Both the position numbers and the translations under genes were made by a program. Positions 1-64,000 of a DNA stretch of 64,000 nucleotides are shown here, piece after piece. The notes under the pieces were generated by a model. That model searched no databases and was not told where the DNA came from. It worked only from the letters and a program-made list of their open reading frames with translations. Source of the stretch: Candidatus Berkelbacteria bacterium (GTDB taxonomy: Bacteria; Patescibacteriota; UBA1384; XYA2-FULL-43-10; 1-14-0-10-43-13); the NCBI GenBank assembly GCA_037143235.1, contig JBAWZC010000002.1:47186-111185 (forward strand). The letters run 5' to 3'. Numbering within the stretch: position 1 is the stretch's first letter; each line of letters opens with the position of its first letter.

Positions 1-438
1 GTCAAATTGACAAGACATCGAAAAATCCGTTGGGCATTTTAGATCCAAAGCAGTGTCAGTGTTAAATACAAATTGATCATAGGTACTGCCATCTTTTTCA
101 AGTACAACTTTTTGAATCATATTATCAGTATCGATTGTCACTTGATCGGTCAAACAATTCAAATCATTGGATTTATATAATCTAGCGGCAGGCACAACAC
201 CTCCACCAGCATCAGGTGTTAGATTATCAAACCTCACTCCGTAGCATTTCACGCTACTATCAGCAGGATTTTTCGAAAGTGTATACGCCTGATTTATCAA
301 TTCTTTGACTTCGTCTGACTTCTGACGAAACGCTACATCTTTGCCAAACTGACTATATGCAGGTATGCCAATCCCTGCCATCAATCCGATGATAGCAATC
401 ACAACCAAAAGTTCAATTAGGGTATAAGCTTTTTGCAT
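1..438 (-). CDS. type IV pilin-like protein (N-terminus at 438; C-terminus runs off window start)
   Basis: The reverse strand reads MQKAYTLIELLVVIAIIGLMAGIG..., a prepilin leader plus hydrophobic N-terminal helix with Glu at +5. This ORF is not in the supplied track because it reaches the window edge. Confidence 0.6.
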   Translation of the reverse strand, partial: MQKAYTLIELLVVIAIIGLMAGIGIPAYSQFGKDVAFRQKSDEVKELINQAYTLSKNPADSSVKCYGVRFDNLTPDAGGGVVPAARLYKSNDLNCLTDQVTIDTDNMIQKVVLEKDGSTYDQFVFNTDTALDLKCPTDFSMSCQFD

Positions 439-461
439 AACGATATGGTATTCGTCTGTAA

Positions 462-1019
462 TTATTGACAAGTCGCAGTCTTCCAAAGAGGAAGATTATC
501 AAGCGGAACACTGTTCGGCTGTCCAGCATAGTAACACTTACCATTTGGCGAATTTCCCCCAGAGCCAGTCTCCAGAACTGTAAACAATAGATATGTAGTA
601 TAAAAGGTAGAAGACATCGGTTTATATATATATTTAAGCTTCCAGTCGTTAGATGTTGCGTTTTTATCTCTTTGGTCGACTGGAACGGGGCTTAAGTATT
701 TAGACAAAGAATCGTACAATGTGTGGTCTGTACCATTAGAACCCAGAGTTTTTTCTCCCTGAATATACTGATATTCACCAACGCCAGTGCCATAAAAATC
801 TCCTGCCGAAATAGTATCTAATTTGGGATAAGTCCCGTTTGCCTGTTTGTACATCTCTAACGCTGTGGAGATCTGATCGATATCAGCCTTGCGAGTATTA
901 TCTCGCACCTTTGCCTGTGCACCCGAAGCACTGTATACCACAATGCCGGCCAAGATACCGATGATGGCAATCACGATCATTAGTTCGATAAGCGTAAAAG
1001 CCCGTTTGTATAAATTCAT
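462..1019 (-). CDS. type IV pilin / pseudopilin family protein
   Basis: N-terminus MNLYKRA|FTLIELMIVIAIIGILAGIV is a class III signal peptide with Glu at +5. Size 185 aa. Confidence 0.75.
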   Translation of the reverse strand: MNLYKRAFTLIELMIVIAIIGILAGIVVYSASGAQAKVRDNTRKADIDQISTALEMYKQANGTYPKLDTISAGDFYGTGVGEYQYIQGEKTLGSNGTDHTLYDSLSKYLSPVPVDQRDKNATSNDWKLKYIYKPMSSTFYTTYLLFTVLETGSGGNSPNGKCYYAGQPNSVPLDNLPLWKTATCQ

Positions 1020-1094
1020 AACCCTCCCCGATAATAATTACTAATATTATATCACAATCAGTTGGTATAAATACAACAAACCGAAACTTTGGCT

Positions 1095-1180
1095 ACGAGC
1101 CCACGTAGATCAAGCTTTAGCTTGCTAGGCGGCACACGGTGAGCCGTAATCGACAATCCGTAGATCAAGCTTCAGCTTGT
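1095..1180. repeat. REP-like palindromic repeats (family A) flanking the RAYT gene
   Basis: Motifs gtagatcaagctttagcttgc, ggcggcacacggtgagccg and gtagatcaagcttcagcttg. Imperfect palindromes caagcNNNgcttg. Confidence 0.6.
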
Positions 1181-1184
1181 TTGC

Positions 1185-1730
1185 CTAAAAATCATCAGAA
1201 AACGCTTTAAAATCAACTACCGGATACTTTTCAAAACTATCGTTCATATATTCTTTACCCTTTTTCCTGACCCACTCGTCGTAACTGGAAAATTCATAGC
1301 TAAATTCCTTTGCAATCCCATGCTTGATTGGGTTTTGATGAATATAATTCAAATGTTTGAAAAAGTCTTCTTCGTCACGAATCACATGGTCGTAATAATT
1401 CCACCATATTTTACGATCAATTACAAAATCAGCTTTGTTGATCGACCGCGAGCTCGCGCCGTTTAACTCGGCAATAAACTTTTTAAGTGTCGATGCGTCT
1501 TTGACCTTTAACAATACATGGTAGTGATTGTGTAATATTGCATAAGCCAGTAGAGAATAATCGAACTTCTTGGTTTTTTCTTTGATAATATTCAGAAGCA
1601 AAGATTTATATTTGTCTGGCTGCAAAAACCACTGCGCATCGACGCATCTACTGGTTATGAAATAAATCGAATTATCATGGATGATGTGCTTAGGACGATT
1701 GGTAAAAGTTGGTTTATATTTCGGCTGCAT
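1185..1730 (-). CDS. rayT: REP-associated tyrosine transposase (IS200/IS605 Y1 transposase family, RAYT)
   Basis: 181 aa. The HuH motif AILHNHYHVLL plus a downstream catalytic Tyr region (WWNYYDHVIRDEEDF) are typical of TnpA_IS200/RAYT. REP palindromes flank it on both sides. Confidence 0.75.
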   Translation of the reverse strand: MQPKYKPTFTNRPKHIIHDNSIYFITSRCVDAQWFLQPDKYKSLLLNIIKEKTKKFDYSLLAYAILHNHYHVLLKVKDASTLKKFIAELNGASSRSINKADFVIDRKIWWNYYDHVIRDEEDFFKHLNYIHQNPIKHGIAKEFSYEFSSYDEWVRKKGKEYMNDSFEKYPVVDFKAFSDDF

Positions 1731-1749
1731 GGATTAATTTTATCACAAA

Positions 1750-1910
1750 CAAACTAAAGTTTGAGCTACATTTTCCCCGCAGCTCAAGCTTTAGCGTGCT
1801 GGGCGGCACACGGTGAACCGTGGTCTACCAGAGCGTACCGCACGCTTTAGCGTGTTTACAACAGCCTGAAGGCTGGGCTACGATCCGTATCTCACGCTTT
1901 AGCGTGCAAT
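1750..1910. repeat. cluster of REP-like palindromes (family A)
   Basis: agctcaagctttagcgtgctgggcggcacacggtgaaccg, cacgctttagcgtgt and cacgctttagcgtgc. The same units recur at 1095-1180, 12181-12270 and 26540-26640. Confidence 0.6.
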
Positions 1911-2665
1911 TAGAACATCGTATATCCCAAATACAAACCAACAATATAATTTCCCACAAGCAAAGAGATGAAGATAGCCAGCACGAGGAATGGCGCGAAG
2001 GGCACAGAGTCCTGCATCGACTTTCTCTTTAGACCCATCATAATCAGCCCGATAACGCTACCGAGCACAAAAGCCATTAACAATCCCAGCAAGATAACGC
2101 CAGATCCAAGCAAAAAACCCATAATGATGCCGATTTTGATATCACCAGATCCCATCCACTTGCCCTTTGATACCGTCACGATCGCTCCGAGAAATCCGCC
2201 GCCGATCAGACCACCTAGCAACATCTGCCAAACGTCAAAGCCGCCGGCCAAAAAACCAAACACTGAGAGTCCAAGAGCGATCCAAATAAATATTTCTGGT
2301 ACCTCCTCAGTCTTGATATCATGAATAACAGCCACCATCAAGATGGAAAATATGGCTGCATAGTAAAAAGTTGCAACATTTAATCCGAAAAAGTAATACA
2401 GGAGTACAAATACGGCGCCTGTGGATAACTCAACGACAGGATACTGCCACGAAATCGGTTTATTACAATATCTACACCTCGTTTTCAGAATAAAAAAAGA
2501 TAATACTGGTATCAAGTCGTACCACACCAGCTTCGTCTTGCAGTTTGGGCACTCTGAACGGCCAGTCAAGACCGACGCCAGATCATCAGTTCGCAAGACC
2601 AGAACATTTATAAAAGACCCGATAATTAGACCAAAAAGTGCAAATAGGATTAGATTTAATGTCAT
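1910..2665 (-). CDS. pilD: prepilin peptidase (A24 family)
   Basis: 251 aa. N-terminal CPNC...CRYC zinc motif, polytopic membrane profile and a GSGDIKIG motif (GGGDVKL-like). Confidence 0.8.
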   Translation of the reverse strand: MTLNLILFALFGLIIGSFINVLVLRTDDLASVLTGRSECPNCKTKLVWYDLIPVLSFFILKTRCRYCNKPISWQYPVVELSTGAVFVLLYYFFGLNVATFYYAAIFSILMVAVIHDIKTEEVPEIFIWIALGLSVFGFLAGGFDVWQMLLGGLIGGGFLGAIVTVSKGKWMGSGDIKIGIIMGFLLGSGVILLGLLMAFVLGSVIGLIMMGLKRKSMQDSVPFAPFLVLAIFISLLVGNYIVGLYLGYTMF

Positions 2666-2711
2666 ATAATTATTATATCAAAACAAATCATTTTCTACAT
2701 TTCTAAATTAA

Positions 2712-2741
2712 AAAAGCGGAAGTCGCAACTTCCGCTTTTTT
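2712..2741. terminator. bidirectional intrinsic terminator hairpin
   Basis: aaaaagcggaagtcgcaacttccgcttttttt: perfect 10-bp stem, A-tract on one side and T-tract on the other, between pilD and the pilin gene. Confidence 0.7.
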
Positions 2742-2749
2742 TGTAGCAT

Positions 2750-3175
2750 TTAATTGGCTACACAACTTGTTGCGGTACATTTAATACCACCAGTGCTGCC
2801 AATAGTAATCGAAACTATTGCACCAGAGTTAATATTCATCGCAGATGGCTTGTTAAGATTATTTTTAAACAAAGCAGAATCTGGCCATGAACCAGTTATG
2901 GTAGTGCTTGGTGCCAATGTACCAGTAGAGTTTTTAACACAGACTGAAGTACCAGCGGCTGGATAAATAGTCATAGGTCTTAGATACTCACCCGCGGCCA
3001 AACATTGTTGAGCCAGCTTTACAGCATTATCCAAATTAGCCGCATCGGTGGTATTTTTAGCTTTGGTTGATGCCCCAGCTGACGAATAAATCACTACACC
3101 TGCCAAGATGCCGATGATGGCGATGACAATCAAAAGCTCGATCAAGGTAAAACCCTTTTTAATTCCTTTTAACAT
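2750..3175 (-). CDS. type IV pilin (candidate major pilin)
   Basis: MLKGIKKG|FTLIELLIVIAIIGILAGVV is a canonical G-1/F+1/E+5 prepilin leader. 141 aa with paired C-terminal Cys (disulfide loop). Confidence 0.8.
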   Translation of the reverse strand: MLKGIKKGFTLIELLIVIAIIGILAGVVIYSSAGASTKAKNTTDAANLDNAVKLAQQCLAAGEYLRPMTIYPAAGTSVCVKNSTGTLAPSTTITGSWPDSALFKNNLNKPSAMNINSGAIVSITIGSTGGIKCTATSCVAN

Positions 3176-3458
3176 ATTCCCTCCTAATTATAATTCGGTT
3201 TATTGTTACTTCTCGATTCGCGGACTCACTCGAAGAATAAAATGCTTACGATAAAGAATTTATTGTACGAGCCTGTCGAGAACCGACCACTTATTTTACT
3301 TCCCTTTTAATTTGCTTGCTCTCTGATCGACCAGCCAGAGAAGCAAAATATCTATAATAATATTATATATTCTATTACCACATCAGTGCAAGAGCACAGA
3401 TGAAATTTCTAAATTTCCAATTTCTCAATCAAACGATCAACCAAATAAATAATCTTGA

Positions 3459-4688
3459 TTACGCTCCCGCGCTGCCGGCAATACTGTATATGGGCAACAA
3501 GATAGAAAAGACGAGAAACGCCACCGCAGCACCGATGATAACCAAGACGACAGGCTCTACGAGAGTACTAATAATCTTGATATTCTCCTCTGAATTCTCT
3601 TCGTAATAAATGGCTACTTTATCTAAGATCTTGCCAAGCTCACCCGTTTCTTCACCAACAGACATCATCTGTGACAAAAGTACTGGAAAAACAGGGTCCT
3701 TGGACATCTGCACAGATAGCGGCACACCTTTTTCGACTTGTTGCGACGCAAGCACGATCGCCTCTTCGTAAATAACATTGTTCATAATAGTCGCACCGAT
3801 CTTCAAAGCATCTAACAGAGGTACGCCAGCCTCAATCAGCATCGCCATCACTCGAGAGAACCTTGTCATCGCTACATTTTCCGTCATCTGACGAAGTCCT
3901 GGCATCTCGAGCTCAAACCTATTCCACCACCTAGCCCCAGACTCAGACGAGAGCCAGAAACGAACCAAAAGAAATATAACCAATAGACCAAGAATCACTA
4001 CCCACCAATACGAAGCCATAAAGCCGGACATCGCCAGCAAGATCTGAGTTGAGATCGGCAAAGCCTTGCCAGACTGTTCGAAAACGGTCGCTAACTTTGG
4101 CACGACCGATGCCATCATATAAGTACCAATCAGGAGCATAACGATCAAGATAAAGGCAGGATAGTAAAGTGCACCACGAACCTTGGACATAAAGTTGTGA
4201 TCAGCCTCGAGTTTCTTGGATAACTGATCAAGTACCACATCAAGCTTACCAGTGCTTTCACCAGAAGCAACGATGCTGATATAAAGTCGATCAAAAACAT
4301 CCGGATGTTTTGCGAGTGCGCCAGAAAGATTGAAACCTTCTTCCAGGTCCTTATAGACTTCCAGAAAAATACTCTTTAGATATGGTTTTGCCGCCTGAGC
4401 TGCCAACATACTGATTGCTTTGGTCAGAGAGATACCAGAAGACAACATCGTTGCCAACTGACGAGAGAATACGGCTTTTTCCTTGACAGAGACAGTCGGC
4501 TTGAACCAATTGTCGACTTTCAATATCTTGTGCTCGAGCATCATATTGACCGGCACTAGATTGTGTCGTATTAATACACTCTCAGCGAGAGACTGATTTT
4601 CAGCGCTGACTGAGCCAGTAACTATTTCACCCTGCTCGTTTTTTGCTTTGTATAAAAACTTTGTCATAACTATCCTCCATGGTTTCAT
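3459..4688 (-). CDS. pilC: type IV pilus inner-membrane platform protein PilC (GspF family)
   Basis: 409 aa with two T2SSF-like repeats and three TM segments. Syntenic with pilT and pilB. Confidence 0.8.
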   Translation of the reverse strand: MKPWRIVMTKFLYKAKNEQGEIVTGSVSAENQSLAESVLIRHNLVPVNMMLEHKILKVDNWFKPTVSVKEKAVFSRQLATMLSSGISLTKAISMLAAQAAKPYLKSIFLEVYKDLEEGFNLSGALAKHPDVFDRLYISIVASGESTGKLDVVLDQLSKKLEADHNFMSKVRGALYYPAFILIVMLLIGTYMMASVVPKLATVFEQSGKALPISTQILLAMSGFMASYWWVVILGLLVIFLLVRFWLSSESGARWWNRFELEMPGLRQMTENVAMTRFSRVMAMLIEAGVPLLDALKIGATIMNNVIYEEAIVLASQQVEKGVPLSVQMSKDPVFPVLLSQMMSVGEETGELGKILDKVAIYYEENSEENIKIISTLVEPVVLVIIGAAVAFLVFSILLPIYSIAGSAGA

Positions 4689-4873
4689 CTATTATTATAT
4701 GACCATTTGGAAACCAATGCAATAAAACAAATTTAATCATTTGGTCATTTACTCATTTTTCAATTCAATTTTCAAATGATTAAATATCTAAATCAATGGC
4801 TAAATGGATAAATAATCAAATGAATAGATAATACACTAACTAAATGATTAATTGATTAAATGATTAAATCTCC

Positions 4874-5953
4874 CTAGTACACCATCATCTTGAACGCTTT
4901 GGGGTCGAGTGAATAATTCAAAGCATCCTCGAGAGTGATATCACCTCGTGAAACATACTCGGCCAGAACTTTATCCAGACTAATCATACCTTCGGCCGCG
5001 GAAGTCTGAATGATATTTGGAATCTGGAAATTCTTGCCTTCACGAATCAAGCTCTTAACGGCTGTATTTGCCATCATTATCTCCGCTGCAAGTACTCGAC
5101 CACCATTTATCTTCGGGATCAGACGCTGCGAAACAACCCCGAGCAAGACAGAAGCCAATTGCGAGGCAACCTGCTGTTGTAGATGAGGCGGGAATATATT
5201 GATAATACGGTCAGCTGTTTGCGCTGAAGAGTTGGTGTGCAAAGTGGTGAAGACCAAGTGGCCAGTCTCAGCCAGGTTCAGTGCAGCCTCAACAGTCTCA
5301 AGATCGCGCATCTCACCGACCATGACGACATCTGGATCTTCGCGCATCGCAGATCGCAAGGCTCGAGAAAATGTTTCCGTATCAGAACCAACTTCACGCT
5401 GGGAGATGACGCTTTGTTTATTTTCAAAAACATATTCGATCGGATCTTCAATCGTAATGATATGCTTGCGCTTTTCGCTATTGATCTTGTCAATCATAGC
5501 CGCCAAGGTTGTGGATTTACCTGAGCCGGTAGGGCCAGTAATAATCACAAAACCCTGATTATGCTCGGTGAATTTCTCCAAGATAGGTGGCAAACCGAGA
5601 TCGCCAAACTGGCGAATTTCTTTCGGAATAATACGCAAAGAAGCAGCTACTGTCCCCTTTTGATAGTAGATGTTAGCACGAAATCTCATCGCCTTGTAAC
5701 CAAACGAAAAATCGACATCCTTGCTGCGCTTCAGACGGATGAGCAACTCAGGCGGAGTGAAGGAACCAACAATTTTCTCAGCTCCAGCGAGGTCAACATC
5801 AGGAGAGTCTGGTATCGACATCAAATTGCCGTCAATACGGACGGTTATTGGTAGGCCGACAGAGACATGAATATCAGAAGCATTATGCTCGATCGCATAA
5901 TCCAAATATTTAGCAAAACCGTTTCCAGTTACTTCAGCCACAATCCCCTCCAA
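4874..5953 (-). CDS. pilT: twitching-motility retraction ATPase PilT
   Basis: 359 aa. Walker A GPTGSGKST, Walker B/Asp box DPDVVMVGEMRD, His box. Lacks the N-terminal GspE_N extension, which fits the PilT length. Confidence 0.8.
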   Translation of the reverse strand: MEGIVAEVTGNGFAKYLDYAIEHNASDIHVSVGLPITVRIDGNLMSIPDSPDVDLAGAEKIVGSFTPPELLIRLKRSKDVDFSFGYKAMRFRANIYYQKGTVAASLRIIPKEIRQFGDLGLPPILEKFTEHNQGFVIITGPTGSGKSTTLAAMIDKINSEKRKHIITIEDPIEYVFENKQSVISQREVGSDTETFSRALRSAMREDPDVVMVGEMRDLETVEAALNLAETGHLVFTTLHTNSSAQTADRIINIFPPHLQQQVASQLASVLLGVVSQRLIPKINGGRVLAAEIMMANTAVKSLIREGKNFQIPNIIQTSAAEGMISLDKVLAEYVSRGDITLEDALNYSLDPKAFKMMVY

Positions 5954-6210
5954 AGCGTCATTAATTCAATATAAAAGTAATTGTTTGACCCTTCCGTAGC
6001 TCGAAGAGCGAAGGAGGGCTTAATTCAATTTGCAAGTCTGTTCTCCACAAGGTCGAACCATAACTTTTTATTCTTCGAGCGAGTCTGACGAGTCGAGAAG
6101 TCCAACTCTGTTCTCGATCCATAAACACCATTTCTGTCTATATATATTCTACTCGAATAGCACTGCACAAGCAAACTATTGGCCTGCAACCGTTTACATA
6201 CAACCACAGA

Positions 6211-8925
6211 TTACACCACTGGAGCATCCTCGCTCTTGTTTTCGACAACAGCTTGAAATATTTCATCGATAGTCGTCTCGCCAGCAAAAGCTTTCAATAT
6301 CCCATCTTGCCGCATCGTCAACATCCCATTTTTGATCGACTGTTCCTTGATCTCGTTTGCTGGCCTTTTCCCGATTGCCAACTCTTCGATCTCGGGAGTT
6401 ATCTTCATCACCTCATATATGCCCAATCGTCCTTTAAATCCATTGTTACACTCGTCACAACCCTTGCCATAATAGAGTTTCCACTCTTTCGGAAATCGAG
6501 CCCTGTCCTCAACGTTTTGTGGTGAAATTTTGTCTAACTCGCCCTTGATCTGTTCCATTAGCTTCTCAGGAACTTTCATCTCCTGCTTACATTTCGGACA
6601 GATACGACGCACTAGACGCTGTGCGATAATCAAATTAATCGCCGAAGTAATCAAAAATGGTTCTATGCCCATATTGATCAAGCGTGGTAGGGCTCCAGCA
6701 GTATCATTTGTATGTAAAGTCGAAAGCACTAGGTGGCCAGTCAATGCAGCGTGTGTAGCCATATTTGCAGTCTCAGAGTCACGAATCTCACCAACCATAA
6801 TAATATTCGGGTCTTGTCGCAAAACGCTGCGAAGACCAGAAGCAAAGGTAAAACCAATCTCCGGCTTGACCTGACACTGGTTTATGCCAGCAATTTCGTA
6901 TTCAACAGGATCTTCAAGCGTAATTACATTCACCCCAGGGACGCTAATGCGGTTTAGAATAGCGTAAAGAGTTGTTGATTTACCCGAACCCGTCGGACCA
7001 GTCGCAAGAATGACCCCAAAAGGCTTACCAATCGCCTCTACCGTATCTTTCTGCGCTGTCCCCATCACCCCAAGATCTTCGAGGGAAAGAATGCTCTGAC
7101 TTTTATCCAAGATCCTCATCACTACTTTTTCACCATGAACGGTCGGCAAGGTCGAAACACGCACATCGACTTCTCTCTTGTTGAAAACAACATCGAAACG
7201 GCCATCTTGCGGAATTCTCATCTCATCAATTTTGAGCTTGGAAAGAATCTTGATACGACTGACAAAGGGCGGATGAAACGATAGAGGGAGATCAAGCGCC
7301 TCTTTCATCACACCATCAACACGACACCTGATACGCAGAGACTTCACCAGAGGCTCAACATGAATATCCGAGGCTCGCGTTGTCAAGGCATAGTTTATAA
7401 CCGAAGCAACAATCTTGGGGATATAGCCACCTTTGCAAGACTCAGCCAGCATCTTTTCGTCCCTGATATCTTCTTTGACCAAAGATCCGATATCTTCATT
7501 TGCAAGGCCAGAGGCATCGCGAGCCTGCGACTCAGTGTCCAAGATTTGAGGCGCAGACGAAACAGCTGTATCTTCAACTTTCGCAGGCTGATCAGCTTGA
7601 CTAGTCAACAGACCACCATTTTGATTTATTTTCTGATCATTTTCAGTTGATCCCTGTTCTATTCCTTCTGACTCCTGCTTGCCCCGCGTAGCCTCGGCGG
7701 AGTGGGGATTACCAGACTTATCCACAGATTCTAGTTTTTGTTTACCAGACTTATTATTATCAGAATTATCAACCAAATCACTAGTCCCATTTTCAATATT
7801 GGTAACTTTAATACCAGCCGCCTGCAAACTTTCTTTGTCGCCGGCTCGAATACCCTCAGCAATCTGATCACGCTTTTGCTGCTGCGAAGGATCTATTGCA
7901 AGAGTATTTTTTATTTGATCGTCTTTTTTCGGAGTCGATATATCATCGATCGTCATCTCTGCTCTTTCGTTGACACCGAGCAAGCTTCCAACCATACTCT
8001 TAAATGACACCGCATCGCCACCCTTCGGTGCACTTTCTACCATAGGAGGGCTACTTGTCTCAACTTTTTCAATCTTATCAACCGTAAAATCAGGCAGATT
8101 TTGAATTGACTCACCCTTCTGCACAGTTTTTGATTCTGGGGACTGACTCAATTCCTTCAGTTTTGTTACCACAAAATCAATATCAGACCTAGATGTCGCA
8201 AAGAGCTCAACCTTAATATTATTTTCCTGACGTAATGACTGAACTATTTTCAAGGTTCTAGCATCATCAGGTTTCTCGCAAGCCAATAAATATTCTCCTG
8301 CTTGGTTTTGACCAATGACGACCACACGATTCTTTTCAATGAAATCCAAAGGCAATTTGTGAATATATTTCTCTGCAATCGCTTGATTTTGCAGGTACAC
8401 CACCGGCAAACTACCTTTTTTCAGTAAAGACTTGTTAGATTTTGGGGGGCGATATTGTTTTACGGCTTCGCTAAAATCAGTTTCACCCGTGACAAATAAT
8501 TCAATCTCGACTCCTTTTTTGTCAAAGAAATCGAGCAAACCAGTCTTGAAACCAACTAGCATATCTGCTGGATGAGCGACGGCTAGGCGAAGCAAGTTGT
8601 CAGTAAACGCAAAAGGTATTGCACCATATTTTCTGGAAATATTCTCGGGAAATATTTTCCTCGCCTCCACAGGGATCAAAACATTTTTCAGCTCGATATA
8701 AGGTAATTTAAGTAAAATACCATAGGCTTTGTTGATCGAGTCACGGGTCACTAGATTATTTTTTACCAAAAAGGTCTCAAGTTCGCGGTTGGTCTTGAAC
8801 ATCGTTCGCAAAGTGGATGCATCGTCCTGATCAATCACATTTTGCAACACAAAAACATCCAAAATAGACTGTGTTGACACAGCCTGCGGCAGATATCTTA
8901 AATTTGATTTGACAATATCGGCCAT
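6211..8925 (-). CDS. pilB: type IV pilus assembly ATPase PilB/GspE with an unusually long acidic low-complexity insert
   Basis: 904 aa. The C-terminal ~420 aa hold Walker A GPTGSGKST, a His box and the tetracysteine CPKC...CDEC. The N-terminal MshEN-like region is followed by a ~220-aa Ser/Glu/Asp/Gln-rich segment. Confidence 0.8.
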   Translation of the reverse strand: MADIVKSNLRYLPQAVSTQSILDVFVLQNVIDQDDASTLRTMFKTNRELETFLVKNNLVTRDSINKAYGILLKLPYIELKNVLIPVEARKIFPENISRKYGAIPFAFTDNLLRLAVAHPADMLVGFKTGLLDFFDKKGVEIELFVTGETDFSEAVKQYRPPKSNKSLLKKGSLPVVYLQNQAIAEKYIHKLPLDFIEKNRVVVIGQNQAGEYLLACEKPDDARTLKIVQSLRQENNIKVELFATSRSDIDFVVTKLKELSQSPESKTVQKGESIQNLPDFTVDKIEKVETSSPPMVESAPKGGDAVSFKSMVGSLLGVNERAEMTIDDISTPKKDDQIKNTLAIDPSQQQKRDQIAEGIRAGDKESLQAAGIKVTNIENGTSDLVDNSDNNKSGKQKLESVDKSGNPHSAEATRGKQESEGIEQGSTENDQKINQNGGLLTSQADQPAKVEDTAVSSAPQILDTESQARDASGLANEDIGSLVKEDIRDEKMLAESCKGGYIPKIVASVINYALTTRASDIHVEPLVKSLRIRCRVDGVMKEALDLPLSFHPPFVSRIKILSKLKIDEMRIPQDGRFDVVFNKREVDVRVSTLPTVHGEKVVMRILDKSQSILSLEDLGVMGTAQKDTVEAIGKPFGVILATGPTGSGKSTTLYAILNRISVPGVNVITLEDPVEYEIAGINQCQVKPEIGFTFASGLRSVLRQDPNIIMVGEIRDSETANMATHAALTGHLVLSTLHTNDTAGALPRLINMGIEPFLITSAINLIIAQRLVRRICPKCKQEMKVPEKLMEQIKGELDKISPQNVEDRARFPKEWKLYYGKGCDECNNGFKGRLGIYEVMKITPEIEELAIGKRPANEIKEQSIKNGMLTMRQDGILKAFAGETTIDEIFQAVVENKSEDAPVV

Positions 8926-8998
8926 CCCCTCCCGAACATCATTAATTCAATATACAAGTCAGTTCTCGGAATAACGAACGTTTCTTCCATTATTTTTT

Positions 8999-9178
8999 GT
9001 CATTGCGAGGAGTCTGCGACGAAGCAATCTATCATTTAGTCTATTCTCGACAAGCTCGAACCATAACCGTTTACTCTTCAAAAAATGAAAAATGATCTTT
9101 GGAACAAATCTTGCTAGCTGAGAAGTAATGATAGATTGCCACGAGCCGAACGAACAGATCGGCTCTCGCAATGACAAG
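8999..9178. mobile_element. MITE-like element with ~40-nt terminal inverted repeats (TGTCATTGCGAG ... CAATCTATCATT)
   Basis: Left arm tgtcattgcgaggagtctgcgacgaagcaatctatcatt. The right arm is its inverted counterpart, aatgatagattgccacgagccgaacgaacagatcggctctcgcaatgaca. A solo arm lies at 12271-12312. Confidence 0.5.
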
Positions 9179-9243
9179 CATTTATTACTCTTCGAGCGAG
9201 TTCCCGAGTCGAGAAGTAACCAATCCAAAAGAAACAACCAAAT

Positions 9244-9507
9244 TTATAGTCCAGTAAAAGGATTGGTCCGTCCTACGCCTTCTGTAGGCGCAGCCAATGG
9301 CATACCCACCAAATTCTGCCTGCCAGTCATAATTTTATCAACTTGCGTCTTGTAGCTGTTTATATCAATAGTTGCGTAATCATCAGATGCAGGAGTCACT
9401 TCGGAAACCGCAATAGCATTTGACCATGACCAGAAAAACCCAATCGCCACGACGGCAACAAAAACCAAAGTAATGATTAGGGGTGTCTGCTTTTTTATAT
9501 CGTTCAT
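9244..9507 (-). CDS. small membrane protein in the pilus locus (possible PilP-like)
   Basis: 87 aa with one N-terminal TM helix. Lies between the PilO-like gene and pilB. Confidence 0.4.
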   Translation of the reverse strand: MNDIKKQTPLIITLVFVAVVAIGFFWSWSNAIAVSEVTPASDDYATIDINSYKTQVDKIMTGRQNLVGMPLAAPTEGVGRTNPFTGL

Positions 9508-9527
9508 ATCTCCTCCCGTTTTAGAAT

Positions 9528-10052
9528 TTATCTTGTGTAAGTTTTCAGCCCAATCGTTGCTGACATACCGGTGTCAGTTGATGACATCGTGATATTATCG
9601 ATAGTCATAAACTTAACATCTTTTTCGATAGACTTGACCAATGCGTTGATCGCCTCGAACGAACCATTGACGGTGAAGCCAAGAGTTACGGCGTCACTTG
9701 AAGCTGTAGCATCAGCACTAGCAGTTTCGCCAGATATTTGGATGGACGGTATGACAAGCTTTTGAGCAGAAGCCAAAGCCTCAATCTCAGCAATAGTATT
9801 TTCGGTATCAGATCCCTGGGCAACCGCGACCAAAGTGTTCGTAACCAGATCTTTGTTGTTGGCAATCGCAGCCTTGGTCTGAACCAAAGAATTGTATTTA
9901 TCTTGAGCCATTTTCACTTCATCGCTAATCCGATCAATATCTGCAGCCTTTGACTTATAGCCGCCAAAGCCAGAAACATAACAGTAAGCCCATGAAGCCA
10001 CGATGATCAAGACAGCAAAGACGATCGAAAAATAAGAATTATCGCGTTTCAT
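9528..10052 (-). CDS. PilO-like pilus assembly protein
   Basis: 174 aa with N-terminal TM, a coiled-coil and a periplasmic domain. Its stop overlaps the next gene's start. Confidence 0.45.
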   Translation of the reverse strand: MKRDNSYFSIVFAVLIIVASWAYCYVSGFGGYKSKAADIDRISDEVKMAQDKYNSLVQTKAAIANNKDLVTNTLVAVAQGSDTENTIAEIEALASAQKLVIPSIQISGETASADATASSDAVTLGFTVNGSFEAINALVKSIEKDVKFMTIDNITMSSTDTGMSATIGLKTYTR

Positions 10053-10711
10053 ATTGCCTCCCCTGTCGCAAAGCTAGCTTTGCCGCTAATAGTAAATTTA
10101 AAGGAACTATTCTTGCCTTCAAGATCGTTACTGACCGAACCGATAGTAACTCCAGACAACTTATTCCAAGTCATCAAGGTCAGTGATTCATCAGCAATCG
10201 AACGATAATTCTTGGTCACACCGTCAAAGCTAAAGGTACCATCAGATGCCAAGGCCAGATTTTTTACCTGTATGCTAGAATTGACCTTGAGATAAAAACC
10301 ATCAAGAAATGTCCCGACTGAGACCGTTTTGTTGTTGGCATCGATCAGTTTGGTCGCAGCCAATTTAAAATCTTTGGCTTGCTTTTCAACTGCAGCATAG
10401 TCTGAACTGTTGATACTTTGAACGACATCGTTTCTCTCGTTTGTTTTGGCAGCGATATCTTGATCAAGGGACCTATTCATAAAATAAAGACCGCCAACGA
10501 CAACAAGAGAAAAAGCAGTAGTTATCCACAGGATGATGACCGGCCAATTGGTCGATTCCTTACTAACCTCGAACTGCAAATCTTCCAAGACACTATCTTT
10601 GCTCGATGTTGTCTTTTTTTCAGGAATAGGCATCGGCGAAGTTGTGTTTGGTTTGCTATTATCGCTACCAAAACTGCTACCGAAGCCACCATTGTTTTTT
10701 TCTGGTTCCAT
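10049..10711 (-). CDS. PilN-like pilus assembly protein
   Basis: 220 aa with a low-complexity cytoplasmic N-terminus, a single TM (WPVIILWITTAFSLVVVGGLYF) and a periplasmic domain. Confidence 0.45.
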   Translation of the reverse strand: MEPEKNNGGFGSSFGSDNSKPNTTSPMPIPEKKTTSSKDSVLEDLQFEVSKESTNWPVIILWITTAFSLVVVGGLYFMNRSLDQDIAAKTNERNDVVQSINSSDYAAVEKQAKDFKLAATKLIDANNKTVSVGTFLDGFYLKVNSSIQVKNLALASDGTFSFDGVTKNYRSIADESLTLMTWNKLSGVTIGSVSNDLEGKNSSFKFTISGKASFATGEAI

Positions 10712-10992
10712 ATTACCCTCCAGAGTAATCCATAAATATGCTTAATATTATTGTATAATACATTAAAGCTAATGACAAGCGAACGCTATTTATTCATTTA
10801 ATCATTTGATCAATTAGTCATTTATTTCACTATTTGAACACCAAATTTATTGTTTCTGTGATTTGGTCCGTTTTTCTCCCGACTAACTCCTGCCTGCCCC
10901 GAGTAACCCTGCCGTGCCATCCGTAATTTTAATGAAGGATAGGCGAAGTGGGATCTCCTGTCTTCTGTCTCCTGACTCTTAGCTGCTATCTC

Positions 10993-12168
10993 CTAGTTAG
11001 TATTTCCCACTTCCCCGCTACTAAGTCCTGAAATATTTCTAAATCCTGGCGGCTGCAAGCTATCAAGCTTCGTGTCGTACAAGATTTGGATGTTGTTTTT
11101 GACAGGAAAATCGAAAGAATTCGCTATATAGAATCCAGTCAATTTATTATTATTATAGATTTTAATCGTCCCACCAGCGCCATAGGCACTACTCTTGATC
11201 GCCATGATTGGCGCTTTTATCTCACAACCAGCCTCTATAGTCACATCACCGTAGACAATAAAACCGAGCGCAGCTGTTGACGAAGTCGGTAAAATTTTTG
11301 AGCCAGTCCTGAACCTCATATTACCATTCACAATGATTATACCCTGACCAGAATAATTTTTTTCAATATTTTTAAGATTAGGAGCAATTGACGACGAATT
11401 TATCACAACATCGCCATCCACTGTCCAAACCTTTCCCTCTGGATATTTGAAAGTCTCATCAGCAGAGCTAGGGAGTGAAATTGTTTTTTTCTGCAATTCC
11501 CACGGACCAGTAGAGATCGCTGCAAGATTCGTAAGATCTATATCAGCCCCTTCTCCTTTTAGAGTATTAATCTTAGCCACATTTGCATCGTCATCCTTCC
11601 CGTTCCAATACGCCATTGATTTTGAGTCAATGTTATAACTGCCCATGCCCCAAGTTTCGCCATTGCTGCCGTTAGGAGTAATACTGTTTCTCGACTGCGC
11701 CAAAGCTTTGCCCCAATAAGTGAAATTACTATAATCAGTCGAGTAAGTATCCCCGATCACATTGATACCGCCGAGAAAAAGTGCCGGCAACTCATACATC
11801 ACAGTCCCACCGACCGTGGTGCGACTGGTCATCAGTCGTGTTGAACTACTAATGTTCCCGCCTGTCCCATTAGATCCCGTGCCAATGATAAAACAAACAG
11901 GTGAGGCATTGATCAAAATTCCACAATCGTCATCGGTCAATCTTGTAGTATCAAATCCATAACTTGAGTTCGGTTCACCATTGAAAATGGCATAGTTCCC
12001 CGTCATCCCGCCATAATATGTATTTCCCCCACTCACCACCGTTGTCTGCCCGACCATCATATCGGGCAAGACCGACTCAGCGAAAACTTGAAAAGGAAAA
12101 ACAAAAACAAACGCGACAAGGCCAATCGCCGTGAAAGAAACTAAGATTTTAGAATACATTTTTCGCAT
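10993..12168 (-). CDS. secreted protein of unknown function (candidate pilus-associated/adhesin)
   Basis: 391 aa with a signal peptide (ILVSFTAIGLVAFVFVFPFQVFA), Gly/Ser/Thr/Asn-rich composition and no recognisable catalytic motifs. Confidence 0.5.
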   Translation of the reverse strand: MRKMYSKILVSFTAIGLVAFVFVFPFQVFAESVLPDMMVGQTTVVSGGNTYYGGMTGNYAIFNGEPNSSYGFDTTRLTDDDCGILINASPVCFIIGTGSNGTGGNISSSTRLMTSRTTVGGTVMYELPALFLGGINVIGDTYSTDYSNFTYWGKALAQSRNSITPNGSNGETWGMGSYNIDSKSMAYWNGKDDDANVAKINTLKGEGADIDLTNLAAISTGPWELQKKTISLPSSADETFKYPEGKVWTVDGDVVINSSSIAPNLKNIEKNYSGQGIIIVNGNMRFRTGSKILPTSSTAALGFIVYGDVTIEAGCEIKAPIMAIKSSAYGAGGTIKIYNNNKLTGFYIANSFDFPVKNNIQILYDTKLDSLQPPGFRNISGLSSGEVGNTN

Positions 12169-12180
12169 AAAATTGTTTAA

Positions 12181-12270
12181 TACTTACAAGCTGAAGCTTG
12201 ATCTACTTAATTCCCGTAGCCCACGCTTTAGAGTGTTGCTCCACAAGCTGAAGCTTGATCTACGGGGCGA
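12181..12270. repeat. REP-like palindromes (family A)
   Basis: caagctgaagcttgatctac, cacgctttagagtg and a second caagctgaagcttgatctacgg. Same family as the RAYT-flanking REPs. Confidence 0.55.
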
Positions 12271-12315
12271 TTTTGTCATTGCGAGCCATCGGGTTTTCCG
12301 AGGCGCGGCAATCTA

Positions 12316-14064
12316 TCATTCCACCCTACACTGATACGACACGGTCGCCTTGTGAGTAGTGGCGTTCTGGGGAATATCGGAAAAAGTGACCTGACTACTT
12401 AATGCGGGGAAAGTTGCAGCCGCGCCAAATTCAGAACCGTTTACACCCCTACAAATATGCGCATTCGCTCCCTTTGTTACCAAATATTCGTCCGTCAAGG
12501 TATCTAGCGTCCCCGTCATATTTGAGATCTCAATCTTCACTATTATTACATCACCCATCTGTAAAGAATAAGGATTAAACGGAGTTGTCGCTGCAGGAAC
12601 ACCGTTTCGACTCACTGGCTCAAGTGTTTTCTTGATCGAAAGCCCCGCTGGCTTGCCATTGATGACGATAATACCGCCACCACCAGGAGCATCATATTCT
12701 CTTGTGAAAGCCGAACTACCCCCATTAGCTGTAATATTTGCCGCAGCAGTAGGGACTGTATTTTTCCCTAAAACATCGTTATCTGTGCCAGCAATAGTCT
12801 TAGGATTGCCAACTTGACTTGACAACTCTTGACGAATAACATTGCTAATTGTGACAGAGCCAGCCCCCGCATTCGCAGGAGAATCATCAACTACGCCGGC
12901 GCCAGCCAACACAGCGCCACTGGTTAGAGTTCCAGTAAGATTAATGCTAATTGTTCCTCCTGCTCCACCGCCACCAGATGATTGTGAGTCTCCACAACTC
13001 CCACCATTTCCAGCAGCTCCGTCTGCAGAAATAAACGAATTAGCCGAAACACTTAATCTATTGGCACTAAGAAATATCTTCCCGCCGCCAGCACCACCAT
13101 AAGCGGAGCCAATACAATCCCAACCAGGAGCATAGCTTGCGCTACCACCACCAGATCCAAAATCAACCGGAGGAGAAACCAAATCATATGTGCCCCCGCC
13201 GACAGCTTTCATATAATCGCTGACCTTGTAAGGATAATCATCTTTATATGTAGTAGATCCACCTTTTCCACCATGGCCACCACCAGAAGCGAACATAGCA
13301 TTTGGATTAAAATTATATCCCGGAACAACCACCGGAGGTTGACCTCCTCCCAAACCATAGCCATCAGGATGTGGTTGAGCTCCTTCTTGGGGTACTTGCT
13401 TGTCACCTCCTGGATACCCCTTGCCGTCAACATCAATCCTACTACTTCCGTATATAGCAATAGTACCACTTACCACAAAATCAACTTTTTTCCAGCGACC
13501 TGTGCCAGTCGTTTGACTGATTGATTTCGCATATACGTTGCCGCTGCCACCAGTAGCCTCCATGTCGGACCGATTTATCGCACTATGTGTTAAAATTGCG
13601 CCATTTTTCAATTCCAAACTATCGAAATGTCTTTGAGTATCACAGGAAGAATCTTGAGTATCGGTATAATCATCGACTTCATCTGGATGATTGTAACATT
13701 CAGTAATTGCACCAGTGACATTATGTTTGACCTTTACTGCATCAGCATAAACTATCGCTTTACCCTCAGGAGCATCCACGCCGTCGATAACAATATTTTT
13801 CCTCTCACAATCAGCAGGAATACCACCCATGTCGTCGTGGCCAGTGACATATTTAATAGTGCATGTTTTCCCATCTCCACTGTAAACGACTTGCGCCAAT
13901 GTCTTCTTCGTCCCCTGACTAACCAAGACTAGAGAGAAAGAAACAAGCAAGATCGCAAGAGCGCCAAAAGAATAAAGACGAATCTTGTGCTGACGAGCAA
14001 AGAACTGTTTGATCGATACTTTAGCCATAGAACCCTCCGAATATATATCAAGTTTATTATACAA
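12316..14064 (-). CDS. glycine-rich membrane-anchored surface protein
   Basis: 582 aa. N-terminal TM anchor and a long Gly-rich repetitive core (GGGHGGKGG, GSGGGSASY, SGGGGAGGT), likely beta-helix-like. Confidence 0.55.
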   Translation of the reverse strand: MYNKLDIYSEGSMAKVSIKQFFARQHKIRLYSFGALAILLVSFSLVLVSQGTKKTLAQVVYSGDGKTCTIKYVTGHDDMGGIPADCERKNIVIDGVDAPEGKAIVYADAVKVKHNVTGAITECYNHPDEVDDYTDTQDSSCDTQRHFDSLELKNGAILTHSAINRSDMEATGGSGNVYAKSISQTTGTGRWKKVDFVVSGTIAIYGSSRIDVDGKGYPGGDKQVPQEGAQPHPDGYGLGGGQPPVVVPGYNFNPNAMFASGGGHGGKGGSTTYKDDYPYKVSDYMKAVGGGTYDLVSPPVDFGSGGGSASYAPGWDCIGSAYGGAGGGKIFLSANRLSVSANSFISADGAAGNGGSCGDSQSSGGGGAGGTISINLTGTLTSGAVLAGAGVVDDSPANAGAGSVTISNVIRQELSSQVGNPKTIAGTDNDVLGKNTVPTAAANITANGGSSAFTREYDAPGGGGIIVINGKPAGLSIKKTLEPVSRNGVPAATTPFNPYSLQMGDVIIVKIEISNMTGTLDTLTDEYLVTKGANAHICRGVNGSEFGAAATFPALSSQVTFSDIPQNATTHKATVSYQCRVE

Positions 14065-14160
14065 AAAATCCCCGAAAATCCTTCACTTATTATTATAGTT
14101 GTATTAGCAAAACCATGTCAACTATTTGGCGGCAAGCCAGTAAACTAGACAGCTGGCAAG

Positions 14161-14215
14161 TGTTTGAGTGTTTAAGTGTTTAAGTGTTTAAGCTGGTAAG
14201 CGTTTAAGATTGCGA
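14161..14215. repeat. short tandem repeat (gtgtttaa units)
   Basis: gtgtttgagtgtttaagtgtttaagtgtttaagctggtaagcgtttaag. Confidence 0.5.
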
Positions 14216-14225
14216 AAGAAAACAA

Positions 14226-14298
14226 CTGTCATTCCCGCGCAGGCGGGAATCTACCAAAAGGTTTACTGTTTGTGGATTCCCGCCTGCGCGGGAATGAC
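14226..14298. repeat. 73-nt palindromic element (tgtcattcccgcgcaggcgggaatc ... gattcccgcctgcgcgggaatgaca)
   Basis: Perfect 25-nt inverted arms around a 23-nt spacer. A related copy lies at 22296-22395. Confidence 0.6.
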
Positions 14299-14411
14299 AA
14301 ATGAATCGGGAGAGACATTTTTTTTATTCTTCGAGCGAGTTTGACGAGTCGAGAAGTATCAGACTGTTCTCCTCAAGCTCGAACCATAGCTATTGAGATG
14401 ACCGATATTAT

Positions 14412-15743
14412 CTATTGCCTGATCTCGTACCTTGGTTTGCCAAAAGGAATGCGATCAGGTGCGGACTGACGAGAGGTGAACATCGAAGCACTACAAACCG
14501 TATCCGCACCATAAATATCGTTGATCTTGTCCTGTGCCTTAGAAATGCCAGCTATTTTCCCCAAATCATCAAATATACTCAACTGTGAGGCTTTGCTGCT
14601 CGATAAATTAAAGAAGGAGATCGCCAGATGGATCGGCCGACTTTCAAATTTACAGTCAAGGAGAAGGTATTTCAGTTTTTCCCAAGCCGTAGCATCGTCA
14701 CAAAAAGGGACAAATTTTTTGCTGATATGAAAATTACTATGATCGAGAAATGAGATCGAGGCCATCAAGCCTCCTGCCAAAAAATTCCCCGCTCGCAGCC
14801 GATAGCTTGCTTTGAAAATTAACTTTCGCAGGATAGCCATCGCCCCTTCGCGAGTACGAAACTCTGGCGCTAGCACATGCGAGTGCCCAATCGTCTTAGT
14901 GGTCGTCAAATCCATTCGCGGAGAGCTGGTCGAATCTACCTGTGGTGAGCTTGTCGAATCCATCCATGGTGAGCCTGTCGAATCCACCTCATACCCCCGC
15001 AAACGAAAATACCAAGCCCTGCCACAATGTTTTAACCTCTGAGTCATTTCCCCCGCCGACAGATGAAATAATTGAAGCGGGGAAATTACGCCCAGACGAT
15101 TTAGCTGCGCTTCCATCCGCACATTGATACCAGTCAGATCAGTTAATTTGAGCTTGGAATAAAAATCTTCAAGTTCGTTTAATCGCACGATTGTAAAACC
15201 ATCTGGTTTTTGCCGCTCGGCTGCCATCTTGGCCAAGAATTTTGACGGACCCACGCCGACCGAGCAGCGCAAGCTATCCCCCACCTCGTCACGAATTTTT
15301 TTCTTTAATTTCGCAGCTATCTGTCTCGCCACCACTTCGTTTTGCTCGCATCGATCCAACTTCAGGGCAAATTCATCGACACTACACACCTCGAAATATG
15401 GCGTGACCGACTCGATCACCTTTTTTATCTTCTGGTGATAAGAAATATAGAGCGCTGGTCTCGCTTCGACAATTTCGATCTGTGGACAAAGCCTTTTAGC
15501 CTGTTCGTTTCGACAAATCCGCACACCCATCGCCTTGGCCTCATAGGAGGCAGCGATGATGCAACCAGATGGACCAGTGTACGGAGACACACCGATCGGC
15601 TGCCCCCTCAACTCTGGCCGAACCTGCTGTTCGACCGACGCAAAAAAAGAGTTCATATCAAGAAAAAGAGTTGAAAAATCTTTTGGTGGTTGCATAACAC
15701 CATCATACATCAAAAATCGAACAAATACCGAACATTTATCCAC
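14412..15743 (-). CDS. dinB: Y-family DNA polymerase IV (DinB/UmuC family)
   Basis: 443 aa. The N-terminal motif FLDMNSFFASVE corresponds to DinB's DMDAFFASVE, with palm/finger motifs. An in-frame 3x ~9-aa repeat insert (VDSTGSPWM-DSTSSPQV-DSTSSPRM) lies mid-protein. Confidence 0.75.
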   Translation of the reverse strand: MDKCSVFVRFLMYDGVMQPPKDFSTLFLDMNSFFASVEQQVRPELRGQPIGVSPYTGPSGCIIAASYEAKAMGVRICRNEQAKRLCPQIEIVEARPALYISYHQKIKKVIESVTPYFEVCSVDEFALKLDRCEQNEVVARQIAAKLKKKIRDEVGDSLRCSVGVGPSKFLAKMAAERQKPDGFTIVRLNELEDFYSKLKLTDLTGINVRMEAQLNRLGVISPLQLFHLSAGEMTQRLKHCGRAWYFRLRGYEVDSTGSPWMDSTSSPQVDSTSSPRMDLTTTKTIGHSHVLAPEFRTREGAMAILRKLIFKASYRLRAGNFLAGGLMASISFLDHSNFHISKKFVPFCDDATAWEKLKYLLLDCKFESRPIHLAISFFNLSSSKASQLSIFDDLGKIAGISKAQDKINDIYGADTVCSASMFTSRQSAPDRIPFGKPRYEIRQ

Positions 15744-15768
15744 AACTCACCACCTGCCCACCGCTATC

Positions 15769-15795
15769 AAAACACCTCAGACACCTGAGGTGTTT
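15769..15795. terminator. conserved hairpin terminator (family aaacacctca-N-tgaggtgttt)
   Basis: aaacacctcagacacctgaggtgttt with a 10-bp stem, between two minus-strand genes. Confidence 0.6.
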
Positions 15796-15822
15796 ATTAG
15801 ACAAAGTACATATCGATTAGTC

Positions 15823-16170
15823 TTATTCTTTTTTATAGCCTGGAGATGATTCGATATTCTGGCCACGATATAAATCACGAAGCATACTAGAAGCCACAGT
15901 CAGCACACCGGTATATCGCGACACAGGTCTTGACAATGATTCCTCATCGAGCTCATCGGCTTTCGAGAGCAATGCTACCCGGTATTCCGCGTTTGTTTGT
16001 CCAGGATTTATATCCTTCAATTCCCTTGCTAACCTCATCGCCACTACGCGACCTTCTTGCGCAACTTGTTTTCGATCTTCATCTTCATTCAAATATCGCG
16101 AGTCAATCATATTTTTGCTTACCCCGTCACCCAAAAATTTGCCACCAATCGGGCTACCTTCCCTGAACAT
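15823..16170 (-). CDS. hypothetical protein
   Basis: 115-aa ORF upstream of dinB with no recognisable motif. Confidence 0.35.
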   Translation of the reverse strand: MFREGSPIGGKFLGDGVSKNMIDSRYLNEDEDRKQVAQEGRVVAMRLARELKDINPGQTNAEYRVALLSKADELDEESLSRPVSRYTGVLTVASSMLRDLYRGQNIESSPGYKKE

Positions 16171-16472
16171 ATTACCCCCTTTAAATATTATCTTTTTAAA
16201 TTATATTAACGCATTGATCAGAACAAGAGCTATGATCGATCCCAGAATGCATATCTATTTACTTTAATTTTAACCTATTTTGGGTGTTTTGGGCAAAATC
16301 TTCGTTGTCATAAATATTAACCTCTCCCGTAGTGATTTCCTTATCCTCGCTGAAGACAAGGTCGCTCTCGCAAATTTGCAAACAACTTAATAAATTCGAA
16401 CCTGTTAAATTGAAGGACTACCCACAACTTCAAGCGGTTGATATGCAAACAAAAGCAAAGTATCATTGAATT

Positions 16473-16727
16473 ATGAATCATATTTTAACAATAATTTTTG
16501 GTTTTTGGTTTACGGGCTGTTTCATTTTAATTATTCCCTGGGCAGCATTCTCGTTTTATACAGGACATTGGAGTGGATGGCGGGGCGAAGGATATAAAAA
16601 TACAAACGCGCCAGACTGGACTCTAACAGTACATCAGTTGTTAGAGTTTTGGTTTTATCTCCCGATGACAATTATTACATCCCCATTTGTTTTTATCGGC
16701 TGGTTGCTTAATAAAATATATAAATAA
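16473..16727 (+). CDS. small membrane protein
   Basis: 84 aa with two predicted TM helices. Its stop abuts the next start (TAAATG). Confidence 0.4.
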   Translation: MNHILTIIFGFWFTGCFILIIPWAAFSFYTGHWSGWRGEGYKNTNAPDWTLTVHQLLEFWFYLPMTIITSPFVFIGWLLNKIYK

Positions 16728-16901
16728 ATGAAATACGAATTTTTAACAGTGGAAGAAACAGCGAAAATTCTCAAGGTTACTAAGATGACCATTTATCGCT
16801 ATATCAAGGCTGGCAAGCTGACGGCTTATAAAGTTGGTAAAGATTTTAGGATAAACAAAGAAGAATTTGATAAGTTTTTAAATGAAATACGAAAGGGATA
16901 A
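16728..16901 (+). CDS. excisionase-family helix-turn-helix DNA-binding protein (Xis-like)
   Basis: 57 aa: MKYEFLTVEETAKILKVTKMTIYRYIKAGKLTAYKVGKDFRINKEEFDKFL, the classic excisionase/MerR-type HTH signature. Below the 60-aa cutoff of the ORF track. Confidence 0.6.
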   Translation: MKYEFLTVEETAKILKVTKMTIYRYIKAGKLTAYKVGKDFRINKEEFDKFLNEIRKG

Positions 16902-16904
16902 TTT

Positions 16905-17339
16905 ATGGATACATTATTTTTGATTATTACAGCACTTGGGGCTTTGGTTATTGGTATTCCATTGCTAATCTTTGTTTTAATCCCTTTGTGGTATATATGC
17001 ATTCCAATTATATTTACTATTCTACTTGGCTGGATTGGTTTATTTTTCGGAATTGGATTGGTGACTGTAATCTTCTGTGTTAAATGGATATTAACCGATA
17101 ATAACGACAAAGAAAAAGCACCGACAAAAAAGGAAGATAAACCAGATTCCAAAAAAGCATTTTTAGCTTTTATTACGGTATTCAGTATTTGGGGATTATC
17201 AAATTGGCTCTTCACTGATATTTTAGTACGACTTCACGGAACAAATAACGATTCAGACGGTTTGCTAATAATTATTTTTATGGCAGTGTCTGGCTTTGCC
17301 AGCTATAAGGTTGGGCAAAAAATGATAGAGGCCAAATAG
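16905..17339 (+). CDS. membrane protein (4 TM), unknown function
   Basis: 144 aa, hydrophobic, with a Lys-rich loop. Confidence 0.45.
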   Translation: MDTLFLIITALGALVIGIPLLIFVLIPLWYICIPIIFTILLGWIGLFFGIGLVTVIFCVKWILTDNNDKEKAPTKKEDKPDSKKAFLAFITVFSIWGLSNWLFTDILVRLHGTNNDSDGLLIIIFMAVSGFASYKVGQKMIEAK

Positions 17340-17343
17340 CAGA

Positions 17344-17655
17344 ATGAAATCAATTATTCTTGCCAGAGTATCAACAGAAGACCAAAAAGAGGCTGGCAAT
17401 TCATTGCCCACTCAAATTAAGCGTCTGAAAGATTATTGCAAAAGAAAAGATTTGGAGGTTATCAAAAAATTCAGCTTTGACGAATCAGCCTATAAAACCA
17501 AAAGAGATAAGTTCGATCGTATTCTTGAGTATCCGAAAGGCAACAAAGTAAAGATTGCTGTTTGCTTTGATAAGGTTGATTACTTTTCTAGAGCACCTGG
17601 GGACGCTCCCCAATTAGATACGGTTTTTGCAATAAGAAAATTTCTCAGAGAATAA
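17344..17655 (+). pseudogene. serine recombinase (resolvase/invertase) N-terminal fragment, truncated
   Basis: 103 aa, MKSIILARVSTEDQ..., the catalytic Ser motif (Y/L-ARVST-x2-Q) of serine recombinases. The ORF ends after about half the catalytic domain and lacks a DNA-binding domain. Confidence 0.6.
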
Positions 17656-17674
17656 CTCGATCAGTTGACCATCA

Positions 17675-17708
17675 AAACAAACACCTCACATGTATGAGGT
17701 GTTTGTTT
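17675..17708. terminator. conserved hairpin terminator (same family as 15769, 40017, 42433)
   Basis: aaacaaacacctcacatgtatgaggtgtttgtttt with a 14-bp perfect stem. Confidence 0.6.
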
Positions 17709-17736
17709 TGGCAGAGGCAAGAGGAATCGAACCCCT
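17709..17736 (-). other. tRNA 3' fragment (T-arm + acceptor 3' strand + CCA), possibly an att-site duplication or the 3' exon of a split tRNA
   Basis: Minus strand AGGGG-TTCGATT-CCTCT-TGCCTCT-G-CCA. No contiguous D or anticodon arm upstream. Confidence 0.4.
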
Positions 17737-17777
17737 AATAAAGGTTTTGCCTGTCCTCCGTAGCATTAAATCAATTT

Positions 17778-17851
17778 TGGCAGGCCTTAGAGGAGTCGGA
17801 CCTCTGACTAAGGTTTTGGAGACCTTCGTTATACCGCTTAACTAAAGGCCT
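17778..17851 (-). tRNA. tRNA-Trp(CCA)-like, 74 nt, unusual T-loop
   Basis: Hand fold: AGGCCTT/TA/GTTA-AGCGGTA-TAAC/G/AAGGT-CTCCAAA-ACCTT/AGTC/AGAGG-TCCGACT-CCTCT/AAGGCCT/G/CCA. Anticodon CCA. The T-loop has C at position 55. Confidence 0.5.
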
Positions 17852-17880
17852 ATCAAAATTGATTTGAGAAGGAGGAGAGA

Positions 17881-17939
17881 CCTCCAGCCTACACTTCAAG
17901 CTACGGCCGGCAAGCCGTTATACCATTTAACTATACCCC
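17881..17939 (-). other. tRNA 5'-half-like sequence (acceptor + D-arm) lacking a contiguous anticodon/T arm
   Basis: Minus strand AGGGGTA-TA-GTTA-AATGGTA-TAAC-G-GCTTGCCGGCCG... The acceptor strand AGGGGTA can pair (with G-U pairs) with TGCCTCT of the fragment at 17709-17736. Confidence 0.35.
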
Positions 17940-18339
17940 TAAAGACAAGCAATAAGCTTGCAAGCAGTAAGAATTAAGCTGAATACACTTAAACACTTAC
18001 CGGATTACTTGCCACAAAGTGGCCCCTTTGGGGCTTACCAGCCTGTCTTACTTTGTTTCTTTGTGATTGGTGCGAACTTTGCAAGTTTTGCAATACTTTG
18101 GCAGTTCGATCCGCTTGATAACGTCTTGCCCCTTCATACGCTTCTCAGTATGGTAACCTCTGCTTTTGCATGTTTCACATTCCAATGTGATCAATTTTCT
18201 AGCTTCCTTGGCCATGGATTCCTTGTTTCTATTACCCCGGATTTAATCCGGCATCTATTTAATGTTTCTCTGGATCCTGAATCAAGTTCAGGATGACATA
18301 CATTTTTTTGTCCCGCATAGCCCGTAGGGCGACGTGAGA

Positions 18340-18414
18340 TGGAGCCGATGGAGGGAATCGAACCCGCAACCTTCACTTTACAAAAGTGTTGCTCTACCAT
18401 TGAGCTACATCGGC
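18340..18414 (-). tRNA. tRNA-Thr(TGT)
   Basis: GCCGATG/TA/GCTC-AATGGTA-GAGC/A/ACACT-TTTGTAA-AGTGA/AGGTT/GCGGG-TTCGATT-CCCTC/CATCGGC/T/CCA. One mismatch each in the anticodon stem and T stem. Confidence 0.6.
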
Positions 18415-19010
18415 ATTTTAAATTTTTCTATCCACCCAACAATAACCTTAAGCAAATTCTTGTCGGAATATCTCAAAGAGGCCGTCCCATACTTTGATAT
18501 TTTCTTGTAACTTCCATTTGAATGGGCGTGACAATATGTTTTGCTAAACTGGCTTGTGGGAATTTTCGTACGATCAGACCAATATTTTTTCAGCTCTATC
18601 TCGTTTTGGTCATCGTATATATGAAGCAATAACCTAAGCCTCTGCTCCGACACTCCACATATCTCTCTCAAAAAACGAAGGAAATAACTCACCATATTAG
18701 GATCACTGTTGCTAAAAACAACACTATTGCCGTCTTTCGTGCCCTCGCCCCAGTACAGCATAACTCCAGCTATGCGCAAAACCTCTTGTTCTGGAGTTAA
18801 ATTTGTCAACACATTGCAAGAGTGTCTTCCAAATTTTGTTTCATGCAACAATCGACTTGCACTACTGTGATCCCTTCTGGGAACATTGCCAGCTATCAGC
18901 ACCTGATTTATACGAGACGATCCGATTCCAATTTTATCAGAAATTTGCTTGACTGAAAAACCAGACTGGTACATTTCAACGATTAATTTTGTTTCATGCA
19001 TACTTAACAT
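18405..19010 (-). CDS. HTH-domain protein, possible degenerate LAGLIDADG-type homing endonuclease
   Basis: 201 aa with an N-terminal HTH (FSVKQISDKIGIGSSRINQVL). MLYWGEGTKDGNSVVF resembles a LAGLIDADG/GDG motif. It sits between tRNA genes and its 5' end overlaps tRNA-Thr by 10 nt. Confidence 0.4.
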   Translation of the reverse strand: MLSMHETKLIVEMYQSGFSVKQISDKIGIGSSRINQVLIAGNVPRRDHSSASRLLHETKFGRHSCNVLTNLTPEQEVLRIAGVMLYWGEGTKDGNSVVFSNSDPNMVSYFLRFLREICGVSEQRLRLLLHIYDDQNEIELKKYWSDRTKIPTSQFSKTYCHAHSNGSYKKISKYGTASLRYSDKNLLKVIVGWIEKFKMPM

Positions 19011-19059
19011 AACAATGTTATACCAGACCTACTGTTATGCAACAACTATTTGAGTCGAG

Positions 19060-19145
19060 TGGTGCTGGGAGCAGGATTCGAACCTACGAAGGCATAAGCC
19101 GCCTGATTTACAGTCAGGTGCATTTGACCGCTTTGCTATCCCAGC
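19060..19145 (-). tRNA. tRNA-Tyr(GTA), long variable arm
   Basis: GCTGGGA/TA/GCAA-AGCGGTCAAA-TGC/ACCTGA-CTGTAAA-TCAGG/CGGCTTATGCCTTCG/TAGGT-TCGAATC-CTGC/TCCCAGC/A/CCA. Confidence 0.65.
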
Positions 19146-19373
19146 ATGCATCTCGCATTTCACCATTTCATCACTTTTTCATTTAAACATTTATAAATAA
19201 ATGACTAAATGATTAATTGATTAAATGGATGCATTTGGCCCTTCGACAAACTCAGGGTCATTCGACTTTACGACCAAGTTAATTAACTCACAGAATGGTT
19301 CACCATCCCTCGACCATGAGCCTCTCGGGATCGAATGGTGAGCGAGAGACCAGATTGTTGGTCTCGAGTCGAA

Positions 19374-19449
19374 TGGAGCCGTTGACGGGAATTGGACCCG
19401 TGACCTCGCCCTTACCAAGGGCGTGCTCTACCAACTGAGCTACAACGGC
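19374..19449 (-). tRNA. tRNA-Thr(GGT)
   Basis: GCCGTTG/TA/GCTC-AGTTGGTA-GAGC/A/CGCCC-TTGGTAA-GGGCG/AGGTC/ACGGG-TCCAATT-CCCGT/CAACGGC/T/CCA. All stems are perfect. The T-loop has C at position 55. Confidence 0.7.
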
Positions 19450-19623
19450 GCTAGGCAACTGACGAGCAGGCCTGCCAACTGCTCCGCATCAGCCTATGGT
19501 TGAGCAGGAGTCCCTGCTTCCACACAGTGGAATGCGGGAAGCTACAACGGCGGGAGTGGTCGACAACGACAACAAAAAAAATTATAGCATTTTATCCGCT
19601 TTCATTCAACCTCTGTCAGAAAT

Positions 19624-20349
19624 TTATTTCATTCTGGCAACATTCGCATGCGAACGCATTTTTTCTTCAGCCATATTGGCTAATTCTTTGTAATCTTTAT
19701 TGTCTATATCCAAACTTGCAGCCCGCTTCAAAGCTTTCGATGCCTTTGCGAACTGTCTCACTTCCAGATAGGCTTCGCCGAGCTGCGCTAACCACTCAGG
19801 CTGAGTCCTACCGAGACCAACCGCGCTCTGTAAATATTCGATCGCACCGGTATAATTTTCATTTTTCAACTCGATTCGCCCAAGCCAAAAATATGTTTCA
19901 CCGATTTCATGATTGCATTTCAAAGAAGCTTTCAAGGATTCCTTGGCTTCCTCGAAATTACCACGAGAAAAAGCAACCTTACCCACCATTAAATAGGCAC
20001 TAGCGCAGCGCTTGCTACGGTTCAGTGCATCAATAGCCAATTCTTCGGCGACTCTCAGATCATTATTATTGTATGCGTCTGTTGCTTGCATCAAGATACC
20101 TGCCAGTTCTGGATCAGACTCGGCAAATGCCTTCTGGGCGTTTTCGATCTCCACTGGCGCAATCATCGGCTCACTCTTACCCAAAACTGCTTCCTCAATC
20201 TCAGACAGAGCAATCAGCTTGCGCCTCTTGCGAAATAAATCCCAAAAACGAAACTTCTTTTTAGGACCGTCAGGATTGGTTTCCGGAAAATGGCGGAGCA
20301 ATAAGAACAGCGCCGCGGCCAAACAAACTATGATTATTATTTCGTACAT
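19624..20349 (-). CDS. tetratricopeptide-repeat protein with N-terminal TM anchor
   Basis: 241 aa. Repeated A/Y/L/G TPR-like helices (AYLMVGKVAFSRGNFEEAKESLKASLK...). Confidence 0.6.
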   Translation of the reverse strand: MYEIIIIVCLAAALFLLLRHFPETNPDGPKKKFRFWDLFRKRRKLIALSEIEEAVLGKSEPMIAPVEIENAQKAFAESDPELAGILMQATDAYNNNDLRVAEELAIDALNRSKRCASAYLMVGKVAFSRGNFEEAKESLKASLKCNHEIGETYFWLGRIELKNENYTGAIEYLQSAVGLGRTQPEWLAQLGEAYLEVRQFAKASKALKRAASLDIDNKDYKELANMAEEKMRSHANVARMK

Positions 20350-21134
20350 TCTGCCTCCATGTATCCTTTCTCACCAAGATACACCGTTACACTATTTTTT
20401 AAAATGTTTTGTGAAACAATCTTGCCGACACCCTTGGAAGTTTTGTATTGAGTCCCGATCGCTGGCATCTTCTTCTTAGCTTCGACATAGCCTTCGAGCT
20501 CATGACGCAAGCAGCACATCACCTTACCACAAGATCCAGTCACTCTTCCTGGCCCCATCTGACCGAGATTTTGTACGGCTGCCATATCCAGCGTCGCTCC
20601 GTCAAGATTGCCTTTCATAAATCTCTTGCAACAATATTCTTCACCACAGCGTCCGATACCGCCAACACACTTTGCTCGTTCTCGTGCACCAACCTGTTGC
20701 AAGCGAATTAATTTGTGAAAACTTGAAGCTAACTCCGAAACCATCGAACGAAAATCAACTCGTCCTGGGGCAGTAAAATAAAAAGTTAATTTCTTGTCAT
20801 CAAAGGATAGATCAGCGTCCGCGAGCTCCATCGGTAGATTGTGGCGAAGAATTATTTCTCGACAAGTCGCGATATTACTTCTGGCACTTTTTTGCTTCTC
20901 GATATCGTGAGCCTCATCTTTTTCATTCACTCGGCGGATAATTGCAGTCGGCAAAATCGGATTTTTATTGTTTTCACTGTCAGAAACAGCACATTTTTTT
21001 GATATTACCTTGCCGATCTCCTGACACTGTTCATTTTCAAAGAGCACAGCTGTGCCCTCATCTATCTCCATCTTTTCGTCTTTGGTCTCAAATATCCGAC
21101 CATCGCTTCTAGCCCTAATATAATATGTGCTCAT
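20337..21134 (-). CDS. ricT: PSP1-domain protein (YaaT/RicT family)
   Basis: The segment LTFYFTAPGRVDFRSMVSELAS is the PSP1 C-terminal domain signature. A Cys-rich tail (CGRCGEEYCC ... CGKVMCCL) follows. Adjacent to holB as in Bacillus. Confidence 0.65.
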   Translation of the reverse strand: MSTYYIRARSDGRIFETKDEKMEIDEGTAVLFENEQCQEIGKVISKKCAVSDSENNKNPILPTAIIRRVNEKDEAHDIEKQKSARSNIATCREIILRHNLPMELADADLSFDDKKLTFYFTAPGRVDFRSMVSELASSFHKLIRLQQVGARERAKCVGGIGRCGEEYCCKRFMKGNLDGATLDMAAVQNLGQMGPGRVTGSCGKVMCCLRHELEGYVEAKKKMPAIGTQYKTSKGVGKIVSQNILKNSVTVYLGEKGYMEAECTK

Positions 21135-21811
21135 ACCAAATCCCTTATTTTTAGATAAACATTCTCCAAGATCAGTCGCTGATTAGCATTTGTGGATAAC
21201 TTCTCAGTCGCCGCAAAGATCTCCCTGAGCGCGTCAGCATACTTTTCACTCTTAGATAATAGCATTTTTTTTTCAAAATGTCTTGTGATTTGCAGCATCA
21301 ATTCTTTGCTTCGCCCATCTTTTGCCAAAATATCGGCCTGAAGTGAAAATTGATAGAAATCTTTCTGGAAATACTCCACAAGATCACTTCCATCTCCGAT
21401 GCTTGTATTCTCAGAGATCAATCGACATCGGGAAACAATCGTCGGCAAGATAGCTAAAGTTTTGGCCGAAATGAAAAAATATGTATCAGCGGGAGGCTCT
21501 TCCAGCATCTTTAGCAAGACATTGCCAGACGCAGGATTTAACTGGTCAGTCTGCGGGATAATACCAATTTTTGCTGGACCGAAGGCTGATTGTGACATCT
21601 TTTGAACAAATATTTTTGCTGCCTCAGCCTTGATCTGAGTTTTATCATCCTCGGGATCATCGGATTCAAGCCGAAAAATATCCATCTTTTCGATACCATA
21701 ATGCGATATCAAAATTTCCGCCAGTTTATCGCTCATCTGTGACGAGCCCACAAACAAAAAAGCATGGAAATTGTCAGCCAGCCCAGTTTTGAATTTTTCT
21801 ATTATATCCAC
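21131..21811 (-). CDS. holB: DNA polymerase III delta' subunit-like (short)
   Basis: 226 aa with a degenerate P-loop (AFLFVGSSQ) and the LLKMLEEPP motif. Overlaps yaaT by 4 nt. Confidence 0.55.
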   Translation of the reverse strand: MDIIEKFKTGLADNFHAFLFVGSSQMSDKLAEILISHYGIEKMDIFRLESDDPEDDKTQIKAEAAKIFVQKMSQSAFGPAKIGIIPQTDQLNPASGNVLLKMLEEPPADTYFFISAKTLAILPTIVSRCRLISENTSIGDGSDLVEYFQKDFYQFSLQADILAKDGRSKELMLQITRHFEKKMLLSKSEKYADALREIFAATEKLSTNANQRLILENVYLKIRDLV

Positions 21812-21906
21812 TTCCGTAAATTAGCAACTTTGGAGGCAAAAGACAATGACACTTTTACTATTTTCACTAAAATATGATAAAGTGAGATCACAACAAGGAA
21901 AGGACT

Positions 21907-22245
21907 ATGATGAATAAATCAGGTGTCAGCGAGGCCGATCTCGAAGAAAAAATCTTGATCTGCAAGGATTGCGGTAATAAATTTGCCTTTACCACAGGCG
22001 AACAAAAGTTTTTTATTGATAAGGGCCTACAAAATATCCCCAAGCGCTGCAAGCCATGCGCCGCAAAGTTCCGTGCTGCGCTACACGAAAAGCACCCTGT
22101 TTGGTGGATCAAATGTAAAAATTGTGGCAAAAAAGCCGAAGTTCCCTTTGAGCCTCTGAGCGAAGATATTTTGTGCGAGAGTTGTTTTGGCGCCGAGATT
22201 GAAAAAAGAGATAAAGCGATATCAGAGCTTAAAGACAAGAGCTAA
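21907..22245 (+). CDS. zinc-ribbon domain protein (three CxxC pairs)
   Basis: 112 aa with CKDCGNK...CKPC, CKNCGKK...CESC. Confidence 0.5.
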   Translation: MMNKSGVSEADLEEKILICKDCGNKFAFTTGEQKFFIDKGLQNIPKRCKPCAAKFRAALHEKHPVWWIKCKNCGKKAEVPFEPLSEDILCESCFGAEIEKRDKAISELKDKS

Positions 22246-22295
22246 ATCGACAAACCACAACCTAAACTTAAAATTATTATTTATTTTATTTTTTC

Positions 22296-22395
22296 TATTC
22301 TCCTTGTCATTCCCGCGCAGGCGGGAATCTACAAATAGTTGTATTATTCTGGATTCCTGCCGGAGTTTATCCTGAACTCGTTTCAGGGCAGGAAT
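22296..22395. repeat. palindromic element related to the one at 14226-14298
   Basis: Left arm tgtcattcccgcgcaggcgggaatctac. Right arm attcctgccggag...cagggcaggaatgacaa. Confidence 0.5.
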
Positions 22396-22416
22396 GACAA
22401 ACGAAGAAATAACAAA

Positions 22417-22452
22417 AAAACTCCCGAGAGCAATCTCAGGAGTTTTTGTTTT
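22417..22452. terminator. bidirectional intrinsic terminator between convergent genes
   Basis: aaaaaaactcccgagagcaatctcaggagtttttgtttt. Confidence 0.7.
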
Positions 22453-22460
22453 AGATCAAT

Positions 22461-22688
22461 TTATTTGACTGATTCAACCTCAGCTGTCTCAGCAGGAGCT
22501 ACAGTTTGAGCGGCATACGCTTGCTCATTTCTCAAATTTGTTTTGATAGTTTTCAAACATTTTGTACACAAGATAACGCCGTTAACCTTTTGCAGGTTAG
22601 CTTTAAATTGTCTCTTGGTATGAACCTTTGAGTGTGAAATATTACTACCGGCTGAAACGCCTTTTTTACAGATTAAACAATGAGCCAT
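22461..22688 (-). CDS. rpmB: 50S ribosomal protein L28
   Basis: 75 aa, MAHCLICKKGVSAGSNISHSKVHTKRQFKANLQKV, the L28 signature. Confidence 0.8.
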   Translation of the reverse strand: MAHCLICKKGVSAGSNISHSKVHTKRQFKANLQKVNGVILCTKCLKTIKTNLRNEQAYAAQTVAPAETAEVESVK

Positions 22689-22862
22689 TTGTGCCCTATT
22701 CTAAGCTAATTTTTTTTGATAAGATTGCTTTGTATCATCATAACTTATTCTTCGAGCGAATTTGATGAGTCGAGAAGTATATAATAGTTTTCAACGGACC
22801 CGAACAAGAATTTCGATACTTGCCAATATTAACACAATTTCAATTATATTTCAAGGACAAAT

Positions 22863-23501
22863 ATGCTTATACTCACACTGTTAGACAACCCGCTGGCTTT
22901 TGCCGCCTATATTCTCGCCCTGATCATCGGTTTCACTGTTCATGAATTTGCCCACGCTTTCGCCGCCAATCAGCTTGGCGATGATACGGCAAAACTGATG
23001 AGGCGATTAACTTTAAATCCCCTAGCCCACCTCGATCCGCTCGGGACTATCTTTCTACTAGCTTTTGGTTTTGGCTGGGGCAAACCAGTGGAGATAAACC
23101 CAAATCGTCTCAAAAGTCGCACCGACGAAATCATCGTCTCTCTTGCTGGCATCTTCGCAAATTTAGTTTTGGCCACACTTTTCTATCTACCAATCAGACT
23201 GGGTTTGATCGATACCAATTCACTTGCCTCAGTACTCCTTCATTTTATCGTCCTGATAAACTTATACCTTGCCGCTTTCAACATCCTGCCAATACCGCCA
23301 CTCGATGGTTCACATGTGATCAGCGTATTTTTGCCGATAATAACTAGAAATATAATTGCTTCACTGGGCACATATCTTCTACTGTTTATCTTGATCTTCA
23401 GCTCTTTTGGTGGTGGCGCTTCTCTCCTTAGTACTATTATGAACCCGATCGTCTCATTTTTCTCCCTGTTGACCACTGGCAACTCCTCTTTCGCTTTTTA
23501 G
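22863..23501 (+). CDS. site-2 protease family (M50) zinc metalloprotease
   Basis: 212 aa with an HEFAH motif in a TM helix and a downstream LDG motif. Polytopic membrane protein. Confidence 0.7.
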   Translation: MLILTLLDNPLAFAAYILALIIGFTVHEFAHAFAANQLGDDTAKLMRRLTLNPLAHLDPLGTIFLLAFGFGWGKPVEINPNRLKSRTDEIIVSLAGIFANLVLATLFYLPIRLGLIDTNSLASVLLHFIVLINLYLAAFNILPIPPLDGSHVISVFLPIITRNIIASLGTYLLLFILIFSSFGGGASLLSTIMNPIVSFFSLLTTGNSSFAF

Positions 23502-23502
23502 C

Positions 23503-24969
23503 ATGAATAGAATCGCGAAATTTATGCAAAGATACGCCTTATTATTGGCAATCATGATTGTCACGATTTCGAGCTTTTCAATTTATTTTTTTCGTTACAA
23601 TGTGCCAAATTCACCCTACTGGGACGAAAACTACCACATCGCCTCAGCCGAAAAATATCTCACCGGGACTTTCTTTTTTGAACCACACCCGCCCCTCGGC
23701 AAGATGCTAATTGCCCTAGGCGAAAAGGTCACCCATTCGAACAGCGACATCGACAAATCCAGCTTCAACAATACTGATTTTATTAAAAACTTTCCAACGA
23801 ATTACAGTTTTTTTGGCGTCAGACTATTGCCAACAATTTTTGCTGTTATTGCTTCAATTCTGTTTTTTATCTTAATTTTTACTCTCACCAAAAGCATCAT
23901 TATTTCGCTCGCAACTTGGTTGTTTTATCTACTCGACACCGCCATCATCCTTCATTTTCGAGGTGCCATGCTCGACGGCATCCAAATCACATTTTCGCTC
24001 GCCGCTCTAATTTTCTTTGCAACTCTCGTACAGGATAAGACAAAATCATATTTTTGGAAAATGACATTTCTCGGACTTTTTGTCGGTTTGGCTGTTGCCA
24101 CCAAGCTAAATGGACTTTATCTCCTTTCTTTATATCTCTTTCTAATCCCATGGAAACAAATCAGACACATACTCAGCAGAGACTTTTGTCGAGAAATTAT
24201 AGCAATTTTTTATTCAATCTTGGTTGGTTGCCTTGTCGTCCTCTCAATCTATATCACCCACTTAGCGATTACCGAAAACATTGTCGACGACAGAACTTAC
24301 GAGCTCGACCAGACACCGATCGACATAGTGAAAAATGGTTACAAAAACCCAACTGATTATCTCACCATGACGGTCAAATATATTGAATATGAAAATAAGT
24401 ATAATACCAAAGTCCCAGCGCTAAACCTGACCAGCCCGACCGAAAACGGGAGCCCACCACTAACTTGGGCCTTCGGCATCAAACCGATCAGATATCGTTA
24501 CGACACTAACTTTGTCGATACTTCCTACCTATATTTGACACCCAATCCTGTGGTTTGGGGCATCGGTCTCATCGGCCTCATCCTATCGATTTCACTAATC
24601 ATCTCAAAATTCTTATTTAAACTAGAAGTGGTCGACAAGAAACTGTATAAACTGATTACTGTTTTCTGTTTTCTTTACTTGTCGTATATGGTTCCGATGT
24701 TTTTCATTTCCCGTGTTATGTACCTCTACCACTATATTCCAGCCCTCGTCATCTCAATCATCTTGTTTGGCCTAAATCTTGCTTATCTCCGGTCGATCTA
24801 TCGTCGCCGAGAAACAATTTTTACCATCGTGATTGCTCTGCTCATTGCGATGACGGTCTATGTTTTTTGTCTTTACAGCCCACTAGTTTATTACAAAAAA
24901 ATTAGTTGTCCAGAACTGAAAGGTCTCGAGATTAGTAAACTCTGGCAGATGAGCTGCCCAACCAAATGA
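23503..24969 (+). CDS. polytopic membrane glycosyltransferase (GT39/PMT- or ArnT-like, lipid-carrier dependent)
   Basis: 488 aa, multi-TM, with an N-terminal loop containing the acidic DE motif (YWDENYH). Confidence 0.5.
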   Translation: MNRIAKFMQRYALLLAIMIVTISSFSIYFFRYNVPNSPYWDENYHIASAEKYLTGTFFFEPHPPLGKMLIALGEKVTHSNSDIDKSSFNNTDFIKNFPTNYSFFGVRLLPTIFAVIASILFFILIFTLTKSIIISLATWLFYLLDTAIILHFRGAMLDGIQITFSLAALIFFATLVQDKTKSYFWKMTFLGLFVGLAVATKLNGLYLLSLYLFLIPWKQIRHILSRDFCREIIAIFYSILVGCLVVLSIYITHLAITENIVDDRTYELDQTPIDIVKNGYKNPTDYLTMTVKYIEYENKYNTKVPALNLTSPTENGSPPLTWAFGIKPIRYRYDTNFVDTSYLYLTPNPVVWGIGLIGLILSISLIISKFLFKLEVVDKKLYKLITVFCFLYLSYMVPMFFISRVMYLYHYIPALVISIILFGLNLAYLRSIYRRRETIFTIVIALLIAMTVYVFCLYSPLVYYKKISCPELKGLEISKLWQMSCPTK

Positions 24970-26474
24970 AATTACTCTATCACATTTTTTCATCGATAAT
25001 TGCCCTTGGCATTATCTTTTTTCTGATTACAGGCGGACACCAAGCAAGTACAACTTTGACCAAAGCAAATGAGTCAACGATTCCACAAAACAAAAAAGAA
25101 CTAGTCGCGACTCATTACTTCGTTCCAGTCACGAGTTTTGCTGACTATCGAACCAATATTTCCTCCACTGACCTTGGCAAACAAAACCTTTGTGCGAGCA
25201 TTGACGATAAACGATATTTGGAAAAGATTTTGCCAGATATGACGATATCATACTTTAATACGACGAAGATCAAACCAACTTTTGACAACAAAATTTGGTT
25301 GCTTTCGCCTGACGACATTGATTTTTCGATGAAAACATTGAAAATAGATAATCAAAATTTCTGGGACAAAGGTACTGATTTATCATTATATCCACTGAAA
25401 TCAACTGAGTTATCAGACACGAATACCGAAGCCAAAGACCTACGCGAACGATTTTTCGTTGGAGGCGAAATCATCCCTGCTCGAGCTGTCGATCGACTCG
25501 CTCTCAATAAATATAACAATTACACTTATCTTTTCGATTTCTTCCGACACGATATCGAAACTGCCGACCTTTCGCTGGCCATGTTGGAAAATCCCATTAG
25601 CGGCGACCCAGAGCCCTGCACTGGTTGTATGTCCTTTGTCGGCGATGAGAAAAATGCCGCCGGACTATCGACAGTTGGTTTTGATATGCTTAGTCTCGCC
25701 GGCAATCATGCTGGCGACGGCAATCAATCCGCTTACGCCCGAACTATTGAAGTTCTAAAAGCCGCCGGTATCGAAACAACCGGTACTGGCAAAAGTGACG
25801 AGGACAAGATTCGCCCAGCAATCAAGGTAGTCAACGGCCAGCGCATCGGCCTGATCGGCGCCGACAGCATCTCTAGCTACTACTGGAACAAGGGTACCAA
25901 TCGCTACGGCACGAACTGGTTTTCAAACCAAATGAATAACGGCACAGACCAAGATCGCGTCGACCTGATCAAAACACTAAAAGCACAATATCAGATCGAC
26001 TATCTCATCATCTATATGAGTTGGGGTATCGAGTACACCAATGTCGCCACCAAATTTCAGACCGATCTTGCCCACGATCTGATCGATCACGGCGCTGACC
26101 TGATTGTCTCAAGTCATCCACACTGGGTTCAAAATATGGAAATATACAAAGGCGTGCCGATCTTTTATGCTCTCGGCAATTTTATCTTTGATCAAACGCA
26201 TACCGACCCAACCAGAGAAGGAGTTGTCCTCAATCTTTACTATTACAATCACACACTGAAATCGATCGAAATTGTACCACATCTGACATGCAGTGTTCAC
26301 ATGACTTCGAACAATCTGACAGAAAAATATCTAAACGGTCAGATAGATAAAAATTTTCTCAGCTCTCATCCTGAGAATCAGGGCTGTGTCTATCTGCAAC
26401 CTCGAGCACTGACAAAATCAGACTCTCGCTACAAAGAAATACTCGACCGGATGATGCAATACACAAAATTCTAG
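24966..26474 (+). CDS. capA: CapA-family metallophosphatase (poly-gamma-glutamate capsule biosynthesis protein CapA/PgsA-like)
   Basis: 502 aa with an N-terminal TM and a C-terminal metallophosphoesterase domain (GNHAGD, SSHPHWVQ, ALGNFIFDQ). Confidence 0.65.
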   Translation: MKLLYHIFSSIIALGIIFFLITGGHQASTTLTKANESTIPQNKKELVATHYFVPVTSFADYRTNISSTDLGKQNLCASIDDKRYLEKILPDMTISYFNTTKIKPTFDNKIWLLSPDDIDFSMKTLKIDNQNFWDKGTDLSLYPLKSTELSDTNTEAKDLRERFFVGGEIIPARAVDRLALNKYNNYTYLFDFFRHDIETADLSLAMLENPISGDPEPCTGCMSFVGDEKNAAGLSTVGFDMLSLAGNHAGDGNQSAYARTIEVLKAAGIETTGTGKSDEDKIRPAIKVVNGQRIGLIGADSISSYYWNKGTNRYGTNWFSNQMNNGTDQDRVDLIKTLKAQYQIDYLIIYMSWGIEYTNVATKFQTDLAHDLIDHGADLIVSSHPHWVQNMEIYKGVPIFYALGNFIFDQTHTDPTREGVVLNLYYYNHTLKSIEIVPHLTCSVHMTSNNLTEKYLNGQIDKNFLSSHPENQGCVYLQPRALTKSDSRYKEILDRMMQYTKF

Positions 26475-26539
26475 TCTCAAATATTCAATGGCTCAGGGAT
26501 ATCTACCTGTGAGCCATTGAGCTTACTCCGTAGTAAGTG

Positions 26540-26640
26540 ATCACTACCATATTCTTCTCTTTCGTCGTAGCCCAGACTTTAGTCTGTTTGCATTAGCAAC
26601 AAGCTGAAGCTTGGGCTACGGTGAACAGTTACACTCCGCA
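26540..26640. repeat. REP-like palindromes (family A)
   Basis: tcgtcgtagcccagactttagtctg and caagctgaagcttgggctacggtgaac. Confidence 0.5.
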
Positions 26641-26713
26641 CTCTTGCATTTTTACCCTCTTTGCTCTACAATCACATCAATTCTCCAGGATGGACCACGG
26701 CTCAAGATGAGCA

Positions 26714-27415
26714 ATGTCAAAACAAAGGAGAAGATGCACTATGAGAACTCTAATCAAAGTAGTCGAGTATGTTCTAGAAACAAAACTCGACCATCCAATC
26801 AATATCCCACCGGGGATAACGAGGAAAGAGATTCTAGAAGTTTGTCCGACGGTCTGTGGCCAAGAAATATCAGAATTCCTGATGATGCGTGTCTGCTCGG
26901 ACAACAACGATGTGTTCGAAGGGGCATGCTGTTGTCCTCACTGGGATTTACTTCTGAAGGGCTCAGCGCTTCTGGGAATTGGAAGAGACAACATCGTCGA
27001 ATATGCAGAATTCTTCTGCGGGGAAGACGAAGAGAAGGTTGACACCCTCTCTGTCCTCTCTGGCCGGCGAGGCAGCGAATATCAAGCAAACTGCTACTGT
27101 CGACGATTGCTCCTTGCCCTTAAATTGGTGCAAGACGCAATGAAAACTCGGGAGCAACCACCAGATAACAGGATAGTTAACGAGCTGACTTCATCCGAAT
27201 TGTACGCTGCCGCATCCATTGCCGAGTTGCGAGAACTTGCCGAGTGTATACAGTGGGCGGAAGACGAAGAGAAAAAAAAGCTCCTCAACGAGATCATTCG
27301 CCGAATCAAGGGAGAAATACTCGTCACCGACGAGACGAGACTTCTCTCCACAGAGCCAGTTAAGACTGGCTGCCCGATAGCTCCCCAAAATCACTTTAAC
27401 GGTGTAGCAGCATAA
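26714..27415 (+). CDS. Cys-rich hypothetical protein on a high-GC island (alternative start ATG at 26735)
   Basis: 233 aa with about 48-50% GC against about 40% for the surrounding sequence. Many overlapping antisense ORFs arise as a GC artefact. Flanked by REP on the left and a hairpin at 27438-27466 on the right. Confidence 0.5.
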   Translation: MSKQRRRCTMRTLIKVVEYVLETKLDHPINIPPGITRKEILEVCPTVCGQEISEFLMMRVCSDNNDVFEGACCCPHWDLLLKGSALLGIGRDNIVEYAEFFCGEDEEKVDTLSVLSGRRGSEYQANCYCRRLLLALKLVQDAMKTREQPPDNRIVNELTSSELYAAASIAELRELAECIQWAEDEEKKKLLNEIIRRIKGEILVTDETRLLSTEPVKTGCPIAPQNHFNGVAA

Positions 27416-27505
27416 CAGACACTGCGCACATTACAGAAACCCGGTCGCATTGCGGCCGGGTTTGCCTGTATATTTTCAAATCAATTTATAACAACACGAA
27501 GAATT

Positions 27506-28591
27506 TTATTCATCATTCAGGCGGAACTTCCAAGAAGCGATCGCCAGACAACCAACTATCCAAGCGCCAACTATAATCAGATTATTTGGATCAGCAAAGA
27601 TAGAGGCCCCTTCCAAGATGACACCTCGCATTATTCGCAATAGCGGAGCTAAGGGCAGAAACTGAACGATTGAGTAAAGCCACTTGGGCAGAGTATCGAT
27701 CGGAAAAAAGATACCGCCCAAAAACATCATCGGGATTGTAATCGCCATCGCCGCTCCTTGGGCTGCATCTACAGTCCGGACGATCGAAGCGAGAGCAAAA
27801 CCGATTAGTTGAAACATGACCGCGCCAATCAAAGCGACCAAATAAATCATGTAAACACTACCGTAGATGTGAGCGCCAAAAACATATTTACCAATGATAT
27901 AGATGATCGTAATCTGAAGAAAATTGAGCACGAGCCTCGACAAGACTTCTCCGGTAATAAACCACCAAGTTTTGATCGGGGCGGTGATGATACGCTTCAG
28001 GATCTTGTCTTCACGATATTTATTCATCCCTATCGCAATGCCCATGATTGAGGCATTCATCAAGGCCAGACCGAACATACCAGCCAAAACAAAATCAAAA
28101 TAAGTCAATTTGTTCGTATTTGTCTTTTCTTCTTTGATCGCAAAAGCCTCGGACCGAATATTGTTCTGTTGATAGGTCATTTGAGTATTGAACTTATTCA
28201 AAAATCCCAACAAGATAGTATTTGTTGTAGCATTGCCAGGATCATCAATGACCGTAATTTCTCGCGGTGCGCTAGTAGATAGATCACCAAAACCTGACGG
28301 GATCACGATAGCTCCTCCGGCCTTACCCTTTTTGACTGCAGCTCTCGCTTCGTCAACATTTTTTATCGAAGTGTTAATAGCAAACAATTTAGAATCAACG
28401 ATAGTTGTTTCAATATTTTTGGCGATCACTGACTGAGAGTTATTGATGATTATGACCGTACCGTTCGTCGAATCTTTGCCAAAAAATAAACCAAAAATAA
28501 CCGTAAACATCAGCGGGAACATCAGCGCCCAGAAGGAAGCCTGACGGTTTCGAAACAACATTTTTAAGTCGGACCAAAATAGTTTAATCAT
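27506..28591 (-). CDS. ABC-2 type transporter permease
   Basis: 361 aa with an N-terminal TM, a large extracytoplasmic loop and a C-terminal 5-TM ABC2 membrane domain. Confidence 0.7.
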   Translation of the reverse strand: MIKLFWSDLKMLFRNRQASFWALMFPLMFTVIFGLFFGKDSTNGTVIIINNSQSVIAKNIETTIVDSKLFAINTSIKNVDEARAAVKKGKAGGAIVIPSGFGDLSTSAPREITVIDDPGNATTNTILLGFLNKFNTQMTYQQNNIRSEAFAIKEEKTNTNKLTYFDFVLAGMFGLALMNASIMGIAIGMNKYREDKILKRIITAPIKTWWFITGEVLSRLVLNFLQITIIYIIGKYVFGAHIYGSVYMIYLVALIGAVMFQLIGFALASIVRTVDAAQGAAMAITIPMMFLGGIFFPIDTLPKWLYSIVQFLPLAPLLRIMRGVILEGASIFADPNNLIIVGAWIVGCLAIASWKFRLNDE

Positions 28592-29516
28592 CTGACTCCT
28601 CTTTTTTGATTTCTTTGCCTGTCAATTCGATAAACAAATCTTCGAGCGAAGCTCTGCCCACCGTCATACTCTCTGGATTCATCTTGTTGATAATTTCAGT
28701 TGCTTTATTTACATCAGCCTGTGTTTTCAACTTCAATTCAAAATGATTTGATTTGCCAGCTAGATTTTCGATATTACCAAGCAATCTCAATTTTTCAATT
28801 TGAGCTTTTGAGACACCAGAGGAGAAAAAACTAATCTTGTAGGGATTTTCCGTACTTTCTATCAGCTTGTGAGTTTCATCCAGAGCGATGATCTTGCCAT
28901 GATCCATAATGGCGATCCGATCACACAAAACCTCTGCTTCCTCCATATAATGAGTTGTCAGCACGATCGTTTTGCCCATTTTTTTGATATTTGCAATCAG
29001 CTCCCACAGACTTCGCCTTGCCACAGGGTCAAGGCCAGTGGTTGGTTCATCGAGAAAAACAACATCCGGATCATTTACCAGACTAGCCACGATCGAAAAG
29101 CGTTGTTTCTGCCCACCCGAAAGATTTGCGACCAGTGATTTCTTTTTCTCCAGTAAGTCCACCATTTCCAATAATTCATCAGGGTTTTTGGCCGTTTTGT
29201 AGAACGATCCAAACAGATCAAGAATTTCATGCAAAGTTAAAAATTGATAATAAGCGGAAGACTGGAGCTGGACGCCAATTCTTTCTTTGACACAATCAGC
29301 ACAGCCATGCGTCACATCTTCGCCAAGCACCTTCACCTTGCCACTATCAGGCGAACGCAAACCCTCAATAATCTCCAGTGTTGTCGTCTTGCCAGCGCCA
29401 TTTTCACCGAGCAAACCAAAAACCTCGCCTTTCTTCACATCAAAAGAGATGCCGTCAACGGCGTTGAAGTTCCCATATTTTTTGACCAAATGATCGATCT
29501 CAATAACTTTTTCCAT
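28584..29516 (-). CDS. ABC transporter ATP-binding protein (partner of ABC-2 permease)
   Basis: Walker A GENGAGKTT, signature LSGGQKQR, Walker B VVFLDEPT. The most likely start is MEKVIEIDH at 29516. The 345-aa ORF in the track extends upstream without motif support. Confidence 0.75.
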   Translation of the reverse strand: MEKVIEIDHLVKKYGNFNAVDGISFDVKKGEVFGLLGENGAGKTTTLEIIEGLRSPDSGKVKVLGEDVTHGCADCVKERIGVQLQSSAYYQFLTLHEILDLFGSFYKTAKNPDELLEMVDLLEKKKSLVANLSGGQKQRFSIVASLVNDPDVVFLDEPTTGLDPVARRSLWELIANIKKMGKTIVLTTHYMEEAEVLCDRIAIMDHGKIIALDETHKLIESTENPYKISFFSSGVSKAQIEKLRLLGNIENLAGKSNHFELKLKTQADVNKATEIINKMNPESMTVGRASLEDLFIELTGKEIKKEESDD

Positions 29517-29627
29517 TTTTTTCCCTTTTAATACCAAACAAATTATATGCCTTGATGTCATAGTTTTCAACATCAACGGCTCAATGACAAATGCCATCAA
29601 GCCGTTGGATATCAAGATCAATAAAAC

Positions 29628-30323
29628 TTATTTTTCGATCTGACCGTCACACATACTGATAATATTTTTGCAATCATTGGCCACAGCCATGTTATGAGTC
29701 ACGATCAGAAAGGTCTGCTTGTTATCTTTGTTCAATTTCTTTAATATTTCCATAATCTCCAGAGATGTCTTGGTATCCAACTCCCCTGTCGGTTCATCCG
29801 CCAATATTATCGCGGGGTTATTCATCAAAGCACGAGCGATCGCCACTCTTTGCTGCTGTCCACCAGAAAGCTCATTGGGACGGTGATGAGATCTGTCTTT
29901 CAAACCCATCAGATCAAGCAACTCTGCCGCCCGCTGTTTGCGCTCGGCCAACTTCATCCCGCCATACTTGCCCGCCAAGACAACATTTTCAAATGCGGTC
30001 AAAGTTGGGATCAGGTTGAAACCTTGAAAGATAAAACCAATCTTCTTGGCTCGCAATTTATACATCTGATTGTCTTTTATCGATGCCATATCAACGCCAT
30101 CAATCTCGAGCGATCCCCTGTCAGCCTTTTCAAGTAAACCAAGGATTGTCATCAAGGTTGATTTGCCACAGCCACTTGGGCCGATAATGGCCGAGAAATC
30201 ACCTTCCTTGACCTCCAGATCAACGCCATTTAATGCTTTCACTACATTCAACTTCGACATCTTAAATGTCTTCTCGAGACCCTTTGCTTTGATAATAATT
30301 TTTTCCGCCATATTGTTCTCCAA
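29628..30323 (-). CDS. ABC transporter ATP-binding protein, MacB/LolD/FtsE-like
   Basis: 231 aa with [24 protein letters not shown] and ILADEPTG. Confidence 0.8.
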
Positions 30324-30389
30324 TTGATTATTGTACCAATGAAAATTAATTCATCATTGACCATTGACACTTGATAATTGCGAATTGTC

Positions 30390-31676
30390 TTACAATTCGC
30401 GTATTGCCTGCACCACCTTCAGTCTTGCTGCGCGAAGAGCAGGGAAAAATCCAGCCACGATACCGACAACAAAAGAGAAGAAGACAACCCCGATCAAAAA
30501 GCTCGGATCGAGCAAAAATATCTCCGCACCCTTTTCGGCCATCTTGCTGTTTATCAGCAATGCAGTCAAAGCGCCAAGTGACATACCCAAGATACCGCCG
30601 ATAATACTCAAGGCTCCAGCTTCTAGCGTATATTCAATTGCGATTGACGAACCAGAGGCACCAATCGCCTTCTTGATACCAATTTCCTTGGTACGCTCAG
30701 AGATTGACATAATCATGGTATTTACGACCGAAAAAAGCCCGACAATCAAAGCCAAGAGCGCGCTGCCTAGAATAATTGCATTCATCGTCGTTGACGCCTT
30801 ATCTATCTGCTCCCCCATTTTCTTTGGTGACAAGACCAAAACTTCGTTCTTGTATTTATCCTTAATCGTATTGAACAGTTGATCAGGATCGACACCATCT
30901 TTCCACGAAACCGATGCTGAGGTAGAAATGTCTTCCATCCTGAATGATTTTGATTGGACGATCTGTGCCCTTGCTTCCGGCGACAACTTTGATAACTCGG
31001 CGTCGGAAATATTGGCCACACTATCGGCTTGAGTTTTCAGAGACTTCAAGAATGGATTTGAGTCAACATATAGTTCTCGTGCAGGCTTGATATTCATAAA
31101 TACATAGGAGTCTGGTCCAGTCATAGTTTTAGTTAAAATCCCAACCACATGAAATTCTCGGCCGCGAATCTTGACTGTATCACCAACTTTCCATTTTTTA
31201 TCCAAAGCCACTGTCGATCCAATCGAAATATCATTTTCTGCTGAATTTTTATCTATTGCCACCCCTTTGTCCATATCAAGAGTTGCCCAGTTCTTATTTT
31301 TGAAATTCGAATTTGGATCCATGCTATAAATTGTCGCTGGCTGACTTATACCCATCGATCCGCCGGTCGGATCATCTGGGTTTGGCTCGTCGACAGCAAG
31401 TGAAACCGATCCTTCAACCGCTTCAACACCGTCGACCTTGGCAATTTTATCCAACAGGTCGACAGGCATAGTACCAGAGGTACCACTCATAAAATCACTT
31501 CCCTTGGGCGAGATAGTAATCTGACCCGTGATATATCTCTTGCCGCCATCAATCATTTTGTTAAGTTTCAATGCCATGCTGCCCATCACCGTAAAAGCAA
31601 AGATACCGACGGCAATGCCAGTGATCGTGAGCAAAGCACGAAATTTTCTACGCCAGATGTTACGAAAAATTTCCAT
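30390..31676 (-). CDS. ABC transporter permease, FtsX/MacB-like with periplasmic domain
   Basis: 428 aa with an N-terminal TM, a large periplasmic domain and a C-terminal 3-TM FtsX-like domain. Confidence 0.7.
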   Translation of the reverse strand: MEIFRNIWRRKFRALLTITGIAVGIFAFTVMGSMALKLNKMIDGGKRYITGQITISPKGSDFMSGTSGTMPVDLLDKIAKVDGVEAVEGSVSLAVDEPNPDDPTGGSMGISQPATIYSMDPNSNFKNKNWATLDMDKGVAIDKNSAENDISIGSTVALDKKWKVGDTVKIRGREFHVVGILTKTMTGPDSYVFMNIKPARELYVDSNPFLKSLKTQADSVANISDAELSKLSPEARAQIVQSKSFRMEDISTSASVSWKDGVDPDQLFNTIKDKYKNEVLVLSPKKMGEQIDKASTTMNAIILGSALLALIVGLFSVVNTMIMSISERTKEIGIKKAIGASGSSIAIEYTLEAGALSIIGGILGMSLGALTALLINSKMAEKGAEIFLLDPSFLIGVVFFSFVVGIVAGFFPALRAARLKVVQAIREL

Positions 31677-31699
31677 AATATTTTCCTATTAAATATAAA

Positions 31700-31830
31700 T
31701 ACGAATGGTCGGACGCTAAACGCTGTTTTAACGACACTAGATGTCCTGCGGCGCCAAGCGCTGCTATAACGACGCTAAATGTTGTGGTCGGACGCTAAGC
31801 GTCCGTTAAACCACGCTCAGCGTGGTCGGA
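31700..31830. repeat. REP-like palindromes (family C: gacgctaaacgctg / gacgctaagcgtcc / cacgctcagcgtgg)
   Basis: At least four palindromic units. The last overlaps the 3' end of tRNA-Pro by 3 nt. A related copy lies at 63441-63480. Confidence 0.55.
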
Positions 31831-31898
31831 GCGCCGAGACTTGAACTCGGAATCTCACGAACCCGAATCGTGTGCCCTACCAATTAGGCCACGCTCCG
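31823..31898 (-). tRNA. tRNA-Pro(CGG)
   Basis: CGGAGCG/TG/GCCT-AATTGGTA-GGGC/A/CACGA-TTCGGGT-TCGTG/AGATT/CCGAG-TTCAAGT-CTCGG/CGCTCCG/A/CCA. Confidence 0.7.
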
Positions 31899-31931
31899 AC
31901 ATTTTATAGTAAAAGCCGATATCAGAAATAT

Positions 31932-32144
31932 TTATTTATTTCTGATCAGCTCTAGCTGCAAGATGATATAGCCAAGTGGCATGATGACCAAACCGCCAAT
32001 GATTTTTGATGATGGCAAGACAAAACTGTAGTCGGTGAAAATATTAAACAACCAGCCGACTACGCCAAATGCAAAAACAAAGGCCCCAGCTGTGATGATC
32101 GCGATGGCGATCGACTTGAAATTCACTTTTCCTGTCTCTGTCAT
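31932..32144 (-). CDS. small membrane protein
   Basis: 70 aa from MTETGKV with two TM helices. The longer ORF in the track has no RBS support. Confidence 0.35.
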   Translation of the reverse strand: MTETGKVNFKSIAIAIITAGAFVFAFGVVGWLFNIFTDYSFVLPSSKIIGGLVIMPLGYIILQLELIRNK

Positions 32145-32154
32145 ATACCTCCTG

Positions 32155-32364
32155 TTAAAATATTTTGTACAAAAGCATGGCCAAAGTCGCATGGACAATC
32201 ATCAAGAAAACGAAGATCACCCATAACCACTTGCGATGCCAAATAGAATTACTAGGGTTTGGCCGTAAGCCGATATAGAGCTGAACCATCAAAACGACAA
32301 AAGCTAAGGCGGTAACGCCAAGCCAGATCATATGAACGAGTTGATATACCAAATAATTGTACAT
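32155..32364 (-). CDS. small membrane protein
   Basis: 69 aa with two TM helices. Confidence 0.35.
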   Translation of the reverse strand: MYNYLVYQLVHMIWLGVTALAFVVLMVQLYIGLRPNPSNSIWHRKWLWVIFVFLMIVHATLAMLLYKIF

Positions 32365-32451
32365 ACCATTATTATATTACTGATCGAAGGTCAATTCAAG
32401 CTAGTGATAAATGTCTGCTTCGGATCATTAGGTTCGATCGAGCGCTAAGTA

Positions 32452-32527
32452 TGGTCAGGGTAGTCGGACTTGAACCGACGATCTCCGGACCCCCAGCCCG
32501 GCGCTTTACCAACTAAGCCATACCCTG
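32452..32527 (-). tRNA. tRNA-Pro(GGG)
   Basis: CAGGGTA/TG/GCTT-AGTTGGTA-AAGC/G/CCGGG-CTGGGGG-TCCGG/AGATC/GTCGG-TTCAAGT-CCGAC/TACCCTG/A/CCA. Confidence 0.7.
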
Positions 32528-32627
32528 ATCATATCCAATTTATCATATGTTGAATAATTTGAATATGTTTGCGCTCTAACAATTTCAACCTAGTTTCATA
32601 TCTCGCCGGAAGTGGTAAAATAAGATT

Positions 32628-33818
32628 ATGAAAATACTTTTAGCCTCAGAATCGTTTCCACCAAATGTTTCTGGTGTGGCCACAGCCACAAAAAACTTGG
32701 CACAAAATCTGGTGAAATTTGGACATACTGCTATCGTTATAACTCCGGGCAATGTTCGCCAAAACAAAAAAGACGATCGTTTTCCTGATTACGATGTCAT
32801 ACGCATCGCCTCCATTCCAAATCCTTTTCGCAAAGGCTTCCGCATTGCTTTCTCCTCAAAAAATCGCATCAAGAAAATATTATTAGAAACGAAACCAGAC
32901 CTAGTCCACCTCCAAGACCCAGCTGCTATCGGTACCTTGGTACGCGATACGGCCAATGACCTAGGTATCCCAGTCGTCATCACCAATCATTTTTCTCTCG
33001 AATATGCCCTTTCCTATGTCAAAGGCTTATCTCCGATCATCCCCTTGCTCAGACAAGGACTGATCACTTATCTGGCGAATTTTTACAATCATTGTGATCA
33101 GGTCGTCACACCGACAGAAACTTTCGTCAAGCAGGTGCGACAATGGGGTGTGAAAAAACCAGTTATTGCAGTTTCCAACGGCATTGATGTTAGCAAATTC
33201 ATCACTCATTTTACCAAAGATGAACTCGACGACTTTCGCAAATCTCACCTCTTGCCTGATGGTCACATCATCCTCTATCTCGGCCGCGCAGACAAAGACA
33301 AAAGCATCGATGTTATCATCCGCTCCATACCAGAGGTAGCTAGTAAATGCGACGCACATTTTGTCATCGCGGGCACAGGCGGTGAGATCGAAAATCTCAA
33401 AAAGCTGGCGACTGAACTAAATGTTGATAAAAATGTGACCTTCCTTGGTTTTCTGGATCAAAAGAATGACGATAAAATCAAAATGTTCAAAAGCGCCACC
33501 GTCTTTGCAATACCTTCAACAATCGAAACACAAAGTATCGTTACTCTTGAAGCTCTTGCTTCGCGTGTGCCTGTCGTCGCCGCTGATGCCGGTGCCCTAC
33601 CAGAGCTAGTCATTGACGGCAAAGATGGCTACCTGATCAAGCCAGGCGACCACCAAGCACTTGCGAAACACCTCATCGAGATCATCAAAGACAAAAAGAA
33701 GCAGCAAGATATGGGCGACTACGGCTTCACTATCGCCATGCACCATCAGATGGATACCGCCTTCAAAGAAATGCTAGCCCTATATAAAGAAGTGATTGAG
33801 AGAAAGAAAAAGTCCTAG
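32628..33818 (+). CDS. GT4-family glycosyltransferase (glycosyl transferases group 1)
   Basis: 396 aa with a C-terminal GT-B fold carrying the EX7E-like signature (FAIPSTIETQSIVTLEALASRVPVVAADAG). Confidence 0.7.
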   Translation: MKILLASESFPPNVSGVATATKNLAQNLVKFGHTAIVITPGNVRQNKKDDRFPDYDVIRIASIPNPFRKGFRIAFSSKNRIKKILLETKPDLVHLQDPAAIGTLVRDTANDLGIPVVITNHFSLEYALSYVKGLSPIIPLLRQGLITYLANFYNHCDQVVTPTETFVKQVRQWGVKKPVIAVSNGIDVSKFITHFTKDELDDFRKSHLLPDGHIILYLGRADKDKSIDVIIRSIPEVASKCDAHFVIAGTGGEIENLKKLATELNVDKNVTFLGFLDQKNDDKIKMFKSATVFAIPSTIETQSIVTLEALASRVPVVAADAGALPELVIDGKDGYLIKPGDHQALAKHLIEIIKDKKKQQDMGDYGFTIAMHHQMDTAFKEMLALYKEVIERKKKS

Positions 33819-34229
33819 ACTGATATTGAATAGTTTCATTTAGTCATTTAGCCAATTGATCGTTTAATCATTGATTGAAGAATTGGAAATTGGATATTGG
33901 GAAATTAACTGATTATTGTTTCTTGGTTATTGTATCTTGGGGTCACTTCTTGACTATTGCTTCTTGCCAGTTTAGGTAATTAGAAATTAGAAATTAGAAA
34001 TTTTCTCAGCGTCCGCCCCACCCTCTAAATTGGTTATAAATAACCAAGTGGGCGACCTCACGCTCTGACCACGGCCAGAGCAAATATTAGAAGCCCTTAA
34101 AAGATTTGTTAGCCAATTTATGATAGATAGGACGGACAGACACATCTTATCATAACTTCAAATATCGCCAAAACCTTTTATATCAACTCTGATTCTGGTA
34201 AAATAGTCTTGTTAATATCGGAATGACCT

Positions 34230-36389
34230 ATGGGCAAACCGCAGCTATTTGTTCAATCATATTTTTTGGCAACACAGGAAAAAACCCTGGGCAGACATTT
34301 GGCGACTGGTAAAATCCTTTTTAATGATCTTACTGATTCATTTTTCTTTTATTTGATCGAAATTACGCCAGAAACCGCTTTTGACACCGTGATTGAGCGT
34401 ATCATCGTCGATACGATGGAAAGTTTTTCTGACACCTCTGCTGTAAATGAAGCAAGTTTCGAAAAAGTTTTGACCAAGATAAACGCAGGTCTTGGAGAAC
34501 TGGCCGACTCAAGCCAGAGTCATTGGGCTGATCATCTAAATGCTATCGTCGGAGTTGTCGATGGCGACAATATCCTGATCTCTCAATGTGGCAAGATTAT
34601 CGGCTATATTTTTCGCAAAAACCGTATCTCCTCGCTGACAGACAACAGCAAAGTTACCGCCACCGCTCACAGCGTTTTTGATGAAATTATGGCTGGGCAG
34701 ATTGCCACCAACGATCGCATCGTCTTTGGCACCTCCGAATTTTTTGCCCATATCTCACTCGATAGGACGAGAAAACTCGGCACAGACCGCTCTCTGCTGG
34801 AAGACCTCTACTCCATCCAGAAATACTTTCAGCGACAGCGCTCAGCCACCGCCAACGCCATCTTCTTTGAAATTGATTGCTTGCCTGACGAGGTTGAAAC
34901 CAGAACTCTTTTTCTCGACGAACCTGAGATCAGCTCGACTGATATTTTTTGGGCAAAAGCAAAACCAATTTTAACGAAAATTGCCAAAAATATTGCTCTG
35001 GCCAGTGCCTTTCTCTGTAAATACATCGCAATTGGCAGCAAAAAATCCCATGGCTTTATCAAAAAAAGTATTTCACCCAAACTTTCTCACTACACTGGAG
35101 AAATCACCGAGTCAATCAAGAAAAAGTTGCCAAAGATAGACTACTCCGAGCGATTTTCACCACAACGAGCTTTTAACCCGACCGGCATTCGAGTCAAAGG
35201 TGCAAATTATTCTCCCCGAACCAGCAAGAAAAACTTTCTCACCTATGCCTTATTTTATTTCTCATTACTGGGGCTATTATTTGAAAAGAAAAACCGCAAA
35301 TATCTATACGCTACCCTAATAGCCTTGGCAATCATCATCGCTTTCTGCAAGATAACTATCAACAATTCAGAGCGTGGCAAGATCGCCGATCAAGCTGACC
35401 AAACACTCGCCTATGAAAAAGCTTTGACTCTTTACAACTCTGGCAAACAAGATATCGCTCTAGGGAAAACTACCGGCAAAGACCAGCTCAGCCAAGCCCT
35501 GAGCCAAGCCGAGGAAGCCCAGAAAAACAAAGATTACGCCGAGAAAAGTACCGCTCTGATCAAGAGCATCAACCAGGTTTTTGACAAACAAATTGTAGCC
35601 ACTAGAGTCTATACTGACAACGCCAATATCTCCTTACCAGCTGATACAGTTTTTGCGATCAGCGTTGGCAACGATATCTATTCTATCTCCAAAAACAACC
35701 ACATTTTCTCAGGGTCAGCCAATAACTACACTCCGACAGAGATAAAGAATTTCCCTATTTCATCACCACAAATCTCAGCCATCACTTATTCTGGCTATCT
35801 CAACAAAATATTTTTCCATGCAGATGCCAAAATGTTCACCATGGATGTTTCTTCCAAAAGCTTCTCAGAACTAATGATCAGCGATGCCACTAGCTTATGG
35901 GAGACAGCGACAACTTTTGCCAGTTATCGTTCCAGCCTCTACCTTATGGATTCCAACAGCAAAACAATATTTAAGCATGTAGCTGACAACGCAAATTACA
36001 GCAAAGGCCAAGTCTACCTGACAGCTGCCAAAAATACTTTGGCGAACGCCATCGACATCGCTATCGACGGTGATGTCTACCTACTTTATAAAGATGGCTC
36101 AGTCAATAAATATCGTCAAAGCACCCTACTTTCAGAATTTAAATTGCGCAACATCCCCTCTCCAGATTCAGCTATCTCGGGCGCCAGCAAAATCTTTACG
36201 GACGAAGATACCAACAACATCTTTGTGATGGACAAAGCCAAAAATCGCGTCATCGTTTTCGACAAAACTGGCAACTATCAGAAACAATATATTTTAGATA
36301 ATACCGATCTGACCGGTTTTACCGTCAACCCCAAATTACAAAAAATCTGGCTCCTCTCGGGAAACAGATTATTCGAAGCCGGACTATAA
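34230..36389 (+). CDS. bitopic membrane protein with N-terminal PP2C-like (PPM) phosphatase-like domain and large extracytoplasmic C-terminal domain
   Basis: 719 aa. NAIVGVVDGDNILISQCGKIIGYIFRKNRISSLTDNS resembles the PPM motif (GDSR...lT.DHS). Two TM helices around residue 340 and a beta-rich C-terminus. Confidence 0.4.
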   Translation: MGKPQLFVQSYFLATQEKTLGRHLATGKILFNDLTDSFFFYLIEITPETAFDTVIERIIVDTMESFSDTSAVNEASFEKVLTKINAGLGELADSSQSHWADHLNAIVGVVDGDNILISQCGKIIGYIFRKNRISSLTDNSKVTATAHSVFDEIMAGQIATNDRIVFGTSEFFAHISLDRTRKLGTDRSLLEDLYSIQKYFQRQRSATANAIFFEIDCLPDEVETRTLFLDEPEISSTDIFWAKAKPILTKIAKNIALASAFLCKYIAIGSKKSHGFIKKSISPKLSHYTGEITESIKKKLPKIDYSERFSPQRAFNPTGIRVKGANYSPRTSKKNFLTYALFYFSLLGLLFEKKNRKYLYATLIALAIIIAFCKITINNSERGKIADQADQTLAYEKALTLYNSGKQDIALGKTTGKDQLSQALSQAEEAQKNKDYAEKSTALIKSINQVFDKQIVATRVYTDNANISLPADTVFAISVGNDIYSISKNNHIFSGSANNYTPTEIKNFPISSPQISAITYSGYLNKIFFHADAKMFTMDVSSKSFSELMISDATSLWETATTFASYRSSLYLMDSNSKTIFKHVADNANYSKGQVYLTAAKNTLANAIDIAIDGDVYLLYKDGSVNKYRQSTLLSEFKLRNIPSPDSAISGASKIFTDEDTNNIFVMDKAKNRVIVFDKTGNYQKQYILDNTDLTGFTVNPKLQKIWLLSGNRLFEAGL

Positions 36390-36455
36390 ATATATTATAT
36401 TATTTGTTCTAGTTTGGTGCGCCGAACAGAGTTAGACCCTGTCCGACGCTAGTTA

Positions 36456-36722
36456 CTAATCCTCCTCTGGGTGCTTCGCGGTCAATTCCGCAATCGAGTT
36501 CGAGATTCGCCAAGCAGCAAGCAGCCCGGCCGCTAAGTCAAAATTTTTTCCAGCGAGCTGCACTCTTCCCGCCGCAAAATCATTCGCGGCCTCGGCCCTG
36601 ATAGCTTCCATCAAAAAGAGAATTAATTCCGCTCTTGCGGAATGGCCAAGGTGTGCAATTTCCTCAGCCAATTGTTTCAGAGTTCCATCGAACCCCAAAA
36701 CTACAGATAGATGTTCAGACAT
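36456..36722 (-). CDS. small alpha-helical hypothetical protein on high-GC patch
   Basis: 89 aa from MSEHL. A strong RBS (aaaaaggagg) lies 8 nt upstream of this ATG. Local GC is about 50%. Confidence 0.5.
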   Translation of the reverse strand: MSEHLSVVLGFDGTLKQLAEEIAHLGHSARAELILFLMEAIRAEAANDFAAGRVQLAGKNFDLAAGLLAAWRISNSIAELTAKHPEED

Positions 36723-36824
36723 TTTACTTTCCTCCTTTTTGCCTGTATCTAACCGCAGATTAACATTATTACACAAAAATATCAAGTCCAGCAGGCAAGA
36801 AAATGAAATCGCCACCCGCGTATT

Positions 36825-37397
36825 TTAGTCTCTCTTGACCAACCCATTAAAAGTCAATTCTTTGTAATCAAGCATCCTGATACCGTTTTGCTTGTAAATT
36901 TGCGTCGTCGAAAACATCTTCTTGTCTTTGGGGTCAAGACCGAGCATCTCAATCGCTTTATCAACTTTTTCCCAGCTGTTACTCTCAATCTCAAGATATG
37001 GATTTAGCTGGGGACAAAAGTCAATGTCAAATTCGACATCACCAAAGAAATATCGAATGCGCCTCTTTTCCTCATAAAATTTCTGAGTAAGTCCGATACT
37101 CTCCAATATTTTCGCTGTTTGCACAAAATCGGTGACGATTGTCTCATGCTCAAGCATGCCATCATCATTTTTGATCCCGTCTTTAGCGCCCAGTCTGTGC
37201 TTGAAAGTCAATGTGATCTTATCTCCCTCGTCCCGAAGCCTGACCCAAGAATTTTCTTGGTCCAGTCGAAGATCAGGATAATCAAAAACCTTGATCTTAA
37301 AAATACGGTCAAAAGCTTTCTTTGACCCAATCTCCAAAATTTTCTTTTCAATTTTTTCTGCGTCAATATCCAAAAACTTTACTTCTATTTCTTCCAT
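36825..37397 (-). CDS. CYTH-domain protein (triphosphate tunnel metalloenzyme; class IV adenylate cyclase / thiamine-triphosphatase family)
   Basis: 190 aa. The N-terminal EIEVKF motif is the CYTH ExExK signature and the length fits. Confidence 0.55.
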   Translation of the reverse strand: MEEIEVKFLDIDAEKIEKKILEIGSKKAFDRIFKIKVFDYPDLRLDQENSWVRLRDEGDKITLTFKHRLGAKDGIKNDDGMLEHETIVTDFVQTAKILESIGLTQKFYEEKRRIRYFFGDVEFDIDFCPQLNPYLEIESNSWEKVDKAIEMLGLDPKDKKMFSTTQIYKQNGIRMLDYKELTFNGLVKRD

Positions 37398-37463
37398 AAT
37401 CTTCCTTTTTACATTTCTCGACTTAACTGTATAATATCCTTACCGACCAACCAATGAATTTGA

Positions 37464-38285
37464 TTAAATCCGATAAATCTCTCTGTTGTACTCCCCTACG
37501 CCAACAAATTCGGCTTTGCCCGTAATGATTTTTTCCATTGCCTCGCAAGCATAGCAACCAGATCGCTCGCATGCAAAATCATTGTTCTTCCGTGCTTCTT
37601 TGATCTTCGTCGCTATTTCCATCACTCTTTTCTCCGACTCAACTAGCGATGGCAATTCGGCATCAACCATCTCGCCCTTGTCTAGATACCAATAACTCGC
37701 TTTTCTAATTTTGCGCTTCTGACAGTGTTCCAAAAGTAATCTATAGATAGCCAACTGGAGAGAATTTTTCGATTCTTCGTTCTTGCCGGTCTTGAAATCA
37801 ATAATATCGACGGTGTCATCGTCAGGATTATATTTGACCCAGTCAACTTTGCCACAAAGAATAATATTTTGCGCTTCGCTCAGCCAGTACCATGGCAGAT
37901 CCTGCTTCAGCTTAATCGCTTTTTCCAGCAGTGGCCCAGGATTTCTCTCCACATTCTCTAGCATAGTCAGTGCTCTGGCCTTATATTGCATTTCTTCTGT
38001 CTCATCTTTGAAACCACCAATCTTGCCCTGGACTTTTCGCCATTTGACACTCAGAAGAACTTTGAAAGGAATATCAAAGCGTTTCTCGGCTGGCAACTCA
38101 GACAAAGACTCTAGCACATCATGCACCACCAGACCGAGCGATAGATGAGGATTGGTCAAGGTAACTTTGCGTCCAGTTTCTGGATTTTTATAAACATTAT
38201 TCAAAAAATACAACCTCGGACAGCGAAGGAAGTCATTGATAGACGAATGTGAGACCCAAATTGCACTAAATTTATCACCTGCCAT
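37464..38285 (-). CDS. PD-(D/E)xK nuclease, Cas4/RecB-like with Fe-S Cys cluster
   Basis: 273 aa with a VDIIDFKTGK core (D...D/E-x-K). Cys22 near the N-terminus plus the C-terminal CERSGCYAC matches the Cas4/AddB 4-Cys pattern. Confidence 0.6.
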   Translation of the reverse strand: MAGDKFSAIWVSHSSINDFLRCPRLYFLNNVYKNPETGRKVTLTNPHLSLGLVVHDVLESLSELPAEKRFDIPFKVLLSVKWRKVQGKIGGFKDETEEMQYKARALTMLENVERNPGPLLEKAIKLKQDLPWYWLSEAQNIILCGKVDWVKYNPDDDTVDIIDFKTGKNEESKNSLQLAIYRLLLEHCQKRKIRKASYWYLDKGEMVDAELPSLVESEKRVMEIATKIKEARKNNDFACERSGCYACEAMEKIITGKAEFVGVGEYNREIYRI

Positions 38286-38321
38286 AGTTCTATTCTAGTC
38301 GAAATATCACATTAAAGCTAA

Positions 38322-38819
38322 TCAATCATTGTCAGAAAATGCCCCGAAAATATCATAAGAATATACTGTCGTCGGTTCGTCCCGATCATTTGTCGTCTCA
38401 CTAAGATATTTCCAGCCCATCTTCTCGTATAGTCCATGAGCAGTTTCAGTATGAAGGTATATTTTCTTTATTCCCATATCTTTTGCTTTTCTTATAGCCG
38501 CCTCGATCAATCGCTGAGCGATACCATGGCCGCGAAAATCTTTATCGACATAGACAGAGGCAAGCCATGGCGTAAGATCTAGCCGTTTTTCTAGATCATC
38601 CTCGACTATTGCGATAGTCCCGATGCATTGGTCTTTTTCGAAAGCGATTATGATCTGCGGCACTTTGTCCAAGCTTAACCCTTGCTCAATTTTCACCTTC
38701 TTTTTCGCAATTCCCTGTTCGGTTTTATCGCTCCCCCACTCCAAACACCAAAATTCTGCAACCTTACCAACAAATTGATTTTGATTCACCAAATTATCAA
38801 TTTGAATATTATTTTTCAC
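38322..38819 (-). CDS. GNAT-family N-acetyltransferase
   Basis: 165 aa with an acetyl-CoA motif (RGHGIAQRLIEAAIRKA). Confidence 0.7.
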   Translation of the reverse strand: MKNNIQIDNLVNQNQFVGKVAEFWCLEWGSDKTEQGIAKKKVKIEQGLSLDKVPQIIIAFEKDQCIGTIAIVEDDLEKRLDLTPWLASVYVDKDFRGHGIAQRLIEAAIRKAKDMGIKKIYLHTETAHGLYEKMGWKYLSETTNDRDEPTTVYSYDIFGAFSDND

Positions 38820-38839
38820 CTAAATGAACATATTTTTAT

Positions 38840-39466
38840 TTAGACTTTACACAACAAATCTATCGCCTCAACTAGTTTGCCACTAAAATTGACATCCATA
38901 TTAATCGCCTGACAGCTATATTTCTCACTTTCTTTTTCAAAGTATTTGCTATATTCAGAAATCATAGCTGCAATTTTCCCATAAGTGTCTTCATTTTTTG
39001 TCCGAGCGATAATCCAATCATTTGGAGTAGTACTTTTTCGAATGTTTTGAACAAATAATTCTTGATCAAGTTTAATCAAAAATATACTCTTAATTTTCCC
39101 TTCGAATTTTTTACTTAGCCCTGCAACTAACTCAGGCTCCACATGATAGCCTTCGATAATAAAATCGTTTCCATCAGCTATCTCACATTCTGCAAACATT
39201 TCAATCGCTCGATAAACGGTTTTTGCCTGTTCTGTGTAAGCATTGATAATCTCATGGGCCGAATATTTCCCGTATTTTTCATCATTACTACCGCACCTCT
39301 GACCTCCAACTGGAAATTTGGTCGTTAAATCATTCTGACCCATATATGGTTTTATAACGTTTTGGAGGGTATCGGTGGAGACCCACGGCATTCCAAGGGT
39401 TTTTGATAATGTTTTTGCCAGTGTAGTTTTACCACATTTTGGTGGACCGCCAATCAAATAAATCAT
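38840..39466 (-). CDS. P-loop NTPase, small-molecule/nucleotide kinase-like
   Basis: 208 aa with Walker A GGPPKCGKTT at residue 6. Confidence 0.5.
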   Translation of the reverse strand: MIYLIGGPPKCGKTTLAKTLSKTLGMPWVSTDTLQNVIKPYMGQNDLTTKFPVGGQRCGSNDEKYGKYSAHEIINAYTEQAKTVYRAIEMFAECEIADGNDFIIEGYHVEPELVAGLSKKFEGKIKSIFLIKLDQELFVQNIRKSTTPNDWIIARTKNEDTYGKIAAMISEYSKYFEKESEKYSCQAINMDVNFSGKLVEAIDLLCKV

Positions 39467-39486
39467 TTTATTTATTTCCGTTTTTA

Positions 39487-39864
39487 TTAATTGATAATAT
39501 TTCCGCTTCTTTCTTGTGGCACAGCATTGATCTGCTCCACAGCACCGCGCAATTTCTTGTGGTTGGCGATATAGTCTTGCAACGACGCCTCCATTTCTTT
39601 CATGAGCGAATACATCAGACCCTCGGCCTGCACGAGCTGGATCATATTTTCAGCCGAAGGACTCTGCCCATCAGCAAGATTTTGTTTCCACTGATTTGTC
39701 AATTCGATCAACTTGGCCTGCATCTCTTTTTGTTCATCCCGAAGATTTACTACTTCGTTAATCAGAAAAGATAAGGTGTCACCAGCTGCACGAATCTGGT
39801 CAATTTTCATCTCCTGATCTTGAACTTCAGGCTCTTGCCCTGTATATTCAGTTCTTCCAATCAT
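39487..39864 (-). CDS. coiled-coil protein, unknown function
   Basis: 125 aa, Gln/Glu/Leu-rich heptads. Confidence 0.4.
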   Translation of the reverse strand: MIGRTEYTGQEPEVQDQEMKIDQIRAAGDTLSFLINEVVNLRDEQKEMQAKLIELTNQWKQNLADGQSPSAENMIQLVQAEGLMYSLMKEMEASLQDYIANHKKLRGAVEQINAVPQERSGNIIN

Positions 39865-40016
39865 TCTCCTCCTCTTGAGATTATATAATGCTAAATATTT
39901 TTCATCTAAATACTAGCACTTTACGCATATTTAGCAAACGGCCGGATGGGCCGTTCGAAACACTTCAGATATGCATACCCCCCCTAACTCCCCCTATCTT
40001 AGGGGGAGGAAAATAC

Positions 40017-40049
40017 TAAAACACCTCATACATCTGAGGTGTTTGTAAT
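40017..40049. terminator. conserved hairpin terminator (aaacacctca-N6-tgaggtgttt family)
   Basis: aaaacacctcatacatctgaggtgtttgtaatt. Two further hairpins lie just upstream (aaacggccggatgggccgtt, ctccccctatcttagggggag). Confidence 0.6.
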
Positions 40050-40096
40050 TACGATCAATATTACCTGATTAACTGTGAGTGTTATATTATTGTCAT

Positions 40097-40137
40097 AATG
40101 TAATAATTAGTACGCTATAGCTTGGTAATTGTTACAT
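40097..40137. repeat. 42-nt palindromic direct repeat, copy 1 (gtaataattaGtacgctatagcttggtaattGttac)
   Basis: About 90% identical to the copy at 40697-40738. Its internal arms gtaataattac / gtaattattac are exact reverse complements. Overlaps the stop codon of the PaaX-like gene. Confidence 0.6.
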
Positions 40138-40674
40138 TGGGGATTGATCGAGATTGAAATAGCGAATAAGTTTGCTCTGAATTGGGAGATGATCCGTATT
40201 TAGATAAACGACAAATGGCGCAATGCTCAGGTTTTGTGCGATGATCGCGACCTCCTCTTTACATTCATACGGATACGCCCAGAGACTCTTTTGCACTTTA
40301 TAAAATCCAGACTCTTTTAACTTGTCCTTGAAACAATCACGCTCTTTCTTGTATTTTTCCGGAACATCCCAACAGACGATATGCCACAAACCATCCCATT
40401 CCTCATCTTCAGCTGGTGCATTTATCTGAATATCCTCTACCTGAATCATCTTCAGCAGCCGCATACCTTTTTTGCTTAATGTGATCTCTTCGCCAGAAAG
40501 ATATATTAATTTATCGTCGAACAATTTCTTGATAATTTTCTTGTTGTAATATTTATCCTGTCGCTTTACAACTTTGAGTGCTTGGAGAGCATTCGGCACA
40601 AGTAGCAATACCCCGACCAAGAATGCGGCTCCTATCACTTTTAGCACTACCTTTTTCTTTTCCGATATCCTCAT
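40132..40674 (-). CDS. PaaX-C-terminal-domain-like protein with N-terminal TM helix
   Basis: 180 aa. WDGLWHIVCWDVPEKYKKERDCFKDKLKESGFYKVQKSLWAYP matches the PaaX_C pattern W-G-W-x-v-fdvPE...R...lr..L...GF..lq.SvW. Confidence 0.5.
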   Translation of the reverse strand: MRISEKKKVVLKVIGAAFLVGVLLLVPNALQALKVVKRQDKYYNKKIIKKLFDDKLIYLSGEEITLSKKGMRLLKMIQVEDIQINAPAEDEEWDGLWHIVCWDVPEKYKKERDCFKDKLKESGFYKVQKSLWAYPYECKEEVAIIAQNLSIAPFVVYLNTDHLPIQSKLIRYFNLDQSPM

Positions 40675-40696
40675 ATATACATTATACCAAATACCA

Positions 40697-40738
40697 AAAT
40701 GTAATAATTACTGCGCTATAGCTTGGTAATTATTACAT
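40697..40738. repeat. 42-nt palindromic direct repeat, copy 2
   Basis: aaaatgtaataattactgcgctatagcttggtaattattacat, 23 nt upstream of the PaaX-like start codon. Confidence 0.6.
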
Positions 40739-40820
40739 AAATATTTAGGGGGGCACCAATTTTTGCTGCTGCTTTGCGACAAGGTATTTGCGACAGGTAT
40801 CTGTGTTGCGTTCGGCTACG

Positions 40821-41165
40821 CTATCTCAAGATTTTTGACTTGAAATACTTTTCTTGGAAATTAACCATCTTCATGATCGCACCGTCATCCAAATCTTCAG
40901 CAGCACCAGGGGTGGCAACAATGAGTTTGTCATCGTCATCATCCAACCGATGAATTATCGCAATACACTTGCCAACCGATCTCTCAACAGGCTTGCTCTC
41001 ACCAAGCAAATAAACATCTATTTCTTCGCCGTCACCAGAAATCGTATCTGGCACATAACCATAGTTCACTTCGTAATATATGTCATGTTTAGGATGCTTA
41101 GTTCCGAGCGGCCGATCAATCACGACCTCTATCAGCTTGCCAATGTATTTACTAAAATCAGTCAT
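40821..41165 (-). CDS. inorganic pyrophosphatase-like protein (short)
   Basis: 114 aa. IEVVIDRPLGTKHPKHDIYYEVNYGYVPDTISGDGEEIDVYLLG resembles family I PPase motifs (EVVIEIP...DGDPLDVLV) but is truncated relative to ~175 aa. Confidence 0.4.
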   Translation of the reverse strand: MTDFSKYIGKLIEVVIDRPLGTKHPKHDIYYEVNYGYVPDTISGDGEEIDVYLLGESKPVERSVGKCIAIIHRLDDDDDKLIVATPGAAEDLDDGAIMKMVNFQEKYFKSKILR

Positions 41166-41781
41166 TTTCTTCCTTTGTGATGTTTTCTATTAGTTCGGGA
41201 AATTGTTTAACACTCACATGGCCGTAGCCATTCAAGACGACAGACTTGGCAGTTGGCAGCGATATCTGGAATTTTTCAAAATCAGTCACAGGAACTATCG
41301 GATCATCGACACTGTGATAAATATAAATCTTTCCAACCTGCTTAGTAATGTTTTCTAGGTTTTCTGGAATAGTAAAATCCGCAACTTTAACCGTGTCATT
41401 ATGAGCGGGGGCAATCAAGTGCAATTGAGAGATTATCTTCGGAAAAGTATTTTCCGCCAAATATTTAGCTAAAAATGTTCCACCAAGTGAACTACCGATG
41501 AGAATAACCTCGTCAGACAAAAACGGCAACATCCGCTCAAACCAAATTTTCCACTCCACATATCGAGCGTTTTCTTTGTTTGGCATTTGAGGCAACAGCA
41601 CTTCAAAGCCTTCGCCCAAATCTTCATCTAAAGTACTTTTCCAATCAGTCTTTTTTGGGAACCATTTTATACTTACCTCACAGGTCTTCAGATTATTTAA
41701 AAAATCATCGTTTGTTTCAAACGACTCACCGCCTCGGATAAGAATAACTTGCTTGTTACCTATCACACTATTCCTTGCCAT
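41158..41781 (-). CDS. alpha/beta-fold serine hydrolase (YdeN/RBBP9-like)
   Basis: 207 aa with a nucleophile-elbow-like LIGSSLGG and a C-terminal His (GYGHVSV). Confidence 0.5.
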   Translation of the reverse strand: MARNSVIGNKQVILIRGGESFETNDDFLNNLKTCEVSIKWFPKKTDWKSTLDEDLGEGFEVLLPQMPNKENARYVEWKIWFERMLPFLSDEVILIGSSLGGTFLAKYLAENTFPKIISQLHLIAPAHNDTVKVADFTIPENLENITKQVGKIYIYHSVDDPIVPVTDFEKFQISLPTAKSVVLNGYGHVSVKQFPELIENITKEEND

Positions 41782-41893
41782 CTTTTTTCTTCTCTTCCTC
41801 TTGCTCTTTTTGATCTTGTTCGGCCCTAGCGATCAGCTCCTGAATATCAGCCGGTAACTTATCATTTTTTGCCATTGTTTTCCTCATTCTAAT

Positions 41894-42418
41894 TTATTTT
41901 TCTATTCCGTATCCGCCAAGGACAGGATCCTTAAAAAGAAAGTTTTTGGGCGGAAAATAGGTAAAGAGCGAAAATGCCAGCAAGAGCAGCACTGTCATCA
42001 TGGCGGAAATGGTTTTGAAACCCCAAACTTTCCTTGCCGTTTCCAGACGGTAGGCCAAAATATGACCAAGTATGACAGCAACAATGAAATTTGCGATGTC
42101 GATAAGGAAAAAATCACCGACAGTAGCAAGCGATGCATAAAATACCAAGATGATGAAAACCGGCATCACAAAAAGTTTTTTTGCTTGAGCTAGACAAAAA
42201 TTTGGCACATTTCTACCGATAGAATAGTAGGCAATCGCAGAAAAGATGAACGCTGGCCAAAACGCCAACTTCAAGTGTTCCCAAGTACTTTCATTGACCG
42301 CACCAAAAAAGGCAACCGGCTTGAGATTTCCGGACCAACCATAGACAAAATGTAGCAATGATCCGATGACGATAGTGCCGACCGCACTCCAAATCTCAAA
42401 CTTCTTTAGTCTTTCCAC
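41894..42418 (-). CDS. membrane protein (5 TM), unknown function
   Basis: 174-aa hydrophobic ORF. Confidence 0.45.
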   Translation of the reverse strand: MERLKKFEIWSAVGTIVIGSLLHFVYGWSGNLKPVAFFGAVNESTWEHLKLAFWPAFIFSAIAYYSIGRNVPNFCLAQAKKLFVMPVFIILVFYASLATVGDFFLIDIANFIVAVILGHILAYRLETARKVWGFKTISAMMTVLLLLAFSLFTYFPPKNFLFKDPVLGGYGIEK

Positions 42419-42432
42419 TGGCCTCCTTTTTT

Positions 42433-42461
42433 AAAACACCTCACATATATGAGGTGTTTGG
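42433..42461. terminator. conserved hairpin terminator (same family)
   Basis: aaaacacctcacatatatgaggtgtttgg, immediately after the argS stop. Confidence 0.6.
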
Positions 42462-42464
42462 CTT

Positions 42465-44096
42465 TTACATCTTGTCTGGAGCTTCGATGCTGCACAGATT
42501 TAAAACATTTTTTAGAACTGATTTTGTAGCTAAAATAAGAGCGAGACGAGCAGTTCTGATCTCAACCGCTTCGTCAACGATCCGACAGCTACCATAAAAA
42601 TCATGAAATAGCTTCGCAATTTTGTAAGCGTAATGGGGGAGTGACTGAACTTGAAAATCAATGGCAACTTCCGACACAATTTCGGGAAATTTAATAATCT
42701 CCTTCATCAGAGAGACCTCTTTTTCGTTGGTCAGAAGCGAGAGATCGGCGCCAGCCGCGTCCTCCCCTGTCTTGGCCAAAATACTGCAGATCCTTGCATG
42801 AGCGTATTTGATATAGAAAACTGGATTTTTTTCCGAGCGGTCAGCGGCCAGATCAATGTCAAAATCAAATGGAGTATTTAGGTTCTGCGAGAGAATAAAA
42901 TATTTATAGGCATCTGGCTGAACACCCGCCTCTATCACCTCTTTCAGAGTGACAAAATTGCCGAGACGCTTGCCCATGCTGAAGGACTTCCCCGCTTTGG
43001 TCAGTCGGATAAATTGATACAGGACGATCTCCAAGATGTCCTCGCTGTAGCCGAGAGCCTTCATCGCCGCCTTCATCCTTGGGATATGACCGGAACTATT
43101 TGCACCCCAAACATCAATAATTTTATCGAAGCCGCGGCCGATCTTGTCAAGGTGGTAGCTAATATCGTTCGCAAAGTAAGTTAGGGTTTTGCCTGCGTCG
43201 CTCTTTACCAAAACTGACTCTAGGTCCTCGAGGTTGGCATCATCCGGTCGTTTGAACCAGATTGCCCCATCTTTTTCGGCCGTAAAGCCCAGCTGTTTCA
43301 GCTTTTCTATCGCCTCTTTTGACCTGCCCGTCTCTGAAAATTCACTTTCATAACTAAATTTATCAAAAACAATCCCCAGCAATTTGGCATCCTGTTTGAT
43401 TTTCTCAATCATCAACCTTAGACCCTCTTCGCGGAAAAGTTTCAACATTTCACTCTCATTATTCGCAATAATAGCAAGTTTATCAGCGTAGTTTTTCTGA
43501 ACTTCTTCAGAAGTTTCCTTGATATAGGCCGCCGGATACCCACCCTCTGGAAACTCTAGCGCTGGATTTGCTTTGACCAGATACCAATAAGCCAGCGAAC
43601 GCTCGAACTTACCGATCTGAATACCAACATCATTAACATAATATTCGCGCGTCACATCGTAACCCAAAAATTCATAAACATTGGCAATAGCGGCGCCGAT
43701 CGGACCGCTTCTGGCATTGCCAACATGTAGCGGACCAGTCGGATTGGCCGAGATATATTCGACATTAACTGTCTTACCCTTACCAACGCTCGTCCGTCCG
43801 TATAGTTCTTTTTGCTCCAAAATCTTGGCCAGCTCCGAGAGAATAATCTCTGATTTTAAGGTAATATTGATAAAGCCGGGGCCAGCTATCTCCGCTTTTT
43901 CTATCTCTGGAAGCTTGACCAAAAGCTCGATCACTTTGGCAGCATTTTCGCGTGGATTGCCCGAGATGACCATCGCCAGATTTGTCGCAAAGTCACCCAT
44001 CGAACTGCGTGGTGGCACCTCGACATTAAAATTAGCCGAGCCAAAACCCAGCTCCTCAGCAATCGCACTCAATTTTTCAGTAACAAATTTTTTCAT
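42465..44096 (-). CDS. argS: arginine--tRNA ligase
   Basis: 543 aa with the HIGH-class motif (PTGPLHVGNARS), a DALR anticodon-binding C-terminus and typical length. Confidence 0.85.
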   Translation of the reverse strand: MKKFVTEKLSAIAEELGFGSANFNVEVPPRSSMGDFATNLAMVISGNPRENAAKVIELLVKLPEIEKAEIAGPGFINITLKSEIILSELAKILEQKELYGRTSVGKGKTVNVEYISANPTGPLHVGNARSGPIGAAIANVYEFLGYDVTREYYVNDVGIQIGKFERSLAYWYLVKANPALEFPEGGYPAAYIKETSEEVQKNYADKLAIIANNESEMLKLFREEGLRLMIEKIKQDAKLLGIVFDKFSYESEFSETGRSKEAIEKLKQLGFTAEKDGAIWFKRPDDANLEDLESVLVKSDAGKTLTYFANDISYHLDKIGRGFDKIIDVWGANSSGHIPRMKAAMKALGYSEDILEIVLYQFIRLTKAGKSFSMGKRLGNFVTLKEVIEAGVQPDAYKYFILSQNLNTPFDFDIDLAADRSEKNPVFYIKYAHARICSILAKTGEDAAGADLSLLTNEKEVSLMKEIIKFPEIVSEVAIDFQVQSLPHYAYKIAKLFHDFYGSCRIVDEAVEIRTARLALILATKSVLKNVLNLCSIEAPDKM

Positions 44097-44107
44097 ATCA
44101 AATTCAA

Positions 44108-45286
44108 TTACCTTATTTTGTACACTCTCAATTTGCCGATCTGCACAATCGTGCCAACAGCTAATTTAATCGTCTCATCAAGAGCGGTAATTTTTACAGA
44201 ATCGATTTTTAATCCACCCTGCTCGACGAGCCGACGAGCATCAGATCGTGAAACGGTCGTGTCCAGCGCGACGATCAGATCGATAGGCAGATACTCTTTG
44301 CCCGAGAGAGAAACTTCAATCACATTGGCGGAAACTTCTCTATTAGAAAATACACGAGTAAACTCGTCCTTAGCCGCCTTTGCTGCTGCATCACCATGAT
44401 AAATAGTCACAATCTCGGTTGCAAGCAACATCTTTATCTCCTTGGGATTTTCGCCATCAAGTCTTTTCTTGATCTCCAGTAATTTTGCTTCACCGTAATT
44501 AGCGGCCAATTCAAAATATTCCATCAGAGCACTGTCCGGGATCGACATAATCTTGCCAAACATATTGTCTGCCGATTCGGTGATCGCAATATAATTGTCC
44601 TTTGATTTGCTCATCTTGATCTTGCCGTCAGTACCCACGAGCAATTTGAAGATCATAATATCCTGAGGTTTTTGCCCCGTCTTTTTCTGATATGAACGAC
44701 CAGCCAAAATATTGAATCTCTGATCGCTGCCGCCAACCTCAATATCGGCCCTTAGCATGACAGAATCATAGGCCTGCATCACAGGATAGAGCAATTCATG
44801 AAGCCCAATCTCAGTATTGCCTGAAAGTCTTTTCTGAAAATCATCTCGCTCCAAGATCGAGGAAACAGTAAACTTGGCGGTAATCTGCAGAATTTCAGCG
44901 AAGCTCAAATCAGCAAACCACTCAGAATTATAACGAATTTCTGTCTTGTCGATATCCAATATTTTGCCAACCTGCTCAAAATAAGTATCGGCATTGACCT
45001 TAATCTCGGAGTCTGACAAAATCGGCCGAGTTGTATTTACGCCAGACGGATCGCCGATCTTAGTCGTATAGTCGCCAATCAAGAATATAATAGTATGACC
45101 AGCATCCTGCAACGCTTTCAGCTTCCAAAGCACTACAGCATGACCAAGATGAATATCAGGACGAGTCGGATCAACACCAAACTTAATTCGCAACTTTTCG
45201 CCCGACGCTAGTCGATCACGCAAAGACTTTTCGTCAATCAGATCGAGTACTCCATTTTTGAAAAAATCTGTTGATAAATTGTTCAT
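44108..45286 (-). CDS. tyrS: tyrosine--tRNA ligase
   Basis: 392 aa with HLGH (PDIHLGHAV), KMSKS and a C-terminal S4 domain. Confidence 0.85.
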   Translation of the reverse strand: MNNLSTDFFKNGVLDLIDEKSLRDRLASGEKLRIKFGVDPTRPDIHLGHAVVLWKLKALQDAGHTIIFLIGDYTTKIGDPSGVNTTRPILSDSEIKVNADTYFEQVGKILDIDKTEIRYNSEWFADLSFAEILQITAKFTVSSILERDDFQKRLSGNTEIGLHELLYPVMQAYDSVMLRADIEVGGSDQRFNILAGRSYQKKTGQKPQDIMIFKLLVGTDGKIKMSKSKDNYIAITESADNMFGKIMSIPDSALMEYFELAANYGEAKLLEIKKRLDGENPKEIKMLLATEIVTIYHGDAAAKAAKDEFTRVFSNREVSANVIEVSLSGKEYLPIDLIVALDTTVSRSDARRLVEQGGLKIDSVKITALDETIKLAVGTIVQIGKLRVYKIR

Positions 45287-45436
45287 TTTGATACCTATGT
45301 AAAAATAATTACTAATTTATTGGCCAAATCATCATTTGTAGCCTCAGGTTTCTCCCTGATTTTTTCTTGCTTCTATTTACATCCTAACAATATCACCGTA
45401 TAATGTAAAGCTAAGAGGGGTATAAATTTTATAAAA

Positions 45437-48274
45437 ATGAAACCAAATATTTGGACTAGAGTTATTGCGTTTTTCAAACATCATCCGAAAGTCACTCCCA
45501 AAGACATCAAAACTAAGGCCGGTCGAAAGAAGATCTGGAGAGTAATTTTGATTTGGTCTGTCTACGCCCTGCTGGCTCTGATCATTTTCATAGGTCTGGC
45601 CTTTGTTTGGTTTGCCAAAGATTTGCCCACCCCAAACAATATTGCCAACCGCAAACCGACAATGTCAACCAAGATTTATGATCGCACCGGCACAATCTTA
45701 CTCTACGAGGCCGGCGACCAGAAACGCACTATCATCACCTCTGCCGATATTCCCCAAACAGTCAAAGACGCAACTGTCGCTGCCGAAGACACTCGTTTTT
45801 ATCAACACAACGGTTTCGATACCAGAGGCATTTTCATGGCTCTCTATGAAAAGATTACCGGCAAAACCAGAGTTACGAGAGGCGGATCAACAATCACCCA
45901 ACAATATGTCAAAAATTCGTTTCTGACCGCGGATCGTTCGCTCATTCGCAAATTCAAAGAGCTGATTTTGTCAATCGAACTTGAGGCAATGTATAGCAAG
46001 GACCAAATCCTGACCATGTACCTGAACGAGATTCCTTACGGCAACAACACCGGCGGTATCGAAGCTGCTTCACAGATGTATTATGGCAAACCCGCCAAGG
46101 AACTCGACCTAGCCCAATCTGCTACTTTGGTTGCTATCCCTCAATCCCCAACCAGACTCTCGCCCTACGGCACTCACCTCGATCAATTGGTTGAACGGCG
46201 CAATTATGTCCTAAACCAGATGGTAAAGATTGGTAAAATAACCGTCGAACAAGCAGACGAAGCCAAAAAAGAAGATACAACCACTCTCGGTACAGTTGTG
46301 AAACCGAAACGCGAATCGATGAAGGCACCACATTTTGCAATGTATGTTTTGAATGATTTGGCCGAAAAGTACGGTGACGACAAGATTCAAAAAGAGGGTT
46401 TGAGGGTAGTCACCACGCTCGACATGGACAAACAAAAAGTTGCTGAAGACACAATTGCCAACAACATCAAACAGCTCACTAGTCACGGCGCCAACAATGC
46501 TGCACTAGTTTCCGTCGATCCCAAAACTGGCCAAGTTCTGGCTATGATTGGTTCCAAAAATTACTTCGATACTACCATCGACGGCAATGTAAATGTCGCT
46601 GACTCTCGACGACAACCAGGGTCATCGTGGAAACCAATTGTTTACTCGACCTTGTTTAAAGGTAAATATTCCCCATCAAGCACAATCTTTGACCTCACCA
46701 CTGATTTTGGTGGCGGCTATATTCCCCATGACGCCGACGAGAAAAACCGCGGACCACTTACCGCCAGACAGTCTCTCGCCAACTCTCTAAACATTCCTGC
46801 CATCAAATCAGTCATGGTGGCTGGCATTGACAACACGATCAAGACAGCAGTCGAGCTCGGAATTACTGGCATCGATAGTGCCGCCCAACGCAAAACTTAT
46901 GGTGCATCTTTTGGCATCGGCGTTGCTGAGGTTAAGCCCATCGACATGGCCAACGCTTTTTCGGCTTTTGCTAATGGTGGATACAAGAGCGACATCACCT
47001 CAGTACTTCAAGTTTACGACGCTAATAACAAATTGATCTACGATAACGAAAAAGAAAAAGCTGAACCAAAAAAAGTTCTTGAGCCAGAAATTGCCTACGA
47101 AATTGCCAGCATGATGAGCGATAACGATGCCAGAGCTTTAGTTTTTGGTAGTCGCAGTGCACTTTATTTCCCAGACCGAACAGTCGCCGCCAAAACTGGC
47201 ACCACCAGCGACAACAAAGATGCTTGGACTGTCGGATACACTCCGTCTCTCTCGACTGCAATTTGGGTTGGCAACACCAGAGGAGAACCGATGAAGGTTG
47301 GTACCTTCGGCTCGGATATTGCCGGACCAATCTTTCATCAATTTATGGTTGGGGCTCTAAAAAGTGTTCCAAACGAAGATTTTGTCAAACCTTCCACTAT
47401 CCAAACACTCACTGTCGCCAGATATTCCAATAAGCTGCCAAGTGATACCACGACCGAAACTATTACTGACATTTTTGCCCCTTGGCAGATACCAACCGAA
47501 AAAGACGACTCATTTTCTCGTCTCAATGTCTGTTCCAACGACGGGAAGCTTGCTCCGGCTGGCGCTACTTCTAGCCTGATTGTCGAAAAGATTTTTGCCA
47601 ATATTCACTCCGAGATGCCGAATAACTCAAATTGGGAAAATCCGGTCAGAGGTTGGCTAATCAACGCTGGTTTTGCTCTCGACCCACCAACTGAGACCTG
47701 CGATCTTTCTGCTGTTGCCCCAAGTATTTCCATTACTTCACCGAAAGATCAGTCGACCGTGACAGGCTCGGCAGACATTACTGTGTCGGTAAATACAGCT
47801 ATCTCTGTCAATCAAGTAGAAATTAAGATCGACAATATCTCAGTAGCTACTCTTACTACCGCACCATATAGCGCGACCTACAATTTTGATTCTCTCTCGG
47901 GAGGCAATCACACCATTACTGCTATTATCACCGATGGCTTAAACAAAACCGCTTCAACTTCCATCGCCGTCTCGACGCCAGAAAAAGTCATTCCTATCGT
48001 GATCACAGGAGTCGAGGCAACAAATATTACTGCCACAAGTGCAACTATCAATTGGACGACAAACTCACCAGGAAACTCCCACATCACCTACTGGAAGGTC
48101 ACAGCGCCATCGCAAAAACTTACCGCTGACAGTGAAACACTCACCAAAACACATACCCTGTCGATAGCTAGTCTGTCTGCCGCTGCGACTTATATCTACA
48201 CTGTTGGTTCTACTAACTCACAGGGCACAATCACAAGTCCTGAGAAAAGCTTTACGACACCAGCAACTCTTTGA
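45437..48274 (+). CDS. penicillin-binding protein 1A (bifunctional glycosyltransferase/transpeptidase) with C-terminal Ig/FN3-like extension
   Basis: 945 aa. GT51 motifs (EDTRFYQHNGFD), TPase motifs SSWKP / SLN / KTGTT, and about 250 extra C-terminal residues of beta-rich repeats. Confidence 0.85.
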   Translation: MKPNIWTRVIAFFKHHPKVTPKDIKTKAGRKKIWRVILIWSVYALLALIIFIGLAFVWFAKDLPTPNNIANRKPTMSTKIYDRTGTILLYEAGDQKRTIITSADIPQTVKDATVAAEDTRFYQHNGFDTRGIFMALYEKITGKTRVTRGGSTITQQYVKNSFLTADRSLIRKFKELILSIELEAMYSKDQILTMYLNEIPYGNNTGGIEAASQMYYGKPAKELDLAQSATLVAIPQSPTRLSPYGTHLDQLVERRNYVLNQMVKIGKITVEQADEAKKEDTTTLGTVVKPKRESMKAPHFAMYVLNDLAEKYGDDKIQKEGLRVVTTLDMDKQKVAEDTIANNIKQLTSHGANNAALVSVDPKTGQVLAMIGSKNYFDTTIDGNVNVADSRRQPGSSWKPIVYSTLFKGKYSPSSTIFDLTTDFGGGYIPHDADEKNRGPLTARQSLANSLNIPAIKSVMVAGIDNTIKTAVELGITGIDSAAQRKTYGASFGIGVAEVKPIDMANAFSAFANGGYKSDITSVLQVYDANNKLIYDNEKEKAEPKKVLEPEIAYEIASMMSDNDARALVFGSRSALYFPDRTVAAKTGTTSDNKDAWTVGYTPSLSTAIWVGNTRGEPMKVGTFGSDIAGPIFHQFMVGALKSVPNEDFVKPSTIQTLTVARYSNKLPSDTTTETITDIFAPWQIPTEKDDSFSRLNVCSNDGKLAPAGATSSLIVEKIFANIHSEMPNNSNWENPVRGWLINAGFALDPPTETCDLSAVAPSISITSPKDQSTVTGSADITVSVNTAISVNQVEIKIDNISVATLTTAPYSATYNFDSLSGGNHTITAIITDGLNKTASTSIAVSTPEKVIPIVITGVEATNITATSATINWTTNSPGNSHITYWKVTAPSQKLTADSETLTKTHTLSIASLSAAATYIYTVGSTNSQGTITSPEKSFTTPATL

Positions 48275-49547
48275 TCTCAGATACATTTTTGATTACTTTC
48301 GGTAGCGTATAACCGAGATTTTTTGCTTCTTTTTCCCGCTCCTTTTGTCGTACCACTCTGCGGACCTCACCAGAAAGGCCGACCTCGCCAAAAATACAAA
48401 TATTTTCCTTTGCAGGTATATTTTTCTGTGAAGAAATAATTGCGACGCAAACTGCCAAGTCCACAGCCGGTTCAATCACCTTTATTCCACCAACAATATT
48501 TAAATAGATATCACAATTCGACAAATTTATGTTAGTCTTTTTTGTGATGACAGCTGCCAGCAAGTTTAATCTATTTAGGTCAAAGCCAGAACTTGTCCGC
48601 TTGGGATAACCAAAATTTGTCGGAGTTACCAGGGCCTGGACTTCAATCAAAATCGGCCGAGTCCCCTCAATCATCGCCGTCACCACGCTACCCGCCAAAT
48701 TAGTTTTTTCAGATAAGAATAACTCAGATGGATTTTTGATCTCTGTCATCCCTCTTTCATCGAGAGAAAAAATCCCAACTTCGTTCGTGGCACCGAATCT
48801 ATTTTTCACCCCACGAAGAATCCTCGCGTCGTTAAATCGATCGCCCTCCAGATACAGAACCACATCAACAATGTGTTCAAGTAACCGCGGTCCAGCAATA
48901 TCTCCCTCCTTCGTCACATGACCGATTATCAGAACAGGAATATTTAATTGCTTTGCCAATCGTTGTAAGAAAATTCCACACTCTTTGACCTGAGAAACAC
49001 TTCCTGTGCTTGATTCAACATTATCAAGGTAAACAGTCTGGATAGAATCAATAATCAAAAGCGCAGGCCGAGAAGTCTCACACTCTACTTTGATTTGCAG
49101 TAAATCGCCACTGGCAACCAGGCGGCAGCCACTTTCCTTTACGCCGATTCGATCCGCTCTCGACTTGATCTGATGCAAAGATTCCTCACCAGAAACATAC
49201 AGGACATTGCAGATATTTTGGCACAGCTGAAGCAATAAAGTCGATTTACCAATGCCAGGTTCGCCACCTAACAGAATTACTGATCCAGGAACGATACCAC
49301 CACCTAGTACACGATTCATCTCTTCGACACCAGTCGATATTCGTCTATGATTGTCAGTCTCGATCTCACTTAATCGCAAAACCTCAATCGCATTTTGAGT
49401 AGTAGAATTTTTATGTTTACCTCCAACAACTTTCACTTCTTTGATCGTATTCCACTCACCACAATAAGAGCACTTGCCACTCCAAGCACCGAACTCATTA
49501 CCACAACTATTACACATCCAGATGATTGAATTTTTATTGGCCTTCAT
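48252..49547 (-). CDS. radA: DNA repair protein RadA/Sms
   Basis: 431 aa with an N-terminal C4 zinc finger (CNSCGNE...CSYCGEW), Walker A GEPGIGKST, KNRFG and a Lon-like C-terminus. Confidence 0.85.
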   Translation of the reverse strand: MKANKNSIIWMCNSCGNEFGAWSGKCSYCGEWNTIKEVKVVGGKHKNSTTQNAIEVLRLSEIETDNHRRISTGVEEMNRVLGGGIVPGSVILLGGEPGIGKSTLLLQLCQNICNVLYVSGEESLHQIKSRADRIGVKESGCRLVASGDLLQIKVECETSRPALLIIDSIQTVYLDNVESSTGSVSQVKECGIFLQRLAKQLNIPVLIIGHVTKEGDIAGPRLLEHIVDVVLYLEGDRFNDARILRGVKNRFGATNEVGIFSLDERGMTEIKNPSELFLSEKTNLAGSVVTAMIEGTRPILIEVQALVTPTNFGYPKRTSSGFDLNRLNLLAAVITKKTNINLSNCDIYLNIVGGIKVIEPAVDLAVCVAIISSQKNIPAKENICIFGEVGLSGEVRRVVRQKEREKEAKNLGYTLPKVIKNVSEIKELLVS

Positions 49548-49561
49548 ATTCCATCCTAAAA

Positions 49562-51229
49562 TTAATTTTCGCGAGATACAGATGACTTTTTCAAATCGAG
49601 TATTTTAAGGGACACCTGCTCATTATCATTCCAGTTATCTATCTCTACATTGAAAGCCAAATCGTATTTTTGACCGTTTTCAATCTTGACCATATTCTCA
49701 CCCTTGTCGAAATATATCGATTTAAATGATTGGCCGAGAGAGAGGGAACAAAATGACGCATGCTTTGCATCTTTGCCGACCATCCGAAGATATTTTATCT
49801 CCGCATCACGAAGAACAAACACCGGACGAGGATTGGACAGACCATAGGGCTCGAGTTGATCAAGGACTTTTATGCTTTGCAAATTCATTTCGCTGGCTAA
49901 TACTTCGCAATCAATTTTCAGTTTTCGAGCAAAAATTTCCGCAGGTATTTTAGCAGACTTCGTTACCATCGCAGCGATAAATTTATCCAGATTATTCTCC
50001 GATACAGACAGACCCGCAGCCCCAGCATGCCCGCCAAATTTGATCAGATGCTGTGAAACCGCTTCCAGTAAATCAACGATATTTATACCAGAGATACTTC
50101 TGGCGCTGCCGGTGTAGGACTCTTGCTCCTTCGATAGCAATACTACAGGCTTATAATATCTTTCAACCAATCGGCTTGCCGTCGGACCCATCACTCCCTT
50201 GGGCCAGTCGCCATGGGCAATAATAATATTGTTCGAGTCCAACTTATTTTTTTCGATAATCAATACAGCCTCCTGTTCAACTGTCGCCATCTGGTCCTGT
50301 CGTTCAATATTTTTCTCTTCCAGACAGGAAGCTAGATCATCGACTTCGGATTGATCATCGCTGACTAATATTTCAAATGATTTTGTGGCATGATCAATCC
50401 TACCAGGGGCATTGATCCTTGGCGCAATCTGAAAACCGACACCATAAGACCCGATAGGCATTTTCAAAGCAGCATTTTGAATTAATTTTTTGATGCCAAT
50501 GTTTCTAGTTTTATTCAACACTGTGAGGCCATACTTTACAAAAACTCGGTTTTCTCCGACAACAGAAACTACATCCGCAATAGTTGAAATTGCTACCAGA
50601 TCCAAATTCCATTTCAGAAATGTTTCATTGAGTATGCTCGGATAATGAACCGCTAAAGCCTGTATGATTTTGTATGACACTGCGCAGCCACACAAATCTT
50701 TAAAAGGGTACTCATCCCCAGGTTTTTTGGGGTTAATCACTGCAAATGCATCAGGTATTTCTGACCCCGGCAGATGATGATCAGAAATAATTAAATCAAT
50801 TTTTTTGTCTGAACAGTAGCGAGCTTCAGCAATACTTCTAATGCCAAGATCGATCGTGATAATTAATTTTGCTCCCTCAGAAACAAGGTAGTTTATCCCC
50901 TCCTCGCTCAGGCCGTAACCAGATTCCCTGCTGGGAATATACACGACGGCTTTGGCCCCTATCGCTGTTAAGGCACGATAAAGTAACGCCGCCCCAGGAA
51001 TTCCATCCGCATCATAATCAGCAAAAATTCCAATTTTATCATTTGATTTCACAGCTTCGGCTATCCGAGCCACCGCCTTGTCCATATCGGAGAGTAAATA
51101 CGGATCAAATAAATCTCGGGCAAAATCCGGTCGCAAAAAAGAATTAAACTTATCAGCAGTGATGCCACGATTGATCAAGATCTGATTTAATAATTTTTCT
51201 TCAGTTCGTTTTTTAACAATCCATTCCAT
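49562..51229 (-). CDS. recJ: single-stranded-DNA-specific exonuclease RecJ
   Basis: 555 aa with DHH (ISDHHLPG), DHHA1 (GGHAGAAG) and an OB-fold C-terminus. Confidence 0.8.
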   Translation of the reverse strand: MEWIVKKRTEEKLLNQILINRGITADKFNSFLRPDFARDLFDPYLLSDMDKAVARIAEAVKSNDKIGIFADYDADGIPGAALLYRALTAIGAKAVVYIPSRESGYGLSEEGINYLVSEGAKLIITIDLGIRSIAEARYCSDKKIDLIISDHHLPGSEIPDAFAVINPKKPGDEYPFKDLCGCAVSYKIIQALAVHYPSILNETFLKWNLDLVAISTIADVVSVVGENRVFVKYGLTVLNKTRNIGIKKLIQNAALKMPIGSYGVGFQIAPRINAPGRIDHATKSFEILVSDDQSEVDDLASCLEEKNIERQDQMATVEQEAVLIIEKNKLDSNNIIIAHGDWPKGVMGPTASRLVERYYKPVVLLSKEQESYTGSARSISGINIVDLLEAVSQHLIKFGGHAGAAGLSVSENNLDKFIAAMVTKSAKIPAEIFARKLKIDCEVLASEMNLQSIKVLDQLEPYGLSNPRPVFVLRDAEIKYLRMVGKDAKHASFCSLSLGQSFKSIYFDKGENMVKIENGQKYDLAFNVEIDNWNDNEQVSLKILDLKKSSVSREN

Positions 51230-51261
51230 AACAATCCTAATCTAAAAAAACAAATCCATAT

Positions 51262-52071
51262 TTATTTGTAATATACCCAACCATCGATGCGCAGGTCGAC
51301 ATACTCTTTAATATCCGGCCTCTTTTGCGCCAAAACTATTTTCAAATTTTCCAACTGAGAGGCACTCGAACGAGTGGTATCGAATTTTACAAAAAAACCA
51401 GCATCGGTAGACACATTCATATCAAAAGTAGTGTCCTGAATCTCATACTTTATCGGATGAATATTGACTGCATTGAAAAACTGATTATTTAAATTAAGGG
51501 TGAACGCGACAAAATTCGGTGATACAATCTGCGTTGCATTTGATACTGGCAAATTGTGTTTATCTGCGACGAGAATGAGATTTGTATATTTATCAGCAGG
51601 AACCTCGTGTATTATCTCCCCCTGATCGCTCAACAAATAATTCTTACCGGTAGTTTGCCAAACCATCACAGGATTTCTCTCCAAAACAATAACCTTATAC
51701 GCATTTGGAATCCCACGGATCACACGAATATCTTTGATCTCAGACATTTTTTTCAAAATATTTTTTTCAATATCGCCAGTATTTGATAAAAATATATTTT
51801 GCCCTGTAGGAATTTCGGCGCGAATCGCATCAGTTTGAATTAAGACATTGCCCTCAACTATAACATCCGCAACTTTGAAATACGAAGATGTCAGAAAAAA
51901 TACAGAGGCAGAAAGAACCACTACCAAAGCAAAAACCAATTTAATTTTAAAAATCAGCCGACTTTTTTCGCCACCATCGACATTCTTACTCTCTCTTTCA
52001 GTCAACAAAATATTTCGACGACGCGGAATATTTTTATTAACAACTTTTTTGTCCCTCCAGAATCTCATCAC
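51262..52071 (-). CDS. ftsQ: cell division protein FtsQ/DivIB-like
   Basis: 269 aa with an N-terminal TM then POTRA-like and beta domains. Sits directly upstream of the mur genes with a 4-nt overlap. Confidence 0.55.
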   Translation of the reverse strand: MMRFWRDKKVVNKNIPRRRNILLTERESKNVDGGEKSRLIFKIKLVFALVVVLSASVFFLTSSYFKVADVIVEGNVLIQTDAIRAEIPTGQNIFLSNTGDIEKNILKKMSEIKDIRVIRGIPNAYKVIVLERNPVMVWQTTGKNYLLSDQGEIIHEVPADKYTNLILVADKHNLPVSNATQIVSPNFVAFTLNLNNQFFNAVNIHPIKYEIQDTTFDMNVSTDAGFFVKFDTTRSSASQLENLKIVLAQKRPDIKEYVDLRIDGWVYYK

Positions 52072-53009
52072 CAGTTCCCAATATATTCAATTTCTTCCTC
52101 AAGCTTCACATTGTATTTCTCTGCAACGGTCTCCTTGATCTTGGCAGCGAGATCCTGAATATCCTTAGCTGATGCATTGTTTTTATTGACCAAAAAATTA
52201 GCATGCTTCGACGATACGGCTGAACCGCCTACCTTCATCTTTTTCCCGCCAACTTTCTCAATCAAGTAGCCGGCAGACATCTCCTTGGTCTGACCTGGGT
52301 TTTTAAAGAAACTTCCAGCTGACGACTCGTCCAGAGGTTGGGTTTTCTTTTTCTTATCCAAACATTCTTTCATCATTGATAAAATTTCATCCTTACGACG
52401 TCGAGCCAACTGCAAGGTTACAGTCAATATTATTGGCTTTGCCGCATATCGCTTTGATTCCTTCTTCAGTGAAGATTCACGGTATGCAAAATGGAACCAA
52501 CTACGATCTACCTTTCTCGTTTCAAGTCTATCTTCGACAACAACCAGAATCGTTGCGGACTTCACAAAATCACCAATTTCATGACCAAATGCACCAGCAT
52601 TTCCATAAATTGCACCGCCCACGGTTCCAGGGATACCAAACATAAACTCAAGTCCACCAAGATCGCGACCGGCGGCTAGGTTGATCAAACGACCAATTGA
52701 AATCCCTGATTCAACTATTACTTCAGAAGAACTCGCGCTGAATATCGCTTCATTTGCATTATTTTTTATTACCATCCCTTGGAAGCCGGCGTCAGCTGGC
52801 AGGATATTGTACCCTCCCCCGAGAACAAAATATGGAACTTTATTCTCAAAACAAAAACGAATCGCCCGAGAGATATCGTCCACGGTTTTGGCCTCAATAT
52901 AATAATCAGCCACGCCGCCAACCTTCAAGGACACTTTATCGTTTAACGGCTCATTGTATTTTATCTTATCGCCAAAATAATCAGACATTTTTAGATCAAG
53001 ATCATTCAT
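52068..53009 (-). CDS. murB: UDP-N-acetylenolpyruvoylglucosamine reductase
   Basis: 313 aa with an FAD-binding region (FVLGGGYNIL) and MurB C-terminal motifs (GSFFKNP). Confidence 0.8.
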   Translation of the reverse strand: MNDLDLKMSDYFGDKIKYNEPLNDKVSLKVGGVADYYIEAKTVDDISRAIRFCFENKVPYFVLGGGYNILPADAGFQGMVIKNNANEAIFSASSSEVIVESGISIGRLINLAAGRDLGGLEFMFGIPGTVGGAIYGNAGAFGHEIGDFVKSATILVVVEDRLETRKVDRSWFHFAYRESSLKKESKRYAAKPIILTVTLQLARRRKDEILSMMKECLDKKKKTQPLDESSAGSFFKNPGQTKEMSAGYLIEKVGGKKMKVGGSAVSSKHANFLVNKNNASAKDIQDLAAKIKETVAEKYNVKLEEEIEYIGNW

Positions 53010-54271
53010 ATATTTTCCTTTGCTAGAATTTCTCCAATTTTATATACCGGTGGTATGCCCAGTGTCAATAAAACAGAATCTTTATCTATGATTTTCTCAA
53101 GATAAGTAACGATTTCTTCGTCGGTTGTCATCACCGATGTTTTTATACCATTTGCCTCAGTTAGCTTCATAATATCCTCAGAACGAACCGGCAGCTCCTC
53201 GTCACGACCAGACACAAAAAATATCGGTTTTAAGATTAATTCATCGATACCCGCAAAACAATCCCCAAATTCTGCCAACAACGGCAAGATTCTCTTGTAT
53301 TGATGAGGCCAAAAAACAACGACTTTTCTTTTTTCCGGGTAACGCTCGACCAAGCCCTCAATCGTCGCCCTGATCTCTGTTGGATGATGGCCATAATCAT
53401 CGATTATATCTGAGCCATTATACTGACCCATTCTTTCAAAGCGACGATGCGCCCCCTTGAACTTCTGCAGACAATCTTCTGTAATCTTCCGCTCAATTTT
53501 CAAGTGGTCGGCCAAAGCAACAACAGCCAAAGCATTTTCGACATTATGATGCCCAGGGATACTCAAGGGAAAATCAAGTTTGCTATAATCACCTTCGTCG
53601 CCGCCATAGTATATCACAGGCGCTTGTGACTGAGTTTTCGCAAGCAGTGCCTTAATATTAGCATCTTTTCGGCAGGCGATGATCAAGCCGTCAGAGGGAA
53701 CACGATCAATATATTGAGAAAATGTCTCCATAATTTCTGGCAAGCCACCAGGGTAACTGTCTAAATGTTCTTCCTCTATGTTCGTCAAAACCAATATATA
53801 AGGACGGTAAAATAAAATATTTTTATCGTATTCACAGGCTTCAAAAACAAACCAAGGTGAATGCCCTACTCGAAGCACATCTCCCCATTCAGTGACGACA
53901 TCACCAACCAAACAAGTTGGATCGAACCCTGCCCCAGTCAGAACCAAAGAAACCATCGAGGTGACGGTTGTCTTACCATGCATACCTGAAACTGCGATCA
54001 TCTTTTTATCCTTGAAAAGGATACCAATAAATTCCGATCGCTTGACGACCTTGATATTTCTTCTGTTGGCTTCTTCGACTTCAATCCAACCAGGCGATCC
54101 GGGTGTTACTGCTGAAGTTCTCACCACCAGATCAATATCGCCAGTAATATTTTCCTTTTTGTGACCACCGGTTTTAATGTCTGACCCAACGACAATATGA
54201 CCCTGTTGTCGCAGATACTCTGCAATTCCTTGCATAGAAATACCATTTATACCAATCAAGAAATACTTCAT
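53006..54271 (-). CDS. murC: UDP-N-acetylmuramate--L-alanine ligase
   Basis: 421 aa with the Mur ligase P-loop VSGMHGKTT. Order murC-murB as in dcw clusters. Confidence 0.75.
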   Translation of the reverse strand: MKYFLIGINGISMQGIAEYLRQQGHIVVGSDIKTGGHKKENITGDIDLVVRTSAVTPGSPGWIEVEEANRRNIKVVKRSEFIGILFKDKKMIAVSGMHGKTTVTSMVSLVLTGAGFDPTCLVGDVVTEWGDVLRVGHSPWFVFEACEYDKNILFYRPYILVLTNIEEEHLDSYPGGLPEIMETFSQYIDRVPSDGLIIACRKDANIKALLAKTQSQAPVIYYGGDEGDYSKLDFPLSIPGHHNVENALAVVALADHLKIERKITEDCLQKFKGAHRRFERMGQYNGSDIIDDYGHHPTEIRATIEGLVERYPEKRKVVVFWPHQYKRILPLLAEFGDCFAGIDELILKPIFFVSGRDEELPVRSEDIMKLTEANGIKTSVMTTDEEIVTYLEKIIDKDSVLLTLGIPPVYKIGEILAKENI

Positions 54272-54273
54272 TT

Positions 54274-55359
54274 TTACTCCTTATGATTTATTAAATCATT
54301 AGCAATATTTTCTATTGCGTCGGATTTAAAAAACTTATTGGCAGCGTCAGTCATCTTTCTCGCACGATCATTTTCGGACAATATCAAACCAATTGTGCCA
54401 GCCAACTCTTCTAATATTTTATCTTCAGTAATGACAATTGCCCCGCCACTACTTGAAATAGCCATAGCATTTTTATACTGATGATCACCTGAGGCATAGA
54501 TATATGGCACCAGTATCATTGGCTTCCCAGACACAGCTGTCTCAGCCATCGTTGTCGCACCCGCTCGGCAAACGACCACATCAGCCGATGAAAGGATATC
54601 GGTGATGTTCGGCTTTTCGTCATAATGAAGAAAATCAGCTATTTTATAATGCTCTTGAAATTCAATCGATAATTGTTCAAAAATATTTCTCGCTTCAATC
54701 AAATTTTCTCTGCCAACCTGATGAAACAAATTATATTTCGGCAATATTTCGCCAAGCAACTGATAAATTAACTTATTTAGAGACTGAGCGCCCTGACTGC
54801 CGCCTAGGACAACAACTGTTGGCAGATCATTTTTGAAAATTTTTACATCATTCTTCGGCGGTAGTTTTATCATCTGCCCGACATAATGAGCATTGGAAAG
54901 ATCATAAAAACTTTCAGGAAAACCCGTGTAAACTTTTATTGCTTTATCAGCTGCATAAAGATTTGATTTGCCCATCACAATATCTGATTCATGAATAAAA
55001 TAAGGCCGTCGAAATAGCTTTGCCCAAAAGATAATCGGCACAGACGCGTAGCCGCCCTTCGAGAAGATTACATCGGGACGATACGAGAGCAAAATACCAA
55101 GTGATTGCAAAAGACCCCAAAACAATTTAATCAGCTCAACGATATTTTTATATTTTTTGTAACGATGAAATTTCCCGGTCACTATTGAGCTATAACCTGC
55201 AACTTTTGAAAAATATGCTCTTTCAATCTCAGTACCAGAACCTATAATCTTTATTCTTAACCTTGGATCAATCGATTTTATCTTCTGTGCTAGTAAAAAT
55301 ATCGGAACGAAATGACCGCCCGAACCACCACCAACCAATAATAACTTTTTATTTTTCAT
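54274..55359 (-). CDS. murG: undecaprenyldiphospho-muramoylpentapeptide beta-N-acetylglucosaminyltransferase
   Basis: GGGSGGHFVPI N-terminal motif. Start taken at MKNKKLLLVGGG (55359). The ORF in the track extends 19 codons upstream into ftsW. Confidence 0.8.
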   Translation of the reverse strand: MKNKKLLLVGGGSGGHFVPIFLLAQKIKSIDPRLRIKIIGSGTEIERAYFSKVAGYSSIVTGKFHRYKKYKNIVELIKLFWGLLQSLGILLSYRPDVIFSKGGYASVPIIFWAKLFRRPYFIHESDIVMGKSNLYAADKAIKVYTGFPESFYDLSNAHYVGQMIKLPPKNDVKIFKNDLPTVVVLGGSQGAQSLNKLIYQLLGEILPKYNLFHQVGRENLIEARNIFEQLSIEFQEHYKIADFLHYDEKPNITDILSSADVVVCRAGATTMAETAVSGKPMILVPYIYASGDHQYKNAMAISSSGGAIVITEDKILEELAGTIGLILSENDRARKMTDAANKFFKSDAIENIANDLINHKE

Positions 55360-56455
55360 ACGAACTCGCTGATTTGGATATATTTGTAAGTATACCAACT
55401 GCCGCCAAAAGCACAATCATTGAAGTTCCGCCATAGCTGATAAACGGCAACGGGATACCAGTAAGTGGGACAAGAGACATCATGGCGCCAATATTGATAA
55501 TCATCTGAAAAAATATCCAACTAGTGATACCAATCGCTAAATACTTGCCAAAATTATCGGATATTCTCTCGGCAATCTTAAAGCCGCGGAAAGCGATAAA
55601 GACAAAAACAGCAATCACTACCATCGATCGAACCATGCCAAGCTCTTCGGCAATAATCGCAAAGATGGAATCAGTATGTGCCTCCGGCAAATATAAAAAC
55701 TTCTGTTTGCTTTGGCCAAAACCCAGCCCCCACAGCCCACCGGAACCAATCGCGATCAAAGCATTTTTAATATGATAGCCAGATCCAAGAGCGTTATCTT
55801 CGGGATTCAAAAAGGTCAAAAATCGCTGCATCCGATATGGTTCTATCTTGATAGCTAGCCATACTACGAAAGCACCCAGCCCCATTCCGCCGACAATGTT
55901 AGTTACTGGCGCACCAGAAGCAAAATACACCGCCGCTGTAATTACCACAAAGATTAACAGAGTACCTAAATCCTTTTGTAACATCATGATTGCCGCTACG
56001 GTTCCCAGAATCGCCACCACGGACCAAAACAATTTACCCGCAGGAACTGCCTGCTTGGTTTTGTTGGCCAGCCAACCGCAAAGATATAATAAGTATGTCA
56101 ATTTCGCAACCTCAGCGGGTTGAAATGAGGTAAAACCAAGATTGATCCATCTACCGGTCGATGCTATACCAAAGGGTTGTAAAATTATTGGCAACAACAA
56201 CAAACCAATCGTTACATAAAATAGCTTATCGAGATGTTTAACCCAAACGCGGTAATCTATTCCCTGAGCGACAACCCAGACGACAAGTCCAATCAAAACT
56301 GAAGTGAGCTGCTTTTTCAAAAAATATTTATCAGTCTGCTCGTGCGTTAATTGGAGAGAATAATATTTCGATACAGAATAAATCATAATCAAACCAAAAG
56401 CCACCAGTGCGAACACAGCAATAGACAACCAAACATCAGACTTTCTTTTTAACAT
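55349..56455 (-). CDS. ftsW: SEDS-family peptidoglycan glycosyltransferase FtsW
   Basis: 368 aa, 10 TM, with SEDS motifs (PEAHTDSIFA, GGTS). Confidence 0.8.
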   Translation of the reverse strand: MLKRKSDVWLSIAVFALVAFGLIMIYSVSKYYSLQLTHEQTDKYFLKKQLTSVLIGLVVWVVAQGIDYRVWVKHLDKLFYVTIGLLLLPIILQPFGIASTGRWINLGFTSFQPAEVAKLTYLLYLCGWLANKTKQAVPAGKLFWSVVAILGTVAAIMMLQKDLGTLLIFVVITAAVYFASGAPVTNIVGGMGLGAFVVWLAIKIEPYRMQRFLTFLNPEDNALGSGYHIKNALIAIGSGGLWGLGFGQSKQKFLYLPEAHTDSIFAIIAEELGMVRSMVVIAVFVFIAFRGFKIAERISDNFGKYLAIGITSWIFFQMIINIGAMMSLVPLTGIPLPFISYGGTSMIVLLAAVGILTNISKSASSYEK

Positions 56456-56487
56456 AATTCCTACCTGATTATGAAAATTGGGGTAAA

Positions 56488-57963
56488 TTACAACACAGAA
56501 TCAGCAATTTTATTTACCGCGTCCTTGAATCTTTCGCCCCTATCTTTGTAATTCTTGAACATATCAAAGCTTGCACATGCCGGAGAAAATAATACCACAT
56601 CGCCCGTGACAGCAACGGCCTTCGACTGTTTTACGATCTCATCTATATCACCAACTCCATCAATTATCTGACCAATATAATCATTTTCGAGCAATGATGC
56701 TCTGATCTTTGGACCCTCCGCACCAATAACAACGACGGCCTTAACATTGTTTTGAGTGATTACTTTTGCCATTTCTGAAAAATCAGCACCCTTAGAGCTT
56801 CCGCCCAGTATTAATATTTTCGGACTCTCAAATGATTCAATGGCAGCAATGGTCGGCCCAGGATTTGTCGCAAAAGAATCGTTGACATATGTTACACCGT
56901 CAATTTCTCTAACGAACTCTAAACGATGAGGCAAGCCGATGAATTCTTTGACAGCCGATGATATAATTTTTAAATCAATGTTAAGCAGACGAGCCGCCAA
57001 AGCTGCTGCGGCAATATTCTCCAAATTGTGCCTGCCCAACAACTTTATTTCAGTTAAATCGCATATTTTTTCTTTTCTCCCATCCTCGTGAAGAAAAACT
57101 GCATATGTATTCATATATTTCTCTATCGTAGCGTCAACATCGTTTTTTGATTTGGAAAAGTATAATTTGCGAGATTTAACCATGTTTAACTCGCCATCAT
57201 CATATGACGAGTCAGCATTGATAACAGCAAAATCATTCTCCGTTTGATATTGAAAAATATTAAACTTCGCCTTGCGATACTCTACTTCAGATTGATGATA
57301 GTCAAGATGATCAACACCAAGATTTGTAAACACAGCAATGTGCGGACTTTTTTGCAGGTCAGCAAGCTGAAAATTTGACAGCTCTAGTATTACGATATCT
57401 TCTGATTTTAATTTATCTATCAACGAGATCGCCGGATAACCAATATTTCCAGCCAAATATACTGCCGGCGCTTCGCTTTTGCCATTGGACATTTGAACAT
57501 TGGAATTTGATTGGTAATTGGTAATTGGAAATTGGAAATTATTTTTAAGTATTTCATAAACCAACGAAGCAGTGGTTCCTTTACCTTTTGTCCCAGTAAT
57601 CCCAACTATTGGACAGGGACAAAGATCAAAAAATAGATCAATCTGCGAAGTTATGCATACCCCAGATTTTTTCGCTTCGACCAATTTTGGGTCATCGAAA
57701 TAGACCGCTGGAGAACGAAACACCATATCGTATTGATCTAAATTATCCAAATATTGCGGACCGAAAATTCTACTAATATTCTCATCAGCCAAGATGCTTA
57801 CAATTTTTTCACCTAGATCGGCTGGCATTTTCTTTCGATAATCTTCTTCAGTCTCCCTATCCAAGATTGTGATCTTGGCCCCTTTTTGACTAAGAAAATC
57901 CACCATAGCGACACCTTCGACCCAGAGACCAATAACCGCGACTTTTTTATTCTCGAAATTCAT
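56488..57963 (-). CDS. murD: UDP-N-acetylmuramoylalanine--D-glutamate ligase (contains in-frame satellite-encoded insert)
   Basis: 491 aa with Mur ligase P-loop GITGTKGKGTT. A 17-aa insert (SNSNVQMSNGKSEAPAV) is encoded by a ccaatt(t/a) microsatellite. Confidence 0.8.
   Translation of the reverse strand: MNFENKKVAVIGLWVEGVAMVDFLSQKGAKITILDRETEEDYRKKMPADLGEKIVSILADENISRIFGPQYLDNLDQYDMVFRSPAVYFDDPKLVEAKKSGVCITSQIDLFFDLCPCPIVGITGTKGKGTTASLVYEILKNNFQFPITNYQSNSNVQMSNGKSEAPAVYLAGNIGYPAISLIDKLKSEDIVILELSNFQLADLQKSPHIAVFTNLGVDHLDYHQSEVEYRKAKFNIFQYQTENDFAVINADSSYDDGELNMVKSRKLYFSKSKNDVDATIEKYMNTYAVFLHEDGRKEKICDLTEIKLLGRHNLENIAAAALAARLLNIDLKIISSAVKEFIGLPHRLEFVREIDGVTYVNDSFATNPGPTIAAIESFESPKILILGGSSKGADFSEMAKVITQNNVKAVVVIGAEGPKIRASLLENDYIGQIIDGVGDIDEIVKQSKAVAVTGDVVLFSPACASFDMFKNYKDRGERFKDAVNKIADSVL
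57487..57545. repeat. in-frame AT-rich microsatellite within murD (aatttccaatt/aattaccaatt units)
   Basis: cattggaatttgattggtaattggtaattggaaattggaaattatt. The same motif family occurs in intergenic regions at 33961-34010, 62441-62480, 62741-62850 and 63290-63360. Confidence 0.55.
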
Positions 57964-58982
57964 TAGATCGTTCCCCTACCTACCAAGGCAATAGCCAAAC
58001 CAGCAACAGATGAAATAGCACTGATAATCCAAAAGCGCATCACAATCTTGCCCTCTGGCCAACCGATGGCTTCGAGATGATGATGAAATGGCGAAGACAA
58101 AAAGATCTTTTTACCATTTCTAAATTTCTTGGAAAGCATTTGGATAATAAAACTCAGACCTTCCAAAGTGAAAACGAGAGTAACCAGCGGTAACACTACT
58201 ACCGCATTTGTTTGAAAGGCAATTACTGCCAAGGTCATACCCAGAGCCATACTGCCAGTATCACCCATAAAAAAGCGGGCTGGAGGTATATTGAACCAAA
58301 GAAAAGCCAATAAAGCCCCCATGACAGTGGCGCAGAAAATTGCGAGCGGCTCTCGCCCTTCGACCAAAGCCAGCAAACCGTAGGCTCCATAAGAAAAAGC
58401 AAAGATGCCACCAGCAAGACCGTCCAAACCATCTGTCTCATTTGAAGCAAATGCTACCCAAACCAAAGTAACAATGAACAAGGGCACATACCACAGACCG
58501 ATTGTGAAATCACCAATACCGGGTAGATGAATCGAGTTCCAGCCAAGCTTGGAGTAGAACCACCAGGCCCCCACCGCTGCAATCGCGGCATAGACCGGAA
58601 ATTTCTGCCTAAAGGTTAGTCCGCCACCCTTTTCACCGATACCTTTGACATTTAAATAATCGTCAACCAAGCCAACAATACCTGTCGCAATCAAACAAAA
58701 CAGTACCAGCCAAGTGCCAGATCGAGAAAAGTTAAACAACAAAGTCAAAATTGCAACTGTGACCCAGATCAGAATTCCGCCCATGGTTGGGGTTCCCGCT
58801 TTTTTCGCATGCAAAGCCGCCATGATCGGCGCGCTTTTGGCATCACGAATCGTTTTACCAAGTTTATTTTTGTACAAAAAATCAGTCAAAAGCGGTGTCC
58901 AGAAAAAAGCAATCATGAAGCTCAGCGTTGCCATGCCGAAGAGACGGATCAAAGTGCCTGAATTAATTTCGAAAAATTCCAT
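57963..58982 (-). CDS. mraY: phospho-N-acetylmuramoyl-pentapeptide transferase
   Basis: 339 aa, 10 TM, with NIPPARFFMGDTGSMALG and DGLDGLAGG. Confidence 0.85.
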   Translation of the reverse strand: MEFFEINSGTLIRLFGMATLSFMIAFFWTPLLTDFLYKNKLGKTIRDAKSAPIMAALHAKKAGTPTMGGILIWVTVAILTLLFNFSRSGTWLVLFCLIATGIVGLVDDYLNVKGIGEKGGGLTFRQKFPVYAAIAAVGAWWFYSKLGWNSIHLPGIGDFTIGLWYVPLFIVTLVWVAFASNETDGLDGLAGGIFAFSYGAYGLLALVEGREPLAIFCATVMGALLAFLWFNIPPARFFMGDTGSMALGMTLAVIAFQTNAVVVLPLVTLVFTLEGLSFIIQMLSKKFRNGKKIFLSSPFHHHLEAIGWPEGKIVMRFWIISAISSVAGLAIALVGRGTI

Positions 58983-58991
58983 GGTACCTCG

Positions 58992-60269
58992 CTATTTAAT
59001 ACTTTTATAAAATTTATTTTTTACACTGGACCATTTCTTGCCTTGGCGAACCAAAAATTCATCAGCCTTTTTAGGATCTTGCATCAATACTTTAGTAATT
59101 TCTTCAAAATAATTATTATTCTGAGATGCTTTGACCAAGACCAAGTCACCCGCCAAGATTTCCAACCCAAGATTTTTGATGACAAGAGCCGGATGAATAT
59201 AAAAAACAGCTCTGTCGCCGATGACTTTAGCCATCGACTCTGCATTTGGTCCTGCAAGGACAAAATGGTCGATCTTGGTTTGTTTCAATTGCTCCGCGAC
59301 TGCAAGATGTTCAGGAACTTCTGCAGCACCCAACTCATTCATATTGCCAAGAATCATAACCTTGCGCAATGGAGACACCAATGAGTCCAAAAACATTGCC
59401 GCAGCCAAAACAGATGACGGATTCGCATTGTATGTATCATCGATAATCTGAACATTATTTTTTCCCAACAAAGGATTCATCCTCCCACTATAGGGATGAA
59501 TTTTCTCGAGTGATTTCGCAATCTGGATAGTCTGAATGCCAAGAGAAGATGCTATTGCAAAGGCAAAGAGATCAGCATACACAAGATGCTCACCAAGCAA
59601 CCTGCTGTTCACATGTGTCTTCTTCCCCGTAGAGACTACATCAAATTCGGTACCTGTCGAGGACAATTTAATATTCTCAGCTCTAAAATCAGCGTCCTTA
59701 TTCTTTACAGCAATAGTCGTCAACTTCAGCTCATCCAGTCGTGCCAAATGTTGATCGTCAATATTTACGAACCCTTTTTCTGCCGGAGATAAATATTTAA
59801 ATATTTTAAGCTTTTCCTGCTGATATTCTCCCAAATCCCTGAAATTTGCTAAGTGCGCACCCGTGATGCCAGTCACCGCAGCCATATTTGGTTTCACAAT
59901 TTCGCAAAGGCTCTCAATCCCTCTGGGATTGTCAATTCCCATCTCCAAAACCAAATATTTTGGGTATTTCTTTACAAATAGCCTACGCAAGGCGCCAAGC
60001 AAAAAAATCGGCCAAAAAATACCAAGCGGATAACTCGTGTAGCCCAAGATGGTCATCGGCAGACCAATTTCCGAATTTAAATTACCAAAATTTTTTCTGA
60101 CCTCTTCTGCGCCAAAATGATCAGACAAAACCTGATAAACAGCTTCTTTGGTTGAAGTTTTACCGGTAGATCCAGTAATGGCAATGACAAAAGGTTTGTG
60201 CCTAGCGATCACGAACCTGGCATAGCTAGCCAATATTTTATTCAAAATTGTTGTTAAGCTTTTTTTCAT
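58992..60269 (-). CDS. murF: UDP-N-acetylmuramoyl-tripeptide--D-alanyl-D-alanine ligase
   Basis: 425 aa with P-loop ITGSTGKTSTKE. Confidence 0.8.
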   Translation of the reverse strand: MKKSLTTILNKILASYARFVIARHKPFVIAITGSTGKTSTKEAVYQVLSDHFGAEEVRKNFGNLNSEIGLPMTILGYTSYPLGIFWPIFLLGALRRLFVKKYPKYLVLEMGIDNPRGIESLCEIVKPNMAAVTGITGAHLANFRDLGEYQQEKLKIFKYLSPAEKGFVNIDDQHLARLDELKLTTIAVKNKDADFRAENIKLSSTGTEFDVVSTGKKTHVNSRLLGEHLVYADLFAFAIASSLGIQTIQIAKSLEKIHPYSGRMNPLLGKNNVQIIDDTYNANPSSVLAAAMFLDSLVSPLRKVMILGNMNELGAAEVPEHLAVAEQLKQTKIDHFVLAGPNAESMAKVIGDRAVFYIHPALVIKNLGLEILAGDLVLVKASQNNNYFEEITKVLMQDPKKADEFLVRQGKKWSSVKNKFYKSIK

Positions 60270-60314
60270 CTATTTCACCAAATTTATTTTATCTCCAGCG
60301 GTATGGATCCAATG

Positions 60315-62033
60315 CTAGTTAATCGGCGTCAACCTATAATAATAATTTAACAGAAAAGAAGCAATTTGGCCAAATAATGGTGATGCTGTACTGCTCGAAA
60401 ATCTCGCTGAAGTCGGCTCATCAATCTTCACCAACATCACAAACCTTGGATCTTCGGTTGGTGCAACACCAGCCAAAGAGTGAATTGACTTTTTAGTGTC
60501 ATAACCGCCCTTCGGATCAGGCACCTGAGCCGTTCCGCTCTTAGCCCCGATATTAAAACCGGGAACCCTTGCCGCCATCGCCGAGCCATGCTCAGTCACC
60601 GCCTGAAGCATTCGCAGAACCTTTCCCGCCGTTTCCTCGGTAATAGCTCTCTTGCCCTCTTCGCGCACAGCTTGTTTGACCTCACCATTTGAGTAGATTG
60701 TTTTATCGATAATATGCGGCTCTATGATCACCCCCTTGTTGGCAAAGGCCGAATACGCCGTCAACAACTGCATTGGCGTCACAGAGGCACCCTGACCAAA
60801 AGAAATTGTCGCCCTGTTAATATCTCGCCAGTTTTTCAGCAAGGGAATTGTCCCCGCCACTTCATTGTTCAGCTGAGTACCAGTCTTTTCCATCAAGCCA
60901 AAAGCATCAAGATACTTATACATCATCTCTGACCCCATCTGTTCCGACAGCCAGACCATCGCTACATTATCAGAGTTCTCCAAAACCTGAGTCATCGTCT
61001 CTTCGCCGAATGCTTTTCTCTCAGCGGTTTCAATCGTATATTGACCAACTTTTACAGATTCGGCAAAAGTTCCCTTTGTCTCTGGAGTTACAATACCCTG
61101 CTCGATCGCCCCAGCCATCACTAACGGCTTCATCGTGCTTCCGGGTTCATAAACCATCGAAGTGACTGGATTGATAAACAAAGATGCATTTTCTGTTGCT
61201 GTTTTGCTGTAATTATTTGGATCAAAGCTTGGATTTGAAGCCATGGCCAAAATTCCTCCAGTTTTCACATCCATCACGATCACACTACCAGATTTTGCCC
61301 CGTACTTTTCAATACCTGCCGCCAATGTCTTCTCGACAAAATACTGAACGCTCCGATCGATCGTCAAAACATAGCTTGTGCCATTCTCTGGCGCTCGCTG
61401 AGAAAGCATAGAGATAATCCGGCCGTAAGTGTCCTTCTCTCCAGTGATACTCCCATCCTTACCTTTCAACACATCATTGTATTTTCCCTCGATACCATAA
61501 TTGCCCTCGCCGTCAGCGTTCACGAAGCCTAGGAGCTGAGAAGCCAATTGGCTTTCTGGGTAAAAACGACTATAGACAGGCACGATCAAGAGACCTTGAA
61601 AATGCTTGTCGTTAACGACTTTGGCTTCTTCGTAAGTCATGCCCGTCTTGAGCGGCGGAATATACGATTTGTTGTTGTTAATCTTGCCATAGATATCCAT
61701 CTGATTGAGCCCAAGTAACGGCGCAAGCTCTTTCGAGAGGTTCAATTTGTCTACAACCTGCATCGGTACCACCAGAATAGAATATTTCTTGATATCAAAA
61801 GCCAACGGATAATACGCCGTTGGGTCGGAAACTGAGTCATGAACATATATTTCGCCGCGATGTGCAATCTGAGTTTTTTCAAACTGCTGCTGACTCTGAG
61901 CCAGAGCAACATAATGAGAATTTTGCGTCACCTGTAGATCGAACAGTCGAAAACAAAAAATACCGGCCAGAGCAAGTACGATGATATTCAAAACCTTCAC
62001 CCGCCCATCAGTTGTTCGAGGCTGCTTGTACAT
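60315..62033 (-). CDS. ftsI: penicillin-binding protein 2/3 class B transpeptidase (FtsI)
   Basis: 572 aa with an N-terminal TM and a PBP dimerisation domain. Motifs STMKP, SDN-like and KSGTA. Confidence 0.8.
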   Translation of the reverse strand: MYKQPRTTDGRVKVLNIIVLALAGIFCFRLFDLQVTQNSHYVALAQSQQQFEKTQIAHRGEIYVHDSVSDPTAYYPLAFDIKKYSILVVPMQVVDKLNLSKELAPLLGLNQMDIYGKINNNKSYIPPLKTGMTYEEAKVVNDKHFQGLLIVPVYSRFYPESQLASQLLGFVNADGEGNYGIEGKYNDVLKGKDGSITGEKDTYGRIISMLSQRAPENGTSYVLTIDRSVQYFVEKTLAAGIEKYGAKSGSVIVMDVKTGGILAMASNPSFDPNNYSKTATENASLFINPVTSMVYEPGSTMKPLVMAGAIEQGIVTPETKGTFAESVKVGQYTIETAERKAFGEETMTQVLENSDNVAMVWLSEQMGSEMMYKYLDAFGLMEKTGTQLNNEVAGTIPLLKNWRDINRATISFGQGASVTPMQLLTAYSAFANKGVIIEPHIIDKTIYSNGEVKQAVREEGKRAITEETAGKVLRMLQAVTEHGSAMAARVPGFNIGAKSGTAQVPDPKGGYDTKKSIHSLAGVAPTEDPRFVMLVKIDEPTSARFSSSTASPLFGQIASFLLNYYYRLTPIN

Positions 62034-62059
62034 AGCTATACTATACCAGAAGATCGATA

Positions 62060-62398
62060 TTAATTTGAGGTCTTTTCAACCCCTTTGTACACTTCAAGAG
62101 GAGCTTTGGACACATCAGTGTCAATTTCTTTCAGAGCGCGTAGTCGTGTCTGCTCAGCTTCCAATCTTTCCTGTTCCAAAACCAGCTGTTCTTTGCTTCC
62201 CTCAAGGTTGCTAAATTTTGCACCTCTTGCGGCACCAGCAGTCGACTGAGTAAGATAGACAATCGCCAAAATAGCGAATATTGCTATCGTAATAAATTTG
62301 ATTGCGTTTGGTCCAATAACTATAGCCTTGTCGATCGATCGTTTTTTCTGGCCCAGATCGTTATTGTTTGAGTTTGTAAAAGTTAAAATTCTGCCCAT
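62060..62398 (-). CDS. ftsL: cell division protein FtsL-like
   Basis: 112 aa with one TM then a coiled coil (LVLEQERLEAEQTRLRALKE). Immediately upstream of ftsI. Confidence 0.5.
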   Translation of the reverse strand: MGRILTFTNSNNNDLGQKKRSIDKAIVIGPNAIKFITIAIFAILAIVYLTQSTAGAARGAKFSNLEGSKEQLVLEQERLEAEQTRLRALKEIDTDVSKAPLEVYKGVEKTSN

Positions 62399-62850
62399 GA
62401 TTCCTTTTTATTCGCTTGATTCACTTCGTTCGCTTAATTCTTAATCCATAATTCCTAATTCATGATTCATGATTCATGATTCACATTGCTATCTTCCAAA
62501 GATCACCAGCCAGCTTTTTGTTTTCGAGCGTTTTCTTGATATAATACATTTGAAACTTGATCCCGACTTCACTTTCGTGAAACGGGGTCTTTTTTTACGC
62601 TGTTAGTACGATCATTTTTGTTTTTGACTTCCCTCCCTTGTCCTCCTCCGAACGGCTCAAAGCCTCTCCAAATGAGGTCATTTGCGCTGGCTGTTGATCT
62701 CTGAAAAATAACTTTTTAATGTACCTTTTGATAAATTCCTAAATATCTAATTTCTAATTACTAAATCAATTATTAAATTCTTAAATTTTATTAATTTTGA
62801 AATTAGGATTTGATTTGAAAAATTGGATATTAGTAATTTAGAAATTTAAT

Positions 62851-63318
62851 TTAATCTGCCTGTAAGTTAGTCAATGTCTCGGCAACCTCCTCTGAACTTT
62901 CTTCCATCTCGTCTTTGAAACTCTTCCATACCTGCTCAGACCAGATCTCGATATAATCATATCCGCCAATGATAACAACTTTGTCTGTAATTTCTGCGAA
63001 ATCTTTCAGTGTCTGCGGGATATTGATCCGTCCGACCTTATCCACTTTTGCTTCATCGGCTGCAGAAAATATAAATCTTGAAAACGATCGTGCTTTTTGC
63101 GAAGTTTTGGGTAAAGCCGCTACCTTTCCTGCAATATTCTCCCACTCCTTCATCGGGTAAACCCACAAACATTTGTCCAAACCGCGAGTCACCACACAGC
63201 CATCCGCCAGTTTACCACGGAATTTTACCGGAAGAGAAACTCTCTTCTTTGCGTCAATTGCATGGTTGTATTCGCCGATGAACATATTTTTCCAAATTCT
63301 TAAATTCCAAATTTCCAA
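62851..63318 (-). CDS. mraZ: transcriptional regulator MraZ
   Basis: 155 aa with MFIGEYNHAIDAKKRVSLPVKFR and a second DxxxR repeat. Confidence 0.8.
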   Translation of the reverse strand: MEIWNLRIWKNMFIGEYNHAIDAKKRVSLPVKFRGKLADGCVVTRGLDKCLWVYPMKEWENIAGKVAALPKTSQKARSFSRFIFSAADEAKVDKVGRINIPQTLKDFAEITDKVVIIGGYDYIEIWSEQVWKSFKDEMEESSEEVAETLTNLQAD

Positions 63319-63642
63319 TTCTCTGAATCAAATCCCAATTTCTAATTCGCAAATCAACTGGAAACTGATTGGATAATTGAATCCTTAATTCCGAGAGTAG
63401 TGCCTATCTGTAAATCCGTTTAAATCTGTAATCTGTATGTTTCCACCACACTTAGCGTGGTACAAGGGACGCTCAGCGTCCCACTCTTTCCCACTTTCTC
63501 CCACTCAAGTACTATTTTATGCCAAAAATTCGTTTTATCCAATGCCCAAAGACCAGAAACTGTGGATACAAAAATCACCAGCTAGATTTAGTCGTTCTAG
63601 ACTGGTGATTTTTTGAATATTATCTTCTGTTTTTACTACAAA

Positions 63643-64000
63643 TTAGATCAATTTTGACTGTATCAGGCCGACGATATCATCTGTTGACACTCTCTCCTGT
63701 TTCATCGAATCACGATCACGCAATGTTACCATCTTATCAGTCAGAGAATCGAAATCGACGGTCACACACCATGGCGTCCCAATCTCATCCTGCCGACGAT
63801 AGCGACGACCAACCGAACCTGATTCATCATAAAAAGCACTGATGCCGGCCTTTTTCATTTTCTTGACAATTTCGCCTGCCATCTCGGGCAAATTTTCTTT
63901 CTTTACTAGTGGGAACACTGCAACTTTAACCGGCGCAATCTTGGGATCAAAACGCATCGTGACTTCCCCTGCTCCTCTCCCATCGCTACCATCTGATTCG
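63643..64000 (-). CDS. glyQS: glycine--tRNA ligase (dimeric GlyQS type), C-terminal anticodon-binding domain; 5' part beyond window
   Basis: GRRYRRQDEIGTPWCVTVDFDS is the class II GlyRS anticodon-binding domain signature. The ORF continues past position 64000. Confidence 0.6.
   Translation of the reverse strand, partial: ESDGSDGRGAGEVTMRFDPKIAPVKVAVFPLVKKENLPEMAGEIVKKMKKAGISAFYDESGSVGRRYRRQDEIGTPWCVTVDFDSLTDKMVTLRDRDSMKQERVSTDDIVGLIQSKLI

Follow-up and report, generated by a model that had tools for sequence, protein, structure and literature searches.

The segment between positions 1077 and 1906 of the window (the whole 64-kb stretch of DNA that was analysed) is very probably a REP-RAYT module, in which arrays of REPs, presumably the cognate ones, lie on both sides of one intact gene for a REP-associated tyrosine transposase (TnpAREP/RAYT). 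A preliminary description had proposed a RAYT in a pilus locus flanked by cognate REP palindromes, and this was borne out: the ORF, its HNHYH motif and the palindromes were all located as quoted. The RAYT protein is 100% identical to a protein of a Candidatus Berkelbacteria MAG, a CPR genome, in agreement with the CPR-like host suggested earlier. The system is of a known type. New are the minimal REP with its 5-bp stem and a host phylum without earlier description; the mechanism is proposed by homology.

REP/RAYT systems have been characterized mostly in Proteobacteria and partly in Cyanobacteria, and are discussed as "replicators within genomes" that have been domesticated and are inherited vertically. 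CPR genomes are streamlined, roughly 1 Mb in size and of the episymbiont type. The presence of an intact system in such a host means that even very reduced genomes keep REP/RAYT. The novelty originally claimed has to be tempered: relatives of RAYT are widespread outside Proteobacteria (PMC6006769, PMC5581495). No description of RAYT or REP in Patescibacteria was found in the literature searched. A profile search of genome contigs with the RAYT alignment gave, among the matches listed, mostly distant RAYTs and one close orthologue (L001, with the record label Saccharibacteria).

The RAYT ORF scores 40.9 bits with the Pfam profile Y1_Tnp (PF01797, cutoff 23), the check put forward in the preliminary description, and 91.7 bits with the NCBIfam model REP_Tyr_transpos (NF047646, cutoff 80). 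The HuH motif is H69-Y-H71 within HNHYH, and Tyr129 lies in the class-2 signature Y-x3-NP (NYIHQNP, Y129-IHQ-N133-P134). Both motifs align with the HMH and YIYINP motifs of the E. coli protein, and Y23, F24, H69, H71, Y129 and N133 are invariant in the 25 homologues compared. The best PDB sequence match is E. coli TnpAREP, 4ER8 (E = 5e-6). The AlphaFold model (pLDDT 88.6) has chain 4ER8_A as its top PDB fold match, with TM-scores of 0.71/0.77 over 175 aligned columns, and is predicted to have the TnpAREP fold with the C-terminal part that extends past the IS200 core; the IS608 and ISDra2 transposases reach a TM-score of about 0.5. Synonymous sites among the RAYT homologues are saturated at about 65% amino acid identity.

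The Pfam domain and the HUH/Y1 fold are shared with autonomous insertion sequences of the IS200/IS605 type. If the module were one of these, the ORF would encode a TnpA(IS200) that mobilises the gene it comes from, with the hairpins serving as left and right IS ends. This is improbable. The ORF reaches only 23.4 bits with the IS200 model NF033573, against a cutoff of 55, whereas it passes the RAYT model. Its tyrosine motif is the class-2 Y-x3-NP and not the Y-x3-Q of IS200 (PMC6006769), position Y+4 being the invariant Asn. The curated cutoff and the tyrosine motif were the grounds for rejecting membership in IS200/IS605. Furthermore, the gene occurs as a single copy in the 64-kb window, there is no tnpB, and the flanks are multi-copy alternating arrays with no unique ends, the unit of which also occurs without the gene.

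The unit of these arrays is 20 nt long and consists of a GTAG head, a 2-nt spacer, a 5-bp stem and a TTYA loop, in the arrangement GTAG-NN-CA(NNN)-TTYA-(NNN)TG. All three palindromes reported at first are present and belong to one family. caagctttagcttg is found at 1111-1124, cacgctttagcgtg at 1841-1854 and 1893-1906, and ggcggcacacggtga[a/g]ccg at 1128-1146 and 1802-1820. The last, however, is not a separate motif; it is the opposite-strand reading of the REP unit (1809-1828, minus strand). The 'aacaaac...gctac' motifs at 1077-1096, 1750-1769 and 1862-1881 are likewise the REP unit on the opposite strand. In all perfect units a conserved, unpaired GTAG head precedes the stem by 2 nt, a feature absent from the preliminary description. 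Allowing at most one mismatch, the pattern CAMGCTTYAGCKTG occurs 9 times in the window, where 0.09 occurrences are expected. The full 20-nt unit with at most two deviations has 13 matches against 0.5 expected and a maximum of 2 in any shuffle, a 26-fold enrichment, and all 13 are intergenic.

It is the structure of the REP that is conserved rather than its sequence. Of 67 sites chosen without requiring complementarity, 61 pair completely at the three stem positions left free, and 10 different triplets occur among them; in shuffles the number averaged 12 and never exceeded 23. The minimum-energy DNA fold of each unit is the predicted hairpin, with an energy of only -2 to -4 kcal/mol. The unit fits one part of the RNAMotif descriptor of Quentin et al. 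(2018), a GTAG or GTGG placed 0-2 nt 5' of the hairpin. The descriptor also has a loop of 2-5 nt, which the 4-nt loop is within, and a basal stem of 7-20 paired nt, as in the REP definition of the same study (PMC6006769). The 5-bp stem is shorter than this, so that the descriptor would miss the unit. The short stem and the weak hairpins count against the identification of the module.

Short units with weak stems could also be palindromes arisen by chance, ordinary intrinsic terminators, or an array of CRISPR-like or structured-RNA type without relation to the ORF. There is one terminator-like call overlapping 1761-1787, and the regular spacing of about 28 nt is superficially array-like. Most units, however, have no T-tract after them, the gaps of 5-11 nt are too short for CRISPR spacers, the orientation alternates and no cas genes are nearby. 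An Rfam scan of 900-2100 at E <= 1 gave no known RNA family, its sole match being a chance hit to mir-15 (E = 0.37). These readings are extremely unlikely; they are refuted by the enrichment over shuffles, by the stem complementarity and by the association of the unit with RAYTs, both orthologous ones at five further loci and distant ones in other phyla (see below).

Since the opposite-strand motifs are one and the same REP unit, the flanks of the gene are arrays of REPs in alternating orientation, with four units on the left, two of which are degenerate, and six on the right (Table 1).

Table 1. Positions of the REP-RAYT module, its parts, the neighbouring genes and the dispersed REPs in the window
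Feature	Position	Strand	Remarks
Pilin-like gene	462..1019	-	Context only, outside the element; N_methyl motif and weak T2SSG match; downstream of the module
REP-RAYT module	1077-1906		Between the pilin-like gene and pilD
Decayed REP unit GTAG CC AAAGT TTCG GTTTG	1077..1096	-	Outer left edge of the module; direct-repeat family D3; judged from sequence
REP unit GTAG AT CAAGC TTTA GCTTG	1105..1124	+	Perfect
Decayed REP unit GTCG AT TACGG CTCA CCGTG	1135..1154	-	Direct-repeat counterpart of 1809-1828, by sequence comparison
REP unit GTAG AT CAAGC TTCA GCTTG	1160..1179	+	Perfect; antisense to RAYT; 5 nt past the RAYT stop
RAYT/TnpAREP gene	1185..1730	-	181 aa, intact; Pfam, NCBIfam, PDB and AlphaFold matches
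Extended -10-like box TGATAAAAT	1737..1745	-	Between the upstream REP and the ATG; ends 6 nt before the start codon
REP unit GTAG CT CAAAC TTTA GTTTG	1750..1769	-	Perfect; sense to RAYT; immediately upstream of promoter/ATG
Degenerate REP unit GCAG CT CAAGC TTTA GCGTG	1779..1798	+	Head mutated, one stem mismatch
REP unit GTAG AC CACGG TTCA CCGTG	1809..1828	-	Perfect; ggcggcacacggtgaaccg of the preliminary description, read from the other strand
REP unit GTAC CG CACGC TTTA GCGTG	1835..1854	+	Mutated head
REP unit GTAG CC CAGCC TTCA GGCTG	1862..1881	-	Perfect
REP unit GTAT CT CACGC TTTA GCGTG	1887..1906	+	Mutated head; ends 3 nt before the pilD stop
Prepilin peptidase gene pilD	1910..2665	-	Context only, outside the element; PF06750 (A24_N_bact) and PF01478 (Peptidase_A24); upstream of the module
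Dispersed REP triplet	12187..12263		12187-12206 (-), 12216-12235 (+, one stem mismatch), 12244-12263 (-); intergenic 12169-12315
Dispersed tail-to-tail REP doublet, REPIN-like	26567..26619		26567-26586 (+), 26600-26619 (-); intergenic 26475-26713

The inverted, BIME-like pairs that had been anticipated are seen in these arrays, with gaps between alternating units of mostly 5-11 nt. In E. coli BIMEs the linkers contain motifs bound by IHF, gyrase or Pol I; those here are not obviously conserved. A direct repeat of 54 nt (1101-1154 and 1775-1828, 83% identity) connects the two flanks. Two stem classes are tied to orientation: when the RAYT gene is oriented on the plus strand, stem position 3 is C or G in 29 of 32 sense units and A in 24 of 26 antisense units. 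The order of elements around the gene is also regular. At all six RAYT loci, that is, in the window and at the five further loci, the unit adjoining the ATG is sense-oriented, and the unit after the stop is antisense at five of the six. A TGnTATAAT-like box occupies the same place, between REP and ATG, at five of the six loci, the window included. Its position suggests a leaderless RAYT mRNA. A scan with consensus promoters and terminators gave no enrichment over shuffles and did not call this box.

The REPs are dispersed, as the preliminary description had expected of a REP family. Five of the 13 units in the window are at two intergenic sites 10-25 kb from the module, and four further units are at two more sites of this genome shortly beyond the window (L081, 11879-11953 and 13433), which makes 9 dispersed units at 4 sites in about 73 kb examined. 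The triplet folds as single-stranded DNA with z = -3.3. The doublet region 26560-26625 folds into one long hairpin (z = -4.4; no shuffle equals it). The two halves of the doublet carry different stems, class A versus class B, so that the long hairpin pairs mainly via the GTAG-NN-CA heads. This dispersed population is small, which counts against the main reading.

The heads of three of the six upstream units are mutated (GCAG, GTAC and GTAT), and decay has affected two of the four units downstream; part of the array may therefore be inert. Such decay, together with the few dispersed copies, would also be expected if the RAYT and its arrays were inactive leftovers, the hairpins now having only a host function (for example transcription attenuation or protection of the mRNA 3' end in the pilus operon) or no function at all. 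The REPs separate genes of the same direction, a setting in which those of E. coli act on mRNA (PMC3733652). A relic of this kind is nevertheless quite improbable. The ORF is intact and has all catalytic residues. Nearly all of about 100 RAYT homologues, with 57-70% identity, are 180-182 aa long, and this constancy of length argues for purifying selection. The promoter-like box has been kept at five of six loci, and recent copying is suggested by the identity of the dispersed 20-mers at 12187, 12244 and 1160.

Orthologous RAYTs with 64-70% identity were found at five further loci, each bracketed by REP arrays of the same 20-nt unit. In the metagenome scan with GTAGNNCAMGCTTYAGCKTG, only multi-unit loci among the matches listed were used; loci with a single match are probably mostly due to chance. 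The gene contexts are unrelated in the three loci with enough readable flank. Beyond the arrays, no REP units were found within roughly 4-6 kb on each side of L083, L085 and L001. The unit also brackets distant RAYTs in other phyla. Perfect units of this geometry are absent around two more distant RAYTs of Patescibacteria (L002 and L003, with 45-47% identity); the REP type thus does not simply track phylum.

In two syntenic relatives 24 and 75 bp separate pilD from the pilin gene that follows, and no RAYT lies between them; no REPs were found in the one relative that has DNA to read. The module at the pilD-pilin junction therefore looks like an insertion, as was originally stated, although these relatives are distant (58% PilD identity) and loss in them is possible. 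The differing contexts of the gene with its flanks across genomes, and its absence from the junction in the relatives, are what an IS200/IS605 element would also give, and they indicate that the module has moved in one piece in the past. The nearest relative by PilD (73% identity, L205) was considered as an empty site and rejected, its contig being only 1.7 kb long. A different Y1 transposase is encoded there on the other side of pilD.

Among characterized systems, the closest protein in sequence and fold is E. coli TnpAREP (RAYT, YafM; 4ER8), with the same HUH and Y1 core and Y-x3-NP motif. Several GTAG-contacting positions given in PMC6006769 are retained in the sequence alignment, with the counterparts W94/W, E100/D, H101/H and R104/R. 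The two proteins are, however, only 21% identical, the HuH motif is NHYH here and EHMH in E. coli, and Q95 is replaced by W. The E. coli REPs and BIMEs resemble the present ones in the unpaired 5' GTAG head, in bracketing the gene, and in the alternation of two classes, Y and Z, in inverted orientation. They differ in having a bulged stem of roughly 12 bp; the unit described here has a perfect 5-bp stem, a 4-nt loop, a 2-nt spacer and a total length of 20 nt. Far fewer dispersed copies are seen here, in a CPR bacterium.

In the TnpAY1 classification of Quentin et al. (2018, PMC6006769), the protein resembles subclass 2.8 in its NHYH with a central Tyr, its W-aromatic motif and its Pro-containing N-terminus. 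That subclass has REPs with GT[AG]G heads and relatives "in other unrelated phyla". The tyrosine motif YIH[QN]NP and the length of about 179 aa are those of subclass 2.6, which is Bertels group 5 (PMC6006769). Compared by motifs, the combination NHYH / WW / YIHQNP is a mixture of the two. The REPs also differ from both: those of subclass 2.8 are long and canonical and the structures of subclass 2.6 are atypical (PMC6006769), whereas here short REPs carry a canonical GTAG tag. The GTAG-1 and GTAG-2 REPs of Di Nocera et al. (2013, PMC3733652), for example those of Thauera sp. MZ1T, share the GTAG head and the unpaired dinucleotide before the stem; 5-bp stems are recorded in Thauera. They also share sub-families that differ by complementary stem changes, and an organization in head-head and tail-tail dimers and groups. 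They are proteobacterial, however, and, compared by description, their stems and loops differ in sequence and 3-bp motifs are conserved on the far side. In Pseudomonas fluorescens, REPINs (Bertels and Rainey; PMC3337134) are inverted doublets able to form one long hairpin, as at 26560-26625, and are tied to a single-copy RAYT that they themselves flank. In contrast to REPINs, the doublet halves here have different stems and the copy number appears low.

By analogy with E. coli TnpAREP (PMC3479197, PMC8266576), the RAYT would bind REPs that have folded into hairpins in single-stranded DNA, such as the lagging-strand template, and would recognize the unpaired GTAG head together with stem shape and not stem sequence. 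Tyr129 and a metal site formed by His69 and His71 would cleave and rejoin the single-stranded DNA, and this activity may seed or maintain REP copies elsewhere in the genome.

Two linked readings go further, and it is doubtful that both hold. The first is that the unit composed of a REP(+), the extended -10 box, the leaderless RAYT ORF and a REP(-) is itself mobile. According to PMC6006769, there is no evidence of self-mobilisation of RAYT genes; the arrival of the module at the pilD-pilin junction and the differing contexts of its orthologues would then be such evidence for a class-2 RAYT. The second is an ancient, conserved code between protein and hairpin. One RAYT lineage with a fixed GTAG-N2/5-bp/TTYA geometry would then span Patescibacteria, Verrucomicrobiota, Acidobacteriota, Kiritimatiellales, KSB1 and Deferribacteres, and recognition would follow this ancient code instead of species-specific REPs.

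The type IV pilus is a key apparatus of the CPR lifestyle. The module interrupts a type IV pilus operon, the transcription of which could be affected by the REP hairpins. Alternating arrays with a 28-nt period can confuse assembly as well as repeat and CRISPR callers in CPR MAGs. The 20-nt REP with its 5-bp stem is the smallest REP substrate in this analysis and is convenient for dissecting how a Y1 HUH enzyme reads a hairpin and GTAG. The 10 stem variants that occur naturally, like the two stem classes linked to orientation, amount to ready-made experiments on specificity.

The transposase module in the pilus locus is, by every testable criterion, a member of the RAYT/TnpAREP-REP systems, and the interpretation put forward in the preliminary description is supported. 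The claim of a Y1 transposase (REP-associated tyrosine transposase, RAYT) is borne out by the Pfam Y1_Tnp match of the ORF (40.9 bits, cutoff 23) and by the NCBIfam equivalog "REP-associated tyrosine transposase" (91.7 bits, cutoff 80). An IS200 identity was rejected, the NCBIfam IS200 model scoring 23.4 bits, below its cutoff of 55. The top match among all PDB sequences, E. coli TnpAREP (4ER8; E = 5e-6), aligns with it at the histidines of HuH and at the tyrosine motif YIxxNP. The AlphaFold model (pLDDT 88.6) likewise has 4ER8_A as its best match, with TM scores of 0.71/0.77 over 175 columns, versus only about 0.5 for the IS608 and ISDra2 transposases. An alignment of 25 homologues shows no variation at Y23, F24, H69, H71, Y129 and N133, which gives the class-2 signature Y-x3-NP of PMC6006769. 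The nearest subclasses of that scheme appear to be 2.8 and 2.6, judged by motifs (NHYH / WW / YIHQNP, 181 aa). The reading frame is unbroken and keeps its catalytic residues.

Features of the RAYT locus and REP sites in the window
Feature	Position	Strand	Remarks
Pilin-like gene	462..1019		N-terminal methylation motif; flanks RAYT
Downstream REP array	1077-1179		RAYT stop to pilin gene; two perfect and two decayed units
RAYT ORF	1185..1730	minus	181 aa; contains HNHYH
Extended -10-like box	1737-1745		TGATAAAAT; ends 6 nt ahead of RAYT ATG
Upstream REP array	1750-1906		RAYT start to pilD stop; six units
Prepilin peptidase PilD	1910..2665		flanks RAYT on the other side
Dispersed REPs	12187-12263 and 26567-26619		two other intergenic regions; five units

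The CPR host is confirmed by 100% identity of the RAYT protein to "MAG: transposase [Candidatus Berkelbacteria bacterium]" from a 126-kb contig; PilD of the window, too, has an identical Berkelbacteria counterpart. About 100 cluster representatives, nearly all of 180-182 aa, are 57-70% identical to the RAYT, and those with names carry Berkelbacteria or Patescibacteria labels. The novelty claimed for this host holds in that no paper linking Patescibacteria with RAYT or REP was found in the literature searched, but RAYT relatives are widespread outside Proteobacteria, both among the matches listed in a profile search of genome contigs and in an earlier report (PMC5581495).

The palindromes lie where the preliminary description had placed them, flanking the gene, but its three types are a single 20-nt REP unit read on both strands: a GTAG head and two unpaired bases precede a hairpin with a TTYA loop and a 5-bp stem whose 5' arm starts with CA and whose 3' arm ends with TG. 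Thus ggcggcacacggtgaaccg is the opposite-strand reading of the unit at 1809-1828 (GTAG AC CACGG TTCA CCGTG), and the aacaaac...gctac motifs are also the unit on the opposite strand. With at most one mismatch CAMGCTTYAGCKTG occurs 9 times in the window (0.09 expected), and the unit with at most two deviations occurs 13 times (0.5 expected; at most two in any shuffle). Locus L081, which continues the same genome past the window start, holds a triplet and one single unit more, in two additional intergenic regions. The family is therefore dispersed, and not confined to this locus as the preliminary description had allowed for, although its numbers are modest and its apparent copy number low. A palindrome GTAGTAAGTGATCACTAC (GTAG ... 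CTAC) at 26528-26547, some 20 nt ahead of the 26.6-kb doublet, is perhaps a variant of the unit or a decayed copy.

When sites were chosen by GTAG..CA...TTYA...TG alone, complementarity not being required, 61 of 67 proved complementary at all three free stem positions, with ten different triplets in use; shuffled 3' halves gave 12 on average and 23 at most. The minimum-energy DNA fold of each unit is the predicted hairpin, weak at -2 to -4 kcal/mol, and tail-to-tail doublets form longer REPIN-like folds (z = -3.3 and -4.4). TnpAREP recognises a folded single strand (PMC3479197, PMC8266576), which predicts that shape and head are kept while the stem sequence is free, as found here. By this analogy we infer that the RAYT would recognise its REPs as folded single strands.

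RAYT orthologues of 64-70% identity occur at five or more further loci (L083/L084, L085, L001, L173 and L185), all five with 3-11 units of the same geometry on both sides of the gene. Successive units point in opposite directions, mostly 5-11 nt apart and with a repeat period of about 28 nt. At every locus compared, a sense-oriented unit is the one nearest the ATG, and an antisense unit lies 0-14 nt past the stop in 5 of 6, so that the gene fills a tail-to-tail spacer of the array. The flanks of the window module are mutual direct repeats (1101-1154 and 1775-1828, 83%; a 38-nt core at 92%), as expected if the gene sits in a tandem A/B array. There are two stem classes linked to orientation: stem position 3 is C or G in 29 of 32 sense units (CACGC, CAGCC, CACCC, CAGAC, CACGA) and A in 24 of 26 antisense units (CAAGC, CAAAC). 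The dispersed sites of the window show the same A/B inverted pairing. The BIME-like inverted pairing for which the preliminary description proposed a test is borne out by this alternation, spacing and class structure, the two classes alternating much as Y and Z REPs do in E. coli BIMEs. L001 (CAYSSM010000027.1; RAYT 64% identical) has arrays as in the Berkelbacteria loci and is titled 'uncultured Candidatus Saccharibacteria bacterium', a label or binning that may be worth checking.

The pilin gene and pilD are confirmed as neighbours of the RAYT; the type IV pilus operon to which they belong is co-oriented and also includes PilC, another pilin gene and two ATPase genes of the T2SSE type. The pilus locus is syntenic in two relatives, P0114 (PilC, pilin genes, PilD, pilin genes, tRNA-synt_1b, RNase H) and P0110/L206; in them 24 and 75 bp without a RAYT separate pilD from the next pilin gene, and no REP units were found in L206. 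Pilus neighbours are absent at L083/L084 and L085 (gene tables) and at L001 (repeat scan), L173 and L185 being too short to read the gene context. These RAYT-less relatives and differing contexts support the proposed insertion into the pilus locus, the polarity of the event being unproven at 58% PilD identity. The closest PilD relative (73%; L205 1-800, Logan contig SRR28423913) has, immediately upstream of pilD, a different Y1 transposase of 210 aa, which shows the motifs PNHVH / YIELNP and is subclass 2.1-like. Inverted GGGGACGGTTCT ... AGAACCGTCCCC repeats, rather than GTAG REPs, lie on its two sides. It is another Y1 element, unrelated to that of the window.

Mutated heads (GCAG, GTAC, GTAT) in three of the six upstream units, together with the decayed downstream units, indicate that part of the array is probably inert. 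In 5 of the 6 loci compared, the upstream REP is directly followed by a TGnTATAAT-like box whose end lies 6-7 nt ahead of the RAYT start; L085, L001, L173 and L185 (4 of 5 other loci) share it with the window, where a generic promoter scan did not call it. The arrangement suggests a promoter abutting the REP and a putatively leaderless transcript. The pilin gene is likewise preceded by a similar motif, ATTATATCACAA (direct repeat D7; 1046-1053 vs 1737-1745).

An unexpected result is the conservation of REP geometry and loop across phylum boundaries. GTAG, 2 nt, a 5-bp stem and a TTYA loop also flank RAYTs only 26-36% identical to that of the window, at 13 of 80 listed loci (L021, L024, L033, L034, L038, L046, L047, L048, L052, L060, L061, L063, L069; 14 with the close orthologue L001), against a background of 0.04 units per kb. 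Their record names include Verrucomicrobiota, Acidobacteriota, Kiritimatiellales, KSB1, Opitutaceae and Deferribacteres, and their stems differ (CCGCC, CCGGC, CGGCC, CACGC). At least three metagenome loci, L118 and L201 among them, have the same arrangement.

The module differs from known RAYT/REP systems in its patescibacterial host, in apparently few dispersed copies and in a 5-bp stem shorter than the PMC6006769 descriptor allows (7-20 nt); Thauera, however, is known to have GTAG REPs with 5-bp stems and a spacer of two nucleotides (PMC3733652). The mechanism is an ordinary one, here in a host lineage for which it is undescribed; the REP is minimal and the two-class array tidily built. That the compact unit is self-mobile and, jointly, that its geometry is an ancient cross-phylum recognition form seems to us rather unlikely.

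The RAYTs of L002 and L003 (Buchananbacteria / Patescibacteria, 45-47% identity) are closer to that of the window than Verrucomicrobia RAYTs are; no perfect GTAG-N2, 5-bp, TTYA units were found in their 10-12 kb, and they may use another REP type. Head-to-tail REP arrays are described as rare (PMC3733652). In a metagenome contig of 55% GC (L150, Ga0116159_1027224), with no RAYT in the 3.3 kb examined, positions 2144-2470 hold thirteen head-to-tail copies of CAAGCT[A/G]AAGCTTGAACTAC with a 25-26 nt period.

Follow-up and report, generated by a model that had tools for sequence, protein, structure and literature searches.

A PilB-type pilus extension ATPase of Berkelbacteria with a long acidic linker between its putative N-terminal docking domains and its motor core

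The protein described here is a variant of a well-known machine: a PilB in which a linker of ~210 residues separates the docking domains from the ATPase. The linker is acidic and predicted to be disordered, it carries a short conserved motif, and in one sister clade the gene has been split inside the linker. All coordinates refer to the window, which is the whole stretch of 64,000 nucleotides that was analysed, from a contig of an uncultivated Candidatus Berkelbacteria (Table 1).

Table 1. Positions of pilB, of the parts of its product and of neighbouring pilus genes in the window
Feature	Position	Strand	Protein residues and remarks
PilB-type type IV pilus extension ATPase	6211..8925	-	904 aa, ATG start; T2SSE + MshEN
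N-terminal helical segment	8713..8871	-	AF2 helices 21-27, 33-42, 46-55, 61-71
Alpha/beta C-subdomain of GSPII/MshEN (N1E-like)	8446..8712	-	residues 72-160; Pfam, fold
Second, duplicated alpha/beta GSPII subdomain (dom2)	8143..8415	-	residues 171-261
Acidic, predicted intrinsically disordered linker	7507..8142	-	residues 262-473
Conserved bipartite motif	7933..8013	-	residues 305-331
PilB N2 + C-terminal ATPase core, canonical	6241..7506	-	residues 474-895
Walker A GPTGSGKST	6973..6999	-	residues 643-651; nearly invariant in homologue alignment
Tetracysteine zinc motif	6448..6600	-	CPKC 776-779 + CDEC 823-826
PilC platform protein	3459..4688	-	T2SSF E 1.4e-54
PilT-type retraction ATPase	4874..5953	-	359 aa; adjoins pilB downstream; T2SSE E 5.5e-52
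PilO/GspM-like protein	9528..10052	-	upstream of pilB; Pfam PilO + T2SSM_b; NCBIfam GspM E 1.4e-5
PilN-like bitopic protein	10049..10711	-	assigned by position and topology only; one hydrophobic span

RESULTS

Identification of the gene and its operon

Judged from its sequence, the gene encodes the type IV pilus extension motor PilB of Berkelbacteria. The reading frame, the Walker A motif and the tetracysteine motif named in the original prediction are all present in the translation, and a strong Shine-Dalgarno-like sequence, GGGAGGGG, lies upstream of the pilB ATG. An identical protein is on record for Candidatus Berkelbacteria. In Pfam, T2SSE (PF00437) matches residues 500-890 (E 6.4e-124) and MshEN matches in two stretches, the best of which covers residues 72-160 (E 4.9e-17). 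The best NCBIfam family for the 904-aa protein is TIGR02538 (type_IV_pilB) with 526.9 bits, followed by GspE with 510.7 bits. The TIGR02538 equivalog cut-off of 675.65 is not reached, because the N-terminus is divergent and interrupted; the core is not responsible for this shortfall. The nearest relatives in the PDB are PilB and PilF. Residues 474-894, whose onset is marked by a conserved L-x-x-x-D-I-G-S-L segment, align with residues 169-579 of PDB entry 5ZFR (E ~1e-111). Within the family the ATPase core shows 70% mean pairwise identity, and the cysteines C776, C779, C823 and C826 are each at least 90% conserved in the homologue alignment. An N-terminal GSPII/MshEN domain distinguishes extension from retraction ATPases (PMC11656802). 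This domain is found here together with T2SSE and Walker A, the tetracysteine motif and a pilus gene context.

The operon consists of a PilN-like gene, PilO, an 87-aa gene, PilB, PilT, PilC, PilD and a pilin, and the same gene order was observed at two further loci (L038 and L039). At both of these the PilT-type retraction ATPase, which has no MshEN, shows equivalent synteny, and the PilN-like gene again lies upstream of PilO. No family in Pfam or NCBIfam matched the PilN-like protein. PilM, the expected docking partner, was not detected in the window or the two syntenic loci with Pfam and NCBIfam, and GspL was likewise not found nearby.

N-terminal modules

The original prediction had assigned a single MshEN-like domain to the N-terminus. 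MshEN is indeed present, but the region comprises two folded modules, a GSPII/MshEN domain at residues 19-160 and a second module at residues 171-261 (dom2). The four helices of the N-terminal segment are modelled by AF2 with a pLDDT of 81-90, and the four-helix bundle and the alpha/beta subdomain of the MshEN fold were both found. In Foldseek searches, the best structural match of residues ~19-160 was MshE (5HTL), with a target-normalised TM-score (TMt) of 0.78-0.81 and an rmsd of 2.7 A. Further fold matches were PilF GSPII-A and -B, XpsE-N and the PilZ-bound N-terminal domain of X. citri PilB. The alpha/beta subdomain also matches the GspL-binding N1 domain of EpsE (2BH1 chain X; probability 0.94, TMt 0.63). 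Duplication of this subdomain is indicated by an HMM built from residues 171-261, which matches residues 74-160 with an E-value of 3.7e-6. Dom2 is modelled with a pLDDT of 77-92 and has a mean pairwise identity of 49% among homologues. Since the duplicated subdomain adds to the linker, the insertion relative to canonical PilB amounts to ~300 aa, of which ~210 are predicted to be disordered.

MshEN domains that bind c-di-GMP contain two tandem 24-residue motifs, (R/K/L)LGxx(LVI)(LVI)xxG(LVI)(LVI)xxxxLxxxLxxQ (PMC11731258). A motif scan of the window protein did not find this consensus. The best score was 5-6 of 11 positions, with none of the hits within the helical bundle, and 26 homologues scored 5-7 of 11. 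Four canonical-type PilBs from the same searches (P0030, P0038, P0055 and P0076) served as positive controls and scored 9-10 of 11. With the consensus missing, binding of c-di-GMP through the N-terminal domain was rejected.

Composition and predicted disorder of the linker

Composition and structure prediction support the assignment of residues 262-473 as an intrinsically disordered linker. The region holds 37 D+E against 24 K+R (net charge -13), and S (11.8%), K, D, E, Q and G are abundant. This agrees with the acidic insert, rich in Ser, Gln and Glu, that had been proposed for residues ~260-480, and the three peptide strings quoted from it were located at about 260-280, 409-438 and 463-480. 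Hydrophobic residues (FWYILVMC) make up 18.9% of the linker compared with 36-38% of the flanks, and W, Y and C are absent. In the full-length AF2 model the pLDDT is below 50 across residues 265-472 and 80-92 in the flanking domains; the N-terminal model likewise stays below 50 over residues 275-336, the linker stretch that it covers.

The label 'low-complexity' given to the insert was overstated. The Shannon entropy of the linker is 3.85 bits compared with 4.0-4.1 bits for the folded parts, the mean local entropy is 2.99 compared with 3.02, and none of its 12-residue segments has an entropy of 2.2 bits or less, as SEG-type low complexity would demand. TRF and a seed-extension repeat search detected no DNA repeats, tandem or dispersed, in positions 7507-8142. 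Nucleotide composition and codon usage, a comparison suggested in the original prediction, match the rest of the gene: the codons of the linker are indistinguishable from those of the remaining gene plus pilT and pilC (summed chi-square p = 0.69), and the GC content of the segment is 0.44 compared with 0.39-0.46.

Retention of the linker across relatives

The linker is real and retained lineage-wide, and its composition is conserved while its sequence is not. It occurs at the same position in 27 of 27 close homologues, with a length of 82-230 aa (median 151) and a negative net charge in every case (-3 to -20). Pairwise identity among these homologues is 15% in the linker compared with 49-70% in the flanks, and large indels run throughout the linker alignment. 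Even the nearest homologue, which is 68% identical overall, shares just 26-30% of the linker. A genome scan gave no matches with a single-protein query and 37 loci with an alignment query; across the 36 loci at species level, which bear Berkelbacteria or Patescibacteria labels, the measurable linkers span 73-234 aa. The insert, for which the original prediction had left lineage conservation or strain specificity to be decided by alignment to orthologues, is lineage-conserved. In canonical PilBs (553-594 aa) the same junction comprises 7-16 aa, a length seen in none of more than 60 orthologues, whose minimum is ~73 aa. Among 63 more distant representatives at 50% identity, about 35 carry a linker of more than 60 aa, and those of them that are named are Berkelbacteria or Patescibacteria. 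The linkers of more distant relatives differ in composition, being P/S/T-rich, Q/N-rich or K/E-rich.

This pattern of a fixed place with variable length and sequence is typical of disordered regions and supports the disordered linker originally proposed. A folded accessory domain of an undescribed family, invisible to Pfam and poorly modelled from a shallow alignment, might also explain the low pLDDT, as the AF2 alignments contained only 29 and 18 sequences. However, the flanking domains reached high pLDDT values from these same alignments, and the scarcity of hydrophobic residues, the lack of W, Y and C, the low identity and the indels all argue against a fold. A conserved foldable domain at this position was looked for in orthologues of similar length, and none has one. 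We consider a hidden domain extremely unlikely.

Insertion of in-frame repeat DNA, which the original prediction had offered as an alternative, insertion of foreign DNA, or the artificial joining of two neighbouring genes in assembly or annotation would fit a segment that is compositionally distinct at the protein level, and a two-gene form does exist in a sister clade (see below). These origins are refuted by several lines of evidence. Repeats are absent, the codon usage and GC content are native, and the linker occurs in every relative examined. The reading frame is unbroken in 27 independent assemblies and ~26 genome loci, most of the remaining loci being cut by contig ends, and the tree indicates that the split form is derived. 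The chance that the linker is such an artefact is negligible. An internal translation start that would mimic the split form was rejected as well, since from residue 255 to residue 500 no possible start codon (ATG, GTG or TTG) is preceded by a Shine-Dalgarno-like sequence.

A conserved bipartite motif in the linker

Within the fast-evolving linker, residues 305-331 form a conserved island that is recognisable in nearly all of the 36 species loci. Half A appears to be a short amphipathic helix (F308, M311, V312, L315 and L316), and half B follows the pattern P-x-hydrophobic-T-hydrophobic-D/E-x-hydrophobic (A322, M324, T325, I326, D327 and I329). The hydrophobic class is kept at 78-96% at seven of eight positions and at 70% at position 316; T325 is conserved at 89% and P322 at 78%. 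The copy in the window is somewhat degenerate, with Ala in place of the 78%-conserved Pro322 and Met in place of Phe324. Such an island in a region of disorder-like composition and fast evolution is what characterises a short linear motif, and its presence fits an interaction role, one of the possibilities originally suggested for the insert as a regulatory or interaction module.

AF2 predicted a short helix at residues 309-315 with low confidence. In two AF2 monomer runs, docking of the motif onto dom1, dom2 or the core of the same chain was not found (pLDDT ~27-42). Cis-docking is thus unsupported, and docking between chains is still conceivable.

No other patch of the linker is as hydrophobic as half A, which might instead act as a membrane-targeting amphipathic helix similar to those of MinD or FtsA. 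The disordered region would then be a leash between membrane and motor and could make up for the missing PilM, which was found neither in the window nor in the syntenic loci. Its mean helical hydrophobic moment is 0.44 compared with 0.25 +/- 0.13 for background linker segments, it ranks among the top three segments in 9 of 26 proteins, and several clade members carry F-S-L-S-G-L-F-S-G-F-K-x-K at this position. On the other hand, the helix would be very short (~9-11 residues), and the moment is moderate, reaching only 0.33 in the window protein (rank 78 of 202). Half A has acidic rather than basic flanks, which disfavours binding to an anionic membrane. Furthermore, PilM may be encoded elsewhere in the genome, and a membrane helix leaves half B (P-x-hydrophobic-T-hydrophobic-D/E) without a role. 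Taken together, membrane targeting seems very unlikely.

A sister clade with a split gene

In five species (L015-L019) and in five 50%-identity clusters (P0042-P0046), pilB is divided within the linker, so that adaptor and motor are encoded by separate genes. ORF1 encodes dom1, dom2 and the motif-bearing linker, followed by a third alpha/beta domain. ORF2 carries motif half A at its extreme N-terminus, followed by a disordered stretch and the ATPase. Between the ORFs are 0-200 nt, and their reading frames differ. Stop-codon recoding was rejected as the basis of the split, since the frames differ at five of five loci and ORF2 begins with Met; at the five loci, the end of ORF1 coincides with a domain boundary. 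Neighbour-joining of the ATPase cores places the split genes in a monophyletic clade that is nested within the fused family, and on this evidence the split form is derived, not ancestral. The gene fission demonstrates that the adaptor and motor halves are separable.

Neutral expansion has to be weighed against a functional linker. According to this explanation, a permissive site was enlarged by drift in small populations of host-dependent bacteria, the linker merely connects the domains, and the conserved patch is a relic of an ancestral secondary-structure element. The hypervariable sequence, the low identity to the closest homologue, the shifts in composition among distant relatives and the failure of the motif to dock in AF2 are all compatible with drift. 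The roughly three-fold range of lengths implies that no exact linker length is required and would fit relaxed constraint too. However, drift does not readily account for a linker that never shrinks to the canonical length or for a net charge that stays negative in all close homologues. The hydrophobic pattern and the Thr of the motif are kept although the N-terminal domains are only 35-40% identical, and half A is retained at the N-terminus of the motor subunit in the split clade. We regard neutral expansion as possible but rather unlikely.

DISCUSSION

Proposed mechanism

Our data probably reflect a PilB of three parts, namely an adaptor module, a tether and a hexameric ATPase, in which the tether is flexible and bears a docking motif. 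The first part consists of a complete GSPII/MshEN domain without the c-di-GMP motif and of the duplicated, N1E-like alpha/beta subdomain. The acidic tether of ~210 residues, predicted to be disordered, is the second part and the canonical N2 domain with the C-terminal hexameric ATPase the third. The stator and PilM are the presumed contacts of N1 and GSPII domains (PMC11656802). The adaptor module may dock onto the static membrane platform, a role also ascribed to the N1/GSPII domains of type IV pilus machines and type II secretion systems elsewhere. The tether might keep the local concentration of the motor high without hindering its rotary conformational cycle, and the motif at residues ~305-331 might contact a component of the machine or a dom2-type module of another chain. 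The function of the tether, the partner of the motif and the docking of the N-terminus to the platform are inferred.

A two-part PilB, in which adaptor and motor are joined by the leash or, in the split clade, by non-covalent docking of the motif onto a dom2-type domain alone, seems quite unlikely to us. If it were true, the split form would be a two-subunit pilus extension ATPase, of which we found no description. Dom2 and the motif would then constitute a new self-complementing docking unit that possibly replaces recruitment by PilM.

Comparison with known systems

Canonical PilBs such as those of Geobacter (5TSG, 5ZFR) and Myxococcus likewise comprise GSPII/MshEN, N2 and an ATPase with Walker A and tetracysteine motifs, and PilT, PilC and PilD accompany the gene here as in canonical operons. 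They differ from the window PilB in length, with ~550-590 aa in total and 7-16 aa from GSPII to the core; the window PilB has ~300 aa more. PilF of Thermus thermophilus (889-913 aa; 6F8L, 8PDK) is similar in total length, and its GSPII folds match. Its N-terminal half, made up of GSPII modules, is dispensable for ATP hydrolysis, and its extra length comes from a row of three complete, folded GSPII domains, of which two are c-di-GMP binders (PMC11731258). In contrast, the window PilB has one complete GSPII domain, one copy reduced to the alpha/beta part and a long disordered region, and the c-di-GMP consensus is absent; it does not have the three consecutive complete GSPII domains of the PilF type. 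MshE of Vibrio cholerae (MshEN, 5HTL), a c-di-GMP receptor, is the best fold match, but its 24-residue motifs are missing from the window PilB.

CpaF, the motor of the Tad pilus, carries an N-terminal disordered region, or an FHA domain followed by a disordered region (PMC12019362). When the disordered region was truncated, pilus dynamics fell and ATPase activity did not; a role of the region in protein-protein interactions is a speculation of that study (PMC12019362). Like the window PilB, CpaF of classes II and III is a pilus motor of the PilT/VirB11 superfamily in which a disordered region specific to the lineage precedes the catalytic core, and in class III this region serves as a tether between the motor and a folded protein-binding domain, similar to the arrangement here. 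However, CpaF belongs to a different ATPase clade, and its matches to the window PilB are weak (E ~1e-5). Its disordered region comprises ~79 aa and is terminal in class II, whereas the linker described here is two to three times longer, internal, acidic and motif-bearing.

GspE/EpsE (EpsE N1-EpsL, 2BH1) follows the same design, in which a flexible linker connects the motor to a small alpha/beta N1 domain bound to the platform through GspL. The linker of GspE spans tens of residues, compared with ~210 in the window PilB. In the literature on PilB with disordered linkers, on Patescibacteria and on Berkelbacteria we found no description of such an architecture, a search result that does not prove absence.

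Significance

In the ultrasmall Patescibacteria (candidate phyla radiation), type IV pili are believed to play a central part in host attachment and DNA uptake (PMC6744442, PMC11623550). Across type IV pilus systems, the way in which PilB links its motor to the membrane platform through the flexible N-terminal domain is an open question (PMC11656802). In the lineage described here, the connector between N1 and motor has been stretched to 80-230 residues predicted to be disordered, one motif has been kept within it, and in one clade the protein has been cut at this place. The system is not of a new kind; what is gained in practice is two things open to testing, the defined motif and the variant that is split in nature. 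The lineage thus offers a natural dissection of adaptor and motor and could be used to probe the roles of the N-terminal module and the tether, as has been done for CpaF.

Identity and domain architecture of the PilB protein

The identity of the protein was assessed from its translation, from family profiles and from structure comparisons. The ORF of 904 aa lies exactly where the original prediction had placed it, begins with ATG and has a strong ribosome-binding sequence, GGGAGGGG, upstream; the Walker A motif, the tetracysteine and all three peptide strings quoted in that prediction are found in its translation. In Pfam, T2SSE matches residues 500-890 (E 6.4e-124) and MshEN matches two stretches, the best of which is 72-160. 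The top NCBIfam family is the type IV-A pilus assembly ATPase PilB with 526.9 bits, a score below the equivalog cut-off of this family (675.65 bits). The closest solved structures in a PDB comparison are Geobacter PilB and Thermus PilF, and a database entry with the identical sequence comes from a 126-kb contig of 'Candidatus Berkelbacteria bacterium'. The core, the zinc motif, the GSPII domain and the surrounding operon all place the protein in the PilB family, but its architecture is unlike the canonical form and also unlike that of Thermus PilF with its three GSPII domains. In the PDB alignment, residues ~160-170 of canonical PilB stand opposite ~462-474 of the window protein. Canonical PilB has ~300 residues fewer; the excess consists of a duplicated domain (~90) and a disordered linker (~210).

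AlphaFold2 models were calculated from a 29-sequence alignment and, for the N-terminal 336 residues, from an 18-sequence alignment. In Foldseek comparisons, the N-terminal model resembles the N-terminal domain of V. cholerae MshE (5HTL, TMt 0.78-0.81) and is also matched by GSPII-A and GSPII-B of Thermus PilF, the N-terminal domain of XpsE and the PilZ-bound N-terminal domain of X. citri PilB, while its alpha/beta part matches the GspL-binding N1 domain of EpsE (2BH1). A family HMM of residues 171-261 matches residues 74-160 of the same protein (E 3.7e-6), so that the second domain arose by internal duplication of the alpha/beta subdomain. Across the family, the four-helix subdomain shows very high conservation (QSILDVFV.Q, TINKAYSI.LKLPY). 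The c-di-GMP-binding consensus (PMC11731258) is absent from the N-terminal domain, where the best site agrees at 5-6 of 11 positions and is not part of the helical bundle; canonical-type PilBs from the same searches score 9-10 of 11. Lacking this consensus, the four-helix subdomain presumably binds another ligand or partner.

Coordinates of the PilB gene, its parts and other features (nucleotides of the window unless a locus is named)
Feature	Nucleotides	Strand	PilB residues	Remarks
Pilin	462-1019	-		
IS200-like transposase (Y1 transposase)	1185-1730	-		
Prepilin peptidase	1910-2665	-		
PilC	3459-4688	-		
PilT	4874-5953	-		
PilB	6211-8925	-		
Four-helix bundle	8713-8871		19-71	AlphaFold2 pLDDT 81-91
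Alpha/beta subdomain			72-160	AlphaFold2 pLDDT 81-91, dip to 61-75 at 121-130
Second alpha/beta domain			171-261	AlphaFold2 pLDDT 77-92
Linker	7507-8142		262-473	Structureless at 265-472, AlphaFold2 pLDDT below 50
ATPase core			474-895	AlphaFold2 pLDDT mostly 70-94
Walker A GPTGSGKST			643-651	From translation
Tetracysteine, CPKC			776-779	From translation
Tetracysteine, CDEC			823-826	From translation
87-aa membrane protein	9244-9507	-		One hydrophobic span, no family match
PilO/GspM-like protein	9528-10052	-		
PilN-like bitopic protein	10049-10711	-		
391-aa DUF7305 protein	10993-12168	-		N-terminal hydrophobic segment
582-aa protein	12316-14064	-		Only a weak AgmC-N-like match
719-aa ORF	34230-36389	+		No Pfam match at E of 1e-4 or better
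Class A PBP	45437-48274			C-terminal Big_7 and fn3 domains
Conventional cell-wall/division cluster	51262-62033	-		FtsQ, MurB, Mur ligases, MurG, FtsW, MurD-like, PBP transpeptidase
Split PilB of locus L016, ORF1	5974..7275			
Split PilB of locus L016, ORF2	7482..9116			

Operon context

The PilB gene lies within a type IV pilus operon, and the same gene order was found in two distant relatives (loci L038 and L039, on contigs of 868 and 972 kb). Both carry a gene of 85-92 aa between PilO and PilB, at the position of the 87-aa gene of the window, whose product may be an undescribed small component of the pilus machine. The IS200-like gene sits between the prepilin peptidase and pilin genes and is not at that position in L038 or L039. 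Using Pfam and NCBIfam, no PilM/GspL-type protein was detected among most window ORFs of at least 150 aa, beside the PilN-like and PilO genes, or in L038 and L039; PilM has been described as common in this bacterial group (PMC6744442). The DUF7305 and 582-aa proteins are encoded upstream of the PilN-like gene, the former also at the equivalent position in L039, and both may be associated with the pilus tip or with minor pilins.

Composition and distribution of the linker

The segment between the N-terminal domains and the core had originally been described as an acidic, low-complexity insert. Its acidic character was confirmed, with 37 Asp+Glu against 24 Lys+Arg (net charge -13). Hydrophobic and aromatic residues account for 18.9%, compared with 36-38% in the folded parts, and Trp, Tyr and Cys do not occur; Ser makes up 11.8%, Lys and Asp 9.0% each, Glu 8.5%, and Gln and Gly 8.0% each. 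The term low complexity did not hold: overall entropy is 3.85 bits versus 4.0-4.1 bits in the folded parts, mean local entropy is equal to theirs, and no 12-residue window of the linker is at or below 2.2 bits. The low pLDDT and the scarcity of hydrophobic residues support the main reading of the original prediction, a disordered linker, and a hidden folded domain at this position is contradicted by direct tests, as is a gene mis-fusion. In-frame repeat DNA, the second reading, and likewise foreign DNA were rejected because Tandem Repeats Finder and a repeat search found no repeats in the linker DNA, its GC content (0.44) is intermediate between those of the two flanks (0.39 and 0.46), and its synonymous codon usage does not differ from that of pilT, pilC and the other parts of the gene taken together (summed chi-square 32.3, 37 df, p = 0.69). 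By a rough polymer-scaling estimate, a disordered chain of 212 residues spans ~10-15 nm, comparable to the diameter of the hexamer.

Besides the window protein, a protein search yielded 26 others (775-919 aa), whose named sources are all Patescibacteria or Berkelbacteria. All 27 aligned proteins carry the linker at the same position. Mean pairwise identity is 53% in the first domain, 49% in the second and 70% in the ATPase core, but 15% in the linker, which varies from 82 to 230 aa (median 151) with large indels throughout; its net charge is negative in every case (-3 to -20) and hydrophobic residues make up 13-25% of it. The closest relative is 68% identical overall, yet its identity of 77-88% in the first domain and the core falls to 26-30% across the linker. 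A scan of one genome per GTDB species yielded 37 loci, labelled Berkelbacteria, 'Patescibacteria group' or, in bulk submissions, 'uncultured Candidatus Saccharibacteria', and the full-length genes among them have linkers of 73-234 aa. One Berkelbacteria genome (CAINNR01) carries two paralogous long-linker PilB genes (L001 and L030, linkers of ~127 and ~89 aa), which suggests two pilus systems; Saccharibacteria TM7x reportedly has two as well. Searching 1.84 billion cluster representatives with the N-terminal profile gave 33 matches with E below 1e-30 and 231 with E below 1e-10. In representatives that combine a domain of the second type with a complete core, the junction corresponding to the linker comprises 7-16 residues in canonical-length PilBs (553-594 aa) and exceeds 60 residues, up to 364, in ~35 of 63. 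These long junctions are variously P/S/T-rich, Q/N-rich or K/E-rich, and the named ones among ten such proteins (3/10) belong to Berkelbacteria or Patescibacteria. From this distribution, the long disordered connector is a lineage trait rather than the strain-specific feature that the original prediction had also considered.

A conserved motif in the linker

One island of the linker can be aligned throughout the family; it comprises residues ~305-331 (in the window protein, AVSFKSMVGSLLGVNERAEMTIDDIST) and consists of two halves. Half A follows the pattern hydrophobic-x-x-hydrophobic-hydrophobic-x-small-hydrophobic-hydrophobic, with positions 308, 311, 312, 315 and 316 hydrophobic in 70-93% of sequences, and AlphaFold2 places a short, low-confidence helix at 309-315. 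Half B (P-x-hydrophobic-T-hydrophobic-[D/E]-x-hydrophobic) follows after 5-14 residues; P322 is conserved in 78%, T325 in 89% and D327 in 70% of sequences, and the hydrophobic positions in 78-96%. An HMM trained on this island in the 27 proteins matches 28 of the 37 loci at the threshold of E 0.05, a detection that is not fully independent because the two sets partly overlap. By eye, the motif is recognisable in nearly all loci, even in lineages whose N-terminal domains share only 35-40% identity. The copy of the window protein is somewhat degenerate (Ala for Pro322, Met for Phe324). Neutral expansion of a permissive connector would account for the hypervariability of the linker, but it does not explain why the linker always keeps at least 73 residues, why its charge is negative throughout or why it contains a conserved motif.

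No patch of the linker is more hydrophobic than half A, which is also moderately amphipathic: its helical moment averages 0.44, compared with 0.25 ± 0.13 in background linker windows, but the window protein reaches only 0.33. A membrane-targeting helix would fit this amphipathicity and the failure to detect PilM in the window and the syntenic loci; the acidic flanks and the existence of half B argue against it. Docking of the motif within the same chain was not predicted in the full-length or N-terminal AlphaFold2 monomer models.

Split PilB genes

Five species-level genomes (L015-L019) carry PilB as two genes, with the break inside the linker. ORF1 (408-434 aa) encodes both N-terminal domains, then a short disordered segment containing the complete motif, and finally a third alpha/beta domain, at whose boundary it ends; this architecture occurs in five distinct 50%-identity clusters (P0042-P0046). 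ORF2 (511-591 aa) begins with Met and encodes ~10-20 residues, half A (ISLSGFFDxxF), a disordered segment of 60-150 aa and the ATPase core. Stop-codon recoding was excluded as the cause, because the two ORFs are in different frames with a gap varying from start/stop codon overlap to ~200 nt. In a neighbour-joining tree of ATPase cores, calculated without support values, the split proteins form one clade, sister to the group holding the window protein and nested in the fused, motif-bearing family; the fission is therefore derived. The fission demonstrates that adaptor half and motor half can be separated as modules, and also that the unit of an alpha/beta domain with the motif behind it had been duplicated before the cut.

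Probable role of the linker

To the original prediction, our analysis adds that one subdomain is duplicated, that the linker is distributed across the lineage, that it carries a conserved motif and that the gene has undergone natural fission in one clade. In the searched literature, and only there rather than in general, no description was found of long disordered connectors, the linker motif or split PilBs in Patescibacteria. Extension ATPases are set apart from retraction ATPases by a flexible GSPII/N1 domain, whose presumed contact is the stator or PilM; the N1 domain of type II secretion systems binds GspL (PMC11656802). PilC is driven through a rotary cycle by N2 and the C-terminal hexamer (PMC12019362). 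Among described systems, the nearest analogue of the linker is found in the Tad motor CpaF, which has a disordered region at its N-terminus. Removal of this region lowers pilus dynamics but not ATPase activity, and in class III orthologues it tethers an FHA domain to the motor (PMC12019362). In the mechanism that we consider most likely, the N-terminal modules would be an adaptor gripping the machine or a regulator, the disordered acidic chain would act as a leash that keeps the motor near its site yet mechanically decoupled, and the conserved motif would provide the specific contact. The split clade argues that a covalent linkage between adaptor and motor is not essential. It also argues for half A, with no other conserved element preceding the motor core, as a good candidate for the contact joining the split polypeptides.

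Follow-up and report, generated by a model that had tools for sequence, protein, structure and literature searches.

A tandem repeat in the middle of a DNA polymerase gene of Candidatus Berkelbacteria raises the questions of how it arose, and whether the polymerase tolerates it, uses it or is damaged by it. The gene lies on the minus strand of the window (the whole 64,000-nt stretch of DNA analyzed here), and the repeat had been noticed in a first-pass annotation of the same DNA. It is real: the ORF of a Y-family polymerase carries an in-frame tandem repeat with the period of 24 nt, that is, 8 codons, found by Tandem Repeats Finder at 14923-14989 (period 24, 2.8 copies, 81% matches, no indels). 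Its score of 92 is the highest in the 64-kb window, and none of 200 simulated windows (first-order Markov model, periods of at least 12) reaches this value, the maximum being 88. The unit of 27 nt assigned earlier is wrong, the units listed with it being themselves 24, 24 and 23 nt long; the peptide and the FLDMNSFFASVE motif quoted there are correct. Of the span given for the array, 14925-15005, the right-hand 18 nt already belong to the codons of RLRGYE, and at the left the span omits part of the third unit and a degenerate fourth one.

Three good copies and the degenerate one follow each other on the minus strand. Unit 1 (U1, VDSTGSPW, codons GTG GAT TCG ACA GGC TCA CCA TGG) occupies positions 14964-14987, and is followed by U2 (MDSTSSPQ, 14940-14963), identical to U1 in 20 of 24 nt, by U3 (VDSTSSPR, 14916-14939), identical in 17 of 24 nt both to U1 and to U2, and by the degenerate U4 (MDLTTTKT, 14892-14915), which shares 12-14 of 24 nt with U1-U3 and whose final two codons are the conserved Lys-Thr opening the little finger. 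The binomial probabilities of such identities are 6e-9 for U1/U2 (20/24) and 5e-6 for U1/U3 and U2/U3 (17/24); as a control, neighbouring 24-mers elsewhere in the polymerase gene are identical in at most 12 of 24 nt. The pairwise identity of the good copies U1-U3 is 71-83%, i.e. they are 17-29% diverged. In the DSTSSP core, U3 differs from U2 in three places, all of them synonymous. The insert consists of Ser, Thr and Pro by 61%, compared to 18% in the whole protein.

The gene (14412-15695, minus strand) encodes a Y-family DNA polymerase of the DinB/PolY1-like type, with 427 aa counted from ATG 15695. The mechanically delimited ORF reaches GTG 15743 (14412-15743, minus strand, 443 aa), but the likely true start is ATG 15695, as the orthologues begin at the equivalent position; the NCBI protein MEI8143194.1 from a Candidatus Berkelbacteria MAG is identical, with the same 427 aa and the start MQPPKDF. 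The palm and fingers of the catalytic core (15219-15662, minus strand) are matched by Pfam IMS (2.2e-37, residues 28-175 of the 443-aa ORF), and the core holds FLDMNSFF with the catalytic Asp (15642-15665, minus strand) and SVDEF with the catalytic Asp-Glu (15369-15383, minus strand). An alignment of 29 orthologues shows no variation at D29, D123 and E124; in the larger family alignment D107 and E108 (equal to D123 and E124) are invariant and D13 (equal to D29) nearly invariant. The catalytic palm and fingers with Asp and Asp-Glu and the aromatic steric-gate residue, by which the DinB (Pol IV) branch of the Y family is recognized, are all present.

Further downstream, Pfam IMS_C (7e-08, residues 283-389) marks the little-finger (PAD) domain (14577-14897, minus strand), which opens with the conserved strand KTIGHSHV (14874-14897, minus strand); a C-terminal little finger joined to the thumb by a linker is seen both from this match and in the AlphaFold2 (AF2) model. 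Directly after the last little-finger strand comes QLSIF (14571-14585, minus strand, residues 387-391), in which Gln is invariant among the 29 orthologues and nearly invariant in the larger alignment (the family consensus being QISIF). By sequence match only, it fits the beta-clamp-binding pentapeptide consensus QL[SD]LF, and we take it to be a putative motif of this kind. In the family-wide conserved C-terminal tail SAPDRIPFGKPRYEI (14421-14465, minus strand), identified from the alignments and the AF2 model, pLDDT drops below 50 towards the C-terminus (residues 416-427 in the 427-aa numbering), which suggests a partner-binding motif.

The PDB sequences found by phmmer (7yll at 2.8e-33) are DNA polymerase IV, Dbh and Dpo4, followed by Pol kappa, Pol eta and Rev1. 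The assignment of the gene to the Y family and the DinB type, made earlier, is confirmed by Pfam IMS (2e-37) and IMS_C, by these PDB sequence matches and by Foldseek matches to PolY1, DinB and Dpo4. The description of the protein as an otherwise typical DinB is only roughly true: the family is right, but the protein matches all ten NCBIfam models of DNA polymerase IV below their curated cut-offs (the best being NF002848, with 183.9 bits vs 381). Judging by these scores, the protein belongs to a divergent clade of the family and is no equivalog of any curated DinB. The clade consists of proteins of about 408 aa from Patescibacteria, Armatimonadota and Planctomycetota with an additional conserved C-terminal tail. 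The nearest relatives, also of about 408 aa, come from MAGs of Berkelbacteria and other Patescibacteria and are at most 67% identical, the distant members from Armatimonadota and Planctomycetota having 31-39% identity. Downstream of dinB lie two large genes for secreted proteins, and the same arrangement recurs in many loci lacking the insert, so that dinB itself is a vertically inherited resident of the chromosome.

The insert had been placed between the catalytic core and the C-terminal region, with alignment to orthologues and structures proposed as the way to locate it. Such alignment puts it exactly into the linker between the thumb and the little finger. Just past the last thumb helix there is the conserved anchor RLRGYEVD (14982-15005, minus strand; orthologue alignment and AF2), whose final Val-Asp are the first two codons of U1, and the alignment of 29 orthologues shows a clean insertion of 22 residues between this anchor and KTIGHSHV. 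The alignment with E. coli DinB from the PDB search ends opposite query residue 251, at chain residue 230, which is, by the known domain boundaries, the end of the thumb. The array is an expansion of the thumb-to-little-finger linker, and the suggestion of a linker expansion in the first-pass annotation was the right reading, with 28 residues between RLRGYEVD and KTIGHS in the window protein vs 6 in the relatives.

The spacing of 6 residues is observed in 110 of the 117 listed homologues having both anchors (8-10 residues in the others), and in 147 of 160 fetched loci, aligned with HMM guidance down to 31% identity, where the maximum is 11; over all of these relatives, about 280, it is exactly 6 in about 92%. 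Orthologues with the same segment but no repeat structure, which would have pointed to a different explanation, are not found, the relatives having 6 and at most 11 residues here. Small additions of 2-5 residues, rich in Pro, Ser and Gly, occur at the insert site in P0010, P0023, P0062, P0063 and L121, and speak for tolerance of indels here. The expansion as such is lineage-specific, being unique among the approximately 280 sampled relatives, and the nearly fixed spacing of 6 residues argues for selection on the linker length in this family.

The AF2 model, built from 120 sequences, has the mean pLDDT of 87, with both flanking domains above 90; apart from the C-terminal tail, only residues 240-264, which lie inside the insert, fall below 50. 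The insert is situated between the last thumb helix (residues 223-232) and the first little-finger strand (residues 268-274, both in the 427-aa numbering), and about 35 residues separate these two elements, compared to 13 implied for the relatives lacking the insert. The little finger is modelled as beta-alpha-beta-beta-alpha-beta with pLDDT above 90. Residues 240-264 have no secondary structure and the insert makes no contacts in the model; the insert is predicted to be disordered. Foldseek search against PDB yields matches with E from 6e-31 to 1e-22, TM being 0.70-0.77 overall to PolY1, DinB and MsDpo4 (0.72-0.77, by target, for PolY1, E. coli DinB and MsDpo4), with Dbh and Dpo4 also matched, so that the four-domain right-hand fold of the Y family is recovered.

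As for the origin of the array, every unit opens with [V/M]D, a copy of the Val-Asp pair conserved at the thumb terminus; for this pair U1 uses the codons GTG GAT, just as P0002, the nearest orthologue, does. Val-Asp with the six residues following it is the native linker unit of this polymerase family. Since the units open with the conserved Val-Asp, the array probably derives from the linker codons of the gene itself and not from foreign DNA: the source segment would be 24 nt encoding the thumb-end Val-Asp and six native linker residues. This segment was probably tandemly duplicated more than once through replication slippage or unequal recombination, with the copies then diverging by point mutation. 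The graded identity, closest between U1 and U2, then U3 and then U4, points to successive duplications, presumably in at least two rounds, with a third one should U4, the degenerate unit, be a genuine copy. In-frame tandem duplication in disordered linkers rich in Ser, Thr and Pro is a familiar route of protein evolution, and the unusual aspect is the host, a polymerase linker of almost fixed length, known to matter for function.

An origin outside the gene, through in-frame insertion of a MITE- or REP-like mini-element or other mobile DNA, or else through an error of assembly, is extremely unlikely. Palindromic mini-elements do occur here and in related genomes: at 14228-14298, just downstream of dinB, there is a perfect hairpin whose arms measure 24 bp (z = -11 compared to shuffled sequences), and the orthologue L104 has a palindromic element in frame inside the little finger. 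The array, however, shows no hairpin potential (z = 0.08 vs shuffles for positions 14885-15000, folded as DNA), its unit consensus has no further match in the 64-kb window at up to three mismatches, and its unit begins with the conserved Val-Asp codons of the polymerase gene; the first two observations led to rejection of the MITE or hairpin origin. Assembly errors do not produce diverged copies of 24 nt, and separate assemblies contain this protein with its repeat, one of them (L001) matching the window exactly at the DNA level. A slipped-strand contingency site, the other reading offered in the first-pass annotation, would imply frequent changes in the copy number by mispairing, generating polymerase variants that differ in the linker length. 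This is very unlikely, even though the array is tandem, head to tail and free of indels, and its copy number has evidently changed at least twice in the past. The 24-nt unit is a multiple of three and the array lies in the middle of the ORF, so any change in the copy number stays in frame and provides no on/off switch, nor is promoter spacing involved; the units, 24 nt long and 71-83% identical, are not the short near-perfect ones of contingency loci. With no more than 17-20 of 24 bases in common and the longest shared stretches about 12 nt, the copies are poor slippage substrates, while the synonymous differences that they have accumulated indicate that they are probably old and stable. Moreover, the same protein with the identical array comes from three sources, JGI (51-kb contig), an NCBI MAG (126 kb) and ENA (85 kb), and no length variants are present in the cluster at 90% identity from about 15 billion public proteins; this cluster has three real members and two unrelated sequences of 53 aa that the window does not encode. 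The ENA contig (L001) matches the window with 100% identity along 7,332 bases and so adds no independent information, and the three assemblies may share samples. The comparison of copy numbers among strains, proposed earlier, finds the identical array in these three public assemblies; the other relatives available have at most 67% identity, and scans of metagenome and genome contigs gave 160 relatives, none above 59% identity.

With regard to function, the array is probably a lineage-specific linker expansion, tolerated as a passive spacer in an intact and still functional polymerase. Most likely, the enzyme would still work as a normal DinB-type polymerase: the little finger would dock on the DNA major groove as before, on a longer and floppier leash, with the insert being a passive Ser/Thr/Pro-rich spacer maintained at a small cost. 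The linker of E. coli DinB is highly flexible according to NMR, and a role in setting the effective concentration has been proposed for it (PMC10359629). In coarse-grained and MD simulations of Dpo4, linkers shorter than the 11-residue wild type are predicted to be harmful, and those longer than the optimum to leave the time of the inactive-to-active transition unchanged (PMC4929570). For Dbh and Dpo4, activity, fidelity and the placement of the little finger are reported to depend largely on the linker, three residues being enough to change them (bioRxiv 10.1101/2020.06.08.140293). The expansion by 22 residues might thus not be neutral.

It is unlikely that the [V/M]DSTxSPx units form a functional repeat module under selection, acting as sites of Ser/Thr modification, as a docking motif or as a length-tuned tether, in the last case through a lower effective concentration of the little finger, with consequences for processivity, fidelity or the lesion spectrum. 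At the protein level the DSTxSP core is the same in all three units, bar one S/G difference, and the duplication rounds were repeated in the same direction; the spacing of six residues, to which the family otherwise keeps, likewise speaks for a function. A module would also agree with the control of activity and fidelity by the linker identity in Dbh and Dpo4 (bioRxiv 10.1101/2020.06.08.140293) and with the effective-concentration role proposed for the DinB linker (PMC10359629). The preservation of the core, where three synonymous changes are observed vs one non-synonymous (P = 0.056 for at least three of four, P = 0.017 for three of three), hints at a possible constraint on the peptide itself, but these statistics rest on four substitutions. 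Against the module, the array is found in a single lineage with nothing similar among about 280 relatives, the insert contains no known motif or domain of Pfam or NCBIfam, and in the AF2 model it has neither structure nor contacts. Its Ser/Thr/Pro-rich composition is typical of passive linkers. That the array is an adaptive tether, tuned by length or modification so that the core and the little finger are coupled more loosely or in a regulated way, is quite unlikely; if true, this CPR bacterium with its reduced genome would have a translesion polymerase that differs in processivity, fidelity or the range of lesions, and nature would have made its own version of the linker swaps engineered in Dbh and Dpo4. 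Less likely still is a disabling insertion, in which the little finger is uncoupled from the core and the polymerase, impaired or non-functional, drifts to a pseudogene. The linker length, almost invariant in the family, speaks for such damage, and so does the number of deviating highly conserved columns, 8 of 149, with the median being 3 and only 6% of the relatives having as many (i.e. more than in 94% of them); this excess would fit a somewhat relaxed constraint. Still, among the eight substitutions only E89K and E379G are not conservative (the other six being A/S, K/Q, F/V, L/F, L/M, W/F), the ORF is free of stops and frameshifts over 427 codons, all columns invariant across 120 family members are kept past the insert as well, including the C-terminal APDRI..G motif, and both domains have pLDDT above 90. 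As the repeat is old, judging by its diverged copies, yet the little finger downstream of it is intact, purifying selection has probably continued. The pseudogene was rejected as the main reading on account of the retained invariant residues and the conservative character of the substitutions.

The expanded linker has its closest known counterpart in other DinB-type Y-family enzymes. As in Dpo4, Dbh and E. coli DinB, an unstructured tether occupies this position of the fold, bridging the last helix of the thumb and the first strand of the little finger. The Dpo4 linker has 11 residues (PMC4929570), while here, by the same structure-based definition, there are about 35. Unlike the linkers of Dpo4, Dbh and DinB, the one described here is internally repetitive (three units and one degenerate unit, 8 residues each), with 61% Ser/Thr/Pro. 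The best structural match is Bacillus subtilis PolY1 (YqjH/DPO41; model 9a5e_A, TM 0.70/0.72 over 409 columns), and the best NCBIfam models, PRK03103 and PRK01810, aligned over residues 25-426, are also PolY1-like. Similar to PolY1, with its approximately 410 aa, the protein has a C-terminal extension beyond the little finger, but the identity is 24% and the scores are far under the NCBIfam cut-offs (184 vs 381 bits); besides, the clade of the window protein has its own conserved tail, SAPDRIPFGxPRY, and the repeat is present in this member alone.

Growth by in-frame tandem duplication is also known for the Ser/Thr/Pro-rich linkers of bacterial glycoside hydrolases (Pro/Thr boxes). The likeness extends to the composition, the predicted disorder, the short internal repeats and the location between independently folded domains. 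Still, those linkers belong to secreted enzymes and are common within families, whereas here the host is a cytoplasmic DNA polymerase with nearly fixed linker length. As in contingency loci, a tandem repeat in a coding sequence has changed its copy number in the past, but the repeats of such loci are typically perfect, with a short unit whose length is not divisible by three, which lets slippage change the frame, while the unit considered here is 24 nt long, in frame and diverged. In the literature searched, of which the coverage was partial and which thus gives weak evidence of absence, no repeat-expanded Y-family linker was found.

Few elements of Y-family polymerases have been shown to govern their conformation, activity and fidelity; the thumb-to-little-finger linker is one of them, and has been probed so far mainly via engineered Dbh/Dpo4 chimeras and simulations. 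A natural enzyme whose linker exceeds the family norm more than fourfold between the anchors, with the domains intact, offers a ready test of the linker length, bearing both on the effective concentration of the little finger and on the predicted tolerance of over-long linkers. It would also illustrate cleanly how an interdomain linker can grow through tandem duplication of the codons already encoding it. Most likely the expansion is just neutral, and it would then be a minor curiosity of evolution in one uncultured lineage.

Among the surroundings of the gene, the upstream ORF of 115 aa (15823-16170), considered as an operon partner, has no Pfam match and no counterpart beside dinB in any of the fetched loci. 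The Rfam search for structured RNA over the whole window at the gathering threshold yields six tRNAs only. Two ORFs on the plus strand overlap the array (14812-15042 and 14942-15127) as mere mechanical mirror images of it.

Palindromic DNA is found both next to dinB of the window, which encodes a Y-family polymerase, and inside an orthologous dinB gene. In the dinB gene of P0099, an orthologue encoded at locus L104 of a Berkelbacteria MAG (JAPLVH010000009.1), the sequence coding for the little-finger domain contains an in-frame insert of about 100 nt (L104 positions about 3987-4097). This DNA, GTCATTGCGAGGAACGAAGCAATC...CTCGCAATGAC, is strongly palindromic (MFE -42 kcal/mol) and is translated in P0099 as GCHCEERSNLDFKRLPRAEKNIGSRNDNARPLT. 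The homologues P0056 and P0065 have inserts of similar appearance, at little-finger sites other than that of P0099. The inserts of all three proteins look like MITE-like elements placed in frame into a conserved enzyme of CPR bacteria.

In the window, two 24-bp arms, GTCATTCCCGCGCAGGCGGGAATC and its reverse complement, form a perfect inverted repeat at positions 14228-14298; the repeat is downstream of dinB, at a distance of 113 nt from the stop codon. Its predicted RNA fold has an energy of -57 kcal/mol (z = -11), and a third exact copy of the arm is present at 22306-22329. This inverted repeat resembles a REP/MITE-like palindromic element, and it may serve as the dinB terminator.

The region upstream of dinB (about 16400-19450) looks like the remnant of an element integrated at a tRNA cluster. 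It contains an HTH_17 gene (57 aa; about 16728-16901 of the window, called at 1843-2016 of L001, the identical ENA contig), a membrane ORF of 144 aa (16905-17339) and a truncated resolvase gene, of which the N-terminal 103 aa remain (17344-17655). These are followed by the tRNA genes Trp, Thr, Tyr and Thr, with a 201-aa ORF weakly matching HTH_23 (18405-19010) between tRNA-Thr and tRNA-Tyr. The ORFs of this region were sought next to dinB in relatives, and none was found there.

The whole dinB clade shares the C-terminal tail SAPDRIPFGxPRY(D/E)I (window 14421-14465, minus strand), in which A, P, D, R, I and G are invariant among the 120 sequences of the family alignment; the AlphaFold2 pLDDT is below 50 over its C-terminal part (residues 416-427 of 427). 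A beta-clamp motif match, QLSIF (14571-14585, minus strand), lies upstream of this tail. The DRIPF segment is presumably similar to the C-terminal tip of SSB (D-I-P-F), and the tail probably represents an uncharacterised motif for partner binding.

When a correctly translated internal dinB fragment of 96 aa was used as the query of a homologue search, two candidates and no matches were returned, the parent protein being missed though present in the database; negative results of short queries should not be taken to mean absence.

Downstream of dinB, two genes on the minus strand (10993-14064) encode large Gly-rich proteins with signal peptides (582 and 391 aa), and they are syntenic with dinB in many Berkelbacteria/Patescibacteria loci. 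No confident Pfam domain was found in either protein, the only match, to DUF7305, being sub-threshold. A perfect sigma-70-like promoter, TTGACA-18-TATAAT, predicted by sequence match on the minus strand (14092-14121), points toward the gene of the 570/582-aa secreted protein. Directly upstream of it, the 8-nt unit AAGTGTTT is repeated 6.4 times in tandem (14158-14208; TTAAACAC repeats on the minus strand); this repeat could be either a regulator-binding array or a variable tract upstream of the promoter.
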